Assembly: GCA_034439575.1 (NCBI GenBank)
Contig: JAWXAQ010000030.1
Location: 32,001 to 96,000 of the forward strand
Direction: 5' to 3'
DNA: 64,000 nt
DNA from: Leptospira sp.
Lineage (GTDB): Bacteria > Spirochaetota > Leptospiria > Leptospirales > Leptospiraceae
In this document: positions 1 through 64,000 of the stretch, in pieces
Numbering within the stretch: position 1 is the first letter of the stretch
How the letters are laid out: every line of letters starts with the position of its first letter
Notes under the pieces: generated by a model
Database searches by the model: none
Told to the model about the DNA's origin: nothing
Seen by the model: the letters and a program-made list of their open reading frames with translations, nothing else
Translations under genes and position numbers: made by a program

Positions 1-1754
1 TGGTAGGCCGCATTATCAGGTTCGAGATTGGTTGCTTTGATTAACAATTCTTCCGATTTTTCTTTATTAATTCCTTTTTCCGCATAAAGATAACCAAGAT
101 AATTATAAGCATTGGCATTTTCAGGGCTAAGTTCTATAGATTTCTGAAAATATTTTTCTGCATTTTTGAAATCCTTTTGTTTATCATAAGCAATCGCTAA
201 ATAAAAAACATGATTTGTGTTATTCGGATCTATTTCTACAGCCTTAATAAAAGAAGGTAGGGCATTTTTATAATCTTCTTTTTGGGAGTAAAGTATACCT
301 TTCATATAATGATAATCTGCCGTGTTTGGGTGAGCGGTTATGAGTTGATTGATGATTTGAAGTGATTCATCAAATTTTTTTACGTTTTGGCCCATAAGTA
401 AATAAGCCATTCTTAAATTCAATTGGTCGTTATACGATTGTGGGTTCGAACTTTCTTTGGCCGCGCGTAGAACTAAAATCGCGGATTGGATTTTATTTTG
501 CGCTTCTTTACAATGTGAAATTTTTTCGTAGAGGATAGGAATATCTTTATTCAAATCGCTTGTATCTTTTGCAATTTTCAAAGCCCGAGAAAAATACTTT
601 TCTGCCGTCATATATTGTCTATATTGAAATGCCCATTGCCCTGCATCTAAATTTGCTTTGTACTTTTTATTGGTATCAGAGGAACTGATCAAATCAGCAT
701 ACAGTACTTGTGCCGAAAGACGATTGGGATTTTTTTCTAAGAATTTTAAAACTTCTGTTTCTAAACCATTTACTTCGCCTCTTAAATATTTAAAGATTAA
801 AAGTATGATTCCTTCTTTGGGTATTTTTTTTTCTAAAGTTAAAACGGTAAAATAATCGCTAGAAAAAACGCGCGAATCTAAAAAATACATTTCACCTAGC
901 ATATGCGAGGCGTCAATTTCTCTTGGATTCAATTCTCTGATCTTAGATAGAAATTTTTTCGCAGATCCAAATTCACCCAGTGTAAAATAAATCTGCGCCA
1001 CTCGAAATAAAACTTCCGTATCGTTCGGTGCAAATACCAAATAATTCCTGTAATGCTCTATCGATTTGCGAGAATAATCTAATTTGTAATTTAAATCACC
1101 GAGAAACTTTAATATGGTGGGCTTTAATTTGGAACCTGAATCTCGTTTTTGGATCACATCATTTAATGATATAAAATACAAAACAGATCGATTCCATTGT
1201 TTGAGATCATAATAAATATTTCCCAAATAAAAAAGAAAATCCAAATCAAAGGGATAAGATTTAAGGTTTACTTCAAGCACCTTAGCCGCAGGTTCTAAAT
1301 CTCCTTTTTTTAAATGGATGCGTGCCTTTTGTAATATAATTTCCCTTGGAGGAATTTTGGGAGCATCAAACATGCGATAGGCGTTATCACTCCAAGTCAG
1401 GGCTTGGTCAAAATTACCAAGTTCTAAATAATTATTGGCAAGCGACATGGCACTAATGTAGGTCGGACCTAAGTTTTTTTCCTTACGACAAACATGGTAT
1501 TTATCAAAAAAGGAAATCGATGTTTCGAAATGCGATTTTGATTCCTTAACTTTGTTTTGGTCCGCTTTATGAAGACCATCTCTTTGTTCCTGAAAGGCGC
1601 GAGATAAGAAAAATTCATCAGGTACGCCCTTTTCTGACAGGGAACAAGACTTAATTTCACTGGCAGGTGCGGCTCCAAGGGACGAAGAAAGTATGGCTAC
1701 AGTGAAGAAAAATGAATAGAAAGGTTGCTTGGTTTGGTTAATTGCTTGAAACAT
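1..1754 (-). CDS. TPR-repeat protein, probably exported; 3' end runs off the window start
   Basis: Not in the ORF track because it is open-ended. Manual translation from ATG at 1754 gives MFQAINQTKQPFYSFFFTVAILSSSLGAAP... (signal-like), then helical TPR-like segments such as SLANNYLELGNFDQAL and NAYNYLGYLYAEKGIN. Confidence 0.7.
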   Translation of the reverse strand, partial: MFQAINQTKQPFYSFFFTVAILSSSLGAAPASEIKSCSLSEKGVPDEFFLSRAFQEQRDGLHKADQNKVKESKSHFETSISFFDKYHVCRKEKNLGPTYISAMSLANNYLELGNFDQALTWSDNAYRMFDAPKIPPREIILQKARIHLKKGDLEPAAKVLEVNLKSYPFDLDFLFYLGNIYYDLKQWNRSVLYFISLNDVIQKRDSGSKLKPTILKFLGDLNYKLDYSRKSIEHYRNYLVFAPNDTEVLFRVAQIYFTLGEFGSAKKFLSKIRELNPREIDASHMLGEMYFLDSRVFSSDYFTVLTLEKKIPKEGIILLIFKYLRGEVNGLETEVLKFLEKNPNRLSAQVLYADLISSSDTNKKYKANLDAGQWAFQYRQYMTAEKYFSRALKIAKDTSDLNKDIPILYEKISHCKEAQNKIQSAILVLRAAKESSNPQSYNDQLNLRMAYLLMGQNVKKFDESLQIINQLITAHPNTADYHYMKGILYSQKEDYKNALPSFIKAVEIDPNNTNHVFYLAIAYDKQKDFKNAEKYFQKSIELSPENANAYNYLGYLYAEKGINKEKSEELLIKATNLEPDNAAY

Positions 1755-3064
1755 CCGTGGATTCCGGCAAAGTTCGGGAACAGGGACAATCCTTGAACCA
1801 GATCTTCCGAGAAAATTTAAAATACATTCTGGCCGTTCTCTTCGTGTGGGCAATCACTTTCCCATCGATTCTCCAAAACAAAGATAACATTCTGGCCACC
1901 ATCAACTTATGGTACAACAACCTATCTGGTTACCCAAACCCGAGGATAGCGCACCAATTGGCTCATAAAGGGGATGAAATCCTACAAGGTAGACAAGAAA
2001 GATCGGGCGGATTTTTTTCTAATCTGACATCTCTTGTCTCATCTGATGATTCGGGGAAGTCCATGGGCCTACCCTTAGACCTGCAGATTATGGAAAAATC
2101 ATGTTTGTACTATAGATCCAAAGAACATATAGAAGAAATATTTTTAGAACCTACTTGGTTACAAAAATCGCAAACTTGGAATTCTCGGTTGTTCCGAAAT
2201 GCAAAACCCGTTCCCACAGACGAAGTTTCGCTCGGACCCAATCCCAAGGAATATTGGAATTCTCATATCGAAGCTGTGCTTGAGGCATTGGACTATTACA
2301 AAAGAGCCCTTCGTTTTTCAGGTCCTGAATTTATCGTACCTAAAAAAATAGAATCTGTAGCTTGGGCAGTTTGTCGGCCAGCGGAGATCTTACTTGCTTA
2401 CAAAACTCATATGTTGGAAACAGAAAAATATGTTTTTGATAAACTGGATAAAGAAAATAAACTTCCGACCAATTTAAAGAACGCGAGCGAATTACAAAAG
2501 TTAACTGTGATACTATCTTCCATTAAAATAGGTAGTTTTCCAGAAGTGAATCAAAATGATTATTTAGAAAGTTTACTTCGCCAAATTCTTCTCACTGGTA
2601 TGAAAAATTTTTCTCCGAGAGAGATGGATTCAGTCTTTGAACGAATTCTATTTTTTGTAGGTCACGATGACAAAGAATATTTAAAATTTATGTTAAGGCG
2701 TGGGGATTTATTCTTTTTACTCGGAAAAGAAGAACCAGTTTATTTTAAAAAAGCTATCTCACAATACCAAGTTTCCGCAAATATTAAGTTAGCTGAGAGT
2801 GACGAGACAGTAGATTTGCCGATTCTTTTAGTACATCAATTTGAATCCACACTTGCTATTACTAAATGTTATCACGAATTAGGTGATGACAAAAAATCGC
2901 TTACAATTTTGGATTCTCTTATCCCAAGACTTAGAAATGTAGACCAAAGAAGTGTGGGTGGGGTCAAGGTGCAGATTCTAAATGACTATATTCAAACAAA
3001 AGTCGCAGTCTTAAGGAAACTAAAAAGATATGAGGAAGCAGATGAAATTCTTCAATCGGAATAA
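1742..3064 (+). CDS. Hypothetical membrane-anchored helical (TPR-like) protein; first gene of the desulfurase/CHAT/sigma operon
   Basis: 440-aa ORF with one N-terminal hydrophobic helix (YILAVLFVWAITFPSIL) and TPR-like C-terminus (AVLRKLKRYEEADEIL). Start uncertain (TTG 1742 or GTG 1757). Confidence 0.6.
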   Translation: MLETSVDSGKVREQGQSLNQIFRENLKYILAVLFVWAITFPSILQNKDNILATINLWYNNLSGYPNPRIAHQLAHKGDEILQGRQERSGGFFSNLTSLVSSDDSGKSMGLPLDLQIMEKSCLYYRSKEHIEEIFLEPTWLQKSQTWNSRLFRNAKPVPTDEVSLGPNPKEYWNSHIEAVLEALDYYKRALRFSGPEFIVPKKIESVAWAVCRPAEILLAYKTHMLETEKYVFDKLDKENKLPTNLKNASELQKLTVILSSIKIGSFPEVNQNDYLESLLRQILLTGMKNFSPREMDSVFERILFFVGHDDKEYLKFMLRRGDLFFLLGKEEPVYFKKAISQYQVSANIKLAESDETVDLPILLVHQFESTLAITKCYHELGDDKKSLTILDSLIPRLRNVDQRSVGGVKVQILNDYIQTKVAVLRKLKRYEEADEILQSE

Positions 3065-4180
3065 ATGATTTATCTTGATTATAATGCCACTCACCCACCC
3101 ATTCCCAAAATATTAAATGAAGTTAATGAAAACTATTTAGCTGAATTTTATAATCCTTCTGGTGCCACAAGGTATTCTCTAAATAACCAAGGAAAGATAG
3201 AAGAGTCTCGGAAATATTTTTCATCAATCACAGGAATTCCTGAAAAAAATATAATTTTTTCTTCCAGTGGAACTGAGGCAAATTATTTATTGATCCGATT
3301 TCTGACACAGAATTTTATAAACTTAACTTCTGTCATAGTCAGTCCCTTTGAACATCCGAGCATATATTCCGCATTAGATGACCACAATCTAACAAAATAT
3401 ATCTTAGAGACAAACAAATCGGGAGTCATTCTACTTGATCACTTAGAAAAACTATTAGAAAAACATCCTCGTCCCATCATTTGCCTAGCTGTCGCGAATG
3501 AAACGGGAGTGATCCAACCTAGTGAAGAAATTGCCGCTCTGGCCAATCGGTATTCAGTGCCGTTTTATAGTGATTTGATGCAAGCCTTTGGAAAACAAAA
3601 GGTAAACTTTGATTTATTCTCAGGATTCACTTTTTCTGGACATAAAATTGGTGCGGGAATGGGAGCATCTCTCACTGCCGTTCGTCACTTAACAGATAAC
3701 ACTCATATCTTTGCTGGGGGCAACCAAGAAAATAACCATAGGGCGGGTACGGAAAATTGGCCAGCAATCATAGCCTTTCAAAAAGCAAGTGAATACCAAT
3801 TGGAACAATTGGAATCAAAAAATTCTAAACTGAAAAGATTTCAAAATATTTTGGAAGCATTTTTGGTTTCCCAAAAATGCGAAATCATAGGAAAAAATGC
3901 AAATCGATTGCCTAACACTAGTTTTGTTTTATTGCCTATAGAAGAAATCGATTTTTTCCTTTTGGGATTGGAAGAAGCGGGTGTGATCGTCTCCACGGGT
4001 AGTTCTTGCAAATCTAGAGCCAGGGAAGCTTCGAGTTCCCTATTAAGTATGGGTTATACTAAGGAAGAGGCATTACGTTGCATACGCATTTCAACTGGAA
4101 TCTTCACTACAGAAGATGAGATACATATTTTTTGTGAAAAGGCACGGGAACTTTTGATCACTTTTGGTGTGAATCATTAA
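3065..4180 (+). CDS. Cysteine desulfurase, IscS/NifS family (PLP-dependent)
   Basis: Motifs IYLDYNAT, NPSG, SSGTEAN, EHPS, NETG, SGHK (PLP lysine), RAGTEN and STGSSC (catalytic Cys). Confidence 0.9.
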   Translation: MIYLDYNATHPPIPKILNEVNENYLAEFYNPSGATRYSLNNQGKIEESRKYFSSITGIPEKNIIFSSSGTEANYLLIRFLTQNFINLTSVIVSPFEHPSIYSALDDHNLTKYILETNKSGVILLDHLEKLLEKHPRPIICLAVANETGVIQPSEEIAALANRYSVPFYSDLMQAFGKQKVNFDLFSGFTFSGHKIGAGMGASLTAVRHLTDNTHIFAGGNQENNHRAGTENWPAIIAFQKASEYQLEQLESKNSKLKRFQNILEAFLVSQKCEIIGKNANRLPNTSFVLLPIEEIDFFLLGLEEAGVIVSTGSSCKSRAREASSSLLSMGYTKEEALRCIRISTGIFTTEDEIHIFCEKARELLITFGVNH

Positions 4181-4181
4181 A

Positions 4182-5540
4182 ATGAAAATTCGCATCATCA
4201 CCAAACCGAGTAAAGCTGGCAATCCAGATATTCCCGATGGGGAAATCATATGGGAAGACAGAAAAAATTCTTTTTCCCCAGTAGAAATCATCACAGCCTT
4301 AGATGGTAAAAAATTAAAAATTTTCTTACAGGATTGGAATCAATTTTATGTAAGGACGATGCAAACAAATCTAAGTAAGGATGAGTTAAACCAAAAATTA
4401 TTCAAAAAATCTCAGAGTTTGGAACAAATCGTATTTGGAAATAAAGAATTACCGTGGAAAACAAAACAATTTAAATCAGAAATTTTTTTACAAACAGATC
4501 CAGAATTTACATCTTACCCTTGGGAAATTCTTCGCACCGATAAAGATTTTTTTTTTGAAAGACCAAATTTTTATCGAGGCATAAGATCCAATAGACGATT
4601 CGAAGGATCAGCCCTTGGTAAAACATTTTTATTAATCCAAAACCCAGTCTTAAAGGAATTAGAACAGAGTGTTAAAAAAGAATCGAGTCAGATTTCTACT
4701 TTGTTTGAAGATGATAAAAGTTACCCACTAAGACGGATTAGGCCAGAGAATCTACAACTCCCAAAATTTTGGGAGGAAATTTCAGAAGCAAGTTTATTGC
4801 ATTATAGTGGCCATACAGAAAAAACAGGAATCCCGTTTCCGAAAGATGACATAGTACTCGGGGAAGAAATCGGCCAAGCCAAACTTTCTAATTTAAACGT
4901 TGTATTTTTAAATAGTTGTCATTCTGCTTTTGAAGGTGAAAAAACAACTGGACTCGCGTCTCAATTTTTGAATTCGGGGGCAAAACACGTATTAGGTTTT
5001 TTAACACCAATTGAAACGGAACTAGCTGAAAAAATCGGATTTCAATTTTGGAAATCTTTTAAAAAAACAAAGAATGTTCAAAAATCCTTTAGATTTACTA
5101 AAACTTTATTATTAAAAGGAAATAGTGCAGAAATCTTAAGTAGCCTTTCCTTTGTATGTTTTGCACCAGAAGAAAAAAATAAATTCAAAAATATTCTATT
5201 TATATTTCTATTCTGTTTACTTTTACTGATTGGGCTTTTCTTTTTTGAGGCATCAAAGAATCGCTCTACTAAATTAGAAAATTATAATTTACCTGAATCT
5301 AAAAACATCGAAAAAAATACAAAAATTAACGAAGAGAAACCAAAAAAAATAATATTAGATAGCCGGATCGCTTCCCTCAAAAATCCCCAATTCCGAAATC
5401 AAATTTATACCTTTCTAAACGAAGAAAACCCCCTACTTTCTAAATCCGAGCGAAAACAACTCGTTGAAGAAATATTAAGTGGTGATGAAAATGAAGAAAT
5501 GAAATACTATCACTTTAAAATTGAAACGGGAATCAATTGA
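4182..5540 (+). CDS. CHAT-domain (caspase-like) protease with a C-terminal TM helix and extracytoplasmic tail
   Basis: CHAT hallmarks YPWEIL, LLHYSGH (His), VVFLNSC (Cys) and GLASQFLNSGAKHVLG, followed by hydrophobic ILFIFLFCLLLLIGLFFF. Confidence 0.8.
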   Translation: MKIRIITKPSKAGNPDIPDGEIIWEDRKNSFSPVEIITALDGKKLKIFLQDWNQFYVRTMQTNLSKDELNQKLFKKSQSLEQIVFGNKELPWKTKQFKSEIFLQTDPEFTSYPWEILRTDKDFFFERPNFYRGIRSNRRFEGSALGKTFLLIQNPVLKELEQSVKKESSQISTLFEDDKSYPLRRIRPENLQLPKFWEEISEASLLHYSGHTEKTGIPFPKDDIVLGEEIGQAKLSNLNVVFLNSCHSAFEGEKTTGLASQFLNSGAKHVLGFLTPIETELAEKIGFQFWKSFKKTKNVQKSFRFTKTLLLKGNSAEILSSLSFVCFAPEEKNKFKNILFIFLFCLLLLIGLFFFEASKNRSTKLENYNLPESKNIEKNTKINEEKPKKIILDSRIASLKNPQFRNQIYTFLNEENPLLSKSERKQLVEEILSGDENEEMKYYHFKIETGIN

Positions 5541-6556
5541 TGGTTCGATATTTTTTATTTTTCTTTGTCCTGCTCGTTTTTTTTTCAAACTCCTTATTTT
5601 CCCAAAATAAGGAAGAAAAGGAGTGGGAGGATTTTTTAAATACTAAAATTCCTTTAACAAACATTAGCCCTATTTACCAGGAAAATTTCCATAATTATGG
5701 AGAAAATGAGATCAATGTAGAGAAAGATTTTTTATTGTCACGTTGCAAATATGAACAAATTAAAAGTTTAAGTAAACTCCTAGAATCATTTTCGAATATA
5801 GATGCCATACTTTTGCTTAAATCCTGTAAAAATATAGATCCCAAAAATATCAAAAAGGTCGAATCGATATACAAACAAAAGATATACGATTTAATCAAAT
5901 TTCCAAAACTAGAATTGATATCATCGGAAAAAGAAGACCCCGAACTAAACTTATTGCACATCCAAATTCTAAATTTATGGGAAGAACGAGTTTATTTTTA
6001 TTCCAACTTTTATAACCCACATGCACTATCTTTTTTAGCTGAAGAAAAAACATTCACGGAAGAAATCAATCGCATCGTTTATTCTGATATGAATCAGATC
6101 AGAAGGATTTCCCTTTTAAAAAAAATGAAAGAGGATTTGATTAGGAATCAAAAATCCATATACCTATCCTTTTCCCATTCTGAAATTAATCCTTTCCAAG
6201 CAAAAACTCTCATTGAGGAAAATCAAAAGGTACTTTCGGATTTATTATCACTTTTCACTATTTTCCTAAAAGATTCAGAACTCCCCACATTAAACAAAGA
6301 CAACTTACTTGCATGGCAATCTTGTTTAAACGAATTGGACATAAAGACTCCAAATGTAAGATTACTTGCCTTTTATGGTTTTTTTGAAGACTATAAAAGA
6401 TTCAAAATGGATTCATTCCCCCCTGATAGTAAAGAAGTAGTCTCCATTCGTCTTTTTTTAAGAAAAAATCTCTATCAGGCTCATCATTTTTCGGGACGGA
6501 TAAACTATGCTTTAAATACTTGCAGAAAGATACTAAAATTCACTACGAACCAATGA
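5537..6556 (+). CDS. Hypothetical exported protein
   Basis: 339-aa ORF with signal peptide (RYFLFFFVLLVFFSNSLFS-Q); ATGA overlaps with both neighbours. Confidence 0.65.
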   Translation: MMVRYFLFFFVLLVFFSNSLFSQNKEEKEWEDFLNTKIPLTNISPIYQENFHNYGENEINVEKDFLLSRCKYEQIKSLSKLLESFSNIDAILLLKSCKNIDPKNIKKVESIYKQKIYDLIKFPKLELISSEKEDPELNLLHIQILNLWEERVYFYSNFYNPHALSFLAEEKTFTEEINRIVYSDMNQIRRISLLKKMKEDLIRNQKSIYLSFSHSEINPFQAKTLIEENQKVLSDLLSLFTIFLKDSELPTLNKDNLLAWQSCLNELDIKTPNVRLLAFYGFFEDYKRFKMDSFPPDSKEVVSIRLFLRKNLYQAHHFSGRINYALNTCRKILKFTTNQ

Positions 6557-7122
6557 GCGACGACATTCGACATTTACTCGATGATTGTATTCTTGGCAAA
6601 GAGAATGCTTGGAAATCATTTATACTACGATTTCACAAGTTAATTACAGGGACAGTAGCCCACTACGTTCCACAATCAGAAATTAGCGACACTGTCCAGT
6701 TAGTTTATTTACGCATAACGCATAATGATTTTCAATTAATTCGTAAGTTTAAAGGGGAAAGCCTTCCTGCATTCATTGTCTATTTGAGTGAAATCGCAAA
6801 AAATGTAAGTCTATCACAAACACGTGTCATTCGTCGTATGGATTTTAGAGAAGGCATAGGCTTAGATGATACGATCGATGTTTTGGATGAAAGGGCGATC
6901 CCAGAAAGTATCTATTTTGAGTTAGAAGAACAGAATGAAGTTTACAAACACATATCCAAGTTAGATGAAATTCACCGCGAAATCCTTATTTTGCGATTAA
7001 AAAGTTACAAATTTAAAGATATTGCTGATATTTTGGGAGTTCCACTAGGTACGGTGCTTGCACGTGCTAATCGGGCGAAAGAAAAATTAAAAAAAATCGT
7101 CCAAAAGGAAATAAAGGACTGA
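6553..7122 (+). CDS. ECF-type RNA polymerase sigma-70 factor
   Basis: Region 2 (AWKSFILRF...DTVQLVYL) and region 4 HTH (REILILRLKSYKFKDIADILGVPLGTVLARANRAKEKL). ATG at 6553 overlaps the upstream TGA. Confidence 0.9.
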   Translation: MSDDIRHLLDDCILGKENAWKSFILRFHKLITGTVAHYVPQSEISDTVQLVYLRITHNDFQLIRKFKGESLPAFIVYLSEIAKNVSLSQTRVIRRMDFREGIGLDDTIDVLDERAIPESIYFELEEQNEVYKHISKLDEIHREILILRLKSYKFKDIADILGVPLGTVLARANRAKEKLKKIVQKEIKD

Positions 7123-7674
7123 TTGGAAGACATCTATTATATGGAAGCATCAGACAATAATTCATTTATGAACAAACTCAAATTGAAAGAAGCACTGTAT
7201 CTTATGAGCCAGGGCAATGAAGCCGATCCAGAAACTGTAAATCAAATTCTCGCTCAGATATTGCCAAAAGCTGATTTCAAACAAATGATCTTGCTTCGCT
7301 TCAAAGAAACGATTTTACAAGTCATGACTCACGAAACCAAGGCCTTCGAACTCCACCCAAACCTGGGTCTATCCTTTCGTGGAGAAACTGCCACCATATA
7401 CAAGTTAAATCGTGAATTGAATGACCGTCAGGTGACTTTTTTACTCTCTCCGAACGCAGAGCAAACCGAAATCCATCTGGCGGTAGAGATGAACCCTCCT
7501 GCCAATTACCGTGTAAAATTGAAACTGGATGGGGATACGATCGAAACTCTATCTGATCTGACAAAAGAAAAAGCCTTTGATTCCCCCATCACGGAAGATT
7601 CTGCCCCAGAACTCGTATTTTTTGAGCAAAATAGAGAAATTGGACGATTTCATTTAATTTTAGAAATAGATTAA
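7123..7674 (+). CDS. Hypothetical soluble protein directly after the ECF sigma; candidate anti-sigma
   Basis: About 180-aa ORF abutting the sigma gene, with a helical N-terminus, a GLSFRG motif and a beta-rich C-terminus. Start is TTG 7123 or ATG 7141. Confidence 0.6.
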   Translation: MEDIYYMEASDNNSFMNKLKLKEALYLMSQGNEADPETVNQILAQILPKADFKQMILLRFKETILQVMTHETKAFELHPNLGLSFRGETATIYKLNRELNDRQVTFLLSPNAEQTEIHLAVEMNPPANYRVKLKLDGDTIETLSDLTKEKAFDSPITEDSAPELVFFEQNREIGRFHLILEID

Positions 7675-7703
7675 TTTTTTTTCCATTCCGTGCAATAAAT
7701 CTC

Positions 7704-7730
7704 CCTACATTTGTAATTTATAAATGTAGG
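7704..7730. terminator. Stem-loop downstream of the sigma operon
   Basis: cctacatttgta pairs with tataaatgtagg (one G-U); no strong U-tract follows. Confidence 0.4.
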
Positions 7731-7784
7731 CATTGTTTTAAAAACTTTGGATCCTACTTTCTTTTCCAAACTAGTTTAATTTAG

Positions 7785-7810
7785 ACCCGACTCATGAGTC
7801 GGGTTTTTTT
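7785..7810 (+). terminator. Intrinsic terminator between the convergent sigma operon and ychF
   Basis: Perfect 20-bp palindrome acccgactcatgagtcgggt followed by a T-run on the + strand. Confidence 0.75.
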
Positions 7811-8907
7811 TAGGCATTGATGCGGAAGTAAATGACATCCCCGTCTTGGACTACGTATTCCTTGCCTTCGATGCGGAGTTTTCCTTCATCTTTCACCTTG
7901 GCTGGGTCCCCAGTGCGATCTACATCCTCAAACCGCATCACTTCAGCTCGTATATATCCCTTTTCAAAATCTGAGTGGATCACCGCCGCCGCTTGCGGTC
8001 CCGTGCTACCATTTAAAGTGGTCCAAGCTCTGACTTCTTCCACACCAGCTGTGAGAAATGTGATCAAACCGAGCAATTTATAAGATGCCTGGATCATTCT
8101 TGTCAGACCCGATTCCGTTTCACCGATTTCGGCAAGGAAGGCTTTTTGGTCTTCTTTTTCTAGACCAGAGATTTCTTCTTCAAAACGACCACATAACACT
8201 ACCGATTCGGCACCTTCTTTGGCAGCGTAATCTTTGATAGTTTGGACATGAGGATTTTTTGAATTTTTCACATCTGATTCTTGAATATTTGCAACATATA
8301 ATACTGGTTTAATGGTAATCAAATTGAATTTTTTCGCAATTTTTAATTCTTCGTCATTTAGTTTAACAGACGCTGCACGAAATCCTTTTTTTAAGGCTTC
8401 TAGTATCTTGTCCATGACTGCCGCTATTTCTGCGGCTTCTTTATTTCCCGCTTTGGCAGATTTAGCAATGCGTTGTTGTTGTTTTTCTAAGCTATCAAGG
8501 TCAGCTAAAATCAATTCATAATTGATCACAGTAATGTCTTCAATAGGATCAACTTTTCCATGAACATGCGTTATGTTTTCATCTTCGAAGGCACGAACCA
8601 CATGACAAATAGCTTCTACTTCACGTATATGAGAGAGAAATTGATTTCCAAGTCCCTCGCCATCGCTTGCCCCTTTGACAAGTCCCGCGATATCCACAAA
8701 TTCAATGGTTGTGGGGAGGATACGTTTTGGTTTATAAATGGTCGCGAGTCTTTCTAAGCGCGGATCTGGAACTTCTACAATGCCTGTGTTCGGCTCAATC
8801 GTGCAAAAAGGATAATTTGCCATTTGAGCACCCGCTTTCGTAAGCGCGTTAAAGATCGTAGACTTACCTACGTTCGGAAGACCAACAATACCACAATTCA
8901 ATGCCAT
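7810..8907 (-). CDS. ychF: Redox-regulated ATPase YchF (Obg family)
   Basis: [37 protein letters not shown], and TGS-domain end [13 protein letters not shown]. Confidence 0.97.
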
Positions 8908-8958
8908 AAGGATAGGTTTGAAAATTGAAGCCTTGAGACAAGGAAAAATGTGAGCTTA

Positions 8959-9477
8959 TCAATTTGGCATAAAGCCTGTTTCCAAATAGATATAGGTTAA
9001 ATAACTGCAGAAAAAAATAACGGTGCTAAAATAAATAAAGAGATACACTTTACCAATTTTTTTCCAAGGAGCACGACTTGCTAATTGAAACGTTTCTATC
9101 GTTTGTGCCGAATTATAATTTTTAAATAGCGAATCTCTTGGTTTCAAATTAATTGCATCGCATAGATTTTTTAATATTTCTTCGCGTCTCATTTCATCTA
9201 AGCGAAAAAATTCAGCATGATCACCTTTATTTAAAATTTCTAATACACAATGCGGGATCTCATACATTTTAAATAGTATGATTCCCGAAAAGGAAGTCAG
9301 AAGTGCCAGGTAATTTAAAATCACAATCGCGGGGCTTGCCGTATATGATACCGAAAATAAAAAATATAAAAATAAAATCAAAAAAGTATAAGATACAATC
9401 CTTCTATAAATCGTAACGCGCGTTATCCATTTTTTTTCCTTCAAATAATCATTATAAACTATATCTTGTGAAATCAT
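8959..9477 (-). CDS. Hypothetical membrane protein (about 3 TM)
   Basis: 172-aa ORF with three hydrophobic stretches, in a co-oriented gene run. Confidence 0.6.
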   Translation of the reverse strand: MISQDIVYNDYLKEKKWITRVTIYRRIVSYTFLILFLYFLFSVSYTASPAIVILNYLALLTSFSGIILFKMYEIPHCVLEILNKGDHAEFFRLDEMRREEILKNLCDAINLKPRDSLFKNYNSAQTIETFQLASRAPWKKIGKVYLFIYFSTVIFFCSYLTYIYLETGFMPN

Positions 9478-9501
9478 ATTTGTATCAGTATAAAATTTTC
9501 C

Positions 9502-10152
9502 TTATATGTAAAGTCTAGAACTAGGGAATATATGATGAAACGTTTCAGGCAATGGGCATTTTATATCTACTTTTTCCCCTCTCCAAACCAATGTGATATG
9601 ATAAGCATGCAAAAACATTCGCGTAAATTTTTCGATTTTATTTCCATATACAATATCACCAAGAATGGGAAAACCTGAACTAGCAAGTGCAATGCGTATT
9701 TGATGCCTTCTTCCTGTAATCAAATTTGCTTGTCCCAAAAATATATTTTTACTTACATCATATTCAAGCATTGTAAAATCCGTGATGGCTTTTTTTCCAC
9801 CGCTACGAACGACAGTTACTTTTTTATTTCCATCTTTTAAAAAACATTCATGTCGAATTTCTTTCCAATCGGGAATTCCTATTGCTAAAAACAAATACTC
9901 CTTAATCGAATTTTTTAGAGCCTCATCCAATTCTTTATTGATCGAATTATCTTTTCCAAATACCACGATACCACTCGTTCCTAAATCCAAACGGTTAGCA
10001 GTTCTTAATTCCATATAGCCATATTTATTTATCAGATAACGCGTGAAATCTGGTCTGTTGGGATCTTTGGTCTCGTGCACTGGAATTCCTTCTGGTTTAT
10101 TTGCCAAAAGGAAGAATTCATTTTCAAAAAGGATTTCTTCTTTATCTTTCAC
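9502..10152 (-). CDS. RluA-family pseudouridine synthase
   Basis: NKPEGIPVH, NRLDLGTSG (catalytic Asp), TGRRHQIR, PILGDIVYG, MFLHA. Confidence 0.9.
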   Translation of the reverse strand: MKDKEEILFENEFFLLANKPEGIPVHETKDPNRPDFTRYLINKYGYMELRTANRLDLGTSGIVVFGKDNSINKELDEALKNSIKEYLFLAIGIPDWKEIRHECFLKDGNKKVTVVRSGGKKAITDFTMLEYDVSKNIFLGQANLITGRRHQIRIALASSGFPILGDIVYGNKIEKFTRMFLHAYHITLVWRGEKVDIKCPLPETFHHIFPSSRLYI

Positions 10153-10157
10153 AAAAA

Positions 10158-11051
10158 TCAGAAAATAGAAAGAGTGAAATTGTATCCACCATAACTTCGT
10201 AAGTTGATCACTCCATTTTCAAACAACAAATATTGCCCTTTGATTCCGACGAGTGTGTCTTCAATAGAATCTGTCTCTGTGAGTTTATATGACTTTGCTT
10301 TTTTTGGATAACTTAGAATTGGGTATGAGATTTCGAATACTTCATTTGAAATTACTGGTTCATAATTTAGTTTATCAGATTTCCCGTTCTCATTTTCTAT
10401 AAAAAAATCTTTTGTTGCCAGATGTTTTAGAAATTTTTCTTTTTCCTTAGGTAGATTTACTTCTGGTGGGTCCCCTTGGATCAATTTTTGCCAAGAAGTT
10501 TTGTCTGGAAGAAATCCTGCCAGATAATTTTCTACAACTCCAGCCGCATAACGAGAATTGACTTCTAATACAGGAATACCAAACCTTGCCCCTTGGTCTA
10601 CCCAGCGATTGCTCACAGGATTTTCTTTCGTGATCCCCACTTTCAATCCACTTGAATTGGCAAAATAGACTGTATGTTTTTTGAAACAATTGGTTTTGCC
10701 CCATTCTGGCTCGCGACAAGTTCCTTTATGGAAATGGCAGGTCTCCGGTCTCAAAATACAAAGGTCATTTTCTGCTTTTTGCGAAAAACAAACATAACAA
10801 CAACCTTGCGAAAATGATTTTTTAGTAGGTTTGCCACAGATCACACAACGAATTTTGCCATTTGTAACAAGTGTTACTTTTTTCCCCAACCACCCATTCA
10901 TACTTTCTTCGGTGATATGTTCCATTTCTTCGGAAATGCCAATTTTTTTACCAGATTCTTCATCTTTATAACTAACATATGCTAAATGGTAGGATACTGG
11001 GAAGATTCCTTTGTGTTCCATCATTCGAAGATATCCTGTAAAAGATTTCAT
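10158..11051 (-). CDS. DUF2797-family protein (Cys-rich, possibly Zn-binding)
   Basis: CVICG...KSFSQGCCYVCF, CHFHKGTCREPEWG, KVGIT, RWVDQGA, GIKGQYL. Confidence 0.8.
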   Translation of the reverse strand: MKSFTGYLRMMEHKGIFPVSYHLAYVSYKDEESGKKIGISEEMEHITEESMNGWLGKKVTLVTNGKIRCVICGKPTKKSFSQGCCYVCFSQKAENDLCILRPETCHFHKGTCREPEWGKTNCFKKHTVYFANSSGLKVGITKENPVSNRWVDQGARFGIPVLEVNSRYAAGVVENYLAGFLPDKTSWQKLIQGDPPEVNLPKEKEKFLKHLATKDFFIENENGKSDKLNYEPVISNEVFEISYPILSYPKKAKSYKLTETDSIEDTLVGIKGQYLLFENGVINLRSYGGYNFTLSIF

Positions 11052-11713
11052 TATTTTTTAAAGATAAGCTCTTTTGCGGAAATAGGAAAAGAATCCTGAT
11101 CAAGTTTCAATATCATAACCCCAATCAGTGTATTCACATTTTCAATTTCCTTCCATTGAAATACGACAACCTGAGATTGGAATTTATAATGGGAAATGTA
11201 ATCATTTTTATGATAGAATAATTGCAAATGGTCTTCATCTTCACCTAATTTGGCGACTAGTCCACCTATATTTGGCGATTTTGCATTTGAAATATTAATA
11301 TTAACTCTACCCCCAGATAAATCTTCCAAAGGTGATTCGATTTCAAGATTCTCCGCATCATTAACATTTGTTTGGGTCTCGATATTTAAAGTGCTATCAT
11401 TCCAAGAAAGTAAGTTGCATGGGAATTCCCCAGGCAATTCTGGAAAATCAGAAGGACAGGGAATATATCGGATATCTTTAATTTCAGAGAAAGTATATTT
11501 TTTAATGATAGATGTGCGTATGGTTGCAAAAGCTATGCCCTTTAGTTTTGCGGAAAGATTTTTTTTAGGAATCTCCGTAAAGTGTATTTCGTTAGGCGTT
11601 GCTATGACTGCAACTGCAAATAATACAAAAAAAACAATTAGAGATTTTAGAATGTTATTTATATACATATTTTTCTTAATAAAGTAAATAAGGTTTAATT
11701 TTATTTTTTTCAT
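11051..11713 (-). CDS. Hypothetical exported protein
   Basis: ORF with N-terminal hydrophobic segment (LIVFFVLFAVAVIA); the true start may be the downstream Met (MYINN). Confidence 0.55.
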   Translation of the reverse strand: MKKIKLNLIYFIKKNMYINNILKSLIVFFVLFAVAVIATPNEIHFTEIPKKNLSAKLKGIAFATIRTSIIKKYTFSEIKDIRYIPCPSDFPELPGEFPCNLLSWNDSTLNIETQTNVNDAENLEIESPLEDLSGGRVNINISNAKSPNIGGLVAKLGEDEDHLQLFYHKNDYISHYKFQSQVVVFQWKEIENVNTLIGVMILKLDQDSFPISAKELIFKK

Positions 11714-12920
11714 CTTCCTCTAATTTCAAATATGATTTATGAAATTCTAAATACGATTTTCCTTCGTTAATGGCATTTCGGAAATGATCATTGCCCCAAA
11801 GTTGATCTGCCCAATAATTTTGACCGCCTTTATTCCAACGAAAGTCTTTTGGATAAACTTCTTTCATCAATCGTATCAATTCATAAGAAAGTTCGATTGG
11901 ATCATAATCTGCTCTTACTAAATTCATTCGCAAACCATGACATATTTTACCCTTATGTGGACCAAAGGTTGGTTTAAAATAAACGGTAGAGAAAAAATAA
12001 GCTTTGTTGCCGAGCGTTGAAAGTTTATTTGCGAGTTCACTTGGTTCAGTCATCCAAGGAGCACCAAAATAAACAAATGGAGCTTGCGTTCCCCGACCGA
12101 CAGAAACATTCACACCTTCTAGCATAACTAGCGCTAAATAATTTCTCGCAGTCTCCACCATCGGTAAATTTGGTGATGGTGTGTACCAAACTAAACCCGT
12201 CTCTTCAAAATATTGGTCTCTGGAATAACCTTTAACAGGGATTATCTTTAAATTGACCTTATCCTTTAAAAATTCTTTGGCATAAAATTTTGCTGATTCG
12301 CCAAGTGTCATTCCTGATATTAAGAGAGAAGGAAATTCACCTGCAAAATTTGTATGTTTTGGATCCATTTTTTCTCCCATAGGAGGAAGGTGCATCGCTA
12401 CATGAATGTGATCCAAAAGTACCATTTCTGTTTTTGTATTTTGAATGGCATCTAGCAGACGTTTCAGTACGCTCACATAAGTATAACATCTCATTCCGAC
12501 GTCTTGCACATCAAATAAAACAACATCCACTTCTGAGGCCAAATCTCTAAGTTCAGAATCTTTAACTTTGTAAATGTGATATAGGGGTCTAGAAAACACA
12601 GGATCGAGTGTAACTGGCGTTTGGCTAAACTCTTCTTCTATTCCTAAAAATCCATGCTCTAACCCGATTAAATGTTCCAATCTGACATTGTGCTTTGCAA
12701 ATTCAGAAATGATTTTTGAAGGTAAATTGCCGATACCGGAAGGGTTTGTGACGAGCATCACTTTTTTTCCACTTAAAGATGGCAAAACTTCAGAATAAAA
12801 AGTTTCTGCAGAAGGTATGATTTTAGCGTTTGCGGGGTGCACCCGAAATTGGGGGGATGTATTTCCTTGGCATGCGGCCAAAATAAAGAGTAAAGAAAAC
12901 CTAAAAAAGTATTTGGTCAT
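11676..12920 (-). CDS. DUF1343 / exo-beta-N-acetylmuramidase NamZ-family lipoprotein
   Basis: Lipobox LAAC; motifs LVTNPSG, EHG, FDVQDVGMRCYTY, PSPNLP, EGVNVSVGRGT and terminal YLLY. Confidence 0.85.
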   Translation of the reverse strand: MTKYFFRFSLLFILAACQGNTSPQFRVHPANAKIIPSAETFYSEVLPSLSGKKVMLVTNPSGIGNLPSKIISEFAKHNVRLEHLIGLEHGFLGIEEEFSQTPVTLDPVFSRPLYHIYKVKDSELRDLASEVDVVLFDVQDVGMRCYTYVSVLKRLLDAIQNTKTEMVLLDHIHVAMHLPPMGEKMDPKHTNFAGEFPSLLISGMTLGESAKFYAKEFLKDKVNLKIIPVKGYSRDQYFEETGLVWYTPSPNLPMVETARNYLALVMLEGVNVSVGRGTQAPFVYFGAPWMTEPSELANKLSTLGNKAYFFSTVYFKPTFGPHKGKICHGLRMNLVRADYDPIELSYELIRLMKEVYPKDFRWNKGGQNYWADQLWGNDHFRNAINEGKSYLEFHKSYLKLEEDEKNKIKPYLLY

Positions 12921-12941
12921 GTAAGTAGACGATTATAAGAT

Positions 12942-14198
12942 ATGGCAAATCTTCAAGGAGAATTGCTCCCAATGTTCAATCGATATACACCATCTCTATC
13001 TCTAGCCCTCTATCTGGCCTTGATTTTGAGCTGTGCCAACCCTGCCGTAGCGGAAAAACCTGCAAACCAACAAGAAAATGTGATCACAGTACTCGGTGAG
13101 GCACCTATTTACCAGGGAGACATGGCACTTGCCCGAAATAAGGCATTGAAAGACGCAAAAATCAATGCAGTCAGAAAACTCGTGGGGGAACAAATCACAG
13201 AAAAATCAGGAGTTTCGGATGGCCAATCCTTGGGATCAAAACTCTACAGTAAAACTGATTCCTTTGTTAAAAAATACGAAATACTCAGCGAAGAGACTTG
13301 GAAATTGGATACGCAAGATATGATTCGATTGAGTGTTCGCTGTGAAGTGGAAGCGACAAAACTTTCGACTGCCGTTGATGCTTTACTTGATGATGTTGGA
13401 AATCCACGCATCGCCGTTCTTATCCAATCAAATATCCAAGGCAAAAATTTTCCGATCGGTTCAGCCACAAACACAGCTGAGGCGGAACTGATTGAAAAAC
13501 TCAGAAAAAAAGGAAACAAAGTTGTAGATAGCTCTCAGCTAACTGCCCTTTTGAAAAAAAATCCAGCTCTTGCAAAATTGGATTTAACTTCTGTAGAAGA
13601 AGGTAGCCCTCTCCTAACACTTGCTCAAGATTCAGGGGCAGAAGTTTTGATCATTGGAAAAGTTGATACAGTCGATCAAAAACCAATTGTACTACCCGGT
13701 GGTAAAAAAACCGATTTTTTAAGTGCTGCGGCAACTGGACCGTACCGCATCATTCAACTTTGGGGTGATGGGAAAATATTTGGATCTGGCTCATCGGAAG
13801 GTCGTGGAGCAGACATTACCCAAGACGTTGCGCGCATTCAAGCCACTAAAGATTGGTCAAATTTGGTTTCTGAAAAAGTAGCCAAACAAATCAAAGATGA
13901 ATGGTTTAAATTAACCGAACAAAATACTGTCATCTTAAAATTTACTGGTTTGGAATTAGAAGATGCTATCAATTTTAAAAATGATTTGACCGAATTTACT
14001 TCCGTCAAACAAATCAACGACCGTAAAACAGAAGCTAGTGGATCAGAGTGGGAATTAACTTATCCTGGTAAAGAATCTATGTTTGCCGAAGAATTGATGT
14101 ACAAAAAAGATTCCAGTTTCCGTTTCCTATCTAAAAAAGTTTTGAATATAAAAAGCTCTAAACGTGGCGTTGTAGAAGCTGATTTTAAAAATAGATAA
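12942..14198 (+). CDS. lipL46: LipL46-like surface lipoprotein
   Basis: Lipobox LILSC; GEAPIYQGDMALARNKALKDAK...GQSLGSKLY resembles Leptospira LipL46 as I recall it. Start is probably ATG 12972. Confidence 0.65.
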   Translation: MANLQGELLPMFNRYTPSLSLALYLALILSCANPAVAEKPANQQENVITVLGEAPIYQGDMALARNKALKDAKINAVRKLVGEQITEKSGVSDGQSLGSKLYSKTDSFVKKYEILSEETWKLDTQDMIRLSVRCEVEATKLSTAVDALLDDVGNPRIAVLIQSNIQGKNFPIGSATNTAEAELIEKLRKKGNKVVDSSQLTALLKKNPALAKLDLTSVEEGSPLLTLAQDSGAEVLIIGKVDTVDQKPIVLPGGKKTDFLSAAATGPYRIIQLWGDGKIFGSGSSEGRGADITQDVARIQATKDWSNLVSEKVAKQIKDEWFKLTEQNTVILKFTGLELEDAINFKNDLTEFTSVKQINDRKTEASGSEWELTYPGKESMFAEELMYKKDSSFRFLSKKVLNIKSSKRGVVEADFKNR

Positions 14199-14209
14199 TT
14201 TTGATTTTT

Positions 14210-14241
14210 GCATTAGGAGAAATAAATCTCCTAATGCTTTT
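14210..14241 (+). terminator. Intrinsic terminator between lipL46 and the convergent kef gene
   Basis: gcattaggaga-aataaa-tctcctaatgc, an 11-bp perfect stem followed by tttt. Confidence 0.75.
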
Positions 14242-14243
14242 AT

Positions 14244-16115
14244 CTAATCTTTCGATTCCGTCCTTTCAAAATCTCCCCAAATATCTTTTTCATCTATGTC
14301 AGTTGTGCCTGTATCAAAACGCATAAGTCTTTCTAGTTCCGCTGTCCTCTGTTTGGCAATGCTGATATATGCCTTACGATCTTTTCTGTGTTCGTATAAC
14401 TCATTAAAGGTTGATGTATCATGTTTCAAAAATGTAAGGGCCGCTTTTCTTGCTTGGTAGGACCTAAAACCAAGGCGTCCAAGTGCTTCCACACCTAACT
14501 CTACAGCTGTTTCACGCGTTTCCCGAAACACAGAATCTGCTCCAGCTTCCTTTAATTCATAAGCTTCTTCCCGATCTCCAGCGCGGGCTAAAATTTTCAA
14601 ATCAGGAAAATGTTTTTTGACTGTGTGGATCAATAAAATTTGTTTTTCCATATTGTCTAGTGCCGCAATTATGAGTTTTGCTTTTTCGGCACCAGCACCG
14701 ACAAGAAGTTCATGCCTTGTAGCATCGCCAAAATAAACCTTAAAATCAAACCGCCTAAGCATAGCTACTCGGTCCGCATCATAATCCAGTATCGTTAAAG
14801 GAATCCCATTTCCACGCAAAAACCGACCAAGCATATTTCCAAATTTACCAAATCCAGCAATGATCACAGGATTTTCTTCATTTTCAATCGTGTCGGATTC
14901 TCCCTTGCTTTTTGTTTTATCGTCTAACTGATCTTTGATAAATTTTTCGAATACCAATAGAAAGATGGGTGTCAATGCCATGCTGATCGCCACGGCCGCG
15001 ACGAGTGTGGAAACAAGTTCCTTTTCCAATATTCCATTTTGTTCAGAATAACTAAAAAGAACAAATGAAAACTCTCCCACTTGGGAAAGGCCTAAGGCAA
15101 AATAAAGATTTTGATCTAATGGCAATCTAAATATGGCACCTAACAAGAAAAGTATTAAAGCCTTTCCAAAAACGATTATCGCAACGATGCAAAGAATTTT
15201 CAATGGATTTTGAATAAGTAAGTTTACATCCATAGAAGCACCCACACTCAAAAAAAATAATCCAAGCAAGAGACCCTTAAAAGGCTCTATATCACTTTCC
15301 AATTCATGACGAAATTCGCTCGATGCCAGTACGACGCCCGCAAGAAAAGTACCAAGTGCCGCCGATAATCCGATACTACTCATTAACAAAGAAATACTTA
15401 TCACAAGTAACAAACTTGCACCCGTAAAAATTTCGCGTAAGCCTGTATTTGCGATGATGCGAAAAATTGGCCCGAGAAAATATTTTCCCACAAGAATGAT
15501 ACCTATGATCACTCCCAAAATAATACAAGTTTGTATCCAAGCTGGAAAATGGTGTATAAGCGAAGCTTCATGTCCGGATGTAGTTTGTAAATGAGTCGGA
15601 ACTAACAAAGGGAATATGGCAAGCATTGGAATCACTGCCATATCCTGAAATAACAATACAGAAAAAGATGCCTGACCTGAAATGGATTTCATCAGGCCTT
15701 TTTCTTTTAATGTTTGTAATACTATCGCTGTTGAAGACAGTGATAGTATCATACCAATTGCTAGTGAAGATTTGAAATTTAATTCAAAATAAATACTCAC
15801 TCCTAAAAAGAAAGCCGTTGTGAGTAAAACTTGTAATCCACCAAGACCTAAAAGCCAAAATTTTAATTTCCATAACAGACTGAGTTCTAATTCCAATCCA
15901 ATTACAAATAACATCATCACTACGCCAAATTCGGCAAAATGCATGAGTGATTGGCCTTCAGCGCCCACAAAACCAAGAACAGCAGGACCAATACAAATTC
16001 CAGCTAACAAGTAACCAAGAACTGATCCAAGACCCAATTTGTAGGCAATAGGAACCATTACGATAGCTGCAGAAAGATAAATTAAGGATTGAACAAAAAA
16101 ACTTGACTCTTCCAT
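14244..16115 (-). CDS. CPA2-family K+ efflux antiporter (KefB/KefC-like) with KTN domain
   Basis: LGSVLGYLLAG, AEFGVV, LLFQD, RHELESDIEPFKGLLLGLFF and KTN IIAGFGKFG...YFGDATR. Confidence 0.9.
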   Translation of the reverse strand: MEESSFFVQSLIYLSAAIVMVPIAYKLGLGSVLGYLLAGICIGPAVLGFVGAEGQSLMHFAEFGVVMMLFVIGLELELSLLWKLKFWLLGLGGLQVLLTTAFFLGVSIYFELNFKSSLAIGMILSLSSTAIVLQTLKEKGLMKSISGQASFSVLLFQDMAVIPMLAIFPLLVPTHLQTTSGHEASLIHHFPAWIQTCIILGVIIGIILVGKYFLGPIFRIIANTGLREIFTGASLLLVISISLLMSSIGLSAALGTFLAGVVLASSEFRHELESDIEPFKGLLLGLFFLSVGASMDVNLLIQNPLKILCIVAIIVFGKALILFLLGAIFRLPLDQNLYFALGLSQVGEFSFVLFSYSEQNGILEKELVSTLVAAVAISMALTPIFLLVFEKFIKDQLDDKTKSKGESDTIENEENPVIIAGFGKFGNMLGRFLRGNGIPLTILDYDADRVAMLRRFDFKVYFGDATRHELLVGAGAEKAKLIIAALDNMEKQILLIHTVKKHFPDLKILARAGDREEAYELKEAGADSVFRETRETAVELGVEALGRLGFRSYQARKAALTFLKHDTSTFNELYEHRKDRKAYISIAKQRTAELERLMRFDTGTTDIDEKDIWGDFERTESKD

Positions 16116-16116
16116 T

Positions 16117-16653
16117 TTATTTTTCCTTTAACAACTGTTGTATAAATTTTGAAAATTCAATCCCTACTTTTGCCATTTCTTTTTCTGATTTTTGGAAGGC
16201 ACCATACATTACAAATGGTGATCGGTAGTTCATATGACAAAGCTCTGCTGTTCTTTTAAATGGGAGTAAAAATTCAAACAATTCAGCTTTATGAAATCCT
16301 TCCTTGGTATATGCGCTTTCATTGGCTCCTGTTGTGAGTATTTGTACCCATGATTTTCCTTGTAACTTAGTTCCACCTTCACCATAAGCCCAGCCAAATT
16401 CTAAAACTAAATCTATCCATTGTTTCATTAAAGGGGGACAACTGTACCAATAAATAGGGTGTTGGAAAATGATGACATCATGTGCTAAAAGTAATTCCTG
16501 TTCCTTTTTAATATTTATATCAAAATCAGGATATTTTTCGTATAAATCATGTTCGGTGATATGATTTGTCCTTGGTAAAAAACCTGTCAAAGTTTGATTG
16601 GCACGAGACTTTTCATACGTTGGATGCACAAGTATATGTAGAATTGAATTCAT
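16117..16653 (-). CDS. KefF/KefG-like NAD(P)H-dependent flavodoxin-fold ancillary protein
   Basis: HP...SRAN, DLYEKYPDF, EQELL, FQHPIYWYSCPPLMKQWID, GWAYG; adjacent to the Kef transporter. Confidence 0.9.
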   Translation of the reverse strand: MNSILHILVHPTYEKSRANQTLTGFLPRTNHITEHDLYEKYPDFDINIKKEQELLLAHDVIIFQHPIYWYSCPPLMKQWIDLVLEFGWAYGEGGTKLQGKSWVQILTTGANESAYTKEGFHKAELFEFLLPFKRTAELCHMNYRSPFVMYGAFQKSEKEMAKVGIEFSKFIQQLLKEK

Positions 16654-16763
16654 AAATCTATTTCGAACGTAACTTTTAAAACATGTTCTATTTACTCAAT
16701 AATTTTCTACAAAAACTGCCAAAAATCAAAAAAATGCTCCTCTTATTTTAAATGTAGTATCAC

Positions 16764-18080
16764 ATGTATCCTATGTTCAATTATCTAAACCATACCATAT
16801 TGATTTCAGTCATTCTATCCTTGTTTGTGTCTTGCAAAAAAGAAGACGATAAAACAGATGATCTAGTGATCATGGGTCTTGTAGCAGTGGCACAAACGCC
16901 TTACATTGCAGTAACTCCAACTGCCGGTAGTATCACGATCGCAGGAAATGCCAATGTCACAAAATCTTATGATCCAAAGTGTACAGGCGTTAGCGGGAAC
17001 CAAACATTTAAATTTTATCTCAAGAAAGGAACTTCGAAAAATCTATTAGTTAACTTTATGGGTGGAGGTGCATGTTGGGATGGTAAAAATTGTTTTGGCT
17101 CAAATACGACTACCTATTTCAATCGCATGGATTCACTTTCTAATCTAGCTGTGAGAATTGCTTTTAGTGGCATACTGGAAGAGCGGAATGCGGTGAACCC
17201 GTTTAGAGATTGGAATGTCTTATTTATACCTTATTGTTCTGGAGATTTATTTTGGGGCTCTAAGTCTACATCTTATACAGACCCAACGACAGGTGCAGCC
17301 ACTACCTTAGATCACAAAGGTTTTGATAACTTCCTCGCGAGCATTGACTATGTTAAAAAAAATTCAGAATGGACCCCGGATGCATCTAACAAAGTATTTG
17401 TGATTGGTCAATCTGCTGGTGCCTATGGTGCTATTTTTAACTTTTCTTATATCAAGGAAATATTTCCATCGAACGAAGTTTCGATCTTCGCAGATGCAGG
17501 CAATGGAGTCATACCAGCGAATTTTCAATCTCAGGGTCCAGTGGCAAAATGGGGGGCCGATTTAAATGTCCCAACCTGGATCGGAATTTCCTCTACCACA
17601 TTCCCGACCATTGAACTTGGAGATTTTTTCAAACAAGTAGCAACTTATTATCCAAATAACAAAATTGCCCAATATTCTACAAATTTTGATGGAAACCAAA
17701 GATACTTTTATAATGTCCAAAAGAAAATTCAAGCGAACGTAAGTTATACGAACTCTACTGATCTTTGGGGTAAGTCTGACGGAACACAAGTGGATGATAG
17801 TACATCATGTACTTGGGTGACTGAATCACGCTCAAATATCATCACTCGTGCAGCAACTAGATCAAACTACAAATACTACATTGCAGGAGGTGATGTGCAT
17901 ACCATCACAACCAGTGCCAGTTTTTACACAGAAAGCTCTGCGGGAGAATCTTTACTTTCATGGATGAACAAAATGATTGCAGGTTCCAGTGATTGGACGA
18001 GTAAAGATTGTAAGTCGGAAGGAAATTGTAAGCCACCTGCGACTAGCACCTCACCAAACGGGATCTCTTGTTCTTTTTGA
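16764..18080 (+). CDS. Pectin acetylesterase-family (alpha/beta hydrolase) lipoprotein
   Basis: Lipobox LFVSC; FMGGGACW, PYCSGD, nucleophile GQSAG, GGDVH. Confidence 0.8.
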   Translation: MYPMFNYLNHTILISVILSLFVSCKKEDDKTDDLVIMGLVAVAQTPYIAVTPTAGSITIAGNANVTKSYDPKCTGVSGNQTFKFYLKKGTSKNLLVNFMGGGACWDGKNCFGSNTTTYFNRMDSLSNLAVRIAFSGILEERNAVNPFRDWNVLFIPYCSGDLFWGSKSTSYTDPTTGAATTLDHKGFDNFLASIDYVKKNSEWTPDASNKVFVIGQSAGAYGAIFNFSYIKEIFPSNEVSIFADAGNGVIPANFQSQGPVAKWGADLNVPTWIGISSTTFPTIELGDFFKQVATYYPNNKIAQYSTNFDGNQRYFYNVQKKIQANVSYTNSTDLWGKSDGTQVDDSTSCTWVTESRSNIITRAATRSNYKYYIAGGDVHTITTSASFYTESSAGESLLSWMNKMIAGSSDWTSKDCKSEGNCKPPATSTSPNGISCSF

Positions 18081-18091
18081 TTTAATCAACT

Positions 18092-18136
18092 AACCACTTA
18101 GGTGCGATATAAACACTTAAGTGGTTTTGTTTTTTT
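18092..18136 (+). terminator. Intrinsic terminator
   Basis: aaccacttaggtg / cacttaagtggtt stem followed by ttgttttttt. Confidence 0.7.
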
Positions 18137-18172
18137 TACAAAATAAAATAATGCATAATTAAATAATTTATC

Positions 18173-21100
18173 TTATTTTCTGATCCATAAACGCATCATT
18201 CGTTCAAAATCAGATTTCATTGCTGGTTTGCTAATATAATCATTCATTCCCGCTTCTAAACATCTTTCCCTTTCACCAAGCACAGTCCCTGCTGTCACAG
18301 CGATAATCGGCAATAATTTAGCACCCGTGATCTGACGTATGGCTTTCGAGGCTTCATATCCATTCAATTCAGGCATTTGGATATCCATAAAGATGATATC
18401 AGGCATTTTTAAATTGACTAAATCTACGGCCTCTCTGCCATTTTTAGCTTCAATGAGATTAGAGTTGGGTGCAATCCTTCTAAGAATGGAATAAGCTAAT
18501 TTCATGTTAACCGAATTATCCTCGACAATCATTATAGTTAAAGTAACGTCAGTTATATACGGTTTAGCTGAATCATATAATGGTCTTTTGATTTCAGAAT
18601 TAAAATCAAAAAGGGAAGAATCTGAAGACTCGAGTATCAGATCAAAAAAGAAATCAGAACCTTCACCTAACTCACTTTCTAATTGAATTTTACTATCCAT
18701 TAAACTCAAAAGTTGATTTGATATGGATAATCCAAGTCCAGTGCCTCCAAATCTACGTGTTGTTGAAAAATCTTCCTGAGTGAAGGCTTCAAAAATCTTA
18801 CTCTGATTTTGAGCTGCGATTCCTATTCCGGTATCTTTTATAGAAATTCTTATTTTCACTTTATCATCAGAAATTTTTTCTAGTACTGTGATAGAAAACT
18901 CAATCTTACCTTTTTCAGTAAATTTAATCGCATTGCTTAACAAATTTACAATAATTTGTTTGATTCGAAGCGGATCAATTTCTACAAAATCAGGTAATTC
19001 AGGATCAATGAGTAACCTAAGTTTAATTTGTTTTTGATTTGCTTGGTATCTCACGATGTTAATCACTTCATCAGCAAGGTCACCTAAGCTCGTCCTTTCC
19101 AAATTCAGTTCAAGTTTGCCTGCTTCAATTTTGGAAAAATCCAAAATATCTGATACAATGTCTAACAATGAATTAGCGCTTTGGAATACGGTTCGCAAAT
19201 AATCTTTTTGTGTATGATCAAGGGACGTTCGAAGTAACAAATCTGTGAAACCAATGATACCGTTTAAGGGAGTGCGAATTTCATGGCTCATATTCGCAAG
19301 AAAGTCTGACTTTGCGATACTCGCTTGTTCAGCCAATATTTTTGCTTTTTTCAATTCTTCTTGGATGGTTTTCTGTTCATGAATGTCCCGTGCTACGACA
19401 GAAGCTCCATTCACAATTCCCTTAAGATCGTAAATGGGAGAAATGGAAACGGATAAATCTACAAGTTTTCCAAACTTTGTTTTTCTTTGGGTTTCTAACT
19501 GAACGATACTTTCACCTTTCGAATATTTTTCGATAATCCACTGTTCTTCTTCTTGTTTATCGATCGGTAATAAAATTTCCGTTGATTTACCAATAGCTTC
19601 CTCAGATGTAAAACCAAACAAATGTTCTGCTCCGCGATTCCATGTAAGGATTTTGCCTGTCAAATCTTTGCCATAAATAGCATCCGTGGAAGAATCTACT
19701 ATGGCGAATAGCCTTTGACTCATCAACTCATGGCTACGAAGAGCAGTTATATCTTGAATACTACCAAATATTTTTTTACAAACACCATTTTCAAATATAA
19801 CTTCAGCTATCACTCGAACCCATTTTAAATTATTCTTAGCGGTCGTTAGTTGAAATTCATAATCAAATGGGATACCTTTTGTAATTGCCAAATTAACAGA
19901 TTCATAAATTTTCTCTCTCGAGTCTTGATCTTTGTAATAGTTAATAGCTTCATCCAAAGGCGGATTAAAGTTCATCCCTACTTCATGGATTTCTTTAGTT
20001 ATGTCAGACCAAAACAATTCTCTTGTATCAGGCTTTAATTCCCAAGCCCCAACTCTTGCGATCCGACTTGTCTGCTCAAGCATTCGTTTTAAATTTAAAA
20101 GTTCAATTTCAGATTTTCTACGTTCAGTGATATCAGTCGAAATGGTCATGACAGACAATCCTGGCGATGACAGTGGAACTGCCGTTACGTTAATCCATAT
20201 GATATTTTTATCTTCTAATTCGATTCCGATGATTTGATCTGCTATAATTTTTTTTTCTTTTAAACAACGAGCAGATGGCATTTCATCCAAAGAATACTCA
20301 CTATAATCTGATTTAAGATACTTTCTATTTTTATACTCACGACTAATAATCGAATTTTTTGAAAGTTTTAATAATTCTTCTAATTTGGGATTCACCTCTA
20401 TAATTTCATTCTTATCATCTATGATAGTAACTCCAACTGGTAGCGATTGAAGAAGTATTCGAAGTTCTGCTTCGCTCTTTTCTACTTTATTTTTTGCTTC
20501 TTTAATAGCAGTTATATCTGCAACTTGAGCAACAAATCCATCAACATTTCCATCCTTATCATATGCTGGGATATAATTTGCTATAGAATATCTAACCCCT
20601 TTCCCATTTGCCTCGGGAAATTCTCTTTCAAAAACCTGACTTTCTCCTTTCAAAACATTTTCCAAATAAGATTTGTTTAAATTATAAATTTTTTCGCCTA
20701 ATACATAGGAAATATGTTTGCCTTGTATCTCTTTCGGACTTTTCCCAAACCAATTTGAATAAGCTTGGTTAGCAAAAACATTATTTAAATTTTTGTCCCA
20801 ATAACCGATCATAGATGGAATCAAATCCAAAACTCGATAAATTTCCAAATTCGAAGAATTCTCTATTGATGAACTACTATGAGTAAAATTGCGAAATATA
20901 ACAAAATGTACCATCGCATTACTTTCATTAGTATATGATTCAATAATGTAATCAAAGAAATATAATTGTCCTTTTTTATTTACAAAAGAAATCTCCTTCC
21001 AATCTTTCGAAGAATGGTTAAGTAATTTATTTTTTAACGTATTTATTTGCGCTTCATCCAAGATTTCAGATAATTTGGGAGGAGAATCCATTTCTGTCAT

Positions 21101-21265
21101 GCCAATCGAATTCAGAAAAATTTGGGAATACAGGATGGAATCAATATCTTCACCATTTAAAATCAAAAATCCATTGCTAGCTTCATTGAAAACGATTTCA
21201 AAAATTTCATCAGGTGCTTTTTTTAATAGTTCAAGGATGATTTTGGATTGATTACTTTTGCTCAT
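18173..21265 (-). CDS. Cytoplasmic multi-PAS hybrid sensor histidine kinase/response regulator
   Basis: Several PAS/PAC repeats, HisKA FLANMSHEIRTPLNG, HATPase NLLSNAIKFT/DTGIG/GGTGLGL, REC IFMDIQMP. Confidence 0.92.
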   Translation of the reverse strand: MSKSNQSKIILELLKKAPDEIFEIVFNEASNGFLILNGEDIDSILYSQIFLNSIGMTEMDSPPKLSEILDEAQINTLKNKLLNHSSKDWKEISFVNKKGQLYFFDYIIESYTNESNAMVHFVIFRNFTHSSSSIENSSNLEIYRVLDLIPSMIGYWDKNLNNVFANQAYSNWFGKSPKEIQGKHISYVLGEKIYNLNKSYLENVLKGESQVFEREFPEANGKGVRYSIANYIPAYDKDGNVDGFVAQVADITAIKEAKNKVEKSEAELRILLQSLPVGVTIIDDKNEIIEVNPKLEELLKLSKNSIISREYKNRKYLKSDYSEYSLDEMPSARCLKEKKIIADQIIGIELEDKNIIWINVTAVPLSSPGLSVMTISTDITERRKSEIELLNLKRMLEQTSRIARVGAWELKPDTRELFWSDITKEIHEVGMNFNPPLDEAINYYKDQDSREKIYESVNLAITKGIPFDYEFQLTTAKNNLKWVRVIAEVIFENGVCKKIFGSIQDITALRSHELMSQRLFAIVDSSTDAIYGKDLTGKILTWNRGAEHLFGFTSEEAIGKSTEILLPIDKQEEEQWIIEKYSKGESIVQLETQRKTKFGKLVDLSVSISPIYDLKGIVNGASVVARDIHEQKTIQEELKKAKILAEQASIAKSDFLANMSHEIRTPLNGIIGFTDLLLRTSLDHTQKDYLRTVFQSANSLLDIVSDILDFSKIEAGKLELNLERTSLGDLADEVINIVRYQANQKQIKLRLLIDPELPDFVEIDPLRIKQIIVNLLSNAIKFTEKGKIEFSITVLEKISDDKVKIRISIKDTGIGIAAQNQSKIFEAFTQEDFSTTRRFGGTGLGLSISNQLLSLMDSKIQLESELGEGSDFFFDLILESSDSSLFDFNSEIKRPLYDSAKPYITDVTLTIMIVEDNSVNMKLAYSILRRIAPNSNLIEAKNGREAVDLVNLKMPDIIFMDIQMPELNGYEASKAIRQITGAKLLPIIAVTAGTVLGERERCLEAGMNDYISKPAMKSDFERMMRLWIRK

Positions 21266-21425
21266 AAGCGAAATGAATTTGGATTCAAGTTAAAACCGAA
21301 GGTTGTCATTAGGGTCTTTACAATTTCCAAATAGGCAAGCGAAAACCTAATTTTTATATTGAGAATATTATTTTAATTTATAAAAACTGTAACTTTTTGA
21401 AAGCAATTTCGAAGGGAATACCAAG

Positions 21426-21863
21426 ATGCTTTTTCCATTTACCATATTTTTTATGCTAGTTTTTTCAAAGGGTATTTCCGCTGAACCGTTGATAATCACT
21501 TTAAACCAAACACCTTGTAAATTCAATGAGTTAGACAATCGAATTGGAAAAATTACAGCTGCTTCTTTTTCCGATTGTGAAAAATGGAATTCAGATTCGA
21601 TTACCAAAAATCTAGAAAAAATCAAGACACTAGAATTGAAAGAAGGTCAATATACCTTTCGAGTTTCAAATCATGGCATACCTTATGAAGTGGGCTTTTA
21701 TTTAAGGGGGGCAGGTATTGGAAGAATTTATTTGCCAAGCATAAGTGGTGGAGGTTTATTTGACGGTATAACAAAAGAGTATACAGTCTCTCTTAAAAAA
21801 GGAATCTACAAGATAAGTTGTCCTTTAAATCCCACGCCAGATTATGAATTGATAGTTAAATGA
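21426..21863 (+). CDS. Exported cupredoxin-like-fold protein
   Basis: Signal peptide; beta-rich sequence ending GIYKISCPLNPTPDY. Confidence 0.55.
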   Translation: MLFPFTIFFMLVFSKGISAEPLIITLNQTPCKFNELDNRIGKITAASFSDCEKWNSDSITKNLEKIKTLELKEGQYTFRVSNHGIPYEVGFYLRGAGIGRIYLPSISGGGLFDGITKEYTVSLKKGIYKISCPLNPTPDYELIVK

Positions 21864-22354
21864 ATATGCAAAATACAATCAACAATTTGATACAAAGCTT
21901 AATTGACGTTATTTGCAATATTCCAGACGAATTGTACAATAAAAACTTACCTTTGTTTAATGGGGGAACGCTTGGACAACATTGCCGCCACATTTATGAA
22001 TTTTGTGAAATTTTATATAATTACCAAGGCATAGAACCATTATCTTATGATGATCGCAAAAGAGATCTCGAATTGGAAAATTCGAAAGAAATTATGATTT
22101 TAAAATTGAAAGAAATTCAAAATCATTCACTAGATCAAAATATAAAATTTTCATTTCCTTTATTGCATAAAATTAATAAGGAAGAATCCATAAAAATACT
22201 AACAACTTTCGAGAGAGAATTATTATTTGTATTGGACCATACAATTCATCATATGGCAATCATTAGAATCGGAATTGAAAAAGAATTACCAAGGTTTGAG
22301 TTACCATATGATTTCGGATTTACTCCTTCCACTCTATTAGCGAAAAAGGTTTAA
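21860..22354 (+). CDS. DinB-family protein
   Basis: TLGQHCRHIYEF, YDDRKRD, RELLFVLDHTIHHMAII (His triad). Confidence 0.8.
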   Translation: MNMQNTINNLIQSLIDVICNIPDELYNKNLPLFNGGTLGQHCRHIYEFCEILYNYQGIEPLSYDDRKRDLELENSKEIMILKLKEIQNHSLDQNIKFSFPLLHKINKEESIKILTTFERELLFVLDHTIHHMAIIRIGIEKELPRFELPYDFGFTPSTLLAKKV

Positions 22355-23968
22355 ATGATAAAAGAATTTGTACTTATTACTTTAAGTACACTTATCTCTG
22401 AAGATTTAACATGTATTAGTGTTGGATTATTGATCCAGGCAGACCAAATTAGCGTTTCAAATGGAATCCTTTCTTGTACTCTAGGAATATTTCTTGGCGA
22501 CTATTTACTTTTTCTCACTGGAAAAGAATTGCATGGTATGTTACGAAAAAGAGAAAAATTCCAATTTTTATTTACTAACGATTTTTTTACTAAAACGGCC
22601 ATAAAGTTAGAGAAAAATTATATTAAAACCATATTTCTTTCCAGATTTATGCCAGGGACACGTCTTCCAATTTATACGTTTGCTGGGATGACTTCAAAAA
22701 CATCATTGCCTTTTATATTTACTAGTTTTGTAGCATCCGTTATATGGACACCAGCGATGATTTATTTGTCATTTTTATATGGTGAATCGTTTAAAAAATT
22801 TTATGATACCAATTTATTCTATATATCACTAATACTCACTGGAAGTTCTCTATTTTTTCTTTATCAAATCATACTCGCTGTCGTACAAAAGGAGAGAAGA
22901 CTTCGATTTATGTTCATTTTGGCAAAAATTACAAAGTTGGAATTTTGGCCTTCATGGCTTTTTTATATCCCACTTGTACCTTACGTGTGTTATCTGATTG
23001 TTAGATATGGAAAAATAAACATCATTACAGCTTCGAATCCAGGTATCCCTTTTGGTGGTATCGCTCTGGAGTCAAAGTATGATATTCTTAGTTCCCTAAA
23101 ATCTGATCACATAACAAAGACCTATAAAGTTCATACAAATCAAAAAAAGGATCTTGCCCAGGAGTTAAAATTAGCGCTGGAATATTGTGGCGGGAAATTT
23201 CCTATCATATTAAAGCCAGATATTGGGGAGAGAGGATCAGGTGTGCATCTTGTCCATAGTTTTGAAGATGCAAAACATATATTAGAAAATCATAATATCG
23301 ATTATTTAGTGCAAGAATACCACCCAGGCCCCTTTGAAGCAGGAATTTTCTATTATAGATATCCAGGGGAAAGTATGGGAATAATTTTTTCCATCACTGA
23401 TAAAATCTTTCCCTATATTCTCGGGGATGGAAAATCCAGCCTTAGCATATTAATCAAAAATCACGATAGATTTAAATTCCAAGAGGAAACGTTTCAAAAA
23501 CGATTTTCAGAAAAACTAGATTGGATTCCTGAAATCGGCCAAAAGGTATCCTTGGGATTTGCTGGAAATCATATACAAGGATGTCTCTTTCAGGATGGAA
23601 GTCAATTGATCACAAAAGAACTAGCATTAAAAATAGATGAAATTTCAAAAACCTTTGATGGGTTCTATTTTGGAAGGTATGACATACGTTACATGAACGA
23701 AGAGGATTTGAAAAATGGGAAAAATTTCAAAATCATTGAATTGAATGGGGCAATGAGTGAATCAACCAATTTATATGATCCAAAATTTTCCATTTTTCAA
23801 TCATATTCCATTTTATTCAAACAATGGAAAATCCTATTCGAAATAGGAGCCGCAAATTATAAAAATGGAGCTAGAGTTTATACCTTAAGTTCCTTTATTC
23901 AATTGATGAAACAATATTCTATTTACAAAAAAAATCTAGATCCCATAGCAAAGGAAATCATGCTTTAA
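22355..23968 (+). CDS. DedA/VTT membrane domain fused to an ATP-grasp (D-Ala-D-Ala ligase-like) domain
   Basis: N-terminal SEDL, GIFLGD, SRFMPGTR (DedA); C-terminal KPDIGERGSGV, QEY, GNH, GRYDIR, IELNG (ATP-grasp). Confidence 0.75.
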   Translation: MIKEFVLITLSTLISEDLTCISVGLLIQADQISVSNGILSCTLGIFLGDYLLFLTGKELHGMLRKREKFQFLFTNDFFTKTAIKLEKNYIKTIFLSRFMPGTRLPIYTFAGMTSKTSLPFIFTSFVASVIWTPAMIYLSFLYGESFKKFYDTNLFYISLILTGSSLFFLYQIILAVVQKERRLRFMFILAKITKLEFWPSWLFYIPLVPYVCYLIVRYGKINIITASNPGIPFGGIALESKYDILSSLKSDHITKTYKVHTNQKKDLAQELKLALEYCGGKFPIILKPDIGERGSGVHLVHSFEDAKHILENHNIDYLVQEYHPGPFEAGIFYYRYPGESMGIIFSITDKIFPYILGDGKSSLSILIKNHDRFKFQEETFQKRFSEKLDWIPEIGQKVSLGFAGNHIQGCLFQDGSQLITKELALKIDEISKTFDGFYFGRYDIRYMNEEDLKNGKNFKIIELNGAMSESTNLYDPKFSIFQSYSILFKQWKILFEIGAANYKNGARVYTLSSFIQLMKQYSIYKKNLDPIAKEIML

Positions 23969-24362
23969 AATATGTTTTGATATATGGTATTTTTTTTCTA
24001 TCATGAAAAAGAACATATAGTGAAAGTAAAAATACGAATACTGCCAATCCAAAAAGTAAACCTGAGTCATTCATAATCACTATACCCATTATAAATATAT
24101 GGGCGCTAATCGCACCAAACATAATTCCTAAACTAAATAGAGCACCTAGCCATGCTAAGGCTGGATAAATTAATAAAACAGAAGCGACCAATTCTAAAAT
24201 ACCACTAAGAATTCTGCCCCATGGCTCTACACCTAAACTAGAAAAAATAAAAACTGATTCCTCAGATGCTGTAAATTTAAAATACAATGTTTGGAGTAAT
24301 ATAAATGCTGCGATAAATCTACTAACATGATAAATAATTTGTTTCATATCTTTAGATCTCAA
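23958..24362 (-). CDS. DoxX-family membrane protein
   Basis: LQTLYFKFT, EPWGR..GILEL, GAISAH; 4 TM segments. Confidence 0.8.
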   Translation of the reverse strand: MRSKDMKQIIYHVSRFIAAFILLQTLYFKFTASEESVFIFSSLGVEPWGRILSGILELVASVLLIYPALAWLGALFSLGIMFGAISAHIFIMGIVIMNDSGLLFGLAVFVFLLSLYVLFHDRKKIPYIKTYFKA

Positions 24363-25192
24363 TGATTCAGAATGATGTCAACAACCAATTGAAATTTTGT
24401 CCAAGGAATAAAATGTCCTTCTTTATCTAATTCAATGATTTTGATTTTTGCAATTAGCGCTTGTTCCTTAATGTATTTCACATTTCCAATCGGAACTAAA
24501 AAATCACTTTTACCATGTAGAACAATCATTTCTTGGTTCAAAACTTTAAGTTTTGTTGATAAAGTTTTCAATTGTCCACGTAATGTTAACATTTCTTCAT
24601 TACTATTTTTTAAAAACATTGGTAGAATATAATTAAATATAGGTGAAGAAGCAAGTTCATTATACCACCTAACTTCCTCTAGTCCAGGATCAACAGGAGA
24701 AGAAATCAGAATCACCCTTTTTATATTTTTATTGATAGTGGCTATATCAATCACAATCGGACCGCCATACGAATGACCGACGAAAGTTATATTTTGATTC
24801 TGAATCCCCTTACTTTCAAAGAAATGATTTATAGTATGATTGATCATTTGAGATTGCAAAAAAATATCTGGGATGGGTCCTGTATTTTGAGAATTTCCAA
24901 ATCCAGGCCTATCCATCACGAGTAAGCAATATTTATTTTGTAATTCTTTGTGACGAAGGTATTTTTTGTAATCATTCCAGGAACCAGGAGACCCATGAAC
25001 AAATATTAGTATCTCGTTTTTATTTTCACTGCAAGAAGAGGATACGATAAATATAGAAGTATCTTTTCCATAATAACCCATTTCCTCATTCATTGAATCT
25101 AAATTCTTGTCACCTAATTTTGAATCAGCGAATTTATCACAATTCAAGATAAATAGTGAAAAAATTAAGATGATGAACTTAGATAAATTCAA
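24359..25192 (-). CDS. Alpha/beta hydrolase, probable lipoprotein
   Basis: Lipobox-like FILNC; HGSPG, DRPGFG, GHSYGG nucleophile, HGKSD, GHF. Confidence 0.85.
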   Translation of the reverse strand: MNLSKFIILIFSLFILNCDKFADSKLGDKNLDSMNEEMGYYGKDTSIFIVSSSCSENKNEILIFVHGSPGSWNDYKKYLRHKELQNKYCLLVMDRPGFGNSQNTGPIPDIFLQSQMINHTINHFFESKGIQNQNITFVGHSYGGPIVIDIATINKNIKRVILISSPVDPGLEEVRWYNELASSPIFNYILPMFLKNSNEEMLTLRGQLKTLSTKLKVLNQEMIVLHGKSDFLVPIGNVKYIKEQALIAKIKIIELDKEGHFIPWTKFQLVVDIILNH

Positions 25193-25195
25193 TTT

Positions 25196-26473
25196 TTAAA
25201 TGGCTAAGTACAAATCTCTAAATATCGAATTTGGTTTGATGGGATCAAGAGGATCCTGCAAGTTTATTCTAATGCCTTTCACCAAGTACATGTCGATCTC
25301 TCCTTTATTCTTCGCTGTGACTTTCCCCCTATACTCACATTCAAAGAAATCTTTGACCATTTCGTAAGTTTCTCTAGAAATATTCACTTCACCAACTAAA
25401 CCTGAACTTTCTAATCGACTTGCCGTATTCACGCTATCTCCCCAAATATCATATGCAAATTTATCAGTTCCCACAACACCGGCAATAGCAGGTCCTGTGT
25501 GAATCCCAAGTCTCAATTCCCAAACGGGTAAATTCTGCAATTGTCGCATCTCTTTATGATCCAACATAAATCTTTGAAATTCCAATCCACATAACACTGA
25601 GTCAATGGCATTTGTTTCATTCGCAATGGGTAGTCCACCAGCCGCCATATAAGCATCACCGATGGTTTTGATTTTTTCCATTTTATGGCTTTTGATGATC
25701 GAATCAAATCCTCGAAAATAAACGTCTAGTTCACCTAACAGTTCTTCCGGAGACATTGTTTCGGCAACTTTTGTAAATCCGGCCATATCAGTGAATAAAA
25801 TTGAAACTTTTTCAAATCTAACGGGTACAACTGAATTTGTTCTTTTCAATTCTTCTGCGACTGATTCAGGAAGTATATTTAACAATAGTGAATCGGATTT
25901 TTTTCGTTCAATATTCAAATTTCGAGATAGGATAAAAATCAAAATCCCTGTTAAAATCTGAACAAAGATATAATTTCCTCCAGCATCTAAATAACGATCC
26001 ATTTCACTTTGATAACTAACGATATATTCCTTATGGAAATATTCGATGGTGTAAAGGGAAGCTGTCACGGAGATATAAAAAAAATACAATAACCAAACAT
26101 GATGATTGCGAAGTAAAATCGTTGCAATTACAAGAGCTGGAATAAAATAATAATGATTTCCGCCGACAGAACCCCCATTATAAAACCACATCGCAGACAA
26201 ATATGTAAGTATGGTTAGGTTGAAAGGCCAGAATAAAATATAATAAATGCTTTTAATTCTTGAAATAAAATACATTCCGATCATAAGAAGACCGGAAGTG
26301 ATATTTAACAAAAAAATGATTTCAAAATTCTCTAAATAAAAAGCTCCTAGAGCCCCAAAAATATTGAGAACTCCATTAACCAAAGCGATGGTATTAAATA
26401 GTCGATGTTCTAATGAATTTTTTTTCGGATCACCAAATAGGAAATAAATTAAAGATAAAAGTTTCTCTTGCAT
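25196..26473 (-). CDS. Membrane-bound class III adenylate/guanylate cyclase
   Basis: About 6 TM then LLLNILP, LFTDMAGFT, KIKTIGDAYM, YDIWGDSVNTASRLES; the Lys/Asp pair suggests ATP specificity. Confidence 0.9.
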   Translation of the reverse strand: MQEKLLSLIYFLFGDPKKNSLEHRLFNTIALVNGVLNIFGALGAFYLENFEIIFLLNITSGLLMIGMYFISRIKSIYYILFWPFNLTILTYLSAMWFYNGGSVGGNHYYFIPALVIATILLRNHHVWLLYFFYISVTASLYTIEYFHKEYIVSYQSEMDRYLDAGGNYIFVQILTGILIFILSRNLNIERKKSDSLLLNILPESVAEELKRTNSVVPVRFEKVSILFTDMAGFTKVAETMSPEELLGELDVYFRGFDSIIKSHKMEKIKTIGDAYMAAGGLPIANETNAIDSVLCGLEFQRFMLDHKEMRQLQNLPVWELRLGIHTGPAIAGVVGTDKFAYDIWGDSVNTASRLESSGLVGEVNISRETYEMVKDFFECEYRGKVTAKNKGEIDMYLVKGIRINLQDPLDPIKPNSIFRDLYLAI

Positions 26474-26531
26474 GATTATATTAGTTTGACTAAAGTTTCA
26501 AACAAAGCAAACAACTTATTTTACTTAAGTT

Positions 26532-28562
26532 TTATTTTTTATCACCAAACAAATATCCCTTTATCCCCCCAAAAGTATCCTTTACAGTTCCGATCGTTTT
26601 ATCAACAGTATCCGATGCCGTTGAGCCAGCTATTCCACCTAACAAGGCACCTGCAGGTCCTCCAAATAATAAAGTCCCGGTGTAAACTGAGGCAAGCCAT
26701 ACAGGATCAATATAAGCTACGTTTTTCCCATAAATTCCTTTATATAAAATAGGCAACTTGACTGCTTTGCCGACAAATCCAGATAAGGCGACTGTGAATT
26801 TTAAATTCATTTTTCCTGAATTCCCATAAACACCTGATCCCGTAGCATTTAAACCAACACCTGTCATTTCAAATTGATTTAGATACACATCCTTATTTTT
26901 GACGGTTACATTACCTACTATGGATTCGAAACCAGTGCTCTCACCTTTGGGACCATTGTAGTTTAAAATTTTTCCAATTTCAGCAACTGGTTTTATAAAA
27001 TTCGCATAACCCAAAAGTTGTCCTTTAACTATTTTGAATTTTGAATGCAAAATTAAAGATCTACCTATAGATTGTGGATTGTTTACATTTAGATCCGTCG
27101 AGACATTACCATAAAGAGTTCCCTTAATCAATTTATCTCGCGTAACAAAGGAGAGTGCCTTTTCGGAATTTATACCTGAAAGATTAGAAACTATATGTAT
27201 CTTTTTAGTTATTAAATCAAAATGGCCATTATTTTTAACTTGGCCATCAAAAACACCAATGATGAAATCTTTCAATAATATCTTATCATCTTTAAGCTCT
27301 ATGGGACCACGTACATACGTTATATTTGTTTTATTATAAATCGTTTTTTTAAGATCTAAAGTTATTAAAATATCATTCTTTATTTTAATTTTTTTAGCAT
27401 TCTCAGTGTTTGGTACATTCTTTTCGGAACTTGAAGGATTATTTGCAAAATAAACCGAACGTTGCAATTCTACTTTTGATAGATTTTGAACAAGAGGCAT
27501 TAATTTATCTACATTCAACTTTTCTGAAGTGATATTTAATTCTATTATTCTATTGTCTTCTGATTGTTTTAAAAATCCCTTTAAACCAACGGATGTGTCC
27601 TCATTCGAAAGTAGATTGAAATTCTTAATTTCTAAGTGTGAATTTTTGATCGCATAATCGAGAAAGAAGGAAACTTCAAGTGCAGGCAATTCCATTTTAT
27701 TTTTTGTTTTGATGCCCTGGAGTTTTAAGGAATCAAGATGAATCGAAAGATTATCTTCATTTTCTTTTAGGATGTTTAAAGATAAATCCAGAGATGTATC
27801 TTTAAAATCAGAAAGATAAAATATGGATGTAAAATCTGCAACCTGCGAAGGCTTAAAATTCAAAAATGAAATATGCGATTTTGTACGCACGGAACTCAAA
27901 TCCCAATTATTATTTGTTAAATAAGAATCTGATTGTAAGGAAATTTCATTACCATCCAATGCCATTTCAAGAATAGTTTCTATAACAAGGTCACTTTTAG
28001 AAAATTTCAAATCCAATGTATCGATTTTGATATTATGATTGGTTTTGATTTGTTTATCCGAATATTCTAATGTTATATTTTTTATATTTATATTTTTTGG
28101 CAACAATTGGAATACCGCGAGCGGGCCTTCGTCCACCTTTTCTTTGCCTTCATCAATTTCATGTGCATCACTTTTGAAATTTTCAACAATTTCAAATTTA
28201 CCTTTTTCATCTTTGACGAGTGAAACATTTCCATTTTCGATATCGACTGAATGTATAGAGACACTGTCGTTAATAAGTGAGAAGATGGAAAATTTAATAA
28301 TGATTTCTTCTATTTGACAAATTTCCTTTTCGCCTTTTAGAATTTTCAGTCCTTTGATTTTCATTCCAGGTCTTGGAAATACGACAGATCCAATTTCTTC
28401 ATATTCCACATCGAGAAGAAAAAAAGTTTGAATTTTTTCTTTTACGTAATCTTTAACAAGCCTTTGGTCCAATACCTGTTTGATTCCTACAAAACAAATG
28501 GAAATGAATAATAGAAAGGCAATTGTGGATTTATAAATAATTTTGAATACTTTGCTCTTCAT
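26532..28562 (-). CDS. AsmA-like family protein
   Basis: Single N-terminal anchor followed by a long beta-rich repeat region and Gly-rich C-terminus. Confidence 0.6.
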   Translation of the reverse strand: MKSKVFKIIYKSTIAFLLFISICFVGIKQVLDQRLVKDYVKEKIQTFFLLDVEYEEIGSVVFPRPGMKIKGLKILKGEKEICQIEEIIIKFSIFSLINDSVSIHSVDIENGNVSLVKDEKGKFEIVENFKSDAHEIDEGKEKVDEGPLAVFQLLPKNINIKNITLEYSDKQIKTNHNIKIDTLDLKFSKSDLVIETILEMALDGNEISLQSDSYLTNNNWDLSSVRTKSHISFLNFKPSQVADFTSIFYLSDFKDTSLDLSLNILKENEDNLSIHLDSLKLQGIKTKNKMELPALEVSFFLDYAIKNSHLEIKNFNLLSNEDTSVGLKGFLKQSEDNRIIELNITSEKLNVDKLMPLVQNLSKVELQRSVYFANNPSSSEKNVPNTENAKKIKIKNDILITLDLKKTIYNKTNITYVRGPIELKDDKILLKDFIIGVFDGQVKNNGHFDLITKKIHIVSNLSGINSEKALSFVTRDKLIKGTLYGNVSTDLNVNNPQSIGRSLILHSKFKIVKGQLLGYANFIKPVAEIGKILNYNGPKGESTGFESIVGNVTVKNKDVYLNQFEMTGVGLNATGSGVYGNSGKMNLKFTVALSGFVGKAVKLPILYKGIYGKNVAYIDPVWLASVYTGTLLFGGPAGALLGGIAGSTASDTVDKTIGTVKDTFGGIKGYLFGDKK

Positions 28563-28601
28563 GATTTTATTGATTTTTATCAGTCTTCGAAAAAATTAAT
28601 T

Positions 28602-28997
28602 CTATAACTTAGATTGTTTTCTGACTAAGAAATAAAAATAAATTAATAAAATTCCATAAAACAAATCAAAAACGATAGGACCAAGGAGGAATATTCTCGC
28701 TTCACCTAAACTAAATAACAAAATCCAAGTGGAGGCTATAAACAATTTCACCAAACCGCCAATAAGTGCGAGAAGGCTATTTTCTATAGGTTTTAAACTT
28801 AAATAATAATATCCGATACCCAATACAAATATAGCAAACCAAAGATTGTAATGATAAAACTTAACAAGTGAATCTTCAAAGGTTCTGCCATAAAATAAAC
28901 TAGTATGAAGATCCAAGGCGATTAACGCTGATAATCCTGCCAATATATTTACAACAGCTGTGACTAAAAAAGCTCTTTTGAAAAAAATTAAATTCAT
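28602..28997 (-). CDS. Hypothetical 4-TM membrane protein
   Basis: 131-aa hydrophobic ORF downstream of the rhodanese gene. Confidence 0.6.
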   Translation of the reverse strand: MNLIFFKRAFLVTAVVNILAGLSALIALDLHTSLFYGRTFEDSLVKFYHYNLWFAIFVLGIGYYYLSLKPIENSLLALIGGLVKLFIASTWILLFSLGEARIFLLGPIVFDLFYGILLIYFYFLVRKQSKL

Positions 28998-29009
28998 ATT
29001 TAGTATAAA

Positions 29010-29615
29010 TTATTTATCCTGTGATTCGTCAACTTTCTCATTCTCTTTCTGTTTGATATTAGAATCACTGACTTCTGAGCCCTCGAAAGGAATTTTTGTC
29101 TTTTCTACATCTAACAAAGGCCCTAGTTCAAAAATTTCAGAATACCCATAGGCCCTTAATGAATTGTAAGTCGAAAGATTCAATGATGCGGCCGGTGCTT
29201 TAGCGGCAAACGCGGCCGGACTCCCATCAAAATTATTATTACAGTATATTAGAATTTTTGACTTTTTCGATGGAATCACTTTTGCTAAGTTAGTTTCTGT
29301 AAATTCCGTAAAGGGTAAATTGAGGGCTCCCGTAATGTGACGAAGGTTATATCTTGATTCTGACCTCGCGTCTAAAACAATTACACCAGACTCCTTCATC
29401 ATAAGAAGAAATTTATCTTCTGTAAGTCGATGAGATTCTCTTGTTTCTGCCGAGGTATCTACGATCCTTTGAAATTCTTTGTAATCAATCAATTGATTTT
29501 GAAATTTATCTTCTGTAACTTTTCTTTGATTCGGTTTTTTTTTCTTGGATTTCGCATCCACCAAACCAATACAAACAAGAAATATTAATATCCCAAATAA
29601 AGATTTAAATTTCAT
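29010..29615 (-). CDS. Exported rhodanese-like domain protein
   Basis: Signal peptide; [23 protein letters not shown]. Confidence 0.8.
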
Positions 29616-29769
29616 ATCATCCTACCCATTGGCAAACCAATTGAACCAAATTTTGCTTATGCAAAATATGATAGGACCAAATTTTCATTTAGTAAAGCAA
29701 GATTTACGTAATCAAAAACAGGTTAATTTTGCACTTGCCGATAAAATGCATTCGGAATCCCTTCCATTT

Positions 29770-30279
29770 ATGGGACAACTTACAGCGACAATCAAAACAA
29801 ACAAGGGCGACATTCGCCTCACCTTATTTGCTGACAAAACACCAAACACTGTGGCAAATTTTGTGAACTTAGCGAATCGAAAATTTTATGATGGTTTGAA
29901 ATTTCATAGGGTCATCGCGGATTTTATGGTCCAAGGCGGATGTCCACTGGGAACTGGAACGGGTGGACCAGGTTATAAATTTCGAGATGAATTTTCGAGC
30001 GAACTCAAACACAATAAACCAGGCATTCTTTCCATGGCAAATGCCGGACCTGGAACAAATGGCAGTCAATTTTTTATCACACACGTCCCAACTCCATGGT
30101 TAGATGGGAAACATACTGTGTTTGGTGCGATCATTGATGAAACAGATCAAAAAGTTGTGGATGCGATCACTCAAGGTGACAAAATAGAATCCATAAGTTT
30201 TGATGGTGATACTGCTTCAGTATTATCGATCGCTCAAGCGAATGTGGATGAATGGAATCAAATTTTGGATAAAAAATAA
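29770..30279 (+). CDS. Cyclophilin-type peptidyl-prolyl cis-trans isomerase
   Basis: [41 protein letters not shown]. Real start is ATG 29770; the track's extension overlaps the rhodanese gene. Confidence 0.95.
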
Positions 30280-30343
30280 TTACTTAATTTTTAAATATTT
30301 CGTCTAACATTAGAGAATGGATTCATAATCATAGGAGTCTGTT

Positions 30344-30532
30344 ATGGCGAAAAAAGATAAAGAGTTCGAACAAAAAATAAAAATGGCTAAACAAGTTTCT
30401 CGTATACTTTTTAGCCACAAACCGACGAAAGTCAAACCTTCTGCAAAAATGTATTCCAGGAAAAAAAAAGAACTTCCTGGAATTTTTTTTATTTTACCGT
30501 TCCTAAATCTATATACGCACCATCATTCATAA
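30344..30532 (+). CDS. Small basic protein; candidate ArfA/BrfA-like alternative ribosome-rescue factor
   Basis: SD aggag at 30333-30337; 15 K/R in the first 42 aa; YSRKKK motif; hydrophobic tail; internal terminator before the stop codon. Confidence 0.6.
   Translation: MAKKDKEFEQKIKMAKQVSRILFSHKPTKVKPSAKMYSRKKKELPGIFFILPFLNLYTHHHS
30453..30490 (+). terminator. Intrinsic terminator lying inside the small ORF; may also serve the convergent VIT gene
   Basis: attccaggaa (30453-30462) / ttcctggaat (30474-30483), a 10-bp perfect stem, then a T8 run at 30483-30490. Confidence 0.75.
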
Positions 30533-33485
30533 TCACAAAACTTCTAGTTTCTACATCTACATTTTTATTCCCATCAAAACGTATGACTTGCATAGCACCC
30601 ATACCATAACCCATTGGACCTCGACTATAATAATGCGCTTCCAATTTATACGGAAAGGCTTTGGGATTTAAAATTCGAAAACATTCAGGGCCATAACCTC
30701 CAGTCAAATCAGCATACAAGGCACCACCGGATGCAAGTTCTTTGGAGCTGTAAAAAGCATGTTGCTTGTCTTTATCATAGATGTGAAAGTCAACATCATT
30801 GGCATCTGTTTCCCAAACTAAAATAAATCGTATTTCATTTCCCAATTTTTTAATTTTGATATTTTTTAATTTTTCAGGACTTGGTAATTTTTTGTCCTTA
30901 TCTATGTTTGATATAGAATATAACAAATCCAAATCATCATAAAAAATATCATGCACATTGCTAAATCGACTTGGGAAACTACGATTTAAACCTAAGATGA
31001 TTGTATCATAAGCTTTTAACCAATTTTGCGATTTCAAATAAGAGATAAATAACAAATGATAGGTGCTAGGATGGTCTGGCCTTTCGATCAGAGCCTTTTC
31101 AAAAGTATCAATTGCTTCATTGTACATAGCAATGGATAATAATTTTTCACCTGCCCATCTGCGAATATCAGCTCTCCTGGGAAAATAATCCACAAAGGAA
31201 GTATAAGACCTGACTGCATTTTTTCTATCTCCCAAAGCAAAATAACTGTCGCCAAGCGCAAGTAAGGCAAGTATATCTTCTGGCGACTCTTCCCGCCAAT
31301 CTTTCGCAAACTTTAAGGCTTTTAAATTTTCACCAGCATGAAGATAGGAATAAAATTTCTTTAGATTTCCTTGGTAGGGATCAATTTTTTCTCTTTTTTC
31401 TGTTTCATTCACATTATTTGCGTTAACGGGACGTGAATCCAAGGCAAATTGATTTCTAGTGGGTGGCACCACAGTATCAGTCGTAATTCTTTGCGGAACC
31501 ACTTCTTCATTTTTGATTCCTTCTGTGTCCGTGTTTACCTCCGCACTCGGAACGGCTAAATTAAGTCTGTCATCAGCAAATGAATCTTTCATTCCATTCG
31601 GGGCATTATTTACTGATTCAGTTTTTTTAGATTCTCGAATTGATTCTGATTCCTTTTGTTTTTCACTCTCCTGCCTCCTTCGATTATTATCTGCACGTAC
31701 TGCATCTCTTTTTTCGCGATTTTCTGGAGCCAAAAAATCATAACCGACTAATTCTTTTCTATTTAAAATCTCAATTCCACTAAGTCCAATAGTCATAATG
31801 TCTGTTAGGGCATTGCGAGTGATTTGAAATCTATCATAATCATCAGCGGTTTCTAAAACCAAAAAGGATGTGAGTGGACATTGAATACGATGAGCTGAAG
31901 AAAGTTGAATTGCTTGTAACTTCATCCCATTCGCAATATCTTTGTTTGTTTCCTTTTCTGCTATGTCCAATAAATTTTTAATTCTTGCGGCTGTTACTTC
32001 ACGATTTAACAACAAAGCATCCGTTGTAACAGGCATTAAATTTGAAATCTTTTTTCCATTGATACTAAGATTGATATCGGAAATAGATTTTGAATCTTTT
32101 ACCTCTCCAAAGATAGTGATTGGATCACCAGCTTGCAATACCCCTTCACTCAAAGACAGGTGCCAATTGGTATTTGTTAATTCTACTTTTGGCTCAGAGA
32201 ACACTTTTTGCCGAAGGTGTTTTTCCATTTCGGAAGTAGAGATATCACTGCTAAAACTAATGCCTCTTTCCTTCCCTGTCGTGAGTAAAATATCCAAAAT
32301 AGTTTTGTCTTTATAAGCTGAAGGAATCATAACATCTAATCGTTTAATCCAAGTTTGTGATTTTAGAATATTTTGAATTCCTTTTGGGGAAGTCTCACCT
32401 GCGGTCAAAACAGAATCACTAACAATAAGCAAACGAAACGATTTGTCATCCATCAATTTTGAAAGTTCCAAAAGCGCCGCACTTAAGTTACTGGAACCTA
32501 GAGGAGCAGTCTCTTTTAGTTTTTGGATGCCTTTCTCACCTGCACCATAACTAACAAGCGCTACATCAAAGCCAAAAATATATGAATCGTCTAAATTAAG
32601 CTTACCTAACAAATCCTCTAAAGTCCGGATTGACTTTTTGTAGGTAAGTGTAGAGGAAGCAGAGGTATCAAAGAGAATCACTAATTTATCAAGGGGAGCA
32701 TTTTCTTCTTCTGATTTACTAAAGGGAATCACTTTAATACCAAAATTTTTTCCATCCGAAGAAATCAAATTTTGACCTAACTTATGTTCAAAAAAAAAGT
32801 TTTTATTTGGTTTGTAATTTTTTTTATCAAGTGAAAAAATCTTTCTTGTGATCAGTTTCCCATCATTGTCCGAGTTTTGAGAATCTGTTTTTGATTGGTA
32901 TTCATCTGCATCATACATAACTTTCAATTTGAAATTTTCTATTTCAGGTAGCCCGAGTAATGGAAGCGAAACGCCAGTGCCGGCAGTGCTAAGAGCATTT
33001 GAATAAGAAATGATTAATTTTTTTTCGGATTTGGCAGGGATTGGAAATATCCTAGCACTAAATTCATTTCCGGCATCTGACTCAAGTAAGGCGGGATCTT
33101 GCTTTCTGTGCAAAAAATCTTCATAAACTCTTGTGGCTTTTTCTCTTTCTACAACTTCCCCCTCTTGCCATTTGTCTCCAATCATCATTGCAAATCTCGC
33201 CAAATTCGCATTATCTGGTAGTGTGATTCTAAAACGTCCTTCCCTCACTCGATCTTCTGGATTATAAAAACTCAGGCGAATTTCCGTAAAAACAAAAAAC
33301 CCATCCAATACGGTATTTGATTCATAAGATTTTAAAATGAGACCTGAGCCGTCCGAAGCAGTTAACGAAAGCGGTGATGCTAGATTTTCATCTATTGTCT
33401 TAATTTTGTTAGAAGAAAAAATTAAAAATGTGAATCCAATCATCCAAAGATAATGAATCTTCGCCATTTGTTTTGCACGGTTCAT
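30489..33485 (-). CDS. VIT + vWA-like + TPR + DUF2135 (YfaP-like) multidomain exported protein
   Basis: VIT (FYNPEDRVREGRF...DPALLE...RIFPIP), vWA-like FDTSAS, TPR helices, and C-terminal LVWETDANDVDFHI...GGYGPE. Confidence 0.75.
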   Translation of the reverse strand: MNRAKQMAKIHYLWMIGFTFLIFSSNKIKTIDENLASPLSLTASDGSGLILKSYESNTVLDGFFVFTEIRLSFYNPEDRVREGRFRITLPDNANLARFAMMIGDKWQEGEVVEREKATRVYEDFLHRKQDPALLESDAGNEFSARIFPIPAKSEKKLIISYSNALSTAGTGVSLPLLGLPEIENFKLKVMYDADEYQSKTDSQNSDNDGKLITRKIFSLDKKNYKPNKNFFFEHKLGQNLISSDGKNFGIKVIPFSKSEEENAPLDKLVILFDTSASSTLTYKKSIRTLEDLLGKLNLDDSYIFGFDVALVSYGAGEKGIQKLKETAPLGSSNLSAALLELSKLMDDKSFRLLIVSDSVLTAGETSPKGIQNILKSQTWIKRLDVMIPSAYKDKTILDILLTTGKERGISFSSDISTSEMEKHLRQKVFSEPKVELTNTNWHLSLSEGVLQAGDPITIFGEVKDSKSISDINLSINGKKISNLMPVTTDALLLNREVTAARIKNLLDIAEKETNKDIANGMKLQAIQLSSAHRIQCPLTSFLVLETADDYDRFQITRNALTDIMTIGLSGIEILNRKELVGYDFLAPENREKRDAVRADNNRRRQESEKQKESESIRESKKTESVNNAPNGMKDSFADDRLNLAVPSAEVNTDTEGIKNEEVVPQRITTDTVVPPTRNQFALDSRPVNANNVNETEKREKIDPYQGNLKKFYSYLHAGENLKALKFAKDWREESPEDILALLALGDSYFALGDRKNAVRSYTSFVDYFPRRADIRRWAGEKLLSIAMYNEAIDTFEKALIERPDHPSTYHLLFISYLKSQNWLKAYDTIILGLNRSFPSRFSNVHDIFYDDLDLLYSISNIDKDKKLPSPEKLKNIKIKKLGNEIRFILVWETDANDVDFHIYDKDKQHAFYSSKELASGGALYADLTGGYGPECFRILNPKAFPYKLEAHYYSRGPMGYGMGAMQVIRFDGNKNVDVETRSFVIMNDGAYIDLGTVK

Positions 33486-33676
33486 AATGCACTCTCCCTA
33501 AGAAATACCGATTCCATTTTGGCATACCTTTGCCTTCTTTGTCTGTACCTTTTTTTAGGAGAAAGGATAGAAGCGATCCGAATAATTATAGATTTTTTAG
33601 CTGGATTTTTAATAAAAAGGGAACCCGAATTTTTCCGAGGTGAATTGCAAAAACGGATCTAAATTAAAAATAAATT

Positions 33677-33980
33677 GGCACCTCGGATTTGTTATATGGA
33701 GTAAGAATTGTTACTAAACCCGAGCCCACTTTTAGCTACAATCTTTCGCATAACTTAGTATAAGTAGAATTTAATTAAATTGCGAAAGGATTTACGCATC
33801 GATCGGTGGTGCAGGGCAAATCTCGTTCCCATCTACCTTCTCTCTCACCTCCGTGCTCGATGGAAGGAATACGACATCCATTTCTCCGCTACCGATGGAA
33901 ACAAGGTTTGCATGTCCGAAGAAAGATCGAATACGAAAATCTTTTTCAATACTTTGGGCACCTCGGATTTGTTATATGGA
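33677..33980 (+). repeat. Pair of identical 24-bp direct repeats (33677-33700 and 33957-33980)
   Basis: ggcacctcggatttgttatatgga occurs twice, 280 bp apart, in a non-coding region. Confidence 0.85.
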
Positions 33981-34266
33981 TGGAACATTTTCTCAGAATT
34001 GGATTCGCTCTTCTAAAAGTGGAAACAATAGTTTGTGTCGCTTCTGTTCGTTTTATCGAATTGCATATAAAACCCAGAATAAAGTCTCTCGATCCATAGA
34101 AAGTAAGCTTTATGACCTAGAAAAATCGTTTAGCCAAATTAATCAAAAGAAGTAAATAATCAGAAAATTGAAAAAAGAATTTAAGAATTCGGTTAAACGC
34201 CTATTACAGAAGCATATTTGCTTACAATGTCGTGTATCCTAGATGGTTATGCGCAACAATTCATAA

Positions 34267-34303
34267 AAGAAACAAATATTGATTTATTCAATATTTGTTT
34301 CTT
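34267..34303. terminator. 16-bp perfect hairpin, probable terminator for the minus-strand gene ending at 34345
   Basis: aagaaacaaatattga-tttat-tcaatatttgtttctt. Confidence 0.6.
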
Positions 34304-34344
34304 ACTAACAATACATCCATAATGCATTGTTCCTTCGCTTCCAT

Positions 34345-35298
34345 TTAAATTTTATTAAAAATGCCAGGGGTTTGTTGCGGTTCATCTTTATACAGATACA
34401 AAATACATTCACGAATATAAGTAAATTGAGTTAGCACTTTCCAATAATAAGTATCATTTTCTAATTTGGATAAATCGATATGACAATTGAATGAATCACA
34501 AGTGCTTTGTAAGGCAATAAATTTAAATTTTATATCCTTGGAGATTAAAATCAAATAATTTTTGAACAACATTGCAGGCACGATATTCGAATTATTATAC
34601 TGAGTCATTGGTATATTTGTTTCGGTCGGAATTTCATTGATAGTCGTGCATTCTGTAGGAACCGTTAAAGAGGCGATAGACGGAGGCGAAGATTCATTTT
34701 TTTTCCCTACAAATCGAAATTTAAATTCTTCATTGTTTGTTATGTTGAATTGATTGTTAGGAGCATCTATGTAAATGGCATCCGCCGGAGAGCTTAGCAA
34801 AAAAATAACGTTAATCAAATTACTACTTTCAGTAGGCTCAGCTGGTGTATTAATAAAAACGATAAAGGATAAAATCAAAATGATCCTCTTATCACTTGCG
34901 AATCCTAATCTATCTCTATAATTTGTAAAATTAAGATAAGATGGCAACAATGCCAACAAACAAACTAAATCGCTTACGTCCGCTGTTCCCTTATTTTTAA
35001 AACCAAATTCTAAAAGTGAGTAAATCGTATCATTCCATCTTTGCGAAATATTTATTACCAAGAAAACACAAAATACTAACAAAGAATTTGCGATAAATGT
35101 AATATTCTCATTTATTTTTGAAAAAATAGTACCAATGAATGCAGTCAGTATAAAAGGGCTGAGATAGATTCCGATCAAATCGGAAATTTTTCCCGTTACT
35201 ATACCTGGAAAATATTTTTTGAAAAATAAATCATTCATAAACCAGATCCCAAGTAAAAGAATATGAGAATTTAAATTTAATATTTTTAGCGATTTCAT
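34345..35298 (-). CDS. Hypothetical membrane protein with an extracytoplasmic C-terminal domain
   Basis: TM region with NDLFFK...TGKISD motif. Likely start is ATG 35298, just after the upstream lipoprotein stop; the track start at 35442 overlaps that gene. Confidence 0.6.
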   Translation of the reverse strand: MKSLKILNLNSHILLLGIWFMNDLFFKKYFPGIVTGKISDLIGIYLSPFILTAFIGTIFSKINENITFIANSLLVFCVFLVINISQRWNDTIYSLLEFGFKNKGTADVSDLVCLLALLPSYLNFTNYRDRLGFASDKRIILILSFIVFINTPAEPTESSNLINVIFLLSSPADAIYIDAPNNQFNITNNEEFKFRFVGKKNESSPPSIASLTVPTECTTINEIPTETNIPMTQYNNSNIVPAMLFKNYLILISKDIKFKFIALQSTCDSFNCHIDLSKLENDTYYWKVLTQFTYIRECILYLYKDEPQQTPGIFNKI

Positions 35299-35300
35299 TT

Positions 35301-35729
35301 TTACCAAAAACTTCCTGATAAAGGTTTTTGAAATTTGCGAAATTTGATTTCCTCGAAAAAACAATTCAAACTTCGATTTGATACAACGTTGAAAATCATC
35401 GAACCTATGGCTTGTTCGGTGTTTGGTGGAGACGGAGGGCATGGCATGGAGAGAATGCTCTTAAGGCAGTGATCCACTGCACGTTTTTCAAATAGAATCC
35501 TTTTGTTTCCCTCATCGGGTGAAGGATCCTCATCGTTTCCTAATTCGCTCATAAATAGGGCCTGCCCTGGATGAAAATTACATGAAAGCACTTTTATAAA
35601 CGTAACACTCATGATTTTTTCTTCAGTATCTCTTTTGCTGATTGTAAATTCCGTATTTGGGTTGTTTGGAGGTGGCGGAAGGCAAGCAATGAAGTTTAAT
35701 GAAATAACTGTTATAAGAAATCTGATCAT
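35301..35729 (-). CDS. Hypothetical Cys-containing lipoprotein
   Basis: Lipobox-like NFIAC, Pro-rich linker, 4 further Cys. Confidence 0.6.
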   Translation of the reverse strand: MIRFLITVISLNFIACLPPPPNNPNTEFTISKRDTEEKIMSVTFIKVLSCNFHPGQALFMSELGNDEDPSPDEGNKRILFEKRAVDHCLKSILSMPCPPSPPNTEQAIGSMIFNVVSNRSLNCFFEEIKFRKFQKPLSGSFW

Positions 35730-35861
35730 TATTTATATAAAAAACTAATTCGTAAATTCTATATCGTATGAAAAAAGAATTTCAATTTTTCAATATAAAA
35801 TGAATTCTCATCTATTTTAACTACCAATTTATTTCCATTCGAAATTTCCCCACCAAACTCC

Positions 35862-35951
35862 CGCGACACCGATTGTAGCGGAAATCCTTCCGTGATAAAT
35901 CATTTTTTTTTTATAAAACCTTGGGAAGATTGGAGCGGAAAGCGGGATCGG
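35862..35951. repeat. Possible REP-like intergenic element
   Basis: GC-rich island in an AT-rich spacer with internal repeat gattgtagcggaaa / gattggagcggaaa. Resembles dispersed Leptospira repeats as I recall; only one copy in this window. Confidence 0.35.
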
Positions 35952-36010
35952 GTAATACAAACCATGTGACACCTAACAACCCATCCGAGTCGCCCATAAT
36001 TTTAATACAG

Positions 36011-36050
36011 AAAGGCTCCTTCCCTTTTGATTTCTCAAAGTGAAGGAGCC
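36011..36050 (-). terminator. Terminator downstream of the flaB pair
   Basis: ggctccttc...gaaggagcc stem with inner tttga/tcaaa pairing; ttt follows on the minus strand. Confidence 0.7.
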
Positions 36051-36084
36051 CAGTTTTTAGGCAACTCTTGCCGATTTTGATCTC

Positions 36085-36927
36085 TTATGTATTAGATAAG
36101 AGTCTCATAATTGAATTTGGCCTAACATTTGATTGCGCGAGCATCGCCGTACCGCTTTGCACCAGAATTTGTTTCGTGGTAAACGCAACCATCTCCTCAG
36201 CCATATCCGCGTCTCTGATCCTTGATTCGGATGCTTGCATATTTTCATATGCACCCATGAGACCTTTTGCAGCACTTTCGAGTCTATTTGAATAGGCTCC
36301 CATGTCCGCTCTTTGTTTCATGATCTTCGTCAAGGCGAAATCCGCCAAAGCAATCGCCGCATCAGACTTGCCAGGTGTAGAGAGAGAAACATCCGCTCTC
36401 GACATCTTTAAAGCTTTTGCAGTCATAGTTCCAATGTAGAAACGCTCACGTTGGTTTGCGTTTGCTCCCATTTGGAACCACATCGACGCCTTCTTAGATC
36501 CTCGAGCAAAATCACCCTCAAACAGTTTAAACTTGTTAAACTCTGCTTGAGATGCAACCCGATCGAGCTCATCCACTAGCGCAGATACTTCTACCTGCAC
36601 GAGCTGCCTGTCCTCCGGGGTGTAGATTCCGTTCGCCGTCTGAATGGCAAGGGTACGAATTCTCTGAACGATTTCAGATGACTGGCTGAGAAAACCCTCA
36701 GCAGTCTGGATGAAACTCATTCCATCCTCCGTATTCCTTTCCGCCTGACGTAAACCGCCGATCTGTGATCGCAGTTTTTCCGAAACAGCAAGCCCTGAAG
36801 CATCGTCACCGGCATGGTTAATCCTTTGGCCGGTCGACAAATTCCTCATGGTCTTGTCTACATCCCATTGTGTAAACTTGAGAGAGCGATGCGATTGTAT
36901 CGCGCTCATGTTGTGATTGATAATCAT
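36085..36927 (-). CDS. flaB: Periplasmic flagellar filament core protein FlaB
   Basis: [46 protein letters not shown]. Confidence 0.97.
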
Positions 36928-36932
36928 TGGCC

Positions 36933-36994
36933 TACACTCCTTTGTGTATTACCAAATGCAGTAAACTGCGCTTAGCCGGACAATCCCTGTCCGG
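36933..36994 (-). promoter_or_regulatory. Putative CsrA-binding hairpins in the downstream flaB leader
   Basis: Minus strand: ccggaca-GGGAT-tgtccgg, and tacac-AAAGGA-gtgta with the SD in the loop. Confidence 0.55.
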
Positions 36995-37129
36995 TGTCAA
37001 GGATGAGCATTCTCATTGCCACCTGGCAGGGAAGGCCGACCGATTATCTAATTATAACGCTAAAGTTACACAATTCCTCTGTTAAATCATTCGTCTCATC
37101 AAACGTGCATGAGACGATTCTTCATTTTT

Positions 37130-37975
37130 TTATCGAAGGAGAGACAGTACGCCTTGTGGTCGGACATTTGCCTGAGCGAGCATTGCAGTTCCAGATTGAA
37201 TTAAAATCTGGTTCTTAGTGAACTCTACGGTCTCTTCAGCCATATCAACATCTCGGATTCTAGATTCAGACGCTTGTGTGTTTTCATAAGCATTCATCAA
37301 ACCTTTAGCTGTGTGTTCCAATCTATTGAAATACGCACCTAAGTTTGCTCTTTGTTTGCTAATTCTGTTTAAAGCATCATCTAACTTTCCGATAGATTCA
37401 TTGGCTTGGTCGGCAGTTGACAGAGTCAGTGCTATGTTACTTTGACTTTTCAAATTCAAAGATTTGGCAGTCATAGTAGCGATAAACACTCGTTCTCTGT
37501 GGTGTTGATTTGGACCCAAGTGAAACCACATGGATGCAGATCTAGAACCACGAGCAAAGTCACCTTGCAGTAAATTCATTTTATTGAATTCTGCCTGAGA
37601 AGCAATACGGTCCACCTCGTCGATGAGCTGTGATACTTCTACTTGGATCATTTGTCTGTCTTCGTCCGTATAGATTCCGTTAGACGACTGAATCGCTAAC
37701 ACACGAATTCTTTGGATGATATCACCAGTCTGCGCAAGGAAACCCTCGGTCGTCTGTATGAGACTCATTCCGTCTTCTGTGTTACGTTCAGCCTGTCTTA
37801 GGCCATTCACTTGCGTTCTGAGTTTTTCAGATACGGCAAGACCGGAGGCATCGTCAGCGGCACTGTTGATGCGGAGACCCGAAGAGAGTTTCGACATATT
37901 TTTCGAAACTTCCTCGTTTTGAAATTTGAGCACGCGGTGGGAGTTAATCGCGGCTAGATTGTGATTTATGATCAT
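37130..37975 (-). CDS. flaB: Periplasmic flagellar filament core protein FlaB
   Basis: [40 protein letters not shown]. Confidence 0.97.
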
Positions 37976-37977
37976 TG

Positions 37978-38031
37978 GTTTCCTCCTTGAAACTGGTTGA
38001 TCGATAAAGAGAGAGAATCCTTTCCCTCTCT
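37978..38031 (-). promoter_or_regulatory. Putative CsrA-binding hairpins in the upstream flaB leader
   Basis: Minus strand: agagagggaa-AGGA-ttctctctct, and gtttc-AAGGAG-gaaac with the SD in the loop. Confidence 0.55.
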
Positions 38032-38096
38032 CTGGTTTTTTTGTGTCTGGTTTTTAGGCCCTATCGTGCCCAAAATTCTCTATTTCTTCCCTTTGA

Positions 38097-38123
38097 ATGT
38101 CGGTGATTGAATATAGGATATTA
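38097..38123 (-). promoter_or_regulatory. Putative sigma-28 (FliA) promoter for flaB
   Basis: Minus strand TAAT-N15-ACCGACAT against consensus TAAA-N15-GCCGATAA, about 120 nt upstream of flaB. Confidence 0.55.
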
Positions 38124-38578
38124 ATTTGAAGATTTTGATATGCAATTAGGTTTTATTGCACTTTATTGCGGTTTTTTGGACTTTTTCTCTGACTTTAGCA
38201 CTTTATTTTTTTTAAAAAAAAGTGTAAATTTTTCCTAATAGGAGGATCGTCCAAATCCAAAAATCCTTGAGTGTTTTTCGAAAAAACACCAGTAAACGAG
38301 GGATTTGCCTAAGAAACAAGAGAATATGGGCTCATTTGATTCTGGATAATGGAAGACTGCTCTTGAATTGAGCCTATATGGAATAAAATTTTATCTTGGA
38401 ACTAAAGAAATTAATTCAATTCGAATTGGATAAATGGATTTTAAAACGGGAAAGATTTGGAATTCGAAAATGGATCTTGTATAAGAATATAAAAAGAAAT
38501 TTTAAGAAGAAAATCAGATTTTAAATTTTAGATAAAATTTAACTTATATAAATATTCGAATGTACTAATTTATCTTAC

Positions 38579-38878
38579 TTATCTTTCCACAATGCGAAAT
38601 ATTTTTTTTCCAATGCGAAATTGGTCACCTGGTTTCAATTCATAAGGCTCTGTGATTCGCACAAATACCCCATTTTTACTATTTAAATCTTCGATATGGA
38701 TTTTATTTTCTTTGGTGCTAATCAAACAATGCACACGACTCACGGAAGGATCTTCTAAAATCAAATCACCTTGGGCACGACCAATGGCCAATTCGTTTTC
38801 GAAAGTAAACTCTTCAATAGAATTCCCTTCTCCATCTAGAGTTTGCAGACGATAGACTTTTCTTGCGTTTGCGGCCAA
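38579..38878 (-). CDS. Stand-alone FHA domain protein
   Basis: IGR, VSRVH, DLNSKNGVFV; TTG start. Confidence 0.85.
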   Translation of the reverse strand: MAANARKVYRLQTLDGEGNSIEEFTFENELAIGRAQGDLILEDPSVSRVHCLISTKENKIHIEDLNSKNGVFVRITEPYELKPGDQFRIGKKIFRIVER

Positions 38879-39026
38879 ATTGAATTATCTATTCCCCTGC
38901 TGGTAGTATTAGTTTCGGTAGATCTTCAAAATCGCTTGATGGCACTTTTTATGACAAATTAGAACTAATATATCATTCAGTAAAATTGGCTATACAAGTT
39001 ATTTAATCCAGACTAGCATCTCCAAA

Positions 39027-40739
39027 ATGGCAAATAAGCCCCTTTCACTGGAACAAATTGTTACTCGAGTTGAAGCACTGGAGAATGAACTGGGAATCCT
39101 TAAGGCTGAAGTAAAAAAACTACAGCCAAAAGTGGACAAGAACTCAGAACCAAACATCTACAAGGTGAATCCTTCGACTTCGAACCCTCCCACAAAACCG
39201 AAATCTTTTCTTCCTGAAAGTTTAGAAAACTTTCTCGGCGAAAATTTATTTATCAAACTGGGTTTACTCACCATGTTGCTCGGTGCCACTTGGTTTATCA
39301 ATCTAGCCTTTGAAGAATATTGGATCAATGAATCGGTGCGCATTTGGCTAGGCTTAATTGCAGGCTTAAGTCTAACATTCGCAAGTTTAAGGCTCATGAA
39401 AAATTGGCCACTGATCGGACCTGCAGCCATGGGTACTGGCATCTCATTGACATTTATATCCTACTTTTTAGGATATTTTATGTATGATCTTTATACATTA
39501 ACACCAACTTTTATTGGTCTCGTTTTATTGTGTTTGGTATCCGTCGGATTATCATACATTTTGATCAATGAAGTCATATTTGTTTTTGGAATACTTGGCG
39601 CTTTTTTAGTTCCCACCTTACTTTCCACAGGTGAAAACTCATACCAGTTTTTATTTACCTATTTACTTTTGTGGAATGTTTTGTTTTTACTGATTTCACC
39701 TAAAACTAAATGGCGAATTAGTCCGATTTTACTTTTAATCGGAAACCACTTTATGTTTGGTGGCTGGGCCATAGACAATCTATCCAGGTCCAGTTACGAA
39801 TATCCTTTGTTCTTTCAAGTTTCAATATTTTTGCTATTTCTCTATAGGGAATACAAACTTGTTCCAGCACTTTCAAAGAAAGATTCACTCCTATCCTTTA
39901 TCACGATAGGACTTTCTCTATTATTTGTTTATTTACAAGCCTATTACCTCTCTAGCGTTTTCTTCCCACTCTTCCAAGATGCTTTGTTAATGAGTCTTGT
40001 CGTGGTGTATTTTGTATTTTTCTACCAAGGTTTTTCACGTTCAAAAGGAAAATCCGAATTAGAAGAATTGCATATAGGTGGCGTTGGCTTAGTGGGACTA
40101 CTCTTTGTACTGGCAAGCATAGTGATAGGTTTTGAAGGGAGAATGTTGTCACTAGCGTCTGCAAGTTTTGCACTCATCATTGGAATCGCTGGAAGTTCTG
40201 CGAAGATTCGTAGTCTATATGGAATCTCACTCATATTCTGGATTGTCACCATCCTAAATCTGTTATTTGATAGATCTATTTATGACAATGAAGAATGGAT
40301 TTTTCTGAACGGTTATTTCCTACTCTATGCATTTTCCGCCGCGATGTTATATGTTCTATCGAGGTTAGGAAAAGCACTATTAAGTATCTCAGAAATTTAC
40401 AAATGGTCTGCTTTTCCTGTTTTACTGATTGGAACATTCGCAGAAATTTATTATCATGTTCCATCCGAATATCAGATATTAGGTTACACTTCTGTATTTG
40501 CAGTTTACGGCCTTATATTTACTATTGCCGGATTTTTTTTGAAAGACAACGATCTTCGCAAAATCGGTTTATTTGCACTAAGTATCGTTATCTTAAAGCT
40601 CTATATTTATGACTTCTGGAATATGGGCATTGTGGCGCGGATCTTTGCGGGCTTCGGCCTCGGCGCGGCACTTGTTTTTGCAGGCATTCTCTACAATCGA
40701 TCCAAAAAAAATAATTTACCACCAAAGGATTTAACATGA
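39027..40739 (+). CDS. DUF2339-family multi-pass membrane protein
   Basis: N-terminal coiled coil, LENFLGENLFIKLG, many TM helices, C-terminal KLYIYDFW...ARI. Confidence 0.75.
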   Translation: MANKPLSLEQIVTRVEALENELGILKAEVKKLQPKVDKNSEPNIYKVNPSTSNPPTKPKSFLPESLENFLGENLFIKLGLLTMLLGATWFINLAFEEYWINESVRIWLGLIAGLSLTFASLRLMKNWPLIGPAAMGTGISLTFISYFLGYFMYDLYTLTPTFIGLVLLCLVSVGLSYILINEVIFVFGILGAFLVPTLLSTGENSYQFLFTYLLLWNVLFLLISPKTKWRISPILLLIGNHFMFGGWAIDNLSRSSYEYPLFFQVSIFLLFLYREYKLVPALSKKDSLLSFITIGLSLLFVYLQAYYLSSVFFPLFQDALLMSLVVVYFVFFYQGFSRSKGKSELEELHIGGVGLVGLLFVLASIVIGFEGRMLSLASASFALIIGIAGSSAKIRSLYGISLIFWIVTILNLLFDRSIYDNEEWIFLNGYFLLYAFSAAMLYVLSRLGKALLSISEIYKWSAFPVLLIGTFAEIYYHVPSEYQILGYTSVFAVYGLIFTIAGFFLKDNDLRKIGLFALSIVILKLYIYDFWNMGIVARIFAGFGLGAALVFAGILYNRSKKNNLPPKDLT

Positions 40740-41953
40740 TCAAAATGATAACTCTCATTCTATTTTCATTCCCTATTTTTGCGGCACCTCTTTCACCGAA
40801 AAATTATAAATTCATGAAAGAATTAAAATATTCTAATTCATCAAATCAAGATTCATCTGAGCCAGGCATTGTCAGTTTGATTTTGGATGAAGAAGTATAT
40901 AAAAACTCCTATTATGGAGACTTACGAATCTTGGCTGATGACAAACCCATTCCTTATATTAGAAAAGATGTTAAAATTAAAAATCGAGGCGAAGAAAAAT
41001 TTGAGATCAAACAGATTTTTAAAAAGCGTGAAAATGAAAGTACGATATTTGTATTAGAACTTCCAAAACTTCCCAAAGATCATATTTATACATATCTGGA
41101 AGTAGATCCGAACCGTTCATATGAAGAAGAATTGCAAGTTTCTACTGGATCAAAGCCAGATTCCCTGAACTATGCTACCACTACCACTTTGTATTCGTAT
41201 GGCGAGGAACAGAATAATAAAATCATTATTGGCCCAACCAAACATAGATTTGTGAGAATCGTTGCCCCAAAAGCAAGTGAGCTTAGTTTCACATACGTAA
41301 CACGAGAAAAAATCCAATCAAATGCTTTTTGGTCTACAGAAGTAACAGAATTCACTCAAGAAACATCAGATAATACTTCCACATATTCAATTCCCAATCC
41401 AACCAGATCCCCCTTCTCCATCTTAAAGCTCAAATTCAAAGAAGGAAAATTTGAACGAGATATTAAAATAGAAGAATTTAAAAATGAAAAAAATTGGGAA
41501 ACCGTATTTGAAGGAATGGTGGATGCAAATGCAGATGAAAATTCAGATGTGTATTTATCATTAAATCAAATGATTTCTTCGACTTACCGCATCACAATTA
41601 ACAATGGTGACAACCCACCTATACATTTAGAAAAAATTACTCAGACGCAAATCAAAGAAGAGTTAGTTTTTTTAGCTCCTACAGAACAATTTTCATCTAT
41701 TAAATTGTATTATGGAAATCGTTATGCAAGAGAGCCGCAATTTGATTCTTATTTTTTACCGAACGAAACTGATTCACCAAATCTTTCCATCTCGATGGAG
41801 AACCAAACACCTAACCCGGACTTTGGGTATTCCATTATTGAGCCACCTGTTTCCGGATATATTGCCAATGGCATATTTTATCTAGGTTTTGTGGCTCTTC
41901 TTGGTATATCATTTTCGTTTTATAAAAAAGTGAAAACCGAAGTAACGCCGTAG
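40736..41953 (+). CDS. DUF3999-like exported protein with a C-terminal anchor (partner of DUF2339)
   Basis: Signal peptide, DLRI, NGDNPP, LYYGN...P, C-terminal TM; ATGA overlap with the upstream gene. Confidence 0.55.
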   Translation: MIKMITLILFSFPIFAAPLSPKNYKFMKELKYSNSSNQDSSEPGIVSLILDEEVYKNSYYGDLRILADDKPIPYIRKDVKIKNRGEEKFEIKQIFKKRENESTIFVLELPKLPKDHIYTYLEVDPNRSYEEELQVSTGSKPDSLNYATTTTLYSYGEEQNNKIIIGPTKHRFVRIVAPKASELSFTYVTREKIQSNAFWSTEVTEFTQETSDNTSTYSIPNPTRSPFSILKLKFKEGKFERDIKIEEFKNEKNWETVFEGMVDANADENSDVYLSLNQMISSTYRITINNGDNPPIHLEKITQTQIKEELVFLAPTEQFSSIKLYYGNRYAREPQFDSYFLPNETDSPNLSISMENQTPNPDFGYSIIEPPVSGYIANGIFYLGFVALLGISFSFYKKVKTEVTP

Positions 41954-41981
41954 CTAATTGCGAAATATTAAATATTACTTT

Positions 41982-43082
41982 TTAGCTAATGGAATTGACC
42001 TTTTCCATTCCATTTTTGATTTCCCATGCTTCGAGTATGGGATTCATAATCTTAAACCACAATGGTGGAATGAGTGCAATGAGGATCATTACTTCATAAC
42101 CAAATGGCAATTGTGGTGCCTCCTCAATATGCCGTAAGGTTTGGTATCTCCGACTAGCATTCGCATGGTGGTCTGAATGTCTTTGCAATTGAAATAACAA
42201 CGCATTTGAAACGAGAAAATTTTGATTCCATGAATGTATCAGACTAACTTTTTCAAATTTTCCTTGAGATATTTCTTTTCGCCTTAAACCATAATGTTCA
42301 ATATAATTTGTGAGTTCTAAAAGAAACGTAGCGATAAAGGCCTGCAGGAAAAAAAATCCTAAGACCTTCCATACTATTGTTCCAGCGATAAAACTCGAAA
42401 TAACTAGCAAAAAGCTAGCAAATCCTAAAGTGATGAGTGCATACCATAACATTTCATTTCTGTAATTTAAAACAGATAGATTCATTTTAGTTAAGCGTTT
42501 AGCTTCGATATTCCAAGCGGATAGAATCGATCCAAAAAATGTTTTTGGATAATACATATAAAAGTTTTGATTTTTTTTGGAAGTGGCTGGGTCCAATTCA
42601 GTGGAAACATTTACATGATGACCTCGGTTATGTTCTATATAAAAGTGCATATAACAAACCGTCATGTATATCATCTTTGCTAAAAATTGTTCTAAACGAG
42701 TTGATTTGTGACCTAACTCATGTCCAACGGTAATGCCGATCGCTCCTGTGATAATGCCTACAGATAGAGCAAACAACAAAAGCTCTATCATTGAATGTGG
42801 ATTAAGTGCAATTTGTATACAAGCCCATATCACAAATATAATTTGGAATATAGCCCAAGCGAAAGTTAATATGCGAAAGTATTTATCATCTTGAAGTTTA
42901 TAAAATTCATGGTCTTTAGGATTGGAAACATCTTTGCCGACAAATAAATCTAATAGTGGTAAAATCACAAAAACTGTAATTGGCACTATTAAGTAAGTGT
43001 AACCACCATTTAACTCAGCATAAATGGCGATAACTGGAAGTAAAAAGCAAAGCAAAAATGATAGACGTTTTGTCAGATTCAT
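41982..43082 (-). CDS. alkB: Alkane 1-monooxygenase (AlkB family, membrane di-iron)
   Basis: His boxes HELGH, EHNRGHH, NYIEHYG, LQRHSDHHA. Confidence 0.9.
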   Translation of the reverse strand: MNLTKRLSFLLCFLLPVIAIYAELNGGYTYLIVPITVFVILPLLDLFVGKDVSNPKDHEFYKLQDDKYFRILTFAWAIFQIIFVIWACIQIALNPHSMIELLLFALSVGIITGAIGITVGHELGHKSTRLEQFLAKMIYMTVCYMHFYIEHNRGHHVNVSTELDPATSKKNQNFYMYYPKTFFGSILSAWNIEAKRLTKMNLSVLNYRNEMLWYALITLGFASFLLVISSFIAGTIVWKVLGFFFLQAFIATFLLELTNYIEHYGLRRKEISQGKFEKVSLIHSWNQNFLVSNALLFQLQRHSDHHANASRRYQTLRHIEEAPQLPFGYEVMILIALIPPLWFKIMNPILEAWEIKNGMEKVNSIS

Positions 43083-43099
43083 AAAAATAATCTCCCATA

Positions 43100-43654
43100 T
43101 TAACGTCGAAAAAAATTTGAAATTTGCCCCAAGCCCTCAAACAAATCTAGCCACTTTGTTTCTTTGTGACGCGATGTTTTTAAAAACAAAGCTCCTACAA
43201 AAAAAGAAAGAAATGCCTCACCTGTATGGGTGTTTTTTTCTTCAGGAAAAAAACGATCCAATAGTAAGCGATACGAATTCCAAGACTCTTCCAATAATAT
43301 CGAAAGATCACTTGAATCTGCATGATGACGCCTAACATCTAACGCCAACAAAATCAAATTTAAAAAATGTGATTCTTTGGTAGAGATATAATTTAGCAAT
43401 TCCCATACACTTTTTTCACCGAGTTCAGATATCTCGGTAATTTCCTTTGCATCCTTTGCTACAAAAAATCGTACCATGGAAGAAAAGAGAGCTTCCTTCG
43501 TCGGGAAATAATGGTAGAGAGTTCCCGTCGATACGCCCAATTCCTTGGATAACTCGCGCATTGAAACGGATGCGACTCCCTTTTCCACAAAGATAGCCAT
43601 ACTTTTACCAAGCAGTTCTTCTCTATACAGCTCATGGTCAACGATCTTAGGCAT
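43100..43654 (-). CDS. TetR/AcrR-family regulator
   Basis: MPKIVDH...SMRELSKELGVSTGTLYHYFPTKEAL. Confidence 0.9.
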   Translation of the reverse strand: MPKIVDHELYREELLGKSMAIFVEKGVASVSMRELSKELGVSTGTLYHYFPTKEALFSSMVRFFVAKDAKEITEISELGEKSVWELLNYISTKESHFLNLILLALDVRRHHADSSDLSILLEESWNSYRLLLDRFFPEEKNTHTGEAFLSFFVGALFLKTSRHKETKWLDLFEGLGQISNFFRR

Positions 43655-44018
43655 TTTGGTTAAAACCTTTTTTATCGAACGTTTGTTTTAAATTAAGCAG
43701 TCTCATCTATTTTGTCCATATTATTTTTATCTCACCCTCTTGCTTTATTTGCAAAACATTATCCTAGTACTTGCCCTCAAAAAGCAAGATTTCGACACAA
43801 ATCGGCTTTAGAGATTTCCCTAATTTCTCGAAGAAATTGCAAGCAATATCTCTCGCAACATAATAGGAATTTAACAGAATTAGTTACAACATGCATTCAA
43901 TTATACGAACAATTTGTACGCAAAAAAACTATTTTTAATGCAATAATTATTCCTGGATGGTAAATTAATTCTCTTTACGCAAAGATTTAATCTAAGTATT
44001 TATATTATTAAATTAGCA

Positions 44019-45035
44019 ATGGTTAATTCTGATTATAAAAAATTGATAGATCTTCACAATATCATTGATTCAGCAATGGATGCAGTCATTAGCATCAATG
44101 CCGATTTTAAAGTGATTCTATTTAACAAAGCAGCTGAAAGTATGTTTGGCTTTTCGAGCGATGAGATGATGGGCAATACCCTACACTGCATTATCCCAGA
44201 CGATACAAAATCTATTCATGATGATATCTTGCGAAGATTTATCAAAAGGTCAGAAAATAAAATAAATTTAAATACAGTCGGAAACATTCGAGGCCAAAGA
44301 AGAAATGGTGAGATTTTTCCCATGGAAGCTGCCATCTCAAAATTAAATTCCGATGATCAATTGATACTAACAGTTATTTTACGAGATATTTCTGATAGAT
44401 ACAAAGCTGAAGAAAAGATTAAAACATTACTCTATGAAAAGGAACATTTATTAAAAGAAATCCACCACCGAGTTAAAAATAATTTATTTACGATTTTCAC
44501 ATTACTTGAATTGCAAGCCAATGAATCTACGATTGATATTGTAAAAAATTCTCTTCATGACGCCTCATCTCGTGTTCGTAGCATGATGACACTTTATGAA
44601 AAAATTTACCAAAAAACAACTGATATACAAAAGATAAATTTATCTGAATATCTACCAAGTTTAATCAATGATATAGTATCTATTTTCCCTTCACCCACAC
44701 CTGTTGAAATAATTACACAGATTCAAGATATCGAAATTGATATAAAAATTGCATCCCCACTTGGAATTATATTAAATGAACTTATCACCAATACGATGAA
44801 GTATGCTTTTGTAAAAAGTGGTGATCGAAAAATTACAGTCACTGCTGAAATGATCGGACCATTGAATTGCATCATATTTAAGGATAATGGGATCGGCATT
44901 CCTGAAACCATTCAAAACGATAGGGGAACCAGTTTCGGACTTCAGATGATAGAAATTTTGGTAGCTCAAATCAATGGTAAAATTGAATTTTTGAATGATC
45001 TCGGTACAAAAATAGTGATTCATTTTCCAAAATAA
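44019..45035 (+). CDS. PAS + HisKA_2 sensor histidine kinase
   Basis: PAS (FNKAAESMFG), EIHHRVKNNL, NELITN, DNGIG, SFGL. Confidence 0.88.
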   Translation: MVNSDYKKLIDLHNIIDSAMDAVISINADFKVILFNKAAESMFGFSSDEMMGNTLHCIIPDDTKSIHDDILRRFIKRSENKINLNTVGNIRGQRRNGEIFPMEAAISKLNSDDQLILTVILRDISDRYKAEEKIKTLLYEKEHLLKEIHHRVKNNLFTIFTLLELQANESTIDIVKNSLHDASSRVRSMMTLYEKIYQKTTDIQKINLSEYLPSLINDIVSIFPSPTPVEIITQIQDIEIDIKIASPLGIILNELITNTMKYAFVKSGDRKITVTAEMIGPLNCIIFKDNGIGIPETIQNDRGTSFGLQMIEILVAQINGKIEFLNDLGTKIVIHFPK

Positions 45036-45096
45036 GTCATTACGAAAATTGCCCTAAATTAGAAAATTTGTCTAATCCATATACTAAGGAATATCT

Positions 45097-45537
45097 ATGA
45101 AACTTAAGCTAATATCCGTTATCTTCCTATTTTTCCTAATTCAATGCACAGGTACAAGACCCCTCACAATTGGCCTAAAATCACAAAAACTGACACCTTG
45201 TCCTATTACACCAAATTGCATAAATTCTTTTAGTGATCCATCGGATACCATTCATTACCGCGAACCTGTTAAATATACAAAACCTCAAAGTGAAGCGATG
45301 ATGATTTTGAAAAAACGAATTTTAGATTATCCAAGAACAAATATCATAACTGAAAATCCAGATTACATCTATGCCGAGTTCACATCCTTTCTATTTAGAT
45401 TCGTGGATGACGTAGAATTTTACTTTGATGAAAAAAATAAGACCTTACACTTTCGATCAGCCTCACGTCTCGGAAGTGGAGATCTAGGTGTCAACCGAAA
45501 GCGAGTGGACGCTTTGTTATTGGACTTAGATATTTAA
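45097..45537 (+). CDS. DUF1499-family lipoprotein
   Basis: Lipobox LIQC, CPITPNC, FVDDVEF, RSASRLGSGDLGVNRKR. Confidence 0.85.
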   Translation: MKLKLISVIFLFFLIQCTGTRPLTIGLKSQKLTPCPITPNCINSFSDPSDTIHYREPVKYTKPQSEAMMILKKRILDYPRTNIITENPDYIYAEFTSFLFRFVDDVEFYFDEKNKTLHFRSASRLGSGDLGVNRKRVDALLLDLDI

Positions 45538-45549
45538 ATTATAATCAAA

Positions 45550-48500
45550 TCACTTCTTGGCATGGATTTCTTGCAAAGAAGTGACACTATATCCCTTATC
45601 TTTCATTTCCACCAAACCATCAATAAGTGCCTTAGCGGCTTGTGCTGTTGTAAGACATGGCACTTTGTATTTAATAGCTGCTTGACGAATCGTAAATGCA
45701 TTTTCACGAGTAACGCGCGATAGTGGAGTATTGATGATTAAGTGAATTTTTTTCTCACGTATATAATCAACTACGTTTGGAAAATATCCATCGTAAATTT
45801 TATTGATTTTACTAGATAAAATGCCGTTTTCCGATAAAAATTTATGTGTTCCTTCAGTAGCTATTAATATATAACCTAAGTTAGATAGGGATCGAATTGA
45901 TTCTAATAATTCTTTTTTAGTCTTATCGTTGATCGTAACAAAAACAGTTCCTTGCTTTGGAGGTTCTTCACCCGCCATAATCTGTGCCTTAACAAAAGCC
46001 TCACCTTTTGAATGTGCGACACCCATAACTTCACCTGTAGAACGCATTTCAGGCCCAAGTATAATATCAACTCCCGGAAATTTATTAAATGGTAAAACTG
46101 CTTCTTTGACTGTAACCATTGGCGCAAAAAATTTTTTACCTAGTTTTAAACTAAGGAGCGACTCACCTAACATTATCCTAACTGCCATTTTTACAAGTGG
46201 TATACCGATAGATTTTGCTACAAAAGGAACCGTTCTAGAGGCACGAGGATTCACTTCCAAGACATACAATGTTTCGTCTTTAATGGCAAATTGGATATTG
46301 ATAAGCCCTTTTACATTTAACTCAATGGCTAACTTGTGTGTTGCGGCCTCAATTTCCTGAATCATACGATCCGATATTGATTGTGGAGGTAAAACACATG
46401 CTGAATCTCCTGAATGGACTCCTGCTTCTTCTATATGCTCCATAATTCCTGCGATAAAAACATCTTTTCCATCACACAAAGCATCCACATCCACTTCTGT
46501 CGCATCTTCTAAAAATGAATCAATAAGTATTGGGCGATCTTCAGATACTTCCTCCGCCTCTTCCATATATTTGTCTAATTCGGATTCTTCATTTACAATG
46601 AGCATAGCACGTCCACCTAACACGTATGATGGGCGAACTAAAACTGGATAACCAATTTTACTTGCTATGATTTTTGCTTTTTCTTTTGATGAGGCCATGC
46701 CATTTTCTGGAGATAACAATTTTAATTTATCCAAAACTTCGGCAAAACGTTTTCTATCTTCTGCACGATCTATTGAATCTGGACTTGTTCCAAGTATGGG
46801 AACTCCTCTCTTCTCCAAAGCACGAGCGAGCTTCAAAGGTGTCTGACCACCTAACTGAACAATAACGCCCATCGGTTTTTCTTTTAGATAAATGTTCATG
46901 ACATCTTCTAGTGAAAGTGGTTCGAAATATAACCTGTCAGAAGTATCATAATCGGTGGATACGGTTTCCGGATTGGAATTGACCATAATAGATTCAACTT
47001 TAGCATCTTGTAATGCGAAGGAAGCATGGCAACAGCAATAGTCAAATTCGATACCTTGTCCGATTCGATTTGGTCCGCCTCCGAGGATCATTACTTTTTT
47101 ATTGTTTGTTACTTCTGACTCATCTTCTTCATCGTAAGATGAATACATATAAGGTGTAAAGGCTTCGAATTCGCCAGCGCAAGTATCAATCCTCTTATAA
47201 ACGGGAACGATTTTCTTTTCTATTAAGTATTTTTCGAGTGCTTCTTCTTCTGTTTTTAGAATGTTTTCTACTTTCGATTTGGTTACATCAATCGCGGCCC
47301 CACTACGAATTTGTGCCAAAACTTCTTTTTCTTTTGCAAGGAAAGCCAATTGACGATTTGAAAATCCCGCCTTTTTCATTTTGGGTATAAAATCACGTCC
47401 GACTTTTTGGAATTCCAATTCTAACAGGTGTAATTCTTCGAATTGGTATAAAAACCAAGGATCGATTTTACAAAGATCAAAGATTTTTTCATTTGTAAAT
47501 CCGTACTTGTAACCTAACTTTACATAGAAGATTCGTTTGTCAGTTGGGCGTTTGATTTTAGCACTAAGCCATTCATCTTTTTTGTCATCCGCTATAGATT
47601 CCCATTCTAACAATTCTTTCAAATACCCATCGCTACCAAAACCAAAACGATCTATCTCGAGCGAGCGAAGTGCCTTTTGAAAACTTTCTTTGAATGTTCT
47701 ACCAATTGCCATGGCCTCGCCGACTGCTTTCATTTGAACGCCGAGTGTAGGATCGGAACCTGGAAATTTTTCAAATGCAAAACGTGGTATTTTTGTCACA
47801 ACATAATCAATTGATGGTTCAAAACTTGCTGGGGTAACGCGAGTTATATCATTTTTAATTTCATCTAAGGTATAACCAATTGAAAGTAATGCGGCAATTT
47901 TTGCGATTGGAAATCCAGTAGCCTTAGAAGCTAATGCGGATGATCTTGAAACTCGAGGATTCATTTCGATAACAATCACATCACCATCGGCAGGATTCAC
48001 TGCGAATTGTATATTTGATCCGCCAGTTTCTACACCAATCTCTCGAATGATATCAATTGACATATCTCTGAGTCTTTGGTATTCTTTATCGCTTAATGTT
48101 TGTTGTGGGGCAACTGTGATCGAATCACCAGTGTGAACGCCCATAGGATCAATATTTTCGATAGAGCAAATGATCACTACGTTGTCAGCGAGATCTCGCA
48201 TCACTTCCAATTCAAATTCTTTCCAACCGAGAACAGATTCTTCGACTAGAATTTGTGAAATTGGCGATGCAGATAAACCTTTGGCTGCAATATCTTCGAA
48301 CTCCGTTTCGTCATAACAAGTACCACCACCAGTACCTCCTAGGGTAAAAGCAGGTCGTATGATAATTGGGAAACCTATTTCTTTAGAAGCAGTTCTCGCA
48401 GCTTCCATATCAGAAACCATAAAAGATTTAGCGACTCTTAGGTTTAGTTTTTCCATAGCCTGTTTGAACAATTCGCGGTCTTCAGCTTTTCTGATAGCTT

Positions 48501-48861
48501 CGACTTTTGCGCCAATAAGCTCAACATTATATTTTTCTAATATACCTTCTTTATGTAATGCGAGAGCTAAATTCAAGGCGGTCTGGCCACCTACGGTCGG
48601 TAAGATGGCATCTGGTTTTTCTTTTTTGATAATTTTTTCTAAAACGGGAACCGTAAGTGGTTCAATGTAAGTAGCATCCGCCAAATCGGGATCTGTCATG
48701 ATGGTCGCAGGATTTGAATTGACGAGTATGACTCGAAGGCCTTTTTCTCGAAGGGCTTTTGTTGCTTGTGTGCCCGAATAATCAAACTCGCAAGCTTGGC
48801 CAATGACAATAGGACCAGATCCGATAATTAAAATTGATTTTAAATCTTCTCGTTTTGGCAT
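45550..48861 (-). CDS. carB: Carbamoyl-phosphate synthase large subunit
   Basis: [30 protein letters not shown], two ATP-grasp halves, MGS domain. Confidence 0.98.
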
Positions 48862-48893
48862 AATTTCTTACCACTTCCTATAATTTCTCTGCA

Positions 48894-51215
48894 CTATAAG
48901 TCAGAATTCCTTAATGTCCCAGGAAGTAAATAATCTCCCGCCTCGGACGCATTTTCCCATTGCTTTACTAAGGAAAATAATTGATTTCTAAGCCCGATTC
49001 CGACAGATCCAAAGGGATAAATATTGGTTTGATTTAGTGGATCTTTGTTTCTGTCATAGAGTTCGAAAATCACACCCTTTCGGGTAGGAATATAAATTAA
49101 CTTATAATGACTGTTCTGAACTGACCTATGTTTGGCGAAAGCTATGGTTTCCTGATATGTTTTATCCGTAATCATAATTTGGAAATCTTCTTCGGCAACA
49201 ACTTGATGTAATTGTAAAATGTTCGGATAAGGAATCCTTTGTTTTTGAAAAAAATGATCACCTTTATCGGAAAACCATATCCCTGTTTCTGAATATACCA
49301 CACGATCTGGCTCAATTTCATTTCGTATTATTGATAATAATGATTTTCCAGGTCTTTCTACATCACTTGGTAAATGAAAAAATTCTAAGAGCGTAGGAAA
49401 AATATCCACAGACGATGTGATGGTTTGGATATCATTGCCAACATATTTAGAATATTCGGAAGATTTTGGAAATTTGATTAATAATGGAACTTTAGTTACA
49501 GCCTCTCCGCGCAAATGTTCGCCGTGACCTTGTCCATGAATATCTTCATACAATGCTTCACCATGATCTGCAGTGACAATAATGATTGCTTCGTCATATA
49601 AGTGTTTGGATTTTAATGATTGTATGATTTCACCAAATTCTGAATCAAAGGCATTTACAGAAGAATCAAATAAACTTCTGATTTGTTTGATTTCATAATC
49701 AGAAGGTTTTTCAGAAACTGATGGATCTACAAATTTTAAAAATTTATATTTTCCATAATAATTAGGGTCGGTGAATTTTTTATAATAAGGATATGGTGGT
49801 GAATAGGGAAAATGGACCACACTCGAAAAATACGTGATAAAATAAGGAGCATCTCCTTCCCTTCGAAGGATACGATTGAAACGATTTACAAGTCGACTTC
49901 CATCACCCCAACTTGATAATCCATCAATCTCTGCAACATAAAAGCCTCCACCAAAAAAAGATCCAGTCAATACTGGTAAAAGGAATAATTGTGATTCTGC
50001 TGTTCGTTGAACAGTCATTATTCTTGCATTAAAGTTAGGTGCCAAAACCTCATCAAAACCAAAATTAGCTCGAGGGAATATATCAGCAGCGAATCCACCA
50101 ATGGCAAAACTTTCGTATCCTATTTTCTTTAAGAATTGTGGAATCGTCGTAAAAGGAGTCCTGCCAATTCGATTTTGTTCCTCTTTGGAAGGAAACATAT
50201 CTCGAATTTTGTGACTCATGGAATATTGGCCAGTTAAAAGATCTGCCCAACTAGGGAATGTTCGCGGAATCGTTGTATGGTGGTCATGAAAAACTACACT
50301 GTCTTTAGCAAACGAATCTATATTGGGAGTGATATTTTCATTCTTTGAAACAAAACCTAATTTATCATAACGTAATGAATCTGCAGATATGATAAAGATC
50401 GGGGGTTTGTTCGGAACTCTGGATGTTAAAAAACCTGAAAAGGTATCGAATAAAAAAGGAAAAAAGATTAAAATACAAAAAAATGGTATGCTCAGAAAAT
50501 AGGTTCGAAAATGAATTTTTTCAAGTATACTTTGGAAAAGAGGCAAAGATAAAAAATATAAGAGAGAAAGATATAAAAGTCCATTTTGATGAAGGACGAA
50601 AGAGATGATGATATGTAATGTGATAAATAAATATAACTTATTCTTTTTTTCATATAACTTAAGAAATATTAGTAAAACTTGAAATAAGAATATAGCTGCA
50701 ATCAAACACTTGAAGAACAGAGGAGAAAAATGATCAGTAAAAAAATATAGCAGATTCACTGCCCAAGTATGACGAAAGTAAAAAAATTCTCCATAAACTT
50801 GAGGATACAATATAATAGAATGTAAAAAACCCAAAACATCAACAATCAGAAGATAGGCGAAGAGTAGAATTAAAAATTTTATTTTAATTTTAATAAATGA
50901 AAATTCAATAGATTCAAAACCTTTATAGTTTTTATCCTGATCAAATTTTATTTTTGCAAAGGCAAAAAAAAACAATAAACCGATATGAAGATGAAAAACA
51001 AGTGATGCTGAAAAAACTAAGAAAGTAGATTTAACATAGACTCCAAAAAATGCACCTAAGTATTGTTTGAGGTAATCAGATACATCCACTCCCATGATAT
51101 GGAATGAGGTGTTAAATAGTAGGAAAAATAGATAAAAGAATAAGGAATAAAAAAAAATCGGTAAAATAACTTTTCGAAAAAACGTGAGGGCTGGAAGAAC
51201 TTCCATTGGAGTCAT
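48894..51215 (-). CDS. Membrane-anchored sulfatase-like hydrolase/transferase (alkaline phosphatase superfamily)
   Basis: Multiple N-terminal TMs; ISADSLRYD, RTFPSW, VHFPY, TADHGE, GHG. Confidence 0.8.
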   Translation of the reverse strand: MTPMEVLPALTFFRKVILPIFFYSLFFYLFFLLFNTSFHIMGVDVSDYLKQYLGAFFGVYVKSTFLVFSASLVFHLHIGLLFFFAFAKIKFDQDKNYKGFESIEFSFIKIKIKFLILLFAYLLIVDVLGFLHSIILYPQVYGEFFYFRHTWAVNLLYFFTDHFSPLFFKCLIAAIFLFQVLLIFLKLYEKKNKLYLFITLHIIISFVLHQNGLLYLSLLYFLSLPLFQSILEKIHFRTYFLSIPFFCILIFFPFLFDTFSGFLTSRVPNKPPIFIISADSLRYDKLGFVSKNENITPNIDSFAKDSVVFHDHHTTIPRTFPSWADLLTGQYSMSHKIRDMFPSKEEQNRIGRTPFTTIPQFLKKIGYESFAIGGFAADIFPRANFGFDEVLAPNFNARIMTVQRTAESQLFLLPVLTGSFFGGGFYVAEIDGLSSWGDGSRLVNRFNRILRREGDAPYFITYFSSVVHFPYSPPYPYYKKFTDPNYYGKYKFLKFVDPSVSEKPSDYEIKQIRSLFDSSVNAFDSEFGEIIQSLKSKHLYDEAIIIVTADHGEALYEDIHGQGHGEHLRGEAVTKVPLLIKFPKSSEYSKYVGNDIQTITSSVDIFPTLLEFFHLPSDVERPGKSLLSIIRNEIEPDRVVYSETGIWFSDKGDHFFQKQRIPYPNILQLHQVVAEEDFQIMITDKTYQETIAFAKHRSVQNSHYKLIYIPTRKGVIFELYDRNKDPLNQTNIYPFGSVGIGLRNQLFSLVKQWENASEAGDYLLPGTLRNSDL

Positions 51216-51247
51216 CTTCCCAAACCCTCCTGTTTCGTAAACTTTTC

Positions 51248-54200
51248 CTAAGGTTCCTCTCCTGAAATCTGCAAAGATTCAATCGGTACTTCCCCGAAAA
51301 CTTCAGGTGAATACATGGCTTCCACACGTGCGCTAGGCAGGGAAAAATTCCCTATTTGGTTCAATTGGATCGTATATTCGATCACATGCTCACCTTGCGG
51401 AAGGTACTCATAAAAACTCCGAAAATGTGTGAAACTTCTCTCCTCAAAACTCGGTCCGTAAGTACTCTCTTGGCGAATCATACCACTAAGAATTTTGGAT
51501 TCTTTGGCCAATCCCTTACCCAAATGAATGGAACCTGAAGGAATCGGATCTTCTACCACCACCCAAGTTTTATCAGAATCAGCAGTTATCTGAAGACGTA
51601 TTTTCAATACATCTCCACGAGTCCATGATCCTGATTTTTTTTGAATGACTGGTATGATAGATCTTTTAATCGAATAACCACTATTTAGTGGTGACTTCAG
51701 AGGAAGTTTACTACGAGCTTGCCAAGATAACCACGGTTTGCCTTTTCCATTGTATGTGATGGAAAGATTTTTTTCTTTCTCTGTAACTGGTAGGGTGAGT
51801 GATGCACCTTCTGGTTTTGTAGGATCAAGTGGAAGTTCTTTTCCTAAATCAAAAACCGTAACCATACCACCCTGAACTTTCTCAGTTTCTAAAATTTTTC
51901 CAATATTTTCGACGGCAAGTATTCCATATGCATTACCGAGAGTGGTATCCCATTTTCCCTTAATTTGTTTTTTTAAGAGCCCTTTGATAATACGAGGCAG
52001 ATCTTTTTTATAAGAATTTTCTTTCAAAGTCCATAGAGTTAATTTTGCCATAGTGTAATCTTCTGATCCCATAATCCACCATGGAGAAGCAAAATTTTTA
52101 TCAGCAATCACAAGTTCTGTTCCTTGTAAATTCAATCTACTTCTCAATACATTGGCTAGACGTGATTTAATTTTATCATCCTTTGGAGGAATCCTAGTTA
52201 CAATTTCCGAAAGATCAATAATAGAAGAAGTGGGTAACAATTCAATATTTGAAAATAAGGAACTAATCATATCCCATTCGATGGTTTCATATCGGTATAA
52301 AGCTTCCGTCACAATTATTTTTCGTAGTACCAAATCGGCACCAAACGTATAATAATCTCCTCTTACGTTTCCAGCAAGGTATCCGCGTAAACCTTCCATC
52401 ATTTTTGTAACTATATCTTCCCGAAGATTATATCCCACGAGTTTACTTGAAGTTAAAATATAAGAAGTCAATATCTCACTTCCATGATCCATTCTTGGAA
52501 AAAATTTCACGAGGCCATTCTCATCCAAATATCCACCTAACTCTTCATCGATTTGTCTCCAATGGTTATTTGATTTAAGTCCAATCGCTTTAGAAACTTT
52601 TTGTTCCATACAATTATATGGATATTTTTGAAAATAATGCTCTACCGAGTTCATATTATTAAGTAATGAAGGCGAAACCGAAATCGTAAATTTACTACTT
52701 CCAGCCACTGCATCTATTGGTGATTTTAAACTTTCTTCAAATTTACCATCTAACTGTTGCAATCCTGCCATATAAACGGATTCTTTTGTCACTTCAGAAA
52801 TATTTTGAAAAGCTGACAATCGATCAAGTATTACACCATTTGGATCGCTTACTTCCAACTCAAATTTTCGAGATAAAGTATCTTTCGGTACTTCTAACTT
52901 CCATAAAACGGGGATACTTGAACTTGCCCCCGCGGAAATTTCTTTTTCTCCAAGGATCATTTCTGGAGACTTTTGTTTTCCACTAGAGCGAGCTACATCC
53001 ACAACTTTCAATTTTAATTTTAGATTTTTAGATTCACTAGAAGCATTGCGTATGGTAAATTCATGTTCTAGTACATCCCCTTCTCTTGCAACAGATGGAA
53101 TGCCAGAAAAAGTTTGGATGTCTTGATTTGTTTGAATGGACGTAGAACCCGTTCCAAATTCATAAACTCCCGAACTAACAACCGCTACAATCTTAAATGA
53201 AGTTAAAGAATCATTGAGTGGAAATTGAAAATTTGCTTTGCCCTCTTTATCTAATGTTAGTTTGCCCTTCCAATAAACTAAAGTATTAAATAGGGATCTT
53301 GTGGGTGATTTACCACCACTTCCCCCGCTTGGTTTCGCCTTTAAACCAAAATGTCGTCTGCCAATGATTTGCGATTGACCAGTCGAGGTAGATACATCAT
53401 GACCTCTTAACCCCATCATAGCATCCAAAAGTTTCCACGTTGGATTTGGTGAAAGTTCGAGTAATGCCTCGTCTACGACGGCGACTAACACCTCACCACC
53501 AGCTTTAGGAACTTTTCCTAAATAATCCTTAACTGCGACACTCGCGGAAACATTTTCTCTCACTTTATACTTTGTTTGAGAAGTATTTACAGAAACTGCC
53601 AATTCGTAAGGTTTCCAACCAACTCGTAATGGTGTGATTCCAAGGCGGAACGAAGGTCTCGCTAAATCAACTAGAGCCGTTGCCTTGGGTTCACCTATTC
53701 TTCCCCTTATGAGTAAGGCAGATAAATATACGTTAGGTGCATATTCTTTTTTTATAGGTATCGTAACAATAGGTTCTTTTCCAGAAACATTATATATGAA
53801 TGAATCAATGATACCTTCCCTTTCCACAGTGACTAATGCTGTTGCTTCTCTGAAAGGTGATCTCAATTGCAATTTTAAAGTTTCACCAATTTCTATATAT
53901 TTTTTTTCTGGTATGATATCCATTCGATTGTGATCTGTAACCTCAAACCACGAATCTTCTGATGAAGCAATATATGCGTTGTAAGTCGAATTTGTTTTAT
54001 ATCCATTTTGATCTTCAGCTTCAGCGCTAAATATTATCTCGCCACTCGCAGGTGCTTTCCCTTCACAAAACAAAATACCTTTATCATTTGTTTTACCTTG
54101 GCAATAGACTCCCAATTCCGTCACTTCTCTGTAATGTTCATAAGCATAATATCCACCAACTAACCTGCGTCTATTGGAATAATACTTTTGCGAATATGCC

Positions 54201-56890
54201 TTAACGGTTATTTTTTGATTCTTTTTTGGTTTATCATTTATATCTAAAGCCAAAATCTGCATTTCCACTTTATTTTGTGAAAACATCCATCCTTTGGGTT
54301 GAATTCCTATATGTAAGTCCGATACAAAAACAGGGAAGCGCCTATAAACTGTTTGTATTTCACCGGATGGATCTAAATATTCCATTTCCACATCTAAAGC
54401 TGAGTCCCCTTTCCATTCTTTGAAGCCATCAAAGGAATAAGAACCAAATCCCTTCTCATCTAAAGTTAATTTATCTGATTTAAAAATTTGTGGATGAGAA
54501 CTTGATTGACTATCTGTATCTTCTTCCGAATATCCACTCACAAGAACTTTACCCGTTTCAATCACTTCCGGATTAAATTGAAAGGCCGCATCATCGTCTT
54601 TAGGTGAATAATAAGCAGGCGATACTTGTCCTCTGATTTGAACTGGAAACAAAGATGCACCGCCTCCAGAAAGATATTGTAAATTTAAATCTACATTTAT
54701 TTTTTTAGGAGATACAAGAGGATTTTTGTTGTCTTTTAATTGTATGCCTCCACGTAACACGGGAAGGCGAAATTCTTCCACTTTGAAATTAGTTACTATA
54801 TTGCCATAACTATCATCTTCTTCAGAAGTGGGATAATATACACGATAATTTCCAAGCCTAGCATTCTTAGGGATTGTAAATTCTGATTCAGTCGTTCCGG
54901 GAAAAGACCAAACTATCGGAAAGGAATACTTTTCGCCCGATCCATCATGTTGGATCATTACTTTTTTGGGATACTTTTTTGGATCAGCGGCCGTAAGCCC
55001 AGATATGGAATGACCTCGCCTAAAGTGTTTTAGGTGAACCGTTTCTCCTGCACGAAAAAGCGTACGATCTAATACGACCGTTTGAATTTCACTTGCATCA
55101 TGATAGGAGTAGGAAGGTAAATTAAATCTCCAAGATTCTATTCCCTGATCCCAGGTGCTTGAGGTAAAAGAAACATCATCACCTTTTTGGGCAAAAACTG
55201 TAAGCCCACTCCCCATTTCATAATACCCACAGTAAGGTATTTCACCACCAGATAATTTACCAAATTTAAAAGTACCTTCTTTTCCAGTAACTCCAGTTAT
55301 GCGCGTTACACCTTTACAATCCACAATTTTTACAATGACACCAGCTTCTGGTTGTGCCTTATCAAGTGAAGTCACCCAAACAAGGCTACTTTCGCCTCCC
55401 CATTTTAGATGAACACTTAAGTTTGTAACAAGGGCACTTGATACAACATACATCTTTCCTTTCTTTTCCAAAAGATTCGCACCGAGAATATCACTGGCCA
55501 ATTCAACGACATAAAACCCTGGTTTTTCTAATGGTATGCCAATCACCTCCATCGGTTTTTTTCCGTTAGGTTTGGGAAGTGTTTGAACACTTGGTATGGA
55601 GGCACCAATGCGAGTACTAAATAAACTTTTTTCTCTCTGATGTTTTGCTAAGGCTAAAAACCACTTTTGAATTTCACTCGGATCGAGAGTACGTTGTGAA
55701 CTTAAACTTACGCTCAAATCTTGTCGAATCATAGGAATTTGTGCTTCTATATTTCTGACAGTGACTGGGATTGCTGGATTTGCATTTAATTCCAAAATGC
55801 CAAATTTTGCCGCGAATTTAGCTAGAGGCGGAAATTCAGCACTTTTCACTGTTAAAGGAAAGTTCCCTATATTTACTAATTTCCTTCCCATATCATCCGT
55901 TATACTGTCTGGTATATGTATAACGAATTCCGAATTTTCAGGAAATGGTCCCGCAAAACTTAAATATGTCGAGCCCTCATCGCCTGGTGTATCTTTTGAA
56001 TAATCAGATTCAAATATACTTCCATCTTTAGATTTTAATGTTATTTTTTTTAAATATTCTTTGGAAACATTGGAAGTAAAATGCATTCGAAATGGGAGCA
56101 TAGGTATACAATCCGATTTTGCATTCACTCTTTCGCAGGAAAAACTGACTGAAAACGGTGAACGTACTGTATAATTATGTATCTCATCTTCTGTAATCTC
56201 ACCACCTAGCACAGCTTTGATTCCTTTGCCCCATATCAATTGAATATTTTTTTGAGGAAGAAAAGTCTGCTTCGCCCGAAGGAGCAAAATATTCTTAGTA
56301 TCTTCCCTTTCTTGCGTTTTCAAAATAGTCCTTCGTTCTTTGCCATCAACTATCTGAACAGGGATCTTGTTGTTTAATTCTGCAATTGAAAAAAAAGCAA
56401 ACTTTTTGACTGAATCTAAATCTGCTTCAGCATCTAAATCCAAAATAAAAATTTGGTCTTCATCGATCACGTTACCAGAATAAGGTGAAGAATACCTTAT
56501 AGAGGGCCCGCCTGTATTGAAACTAAAAGATCTATCGCCTGTTAATATATTTCCCTTTAATGACTTAATCTCTGCATTGATATCAAATTTACAAATCACC
56601 CCACCTGGAAGCTCTGTTTCGAATTCATATACCCAGGTCGATGAATCAATCCATCTCGGTATACCAGGGAATGGACAATTTATTTTAAATAAATCAGACT
56701 TTGGTCTAGGGTCGCCTAATGCCACGATAGGTTCAGAAAATCGAACTTGAACTTGTTTTACCTGTTTGATTTGGTTTTGAGGTGAAAAAAATTCAATAAA
56801 GAGCGCGTTTGATTGCGAATAGAAATCAGATTGGAAACAAATCAAACATAGTATAAATAGAAAACTGGTGGACCTAAAGATTTGGAACAT
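51248..56890 (-). CDS. Bacterial alpha-2-macroglobulin family protein
   Basis: DRTLFRAGETV, FKVEEF, AVVDEA, thioester PYNCMEQ, ARVEAMYSPE. Likely start is ATG 56890; the track's start overlaps the upstream gene. Confidence 0.9.
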   Translation of the reverse strand: MFQIFRSTSFLFILCLICFQSDFYSQSNALFIEFFSPQNQIKQVKQVQVRFSEPIVALGDPRPKSDLFKINCPFPGIPRWIDSSTWVYEFETELPGGVICKFDINAEIKSLKGNILTGDRSFSFNTGGPSIRYSSPYSGNVIDEDQIFILDLDAEADLDSVKKFAFFSIAELNNKIPVQIVDGKERRTILKTQEREDTKNILLLRAKQTFLPQKNIQLIWGKGIKAVLGGEITEDEIHNYTVRSPFSVSFSCERVNAKSDCIPMLPFRMHFTSNVSKEYLKKITLKSKDGSIFESDYSKDTPGDEGSTYLSFAGPFPENSEFVIHIPDSITDDMGRKLVNIGNFPLTVKSAEFPPLAKFAAKFGILELNANPAIPVTVRNIEAQIPMIRQDLSVSLSSQRTLDPSEIQKWFLALAKHQREKSLFSTRIGASIPSVQTLPKPNGKKPMEVIGIPLEKPGFYVVELASDILGANLLEKKGKMYVVSSALVTNLSVHLKWGGESSLVWVTSLDKAQPEAGVIVKIVDCKGVTRITGVTGKEGTFKFGKLSGGEIPYCGYYEMGSGLTVFAQKGDDVSFTSSTWDQGIESWRFNLPSYSYHDASEIQTVVLDRTLFRAGETVHLKHFRRGHSISGLTAADPKKYPKKVMIQHDGSGEKYSFPIVWSFPGTTESEFTIPKNARLGNYRVYYPTSEEDDSYGNIVTNFKVEEFRLPVLRGGIQLKDNKNPLVSPKKINVDLNLQYLSGGGASLFPVQIRGQVSPAYYSPKDDDAAFQFNPEVIETGKVLVSGYSEEDTDSQSSSHPQIFKSDKLTLDEKGFGSYSFDGFKEWKGDSALDVEMEYLDPSGEIQTVYRRFPVFVSDLHIGIQPKGWMFSQNKVEMQILALDINDKPKKNQKITVKAYSQKYYSNRRRLVGGYYAYEHYREVTELGVYCQGKTNDKGILFCEGKAPASGEIIFSAEAEDQNGYKTNSTYNAYIASSEDSWFEVTDHNRMDIIPEKKYIEIGETLKLQLRSPFREATALVTVEREGIIDSFIYNVSGKEPIVTIPIKKEYAPNVYLSALLIRGRIGEPKATALVDLARPSFRLGITPLRVGWKPYELAVSVNTSQTKYKVRENVSASVAVKDYLGKVPKAGGEVLVAVVDEALLELSPNPTWKLLDAMMGLRGHDVSTSTGQSQIIGRRHFGLKAKPSGGSGGKSPTRSLFNTLVYWKGKLTLDKEGKANFQFPLNDSLTSFKIVAVVSSGVYEFGTGSTSIQTNQDIQTFSGIPSVAREGDVLEHEFTIRNASSESKNLKLKLKVVDVARSSGKQKSPEMILGEKEISAGASSSIPVLWKLEVPKDTLSRKFELEVSDPNGVILDRLSAFQNISEVTKESVYMAGLQQLDGKFEESLKSPIDAVAGSSKFTISVSPSLLNNMNSVEHYFQKYPYNCMEQKVSKAIGLKSNNHWRQIDEELGGYLDENGLVKFFPRMDHGSEILTSYILTSSKLVGYNLREDIVTKMMEGLRGYLAGNVRGDYYTFGADLVLRKIIVTEALYRYETIEWDMISSLFSNIELLPTSSIIDLSEIVTRIPPKDDKIKSRLANVLRSRLNLQGTELVIADKNFASPWWIMGSEDYTMAKLTLWTLKENSYKKDLPRIIKGLLKKQIKGKWDTTLGNAYGILAVENIGKILETEKVQGGMVTVFDLGKELPLDPTKPEGASLTLPVTEKEKNLSITYNGKGKPWLSWQARSKLPLKSPLNSGYSIKRSIIPVIQKKSGSWTRGDVLKIRLQITADSDKTWVVVEDPIPSGSIHLGKGLAKESKILSGMIRQESTYGPSFEERSFTHFRSFYEYLPQGEHVIEYTIQLNQIGNFSLPSARVEAMYSPEVFGEVPIESLQISGEEP

Positions 56891-56960
56891 ATCTCGGATG
56901 AGTTTAAAATCCAGGACTTTGTTTGGGAATGAAAAAAATTTAAATATTAAAACGTCCTGA

Positions 56961-57770
56961 TCAATATAGTCCTTCGACTTTCCTATATAAAGCCAAATAC
57001 GACCAAAGAATAGCCACAAACAAAATAAAGCCCAATGAATAAACGCCCTTCTTCTGAATTTCCTCTTCTCCTCCCGCCCGCCAGACAAGAAAAATTGCAT
57101 TTTCTTTGGGAATATCGCCCACTACATTTCTTTTTTCAGAATCCCAAATCGATTCACGTAAAACGCTTCCCCCTCTTGCTTCATTTACAAAATCGCAATT
57201 TTCTTCAGGTTTCGCATAACATAGTGCATACAATTCAAAATTTTTGTTTGGTGAAACGCTAGATAGAATAGGAACAAATCGAAATTTTAAAACTGGTCCA
57301 TAATACTTGGATTGCCCTCTGGCTCTTACCGCGATAGGTGCTAAAAAACTTCCGCCTTTATCTTCATTCAATATAAAATCTTTTAAAAAGATATATTTGT
57401 AATGTGAATGTTTCACAACCTCTTCTGGAATCATATTTTTGATAGCAGTAACTTGTGTTATATATCCGACGAAATCTCCCAAAAATAAAATAGAAATCCC
57501 ACCGCAGAAGAGTGACAGAAAAACTGAAATTAAGATATAGTAACCAAATTTTGATATAAACGAAATTCCTATAAGTAAAAGAGGTAAAAATAATACCATC
57601 AAAGCCCAAATGGAAATAGATACTGGTAAATAGGCACCAAATGGTAAAAGTGCTATGGTAAATCCAAAAATCATAATTAGCCCGTAAACTAACATCAATT
57701 TGTTTGAAAAATTTGGATTCGGACGATTTGGGCGTCTTCTCGGTTGTGATTCAATAAATCCGAGTGTCAT
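56961..57770 (-). CDS. Hypothetical membrane protein
   Basis: 3 N-terminal TMs, a soluble domain, and a C-terminal TM. Confidence 0.6.
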   Translation of the reverse strand: MTLGFIESQPRRRPNRPNPNFSNKLMLVYGLIMIFGFTIALLPFGAYLPVSISIWALMVLFLPLLLIGISFISKFGYYILISVFLSLFCGGISILFLGDFVGYITQVTAIKNMIPEEVVKHSHYKYIFLKDFILNEDKGGSFLAPIAVRARGQSKYYGPVLKFRFVPILSSVSPNKNFELYALCYAKPEENCDFVNEARGGSVLRESIWDSEKRNVVGDIPKENAIFLVWRAGGEEEIQKKGVYSLGFILFVAILWSYLALYRKVEGLY

Positions 57771-57771
57771 A

Positions 57772-58890
57772 TCAATAATCTCTTACTTTAAAATCTTTGC
57801 GAATCATCTGCCAATAATTTTCACCCTTCGATTTTTCTGATTCCGGATATGATAAGGCCAACATAAATCCCAATGGTGCTTTATAAAAATAATATTCCTT
57901 CATTAAATAATATATTAAATTTCCTGTTTCGTCTACTACTTTGAAGCGACTCGTATAATCTCCATTTTCCTCCAAACGCACAAAAGATTTTTGAAACATC
58001 GTTCTAGCATTTAATCCCCTTTCGCTATCCCAAAATCTAAAATAATCTTTTTTGGTTCTTAATCTTGGAATTTCATCGAAGGTCGATCCGATTGAAAATA
58101 GAATCTTAGAGGGAGCTTTACTTGTTAAACCAGCCTCTTGTAAAATTTTTGCCTCGTCCATTTCATCCCAATTTTCTGGTCTAAGTGGGGTTAAAAATTC
58201 AACAAATCGAACAAGTCTCATTATCGTTTTGTTTTCATAACGAAACTTTCCAGCTTGATTGCGAAATAAACCTTCATAACGAAGATTAGCTGGAATTTTG
58301 ATTTGGTATCTAAAAGTTTCAGATTCTAAATATAAATCCTGAATTTCTTTACTGTTTCCCTCGTAACAACCATATGGTTCTGTATGCACGTCAATTAAAC
58401 CTGGTTTGTGATCTAATTTACTCACCAATTTACTAACTAATTCATTTGCTTTATTTGCCCAATTGGGTGAAAAGAGTGGTTCTTTTTTGGCATGAAGCCT
58501 CTGACAAAGTCCTATTCCTTTACCAAGAAATAATGCGTCCAAGTCTCGCCTTGCCTCTATTAAAGCTTCCATTTCATAAGTGGCCAAATCTCCATCATCC
58601 AGTATTGGAAATTCTCTATGATAATCATTATCTATCGCATACGTAATTTTCATGGAAGGAAAAACATGATAGTTTCTTCCGAAAGCATCTTGATGGTATT
58701 CTATTTTGCGAGTCTCTTTGGATGAGGATATAAATCGGTGATAACTTCTTTTTTCTTCTTCCAAAGCATCTTTGATCCAAGATTTTTCAAGAAGTGGATC
58801 TACAATTAATTTCTCCTCGGAAAATAAAAAGACATTAGAGAAAAAAAGAAGCATAATTGCAATTCGCAAAAACACATCTTTTTTTTTCAA
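57772..58890 (-). CDS. Hypothetical exported protein
   Basis: 372-aa ORF with signal peptide; TTG start 3 bp after the upstream stop. Confidence 0.6.
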   Translation of the reverse strand: MKKKDVFLRIAIMLLFFSNVFLFSEEKLIVDPLLEKSWIKDALEEEKRSYHRFISSSKETRKIEYHQDAFGRNYHVFPSMKITYAIDNDYHREFPILDDGDLATYEMEALIEARRDLDALFLGKGIGLCQRLHAKKEPLFSPNWANKANELVSKLVSKLDHKPGLIDVHTEPYGCYEGNSKEIQDLYLESETFRYQIKIPANLRYEGLFRNQAGKFRYENKTIMRLVRFVEFLTPLRPENWDEMDEAKILQEAGLTSKAPSKILFSIGSTFDEIPRLRTKKDYFRFWDSERGLNARTMFQKSFVRLEENGDYTSRFKVVDETGNLIYYLMKEYYFYKAPLGFMLALSYPESEKSKGENYWQMIRKDFKVRDY

Positions 58891-58893
58891 AAT

Positions 58894-60393
58894 TTATACC
58901 TTGTATTTCGTTTGGATAAAGTTAAGTGCCATAGTAAAAATACGCGTAAATTCTTTCCTATGATCTTCATTGTTCACTCGAGAGAGTATACCTTTTAAAG
59001 TATTTTGCACCAAGTTATAGTTAGGCACATCAAAAAATGCTTTTTGGATATGTGGCCAAGCCATTCGCACCAAATTTACAAATTCAGGGCTCCCTTTTTT
59101 AAGTTCCACTATGGCCCGATCTAAGGTCATTTTAACCCATTGAAAATTTTTTAATTTCTGTAACAACATAACGAGCGTTTCTTTTTGGAATTGAGTTTTG
59201 TTTGTGATTCCTTCAAAAATTTGATCCCAACTAACAGGTTCTCCTTTTTGTTCTTTCATTAAACTGGTTCTAATTGAAATTAAAGTTTTTTCAAATTCCC
59301 CCTGTCCTCTTAACCAATTCTGGTAACCGACCTGGTCTGCTTTTTGTTGGAATCCAGAAATCATGGAGGAAAGATCAAAAAATTCTTTTAAGGTGTAGGA
59401 AGTAACCGTGGAGAGATAAGGGTCGGCAGGGATGGTCTCTTCTTCTTCCTCCATTTCTGGTGAGATATCGAGCATTTGATCAAATTCATCTGGCTCGGTT
59501 TCTGCGAGTGATGAATTATTTTCTTCGGACTCCCCGTCAAATTCTAAATCTTCTATTTCATAATCATCTTTTGGTGCGGAGGGAGAATTTGTTGGTTCTT
59601 CGATTTGTGATTCCGATACCGGTGGACCAATTTGAATGTCTAATTTTTCACCAGTGAGTGAATCGCCAAATGCTTCTACGATTTCAACTAATATGGATTT
59701 TTCTTTTTCACGAACAGCTGTTTGTTTTTTTACAGGCTCAGGCGGTGCATTCGCTTGTGTGAGAGCGGCAGTCAAGGATGTTGGTGGTGCTTTATCTGAT
59801 GGTGAATTTGAAATGGCAAGAGCTGCCTTCGCTGATTCTGCCATCAATCCTTGTGGTTCTATGATCTCGCCAGTTTTTGTATTTTCTAAAACAATCAATA
59901 TTCCATTTTGCACAAAACGATGGTCAGGTGGAAAAACGAATCCCAATCTCTCAATGATTTCTTCTGTGATACGATCAAAGTGAACTTCTGGACTTTTGTC
60001 CAATTTTTCTAATTCTTGGGCTTTTAACTTTTCTTTAACTTTTCCAAGTACATCTATAAAATTTGTATTTAAGTATGCTGAAATTTCACTTTGCGGAACA
60101 CCTAACATAGTCGCGAACTGCGGGAGGTGTTCAAAAAAATGATCCGTTTTTTTGACATTAGCCGTCATATAGGCTTTCGTAGATTTTACGATCGCATCGA
60201 TTTGAGCTTGGTCTAGTTTTTTGGCCTTTAAAATCTTTTTAAATAAATCAATGTGGGCATGAAAATAAGAGAGGAACTCGCCATAGGGAGTAAATTCATA
60301 CTCTCCTTGCCCTCGCTTTTCTAGAACTTTTTTTGAAGTGTCTGACATATTTGGGAATCTGTTCAAGACCATATTGAATTTTTCAAAGGTCAA
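58894..60393 (-). CDS. Hypothetical cytoplasmic protein with an acidic low-complexity linker
   Basis: 499-aa ORF with an E/D/P-rich middle; the true start may be a downstream Met (MSDTSKK). Confidence 0.65.
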   Translation of the reverse strand: MTFEKFNMVLNRFPNMSDTSKKVLEKRGQGEYEFTPYGEFLSYFHAHIDLFKKILKAKKLDQAQIDAIVKSTKAYMTANVKKTDHFFEHLPQFATMLGVPQSEISAYLNTNFIDVLGKVKEKLKAQELEKLDKSPEVHFDRITEEIIERLGFVFPPDHRFVQNGILIVLENTKTGEIIEPQGLMAESAKAALAISNSPSDKAPPTSLTAALTQANAPPEPVKKQTAVREKEKSILVEIVEAFGDSLTGEKLDIQIGPPVSESQIEEPTNSPSAPKDDYEIEDLEFDGESEENNSSLAETEPDEFDQMLDISPEMEEEEETIPADPYLSTVTSYTLKEFFDLSSMISGFQQKADQVGYQNWLRGQGEFEKTLISIRTSLMKEQKGEPVSWDQIFEGITNKTQFQKETLVMLLQKLKNFQWVKMTLDRAIVELKKGSPEFVNLVRMAWPHIQKAFFDVPNYNLVQNTLKGILSRVNNEDHRKEFTRIFTMALNFIQTKYKV

Positions 60394-60443
60394 GAGATTT
60401 ACGTAAGGATTGACGAAAACAATACGAGCATAAGTCTAGAGAT

Positions 60444-60713
60444 ATGAAAGCTTTGCTTAAATTAATTATTTTGTCTAGCTTGGTATTCACCTTTTCTCAG
60501 TGCCAAAAAAGAGAAGACAAAACGATCCAAAGAAACCTTCTCACCTTCGTTGTCGGTTGCACTGGTGGTTCTCTTAGTGCTTGCCAAGCAAATTGTGCTA
60601 CAACTTACCCTGATGTAACGGGCGAAAATTATCCAAATGTTTCTACTTGTAATTCAAATTGCTCAAATTACTGCAGTTTGACAAATCTTTACCTACTAAT
60701 TTCAAATAAGTAA
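60444..60713 (+). CDS. Small Cys-rich lipoprotein
   Basis: Lipobox FSQC; CQANC and CNSNCSNYC. Confidence 0.65.
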   Translation: MKALLKLIILSSLVFTFSQCQKREDKTIQRNLLTFVVGCTGGSLSACQANCATTYPDVTGENYPNVSTCNSNCSNYCSLTNLYLLISNK

Positions 60714-60732
60714 TAGATAACTGGACAAATAG

Positions 60733-61413
60733 CTATAAGCCGTATGCAAGTAAAGATGCGGCAACGATCCCTGCTGTTTCCGTTCGTAAAATTCCCCCTT
60801 CTAATTTCGCTCCTTGGACTTTACACTCATTCATTAAGTGAATTTCATCTTTATGAAATCCACCTTCTGGACCAATCAATGGAATCTTTTCTCTAAGCAT
60901 TGTTAATTCAAACTTCGTTTCCGAATGGGGATCAAATAAAAATAAATTCTCTTTTTCTCTACTTAGCAATTCGTTCAGTGTAAGTATTTCAAACTCTGCC
61001 AGGATTGTTTGTTTTGATTGAATCGCCGCTTCGGAAATAATTTTTTTGGCTCTATCTTGATTAAAATCTTTTCGAATCGAATGTTGGAATAGACAAAATA
61101 TGATTTTAGTTATGCCGATTTCGGTAGCTTTTTGGATAAAATAATCTAAACGATTTCCTTTCGGAAGTGCAATAGCAATCGTTAGCCGATTCTCTTTTTT
61201 TGGTAAATCAATTTGAGAAATAAAATCTAATTCTTTCTTTTTGGGAGAATATTGATAAAGATATGATTTACCAATTCCATCTCTAATTTCGATTAGGTGA
61301 TTTTCAAAACCTAACCTTCTTGCTTTTAGGTGAGAGTATTCATCACTAGTAAGTTGGATAGATTTTTCTGGTATAAATCCTTCTCTAAATAGAAGGAGAT
61401 CACCTTCATTCAT
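60733..61413 (-). CDS. rsmE: 16S rRNA m3U1498 methyltransferase RsmE
   Basis: QKATEIG, EAAIQS, IGPEGGF, ILRTETA. Confidence 0.92.
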   Translation of the reverse strand: MNEGDLLLFREGFIPEKSIQLTSDEYSHLKARRLGFENHLIEIRDGIGKSYLYQYSPKKKELDFISQIDLPKKENRLTIAIALPKGNRLDYFIQKATEIGITKIIFCLFQHSIRKDFNQDRAKKIISEAAIQSKQTILAEFEILTLNELLSREKENLFLFDPHSETKFELTMLREKIPLIGPEGGFHKDEIHLMNECKVQGAKLEGGILRTETAGIVAASLLAYGL

Positions 61414-62195
61414 CTACCTAAATTATCAACGGCAAAAAGAGAAGCATCAGGTGTGACTGATTTATCTACTTCCTGAATTTCCCAAACTGTGATACTACCA
61501 GTATTCAAATCTAACATTTCCCAACGAGATGCCTTATCCACATCTTCTACTTTGGCGCCTTCTTTAATTTTGATACTGCCATATTTTAAGTTGAGGGACT
61601 TAAATAAAATACCATCCCTGTCATGAAAATCTATTCGCGTTGGTTTTAGATCTTTTTTACTAACAAGTAAAACTAATTTTTTATAGAAGTATGGTAAAAT
61701 TGGTTTAAGGGCAATGCGATAGTACATCTCACCCGCTATTTCTAGATCTGCATTGACAACTGGATTGTAATTTGCCTGATACGAATATCCAGATAGGTCC
61801 ACGTAGAAAAATCCCGTACCCATAAGAGCTTCATACTTTTCATCATCTGTTTTGCGAAATAGTTTCGCAGACAGTACATTAAAGAAAAAAACATTTTCAC
61901 CCTCGTCTTTAGTGAGAAGTTTTGCTTCTAATCCTCGCCCCTTTCTATCAAATAAATAAAGAGCATCTTCTCCGTTAAAAAACCGATTGATCTTCCAAGT
62001 TTCAGATTGCCCATTCCTTCGAATGAGAGTGTAAGTGCCCTTAACCAAACCTTTACCAAAATCCAGTTCTTTGTCCAAACGAGCGAGTAACTCTTGTGCG
62101 GAAAGAGTCGTATCTGGTGCTTGTGCCGATACAGAATTAGAAAAAATGAATAGTGAGAAAATCATCACCAAACGTAGAGTATTTATTTTTCGCAT
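61410..62195 (-). CDS. Outer-membrane lipoprotein-sorting (LolA-like) protein
   Basis: Signal peptide; MGTGFFYVDL motif and LolA-like beta pattern ending PDASLF. Confidence 0.65.
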   Translation of the reverse strand: MRKINTLRLVMIFSLFIFSNSVSAQAPDTTLSAQELLARLDKELDFGKGLVKGTYTLIRRNGQSETWKINRFFNGEDALYLFDRKGRGLEAKLLTKDEGENVFFFNVLSAKLFRKTDDEKYEALMGTGFFYVDLSGYSYQANYNPVVNADLEIAGEMYYRIALKPILPYFYKKLVLLVSKKDLKPTRIDFHDRDGILFKSLNLKYGSIKIKEGAKVEDVDKASRWEMLDLNTGSITVWEIQEVDKSVTPDASLFAVDNLGR

Positions 62196-62203
62196 ATTGT
62201 TTG

Positions 62204-63730
62204 TTATTCTACTCTCATCGAAGGTTTGGTATAAGAATAAAGCCCGTGGACCGATCCTTGTGCCTGAGCGGATTCTGTTCGTCTTTCAAAACGAAGTTTG
62301 CCATGTCTTAATGCATTGTGAATTTCAGGAATACTTTTGTATCCCATATCTTGGAATGATTGTCTAAGCCCTTGGATCAAATAAGGAATCAAATTTAATA
62401 CGGAACCCTTATCGACGACATAGCCAGATACACCTTGCGCCACTTTGATTTTTTGAGATTCAGAAAAATATCGTTTATCTCCACCCTTATTCATTGCTTC
62501 CAAACTTGCCATTCCACGGTATCTCTTTAGACGTATTCCATTCTCATAAAAATACTCACCTGGTGCTTCTTTTGTGCCTGCAAACATAGAACCCATCATG
62601 CACATAGAAGCCCCGATCGCGAGGGCATTGGCAATATCACCGATATTGGAAATGCCCCCATCTGCAATGACAGGAACTCCGTGTTTTGACGCGTATTGTG
62701 CCGTTTTAAATACAGCCGTTGCCTGTGCCCGTCCCACAGCCATAGTATCTTGTGTGATACAAATGGAACCTGGTCCCATTCCGATTCGCAATCCATCGGC
62801 ACCTGCGGCAATTAAATTCGCGGCCTGCCCTTGTGTGACAACATTACCAGCGATCACATCTACATTCGGAAAATTTTTCTTTATGAACTGGATCATTTCG
62901 ATTTGATAAGATGAATTTCCTTGCGCGGAATCTATCGTAATCACATCCACACCTATACTCGATAAGGCGGCAATTCGTTCTCGGGATTCTGGAAGTGTGG
63001 ATAAAGCCGCACCGACTCTCAATTTTTTTGAGTCGTCTTTGGATGCTTGCGGGAATTCTTTATTTTTTTGTAAATCACTACGACATATTAGTGCAACTAG
63101 TCTACCTTGTTTATCAGTGATAGGGAGTTTGCCTTTTTTGCTAGTTCTTAAAATATCATTTGCTTCGCGTAAACTGATACCTTGTTCGGCGGTGATCAAT
63201 TCCTTCGTCATCACCTTACCAAGTTTAACCGAACGATCTTGTTCAAAGTCAACATCTCTATTGGTGACAATGCCCACTAACTTTGTATTTTGCGTCCCAT
63301 CTTCGGTAATAGGGATACCACTGAAACCATGTTTTTCTTTGATATCATCCAAATCAAAGATAGTGTGTTCCGGTGAAAGTAAAATTGGATCTTTGATAAA
63401 ACCATTTTCGTAACGTTTTACCTTTTTTACTAATTCAACTTGTTCTTCTAAGCTATTATTATAATGTATGATACCGATTCCACCCATCAGAGCCTGTGCA
63501 ATGGCCATATCGGACTCAGTCACTGTGTCCATAGGCGAACTCATCAAAGGTCTTTTGAGTGTGATATTTTTTGAAAGTTTGGTTTCGAGCTCTACGTCGC
63601 TCGGATTGAAATCGATATAACCAGGTAACACTAAAAAATCACGGTAGGTAAGCCCTAAATTGACCGAAAAAAGCTCATCTCCACTAACTCCGTCTAAGAG
63701 TTCAATCCCAAATGGGGTGTGATTTGACAT
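62204..63730 (-). CDS. guaB: IMP dehydrogenase with CBS pair (eukaryote-like sequence type)
   Basis: [22 protein letters not shown] (catalytic Cys), ADGG, YRGM, AQGVSG. Confidence 0.97.
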
Positions 63731-63833
63731 AATTAACCTTCCTTTTTCTACTTTAAGTAAGAAAAGTATGGATGCAAGAGAATTTCCACCTTCCAGACGT
63801 CGATAATGTAATGAAAACCACGGTCTCTTTAGA

Positions 63834-64000
63834 ATGGAAACGATAGAGCGAACAAAACGATCCTTAGATGTTTTTTCTGATAAAGAAAAAAAACTGCACG
63901 TCCTTACAAAATTCCTTTTGAATCAGGAATTGAACATAAAGGATTCATATCCTCCTGGCGATGTATGTGTCTTAAAAAAAGTCTCGGGTGATGGAAGTAA
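63834..64000 (+). CDS. 5' part of a hypothetical protein; runs off the window end
   Basis: Open frame from ATG 63834: [33 protein letters not shown]... Confidence 0.55.

Follow-up and report, generated by a model that had tools for sequence, protein, structure and literature searches.

Soluble ZAS anti-sigma factors of the RsrA, ChrR and RshA type are encoded next to an ECF sigma factor. Release of a sigma factor through proteolysis of a soluble inhibitor is described for Craspase, the type III-E CRISPR system, where the cytoplasmic CHAT protease Csx29 is encoded with an ECF-like sigma factor, cleaves a loop in the C-terminal domain of Csx30 and so relieves CASP-sigma (available text of PMC10028731). 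A comparable arrangement of cytoplasmic protease, soluble anti-sigma factor and ECF-type sigma factor is that of CalpL, which cuts CalpT and frees CalpS (available text of bioRxiv 10.1101/2023.06.23.546230). In Myxococcus xanthus, DdvA, which controls the ECF sigma factor DdvS, is a transmembrane anti-sigma factor with a ZAS-type sigma-binding domain and a periplasmic TPR-CHAT; RseP is proposed to finish the process (available text of PMC11506125). For the ECF54 group, in which the neighbours are CHAT, subtilase or carboxypeptidase genes, proteolytic control was proposed because the conserved sigma neighbourhood contains a CHAT gene (PMC8999054, in the text available); this actinobacterial group is said to lack an anti-sigma factor (PMC7826278, likewise).

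The window analysed here is a stretch of 64,000 nt from a water-dwelling Leptospira sp. (GCA_034439575.1, contig JAWXAQ010000030.1, positions 32,001–96,000, forward strand). It encodes a CHAT protein, an exported protein, an ECF sigma factor and a soluble candidate anti-sigma factor, a combination resembling both Craspase, whose Csx29 matches the Leptospira CHAT model best in structure, and CalpL–CalpT–CalpS. In contrast to Craspase, the Leptospira locus carries neither cas genes nor defence-system models (no PADLOC match among five of the six cluster genes, the NifS-like gene being left aside, and no Cas families by Pfam among 42 further ORFs of the stretch). Its CHAT protein is TPR-less and membrane-anchored with a predicted periplasmic tail, its candidate inhibitor comes from a zf-HC2-derived family rather than from Csx30, and the proposed trigger is an envelope cue instead of a target RNA. 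CalpL differs in being a Lon-SAVED protease, not CHAT, with a cyclic oligoadenylate trigger and a link to type III CRISPR. The locus would share with DdvA the control of an ECF sigma factor by a CHAT-fold membrane protein, but DdvA joins anti-sigma domain and CHAT in one polypeptide and places CHAT in the periplasm, whereas in Leptospira the genes are separate, CHAT is predicted to be cytoplasmic, and the anti-sigma factor is soluble, with its zinc site absent. The differences from ECF54 are the presence of a candidate anti-sigma factor and the Leptospira lineage. Like ZAS proteins, the candidate Leptospira inhibitor is soluble and adjoins the sigma factor, and its wider family has zf-HC2 and the HxxxCxxC motif; unlike them, it is without the zinc-finger segment and without cysteine, and its beta domain has no significant solved relative.

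The gene cluster and the CHAT protein

The ORFs were re-found in silico, and the coordinates and identities first given to the genes for the CHAT protein, the exported protein, the ECF sigma factor and the soluble protein all hold. They had been read as a four-gene unit; the tight packing is real, but the unit comprises six abutting plus-strand genes. The first (1742–3064) encodes a 440 aa membrane protein with a hydrophobic helix at residues 26–44, no Pfam or NCBIfam match above cut-off and 64–69% identity in all six related Leptospira loci. The second (3065–4180), at a gap of 0 nt, encodes a NifS/IscS-like class-V aminotransferase (cysteine desulfurase-like; Pfam Aminotran_5, E 4e-39) that scores 217.5 bits against TIGR03402, under the cut-off of 530.75. 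The CHAT gene (4182–5540) follows after 1 nt. Two terminator-like hairpins (7704–7730 and 7783–7806) mark the end of the plus-strand cluster; beyond them lies ychF in convergent orientation (TIGR00092, 499.7 bits). Positions 3–1853 hold a divergent gene for a separate protein with TPR.

Both overlaps next to the exported-protein gene had been given as ATGA, which is correct for 6553–6556, while 5537–5540 reads TTGA. The CHAT/exported-gene junction is thus TTGATG, with an overlap of 4 nt (TTG start) or 1 nt (ATG at 5540). This overlap is kept in 6/6 related loci, where the exported-gene/sigma junction is an overlap or a gap of ≤6 nt. The regions upstream of CHAT and of sigma showed no conserved block that would suggest an internal promoter; since the four genes are also packed with two more, CHAT could equally be a co-expressed passenger.

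The 452 aa product of the CHAT gene is a CHAT (caspase-like) family protease by profile, dyad and fold, with predicted peptidase activity. Pfam CHAT (PF12770) covers residues 90–314 (51.6 bits, cut-off 24, E 1.2e-13), and is preceded in the model by three strands and two helices; no Pfam match to TPR was found in the protein. The His/Cys dyad proposed earlier is borne out by conservation: in the HYSGH motif (residues 207–211, 4800–4814) H207, Y208, G210 and H211 are invariant in the 12 aligned orthologues, as are N244, S245 and C246 in LNSC (residues 243–246, 4908–4919). Cys246 is the candidate catalytic Cys, and H211 is presumably the catalytic His, following the family pattern. The model (pLDDT 83) has a caspase/separase-like fold with 43 PDB matches at E ≤ 1e-3 by Foldseek, led by Csx29 (8eey_B, E 5.6e-11, the best match), separase, craspase TPR-CHAT, DdvA (8rot_A, E 1.3e-6) and SAVED-CHAT.

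The CHAT domain is followed by a single transmembrane helix (5181–5264; residues ~334–361 in the model, coinciding with a hydropathy peak), a disordered juxtamembrane linker of 27 residues (363–389) and a C-terminal four-helix domain (residues 392–449, 5355–5528). The hydrophobic helix, at ~337–355 by hydropathy, lies C-terminal to the CHAT domain in all 12 orthologues, its N-side flank is the more positive, and the protein has no N-terminal signal. The topology first proposed, with CHAT on the N-terminal side of the membrane helix, therefore stands; CHAT is predicted to be cytoplasmic since it precedes the helix and a signal peptide is absent. The tail of ~60 aa, predicted to be periplasmic, is folded (pLDDT ~84–93 in the blocks spanning 391–450) and conserved, with I396, F404, F411, E438, Y443, F445 and K446 invariant in the orthologue alignment.

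The next gene (5537–6556), overlapping the CHAT stop and the sigma start, encodes a 339 aa protein of no known family (family searches including Pfam and NCBIfam gave no match). Export, as claimed originally, is supported by an N-terminal hydrophobic stretch in 7/7 orthologues, and C70, C97, C263 and C329 are invariant in the alignment of these seven sequences.

The ECF sigma factor and the candidate anti-sigma factor

The gene at 6553–7122 (189 aa from ATG) encodes an ECF (group IV) sigma factor, as originally assigned. It scores 51.3 bits against TIGR02937 (cut-off 42.9), and its profile aligns to E. coli sigma-E (1or7) over positions 4–185 with E 7e-32; Pfam region 4 was found, while region 2 was not reported at E ≤ 0.1. 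The linker between domains 2 and 4 is unusually conserved, with R99 and G101 nearly invariant in a D-F-R-E-G context. This context resembles F-R-G of the candidate anti-sigma factor, a likeness that is short and may be due to chance.

The downstream ORF opens at TTG 7123 (183 aa), but the orthologues start at the ATG corresponding to 7141, giving a protein of 177 aa (7141–7674) with two N-terminal helices followed by a beta domain. The description of this protein as soluble and of about 180 aa was accurate: no transmembrane segment occurs in 11/11 orthologues. It is encoded directly downstream of the sigma gene in all seven chromosomal loci (this one and six others), at gaps of 18–27 nt. The N-terminal helices (residues 12–46 of the 183 aa ORF, 7156–7260), predicted to be the sigma-binding part, are modelled with low confidence on their own (pLDDT 51–61), but nowhere is the protein more conserved than in the N-terminal helix (M16, N17 and L19–A24 invariant among 11 orthologues).

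The protein itself has no Pfam match, and thus no zf-HC2. A profile search with it gave 43 matches at E ≤ 1e-3, mostly proteins of 200–230 aa that are extended at the N-terminus. Seven of the 33 long members carry HxxxCxxC, and zf-HC2 (PF13490) was above cut-off in two of the four motif-bearing relatives tested (P0067, 30.4 bits; P0081, 22.3 bits; cut-off 22.2). In the family alignment, the Leptospira protein begins at the column directly past the CxxC position. An L. interrogans plasmid carries a paralogue of the sigma factor (30% identity, E 1e-30) followed 10 nt later by a homologue of the candidate anti-sigma factor (26%, E 7e-17). Such an adjacent pair was present on both plasmids inspected and is the sole independent sigma/anti-sigma paralogue pair inspected.

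In a complex model of the sigma factor with the 7123–7674 protein, the score was 0.81, while the best of three controls reached 0.22. Of 157 solved complexes, 116 scored at or above the mark applied here, as did 2 of 215 mismatched pairs; these counts are only rough here since the alignments were self-made. The N-terminal helices of the partner are wedged between sigma domains 2 and 4. Partner residues 15–34 and 38–49 and sigma residues 10–37, 49–80 and 139–161 make up the predicted interface; at least 86% of contacts recur between runs, and partner pLDDT is at least 77. As the sigma profile matches the solved sigma/anti-sigma complexes 1or7, 5wuq, 4cxf and 2q1z, the passing score may in part reflect likeness to these. 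The model is a prediction of binding between sigma domains 2 and 4, showing likeness rather than proof of binding.

Remote homology to zf-HC2 proteins, the plasmid paralogue pair and the complex model together suggest that the 177 aa protein is very probably an anti-sigma factor. It is a truncated, cysteine-free member of its family and, in the overall explanation favoured below, would descend by N-terminal truncation from the zf-HC2/ZAS anti-sigma factors. With the zinc-finger segment lost and no cysteine (0 Cys), redox sensing by the protein is excluded and another release mechanism is needed; lacking both a membrane span and a redox centre, it would need an outside agent for its release. 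No recognisable sensing feature of its own was found (no Cys, no transmembrane segment and no significant PDB fold match).

The proposed link between protease and sigma factor

The sigma/anti-sigma part of this arrangement is well supported and signalling by a protease-released sigma factor is plausible. Taken as a whole, the best explanation, to be held tentatively, is that CHAT releases the ECF sigma factor by cutting the soluble anti-sigma factor encoded downstream, after an envelope cue. The sigma factor would be held inactive by the anti-sigma factor, whose two N-terminal helices would wedge between sigma domains 2 and 4, and the most likely releasing agent would be CHAT, a co-transcribed cysteine protease with a catalytic domain facing the cytoplasm. 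We infer the steps of periplasmic sensing, CHAT activation and use of the anti-sigma factor as a CHAT substrate: the periplasmic four-helix domain, together with a disulfide-bonded exported protein, may sense the cue, and activated CHAT would then cut the anti-sigma factor, probably within a loop on the surface of the beta domain, freeing the sigma factor. The original prediction thus keeps its sigma/anti-sigma pair, topology and gene identities, but gene order is the sole link between the protease and the anti-sigma factor.

A specific cleavage site had also been proposed, at an exposed GLSFRG motif. The motif exists (residues 82–87), and L83, R86 and G87 are invariant in 11/11 orthologues, including the proposed scissile pair Arg86-Gly87 of LSFRG (7378–7383). 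In the model it forms a beta-hairpin turn between strands 80–85 and 88–99 of a confidently folded domain, and not a free linker. Among the 33 long family members, taken irrespective of gene context, 28 retain Arg86, and in the wider family insertions of variable length follow this column. Being such a turn, with its Arg kept in 28/33 long relatives, the motif gives no specific evidence for a cleavage site.

It is rather doubtful, but a serious competitor, that the sigma/anti-sigma pair is real while CHAT and its exported neighbour merely travel with the operon or are outputs of it, as co-transcribed and perhaps sigma-regulated envelope proteins with a substrate of their own, so that release would come through a ligand or partner of the beta domain or through general proteases. 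The six-gene packing, which takes in the unrelated NifS-like enzyme, is consistent with this. A survey for co-occurrence of these genes in other phyla found none: all six related loci are from Leptospira and the synteny was seen only in saprophytic members. As the whole neighbourhood is collinear in all six (12 or 13 flanking and cluster genes), the synteny is inherited and not independent. The plasmid pair likewise stands without CHAT, which was absent from the 10 neighbouring ORFs and had no tblastn match in the full set of 72,556 plasmid records; for the pair, a search for the exported protein likewise found no homologue. G+C content is lower than in both the sigma and anti-sigma genes for the CHAT gene in five of seven loci and for the exported-protein gene in all seven, and the two proteins are the faster-evolving (identities across the Leptospira loci of 37–53% for CHAT and 31–40% for the exported protein, versus 65–80% for sigma). 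Against a passenger role stand the stop-start overlaps of CHAT, exported and sigma genes kept in related loci, the anti-sigma factor's lack of any recognisable sensing feature (Cys, transmembrane segment or significant PDB fold match), and the precedent of protease-released soluble anti-sigma factors (PMC10028731 and bioRxiv 10.1101/2023.06.23.546230, in their available text).

Release by CHAT cleavage of the anti-sigma factor could take the form of a CRISPR-independent, chromosomal trans-envelope pathway, in which a minimal, TPR-less CHAT anchored in the inner membrane, gated from the periplasmic side by its four-helix tail and a disulfide-bonded partner, cuts a soluble, zinc-less ZAS remnant at a surface loop of the beta domain and frees the ECF sigma factor; this full version is unlikely. 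Lower still in probability, CHAT may belong to the pathway and not cut the anti-sigma factor, cutting instead the sigma factor, itself or the exported partner, or docking the sigma/anti-sigma complex at the membrane non-catalytically. The nearly invariant R99 and G101 of the D-F-R-E-G linker, like F-R-G in the anti-sigma factor, would suit cleavage of sigma, but the resemblance is short and perhaps fortuitous. Further points for this reading are the self-cleavage proposed for DdvA (available text of PMC11506125) and the disordered 27-residue juxtamembrane linker of CHAT. The invariance of the dyad (12/12) argues against a purely non-catalytic role. Finally, it is very unlikely that the 177 aa protein has lost helices 1–2 of an anti-sigma domain and is no anti-sigma factor, leaving sigma to transcriptional control only, for although it lacks the zf-HC2 segment and any Pfam match, starts just past the CxxC column and has N-terminal helices of pLDDT 51–61, the retained helix is its most conserved part, is seated between sigma domains 2 and 4 in the complex model (0.81 versus 0.22), and its gene directly follows the sigma gene in all seven chromosomal and both inspected plasmid loci.

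Implications for sigma factor release

Most ECF sigma factors with envelope input are released when a membrane-spanning anti-sigma factor undergoes site-1/site-2 intramembrane proteolysis. By contrast, the likely Leptospira anti-sigma factor is soluble and has lost the zinc/redox sensor, yet is encoded behind a membrane-tethered caspase-like protease. If this protease is the releasing agent, the coupling of CHAT to sigma factors would not be confined to CRISPR/defence islands (Craspase, DdvA) and would extend to the ordinary environmental signalling of free-living spirochaetes, and the system would offer a CHAT protease that is small and tractable and has a defined substrate. Should the trans-envelope pathway be true, it would add a third, independently evolved connection between caspase-like proteases and sigma factors and provide a route other than regulated intramembrane proteolysis. 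Apart from any link to the protease, the results point to a likely anti-sigma function for a protein family that has no Pfam or NCBIfam match and is found on L. interrogans plasmids too.

Organisation and conservation of the cluster

Six abutting open reading frames (ORFs) span positions 1742–7674 on the plus strand of the window. The four genes of the original prediction lie at the coordinates claimed for them (CHAT protein, 4182–5540; exported protein, 5537–6556; ECF sigma factor, 6553–7122; candidate anti-sigma factor, 7123–7674) and do abut, but the cluster reaches further upstream, where two more genes, for a membrane protein of 440 aa and an enzyme resembling NifS, precede the CHAT gene at spacings of 0 and 1 nt, making six in all. 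Of the two ATGA overlaps proposed, the one at 6553–6556 is present but 5537–5540 reads TTGA. The overlap between the CHAT and exported-protein genes is 4 nt in all six related loci, and the junctions remain tight. Two terminator-like hairpins follow the cluster on its 3′ side, and then the convergent ychF. Sigma-70-like promoter sites were no more frequent than in shuffled sequences (19 vs. 21.1 ± 4.0), no conserved non-coding-like or promoter-like block was seen in the 200–260 nt upstream of the CHAT or sigma genes, and Rfam gave no match near its gathering score in positions 1–9000. The simplest reading is a single transcript for all six genes, a reading compatible with a functional link between them as well as with none.

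A genome scan returned six Leptospira loci (L. ognonensis, L. idonii, L. chreensis, L. vanthielii, Leptospira sp. 96542 and one MAG; L001–L006) and one irrelevant archaeal match. Each of the six has the whole six-gene cluster and keeps the flanking genes on both sides as well, so that 12 or 13 genes per locus are collinear; this synteny is thus attributable to shared ancestry. The expected co-occurrence was seen within Leptospira, all loci being collinear, but the scan did not find it in other phyla, where the single match, in an archaeal MAG, covers only the CHAT gene (27% identity over 62 residues) and is unrelated.

The sigma and anti-sigma ORFs share a reading frame in five of the seven loci (the window, L001, L002, L004 and L005), and in the window they are separated solely by the TGA at 7120–7122 and 18 nt. 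A read-through fusion was rejected, and the shared frame taken as coincidence, because the frames differ in L003 and L006. The G+C content of the CHAT and exported-protein genes in the window (0.316 and 0.303) is lower than that of the sigma and anti-sigma genes (0.361 and 0.399); across the seven loci, the CHAT gene falls below both in five and the exported-protein gene in all seven. This may mean that the CHAT pair is under another selective constraint or was inserted later.

CHAT proteins often carry fused TPRs. Here, a TPR-repeat protein of at least 617 aa (3–1853, minus strand, running past the window edge; Pfam TPR_2, 8.7e-29) is a separate, divergently transcribed neighbour of the CHAT cluster, with a likelier start near 1755 (MFQAINQ..., then a hydrophobic stretch). 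The 5′ end of the first cluster gene holds a block of some 130 nt (1738–1870) that overlaps the long form (TTG 1853) of this TPR-protein ORF and is nearly invariant at the nucleotide level in an alignment of the seven loci (A8), their proteins being otherwise just 37–80% identical. Rfam does not match the block, and neither of its strands folds better than shuffled sequences (z 0.82 and 2.42); it might reflect dual coding or shared regulation. Elsewhere, the window carries ordinary chromosomal content unlinked to the cluster: the minus strand has a tandem pair of flagellin genes (Pfam Flagellin_N/C) and a small protein with an FHA domain (36085–37975, 38579–38878), and there are also a PAS-rich hybrid histidine kinase (18173–21265), an adenylate/guanylate cyclase (25196–26473) and a bacterial alpha-2-macroglobulin of 1950 aa (51248–57100).

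The CHAT protein and its exported partner

The 452-aa product of 4182–5540 scores 51.6 bits against the Pfam CHAT model (cut-off 24), and Pfam finds no TPR fused to this domain. The His/Cys dyad read from the motifs HYSGH and LNSC is borne out, since H207, Y208, G210, H211, N244, S245 and C246 occur without exception in twelve orthologues (42–100% identical). Its AlphaFold model (pLDDT 83) comprises the CHAT core, a TM helix (334–361), a disordered stretch (363–389) and a confident four-helix domain (392–449). The sequence profile (A1) found no solved relative among PDB sequences (0 hits at E ≤ 1); a Foldseek search of the PDB with the model gave 43 matches at E ≤ 1e-3, the top ones being Csx29 (8eey_B, 5.6e-11), separases, craspase TPR-CHAT, DdvA (8rot_A, 1.3e-6) and SAVED-CHAT. 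Hydropathy places exactly one TM segment in all twelve orthologues, in agreement with a CHAT domain on its N-terminal side. Because there is one such segment and no N-terminal signal, and the 15 residues on the N-side of the helix carry a greater net positive charge than the 15 on the C-side, we infer from the sequence that the CHAT domain is cytoplasmic and the 60-aa helical tail periplasmic.

The 339-aa protein of 5537–6556 has a hydrophobic N-terminal stretch in all seven orthologues, as its proposed export would require, and four invariant cysteines (C70, C97, C263 and C329), a pattern that fits a periplasmic, disulfide-bonded protein. It matches no Pfam or NCBIfam family, and the ESM Atlas offered leads only (best feature score 0.77, structural TM ≤ 0.30). 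A Cas2 reading, from a lone PADLOC row (E 0.054), was discarded as not significant.

The sigma factor and its candidate anti-sigma factor

The 189-aa protein of 6553–7122, starting at ATG 6553, was correctly called an ECF sigma factor: it exceeds the cut-off of TIGR02937 (51.3 vs. 42.9 bits), and its profile aligns with E. coli sigma-E (1or7) over positions 4–185 (E 7e-32). Orthologues of at least 62% identity occur in saprophytic-type Leptospira only, the next matches falling to 29%. A supplementary table of one study (PMC4758666, file 11) gives LEPBI_I1238, LEPBI_I2109 and LEPBI_II0053 as ECFs absent in pathogens; the window sigma factor could not be assigned to any of these entries. The Leptospira orthologues show unusual conservation in the linker between domains 2 and 4 (residues ~95–125, window 6835–6930), R99 and G101 being nearly invariant in a D-F-R-E-G context that the plasmid paralogue described below does not keep; this context faintly echoes an F-R-G turn in the anti-sigma protein.

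The last ORF (7123–7674, 183 aa) has orthologues that start at the position of ATG 7141, and close relatives in Leptospira only. When 1.84 billion representatives were scored with a profile of these, 43 proteins came in at E ≤ 1e-3, 25 of which also passed E ≤ 1e-10; the 43 are mostly 200–230 aa long, with about 35–45 additional N-terminal residues. The family alignment (A5) holds 33 long and 10 short members, leaving out two long repeat proteins (P0078 and P0080; FAZ1 and GYR repeats) as well as five close relatives that are short forms or fragments (P0045–P0048 and P0050). The extra segment carries the motif HxxxCxxC in 7/33 long members and in none of the 10 short ones. Pfam zf-HC2 is an anti-sigma zinc finger, and it was found above cut-off in two of the four motif-bearing members scanned (P0067, 30.4 bits; P0081, 22.3 bits). 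The window protein has no cysteine, its first residues falling just past the CxxC column. Its model (pLDDT 76) shows two N-terminal helices of low confidence (12–29, 36–46) and a confident beta domain (53–181); it has no PDB match at E ≤ 0.001, and A5 gives E ≥ 0.033 throughout against PDB sequences. In the ESM Atlas, only the first hit (0.97) was a Spirochaetota cluster, and a cluster at 0.84 with zf-HC2 in 67% of its members provides a lead only. Two other assignments were set aside: an Ig-like fold, for which the best PDB matches are generic (E 0.01, TM ≤ 0.31), and the UniRef name 'FHA domain' of the L. vanthielii orthologue, as the window protein has no Pfam FHA and the fold search returned no FHA structures.

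A tblastn search with one long family member matched four L. interrogans plasmids, and in both records inspected (NZ_CP043886.1 and NZ_CP039285.1) the match lies directly behind a sigma gene. In NZ_CP043886, the full 214-aa ORF begins 10 nt past the sigma stop. The plasmid sigma factor is 30% identical to that of the window (E 1e-30) and the downstream protein 26% identical to the candidate anti-sigma factor (E 7e-17), a divergence implying that the pair has been kept together through deep divergence. At these loci (L008:4750–8745 and L009:3255–7488, in the same two records), the anti-sigma-like member is of the long form; its annotated CDS begins late in both records and misses the N-terminal segment of the full ORF. 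Upstream are genes for an exported, lipoprotein-like product of 457 aa and for proteins with SH3 domains, and downstream one for a 332-aa membrane protein.

Complex models of the sigma factor with the 183-aa protein, each supplied with its own alignment, predict that they bind, scoring 0.81, 0.82 and 0.81 in three runs against 0.22 for the best of three controls. The mark was reached by 116/157 solved complexes and 2/215 mismatched pairs, counts that are rough guides here because the alignments were user-made. The runs have at least 86% of contacts in common, with a partner pLDDT of at least 77. The predicted interface involves the invariant N-terminal helix (15–34) and second helix (38–49) of the anti-sigma protein, and residues 10–37 and 49–80 (domain 2) and 139–161 (domain 4) of the sigma factor. 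As similar sigma/anti-sigma complexes have already been solved, the pass indicates likeness to these rather than proving binding by this copy. Overall, the sigma/anti-sigma assignment is well supported, with anti-sigma ancestry and predicted binding both evident in silico.

A candidate protease trigger of sigma release

In the cascade proposed, the exported protein and the periplasmic CHAT tail would read an envelope cue, which would be relayed across the single TM helix to activate the cytoplasmic CHAT domain; this would then cut the soluble anti-sigma factor and free the sigma factor. The domain identities, dyad, topology, anti-sigma ancestry and predicted binding are supported in silico; the sensing, the activation of CHAT and the identity of its substrate are what we infer. 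A protease trigger of sigma release is a plausible role for the cluster, and the model in its entirety is held tentatively.

The CHAT protein and its exported partner might instead be co-expressed passengers or outputs, which is somewhat unlikely. In the related chromosomal loci they accompany the sigma pair throughout; the window CHAT protein has no match in 72,556 plasmid records, none of the 10 ORFs neighbouring the plasmid pair encodes a CHAT protein, and no relative of the exported protein was found there. It is doubtful that CHAT targets a different component or serves as a dock. That the last gene encodes no anti-sigma factor is quite improbable: the protein matches no Pfam or NCBIfam family, but the zf-HC2 relatives, the paralogous plasmid pair and the predicted binding all favour the role originally proposed.

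A motif in the anti-sigma factor, GLSFRG, had been put forward as a possible exposed Arg-directed cleavage site, and L83, R86 and G87 are indeed invariant in 11/11 close orthologues, but in the model these residues form a beta-hairpin turn of the folded domain and not a linker. Across the wider family, the site Arg is kept in 28/33 long and 10/10 short members, and Arg-Gly in 19/33 and 9/10 (read from printed alignment columns); P0063, a representative resembling the plasmid protein, lacks the Arg (a single case). In some members the Arg is followed by an insertion of as many as a dozen or so residues, which places the site in a surface loop. For Csx30, the described cut falls within a small C-terminal-domain loop and not within the linker (PMC10028731), and by this analogy a loop cleavage site in the anti-sigma factor is possible.

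For the protease-triggered cascade, the known system closest in logic and fold is Craspase (Csx29-Csx30-CASP-sigma), from which the Leptospira system differs in having no TPR fusion on CHAT and no CRISPR association; PADLOC assigned no defence model to the five cluster genes tested. DdvA-DdvS likewise combines, at the membrane, a CHAT fold with a sigma trap of the ZAS type, but Leptospira encodes these parts in separate genes, with a predicted topology that is the inverse. CalpL-CalpT-CalpS is another precedent for a soluble anti-sigma factor cut by a protease. A neighbouring CHAT gene is on record for ECF54, an actinobacterial group said to be without an anti-sigma factor (PMC7826278). The main text of that ECF re-classification contains neither 'CHAT' nor 'Leptospira' (0 occurrences each), and its supplements may list the group of this sigma factor; literature searches yielded no description of the module. 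The Leptospira CHAT/sigma module is a plausible variation on the known logic of protease-released sigma factors.

Follow-up and report, generated by a model that had tools for sequence, protein, structure and literature searches.

A conserved small basic gene of saprophytic Leptospira with a terminator-like hairpin inside its reading frame: a candidate ArfA/BrfA-like ribosome-rescue factor

Why should a small open reading frame (ORF) carry a hairpin and T run resembling an intrinsic terminator upstream of its own stop codon? The question arises at a locus in a 64,000-nucleotide stretch of Leptospira sp. DNA (positions 32,001 to 96,000 of contig JAWXAQ010000030.1), the whole of which is referred to here as the window. 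An earlier note, made from the letters of this stretch, proposed that the ORF encodes an alternative ribosome-rescue factor translated from a stop-less mRNA, in the manner of ArfA and BrfA. Its description of the locus is accurate: the 62-codon ORF and its good Shine-Dalgarno (SD) sequence lie where they had been placed, a perfect 10-bp hairpin with a T run (30453-30490) precedes the stop, and the predicted protein is very basic, with 15 lysine or arginine residues among the first 42 (13 K and 2 R, counted from the translation) and a hydrophobic stretch, ILPFLNLY, past the hairpin (Table 1). We propose that the product is a rescue factor of the ArfA/BrfA kind, small, very basic and ribosome-binding, whose chief template would be a stop-less mRNA and whose level tmRNA would hold down. 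As a functional reading of gene structure, we give this proposal a probability of about 55%.

Table 1. Positions of the features at the ORF locus, numbered from the first letter of the window.
Feature	Position	Strand	Basis or remark
Upstream neighbour, cyclophilin-type peptidyl-prolyl isomerase	29545..30279	+	Pfam Pro_isomerase, E 1e-45
GTCTAAC motif, possible promoter element	30302..30308	+	conserved 5' of the gene in relatives
CATAAT, candidate -10-like hexamer	30324..30329	+	picked by eye only
Shine-Dalgarno-like AGGAG	30333..30337	+	6 nt 5' of ATG
Full ORF, stop included	30344..30532	+	62 codons + TAA
Segment predicted to be translated from a terminated stop-less mRNA, ~49 codons	30344..30490	+	position of hairpin and T run
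Codons 28-42, TKVKPSAKMYSRKKK, signature basic motif of the family	30425..30469	+	
Hairpin: arms 30453-30462 and 30474-30483, loop 30463-30473 (11 nt)	30453..30483	+	
T7 tract, putative U tract of an intrinsic terminator	30484..30490	+	T8 if the last stem base is counted
Codons 50-62 and stop, read-through tail, hydrophobic, non-conserved	30491..30532	+	overlaps the VIT gene's end in antisense
Convergent neighbour, 998-aa VIT + TPR protein	30489..33485	-	Pfam VIT, E 6e-22, plus TPR families

The ORF is a real coding gene. A single-copy homologue is present in 41 of 41 genomes of the saprophyte-type genus and in three of five genomes of one sister genus, and is absent from the 12 other Leptospiraceae genera searched; the gene, suggested earlier to belong to Leptospira at large, is thus confined to the saprophyte-type genus and part of a sister genus. 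In the non-pathogenic saprophyte Leptospira biflexa the homologue carries the annotation LEPBI_I2122. The coding signature is clear. Codon-position entropy in the ORF family is 0.52, 0.24 and 1.10, and codon differences in frame are 5426 synonymous against 3588 non-synonymous, compared with 1122 against 8215 and 386 against 8845 off frame. Conservation of the protein reaches as far as the hairpin, and eight residues (T28, K29, K31, S33, K35, Y37, R39 and K40) are invariant in the 24 aligned genus sequences. Past the stem, the tail varies in both length and sequence among the aligned homologues, which argues against selection on a full-length protein. With the stop at codon 63 and the last T of the run in codon 49, the predicted product of a terminated RNA has about 48-49 residues and the C-terminus ...YSRKKKELPGIFF. 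In an AF2 model of the product, residues 2-23 form a helix (pLDDT 85-93) and residues 24-49 an extended basic tail (pTM 0.39), a predicted layout that is compatible with a BrfA-type N-terminal helix and basic C-terminal part, and non-specific.

The window hairpin has ATTCCAGGAA as its 5' arm, built from the Y-S-R-K codons, and TTCCTGGAAT as its 3' arm, with a centroid energy of -12.4 kcal/mol. Taken alone it is within chance (fold z-score -1.65; 14 of 200 shuffles fold equally well or better). It went unreported in a simple terminator scan because its loop is longer than 8 nt, and an Rfam scan of 29800-31000 returned chance matches only, far under the gathering scores. Its significance comes from comparison across homologues and not from the window alone. 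All 44 homologous loci have a hairpin within the ORF and upstream of its stop (41 parsed by script, and three that the scripts missed, checked by hand), so that the arrangement named in the earlier note as fatal to its proposal, a stop codon upstream of the hairpin, occurs in none of them. The stop follows the G-C core of the stem by at least 10 nt in 40 of the 41 parsed loci and by 8 nt in the remaining one.

Among 39 genus sequences, 81.4% of hairpin cells are paired, compared with at most 52.3% for slid partners, and the covariation score is 0.181, a value reached by none of 500 shuffles, against 0.095. Seven pairs have changed on both sides; pair 22:45 is CG in 31 sequences and AU in eight, and for pair 24:43 the counts are 32 AU and seven GC. 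Synonymous changes in the 5' arm (Arg, Ser and Tyr codons) are matched by bases of the 3' arm that change the amino acid (LPG, HSG, LSG, DSG). As comparative evidence, these patterns demonstrate selection on the hairpin as RNA. In the sister genus a different, stronger hairpin (core stem -24.3 kcal/mol) followed by T7 stands a few codons later in the ORF, and most homologues have a T-rich tail after the stem (5-7 T of 8 in 32 of the 41 parsed).

The motif of codons 28-42 reaches well past the family Leptospiraceae. A profile search returned 138 related clusters of unannotated small proteins carrying the motif TKVKPSxKxYSRKK. In a distant gut-metagenome branch of this set, an unrelated strong hairpin follows the motif directly, inside the ORF, at 54 of 55 distinct loci (median -27 kcal/mol, then T6-7). 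The commonest gut variant has its stop only 7 nt past the core stem; at one locus the stop comes 0 nt past the core stem, and one locus has no hairpin. Searches of 125 distant relatives against Pfam and of 18 against NCBIfam gave no match above cut-off. With one gut-type member as query, the plasmid collection had no match and the phage collection a single unannotated record, 45% identical, so the family is not evidently a mobile-element gene. A scan of species genomes with a smaller alignment gave 36 pattern matches, with one locus confirmed against the first sequence. Two further results serve as leads only. An Atlas look-alike search returned unnamed, partly viral clusters and a DUF7230 cluster at 0.88 by features; and two distant motif members match DUF7230 (PF23876, a short and mostly phage family of unknown function) over ..SKK.Y.RK.. 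at E 0.011 and 0.053, both weak and far under the family cut-off, while the window protein itself has no match. It is tentatively possible, though we would put it short of an even chance, that the window gene belongs to a widespread unannotated family of trans-translation-controlled rescue factors, defined by a C-terminal TKVKPSxKxYSRKK and an in-ORF terminator hairpin and distributed over saprophytic Leptospira, gut Firmicutes-like and Bacteroidota metagenome bins, and perhaps phages.

That the hairpin also lies just past the stop of the convergent VIT gene was a caveat of the earlier note, and it is correct. The TAA of the VIT/TPR gene occupies 30489-30491, so the hairpin of the ORF also sits immediately 3' of the VIT gene; on the minus strand it is followed by ACAUUUUU, and the VIT gene probably uses it as a terminator. 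As the obvious terminator of that gene, it would suit an explanation that we consider unlikely: the ORF would encode an ordinary small basic protein that binds nucleic acid or the ribosome and is translated to its normal stop, and the hairpin, overlapping an unimportant ORF end, would either terminate transcription locally, in part from both directions, or stabilise the 3' end. In ordinary genes, however, the stop precedes the terminator stem, whereas here the whole stem is in the ORF both in every Leptospiraceae homologue and at nearly every locus of the branch whose hairpin is unrelated. Nor does it depend on the neighbour. Among 43 homologous loci the downstream gene is VIT in five and another convergent gene in 24, the next long ORF is co-directional in several genus genomes (for example G022, G031, G034 and G035) and in the sister genus, and the in-ORF stem is kept where no convergent gene is near. 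The comparison across Leptospiraceae that had been proposed as a check thus finds the ORF and its in-frame hairpin retained whatever gene lies downstream, and the lack of conservation past the stem likewise speaks against a protein that needs its normal stop.

The U tract varies in strength. The claim that transcription ends within the ORF agrees with the strong U tract in the window; it agrees less well with many genus homologues, in which the tract is weak (only 4-5 T in the 8 nt past the stem), and with the relative G003, where RNA-library contigs from three runs in two studies bridge the hairpin and stop (locus L081), one of them extending 75 nt beyond the stop. Read-through by some RNA, or by contaminating DNA, is thus present at this locus; the G003 homologue has a poor U tract. 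These RNA data are assembled contigs of the G003 locus only, in which the uncovered parts in runs X9, X11 and X16 are uninformative and the contig ends at 1466-1468, 1518, 1662 and 1731 are not readable as RNA ends. Translation of an ordinary protein to its normal stop would account for such read-through, as it would for the distant family members that end a few residues past the motif and for a Bacteroidota member whose stop falls within the hairpin loop.

A conserved hairpin before the stop is the design of arfA and brfA, and the window gene is for this reason probably an undescribed factor of the same kind. Under the rescue-factor reading, transcription from a promoter just upstream would end at the in-ORF hairpin and U tract, or, where a relative's U tract is poor, the RNA might be cut at the hairpin instead. 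Because the transcript would end, or be cut, at the hairpin, ribosomes would run on to the mRNA's 3' end after about codon 49. While trans-translation works, tmRNA-SmpB would tag the product for degradation and the factor would be scarce; with trans-translation overloaded or lost, the untagged product of 48-49 residues would build up. Its conserved basic tail might then probe the empty mRNA channel of stalled ribosomes, and its N-terminal helix might help to recruit the release factor that frees the peptide, as with ArfA and BrfA. We infer that in vivo the RNA is terminated or cleaved at the hairpin, that tmRNA tags the product, and that this product binds the ribosome and recruits a release factor. 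The genome encodes the components on which these steps would draw, namely tmRNA, SmpB, RF1 (PVT) and RF2 (SPF). A complex prediction pairing residues 1-49 (alignment A1) with the RF2 of this genome gave 0.00 and 0.01 against a mark of 0.32, which is a 'no answer' and counts neither way on binding.

To our knowledge, back-up rescue that depends on a release factor is represented by three factors alone: ArfA, in some gamma- and beta-proteobacteria, BrfA, in the Bacillus subtilis group, and ArfT. The only gene families we know of with a conserved in-ORF terminator or RNase III cleavage hairpin for tmRNA control are arfA and brfA; ArfT is not known to be controlled in this way. ArfA (E. coli YhdL) shares with the window gene its small basic product, hairpin before the stop, stop-less mRNA and tmRNA repression, the last two of which would apply here by analogy, and in both a basic C-terminal segment adjoins the truncation point. 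The ArfA tail is described as hydrophobic (PMC8012679); the part past the hairpin, which is dispensable in ArfA, is here hydrophobic and non-conserved. The 3' end of E. coli arfA overlaps the convergent mscL, as the 3' end of the window ORF overlaps the convergent VIT gene. The two proteins differ in that the window protein has no significant similarity to ArfA and its N-terminal part is predicted to be one long helix. A KH motif in the C-terminal tail is given as common to ArfA and BrfA (PMC8012679); no K-H follows the YSRK motif in any of the 24 aligned genus sequences.

The loose parallel that the earlier note drew with a segment of ArfA does not amount to demonstrable homology. With E allowed up to 10, the window protein has no match in Pfam or NCBIfam, and Pfam ArfA (PF03889) has none at that threshold on the protein or at the locus; the sole match of PF03889 elsewhere in the whole genome is at E 1.28 (11.3 bits against a cut-off of 25.5). 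BLASTP against ArfA gave no match. With hhalign, A1 against E. coli ArfA reached E 0.052 (probability 1.0%), and A5 (94 sequences) against A4 (16 enterobacterial ArfA sequences, a shallow set) reached E 0.16 (probability 0.4%). Both runs place the motif in one register with ArfA residues 22-48, over the segment LF....K.K...K.Y.RK.K, and the signal is weak. The motif family may be an extremely diverged relative of ArfA.

BrfA (YqkK) of B. subtilis has an intrinsic terminator in its coding region that leads to a non-stop mRNA and SsrA-dependent down-regulation, with an N-terminal helix and a C-terminus placed in the mRNA channel (PMC6881298). BrfA is also reported to pair with release factors in a species-specific way. 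The window gene is like it in the in-ORF hairpin, and the predicted N-terminal helix and basic C-terminal part are compatible with the BrfA layout; it is unlike it in lacking the KH motif and having another signature motif, a comparison made by PDB search and description. Profile A1, run against PDB sequences with E up to 10, returned two weak chains, both unrelated, and none of ArfA or BrfA; BrfA is contained in entry 6SZS (PMC8012679). ArfT of Francisella tularensis, a basic helical protein of very small size, is described as bringing RF1 or RF2 to non-stop ribosomes (PMC8012679, PMC6514570), and the window protein is likewise very small, basic and, by prediction, helical. The wider ArfT family of Burroughs and Aravind (2019) is characterised by arrays of one to eight charged-helix repeats (PMC6514570); by that description the window protein, in which no repeat or Pfam/NCBIfam family was detected, stands apart. 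The C-terminal tails of SmpB and ArfB are reported to be K/R-rich, unstructured in solution and able to sense the empty mRNA channel (PMC8012679). The basic tail of the window protein resembles them in its lysine and arginine content, but those tails extend a globular domain, which is the SmpB fold in one and a GGQ hydrolase in the other, whereas the window protein has no such domain and, by Pfam, no RF-1 domain of the ArfB-type GGQ peptidyl-tRNA hydrolase. An ArfB-like ORF of 148 aa with a GGQ and a basic tail is encoded separately, on contig 33, and the cell therefore need not have a second back-up, although both ArfA and ArfB are present in E. coli.

The presence of an ArfB-like protein, the absence of a KH motif and the lack of ArfA or BrfA homology would all suit a product that is stop-less and tmRNA-controlled, and yet does not recruit release factors, acting instead in stress by binding the ribosome or RNA, for example as an ArfB helper, a regulator or a hibernation-like factor. 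All of the evidence for the non-stop design fits this explanation equally well. We nevertheless hold it to be improbable, since the two gene families known to us to have a conserved in-ORF hairpin for tmRNA control both encode RF2 recruiters, and the basic C-terminal motif beside the truncation point matches the ArfA/BrfA layout. The in-ORF terminator or cleavage hairpin of arfA and brfA is described in the literature (PMC8012679, PMC6881298).

A short ORF over a terminator hairpin, with a co-directional next gene in some relatives, might also be read as a leader peptide whose translation through the hairpin controls downstream read-through. We reject this reading as very improbable: the downstream gene is convergent in the window and in most relatives, so that attenuation would have nothing to read into, and this motif, unlike a leader peptide, is conserved at the protein level between phyla, over downstream genes that differ between loci. 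A chance ORF over a bidirectional terminator, to which a hairpin that is not significant alone and the lack of a family match might have pointed, is rejected as practically untenable in the face of the in-frame coding signature, one copy in each of 44 genomes and the 138 related clusters.

If the rescue-factor reading is true, the gene would represent a fourth family of release-factor-dependent back-up factors and a second or third rescue route for spirochaetes and gut anaerobes, with a bearing on the expected reach of trans-translation inhibitors in such bacteria. In a 2024 survey covering more than 15,000 genomes, arfA is recorded for none of 108 Spirochaetota (PMC11633108), and a 2021 review states that more small factors probably exist, that they are hard to find by sequence and that genetic screens are needed (PMC8012679). 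Here the regulatory gene structure, a conserved in-ORF terminator, has yielded a candidate without a screen, and its signature recurs in a distant branch; a small basic ORF with an in-ORF terminator could therefore serve as a general computational recipe for finding further factors. Should the widespread-family reading also be true, the gene-structure signature could be used to find release-factor-dependent back-up rescue, which would then be far commoner beyond Proteobacteria and Bacillus than current surveys report.

The CATAAT hexamer is absent from the output of a promoter scan that requires both hexamers. A peptidyl-prolyl isomerase gene lies upstream in most genus loci as well as in the window, where its true start may be a later codon. 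A GGAG-like SD is also found in the nearest relatives (G026, G033, G029 and G032), while most other homologues lack an SD. A GTCTAA-like motif, possibly a promoter element, occurs in nearly all of 43 homologue upstream regions; it lies 4-5 nt 5' of the ATG in most genus members, which are those without an SD, and about 37 nt 5' in the window and its nearest relatives.

The codon pattern of the open reading frame (ORF) and its relatives indicates that it is a translated gene. Six-frame searching gives one strong match per genome in all 41 genomes of the genus (saprophyte-type Leptospira), at about 50% identity. In-frame codon differences are 5426 synonymous versus 3588 non-synonymous, whereas the off-frame controls give 1122 versus 8215 and 386 versus 8845, and over the 22 gap-free codons up to and including YSRK the first, second and third positions have entropies of 0.52, 0.24 and 1.10. 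Among 114 genomes of the Leptospiraceae, significant matches to a profile of 24 genus sequences are found only in the genus (41/41) and in three of the five genomes of its sister genus (E about 1e-14); the remaining matches have E values of 6.5e-4 or weaker, lie in other genomic places and look like noise. With a broader profile of 94 sequences and an E limit of 0.001, 44 of the 114 genomes have a match, with none in the other 12 genera (0/22, 0/24 and 0/8 in the three largest). Database copies of the protein come from saprophytic Leptospira species and are all named “hypothetical protein”.

Everything that the earlier note described at the locus is correct, namely the ORF, AGGAG, hairpin and T run, the product of about 49 residues, the K/R content and the convergent VIT gene.

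Features of the candidate gene, in window coordinates
Feature	Position	Strand	Description
ORF	30344-30532	+	62 codons; start 6 nt 3' of AGGAG
Hairpin	arms 30453-30462 and 30474-30483		perfect 10 bp, 11-nt loop; 5' arm = codons 37-40 (Y-S-R-K)
T7 tract	30484-30490	+	directly after the hairpin

Transcription stopping in the T run would give a product of 48-49 residues with the C-terminus ...YSRKKKELPGIFF; the in-frame stop is 13-14 codons further on. Residues 1-42 include 13 K and 2 R. Taken alone, the window hairpin does not stand out (-12.4 kcal/mol, z -1.65, with 14 of 200 shuffles folding equally well), and because its loop is long it is not listed by a simple terminator scan of the window. 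The convergent VIT/TPR gene (998 aa) ends at 30489-30491, and therefore the hairpin is also directly 3' of that gene. On the minus strand it is followed by ACAUUUUU, and it is probably a bidirectional terminator serving both genes.

The expectation that the ORF and its in-frame hairpin persist across Leptospiraceae is borne out by all 44 homologous loci, each with a hairpin inside the ORF ahead of the stop (43 parsed loci plus that of genome G007, missed by the script; G007 and the mis-parsed G031 and G034 were checked separately). Of the first 30 loci, 27 fit the motif pattern, and in all 27 the 5' arm lies over the YSRK codons with the stop downstream. In 40 of 41 parsed loci the distance from the G-C core of the stem down to the start of the stop codon is at least 10 nt; in the remaining one, G032, it is 8 nt. 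Covariation was assessed in 39 genus sequences, leaving out G032 and the three sister-genus loci (all with shifted hairpins) as well as G007 (then unparsed). Paired cells amount to 81.4%, versus 29-52% after a shift of the partners by 1-3 columns, and seven base pairs have changes in both bases. Covariation scores 0.181, versus 0.095 in shuffles, and 0 of 500 shuffles reach the observed value; kinship alone can lift related sequences above shuffles without any structure, and it is retained in the slid-partner controls. The inner five pairs are formed in 39/39 sequences, pair 22:45 being C-G in 31 and A-U in 8, and pair 24:43 A-U in 32 and G-C in 7. In the conserved Arg codon of the 5' arm these changes are synonymous, and in the 3' arm they are residue-changing (LPG, HSG, LSG, DSG); the 3' arm therefore follows an RNA and not a protein requirement. 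Protein conservation ends at the hairpin, and the tails vary in length and sequence. A conserved, coding, very basic small gene with a conserved hairpin before its stop is thus well supported.

As to the caveat that the hairpin might merely be the terminator of the VIT gene, the hairpin does not depend on this neighbour: the VIT gene is downstream in only 5 of 43 loci and a different convergent gene is found in 24. The distance from the Tyr codon to the end of the convergent gene is 118-161 nt in three loci, and the next long downstream ORF is co-directional in a number of genus genomes, G022, G031, G034 and G035 among them. Both flanking genes differ in the sister genus, where a different, G+C-rich hairpin occurs a few codons later, still inside the ORF. 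Its full fold has 17 pairs and is followed by T7, and its core stem has an energy of -24.3 kcal/mol. The convergent overlap of the window resembles that of E. coli K-12, where arfA (L077:4025-4650) overlaps the 3' end of mscL by 4 nt; in that record the 3' part of arfA is annotated as “arfA-derived small regulatory RNA”.

To our knowledge, arfA and brfA are the only two gene families with a hairpin or terminator placed within the ORF, and the window gene has the same architecture. According to PMC8012679, the arfA stem-loop leads to premature termination or RNase III cleavage, and ArfA, whose full-length tail is hydrophobic, is made from non-stop mRNA and repressed by trans-translation; PMC6881298 describes an intrinsic terminator within the brfA coding region, with the same consequence. 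Homology of the proteins is not demonstrable from their sequences. Pfam ArfA does not match the window protein, BLASTP against E. coli ArfA gives no match, and the family profile retrieves no ArfA or BrfA chain from PDB sequences at E up to 10. The previously suggested parallel to an ArfA segment keeps its register in hhalign (residues 20-44 on ArfA 22-46), but without significance (E 0.052, probability 1%); broader profiles on both sides give E 0.16 and 0.4%, the ArfA alignment being shallow and enterobacterial only. The KH motif, given in PMC8012679 as the one sequence feature common to ArfA and BrfA, is absent from the 24 aligned genus sequences. Repeats of a charged helix, attributed to the wider ArfT family in PMC6514570, were not detected in the window protein. 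AF2 models this protein with confidence as a helix at residues 2-23, followed by a basic segment in extended form; past residue 50 the model has no confidence.

By analogy with arfA and brfA, and given the conserved basic motif at the predicted C-terminus, we put at roughly 0.55 the probability that the gene would yield a stop-less mRNA, come under tmRNA control and act in release-factor-dependent rescue. That it encodes an ordinary small protein whose end overlaps a terminator, as the position of the hairpin 3' of the VIT gene could suggest, seems unlikely beside the 44/44 homologues with the whole stem inside the ORF, also where no convergent gene is near. A tmRNA-controlled factor with a role other than release-factor rescue would share the architecture and sit easily with the missing KH motif, and is judged improbable beside the basic C-terminal motif.

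RNA evidence bearing on a stop-less mRNA comes from the homologous locus of genome G003 (L081), not the window, as contigs assembled from RNA libraries of two studies. A contig from one run covers 1200-1662, bridging the hairpin (1595-1628), another run covers 1518-1731, bridging hairpin and stop (1654-1656), and a third has the whole stretch; DNA carry-over is possible, and such contigs carry no RNA-end information. At face value, some RNA of this species, in which the U tract is poor, runs past the hairpin. The observation counts against efficient termination in G003 and would be compatible with hairpin cleavage as in E. coli arfA.

The genome itself encodes tmRNA, SmpB, RF1 and RF2. A 148-residue ORF (contig 33: 269617-269931; locus L067:1408-1854) with an RF-1 domain (GGQ) and a K/R-rich tail is a predicted ArfB-like peptidyl-tRNA hydrolase; together with the window candidate, two back-up routes would then exist besides tmRNA-SmpB. 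The RF2 gene (SPF motif; contig 35, L065:1390-2517, minus strand) is one uninterrupted 375-codon frame, and so seems to be without the programmed frameshift found in RF2 genes of many bacteria. No published description of the window gene, its L. biflexa homologue or alternative ribosome rescue in Leptospira was found, though relatives might be listed in supplementary tables of surveys and of the papers on ArfT and BrfA. No spirochaete factor is mentioned in abstracts of related papers, and the papers joining trans-translation, Leptospira and tmRNA concern, by their abstracts, Clp proteases and sRNAs.

Exhaustive searching with a further family profile (A2) gave 138 cluster representatives with E values of 0.001 or less, including 11 with 1e-10 or less. 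They are 32-205 residues long and differ in their N-terminal parts, and all carry [ST][KR][VI]KPS.K.Y.RKK near the C-terminus. Neither Pfam (125 representatives) nor NCBIfam (18) gave anything above cut-off; two representatives (P0087, P0131) match the phage-rich DUF7230 weakly, below cut-off. The few members that have a name are called “hypothetical protein”; an Oscillospiraceae/Ruminococcaceae bin is the source of one of them. Several unnamed Atlas clusters neighbouring the window protein are mostly viral (Uroviricota), and one phage record, from fecal samples, has 45% identity to a gut-type member. Some relatives may be carried by phages.

Scanning metagenome contigs with a profile of one distant branch (A7) gave 299 pattern matches, of which 91 were confirmed and 80 gut loci kept, 78 with the motif ORF and 55 distinct. 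Of the 55, 54 have a strong in-ORF hairpin (median -27 kcal/mol), whose sequence is unrelated to that of the Leptospira hairpin; it starts a few nt 3' of the motif and is usually followed by T6-7. In 17 loci the distance from the core stem to the stop is at least 10 nt and in 21 it is 7-9 nt, the commonest form being stem, T6, A, TAA; 16 further loci were scored with the stop “inside the stem” only because the fold ran the stem through the same T6-A-TAA. One locus has the stop directly after the stem, and one has no hairpin. For this branch a hairpin inside the ORF is solid. In a third of the loci the RNA would clearly be without a stop codon, and the commonest form is a borderline case in this respect. 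In loci L091, L144, L146, L149, L159, L164 and L165 the frame stays open for 40-190 codons past the terminator into downstream sequence, with the result that the “proteins” predicted by gene callers vary greatly in length and have unrelated tails. In a Bacteroidota-bin member from the species-genome scan (L085:8-142, of the ...SERHIAQIIRRKM... type) the stop falls within a hairpin loop closed by a 6-bp stem, and the in-ORF terminator is therefore not universal in the family; this member is convergent with a 486-residue gene.

Upstream of the gene, a GTCTAA(A/T/C) motif is kept in almost all relatives (loci L001-L084). In most genus members it stands 4-5 nt before the ATG and a Shine-Dalgarno sequence is missing, as would be expected of a -10-like element with a leaderless mRNA. 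The window (30302-30308) and its nearest relatives have it about 37 nt upstream, with a Shine-Dalgarno sequence present, and the sister genus has a perfect TTGACA, then TCTATA.
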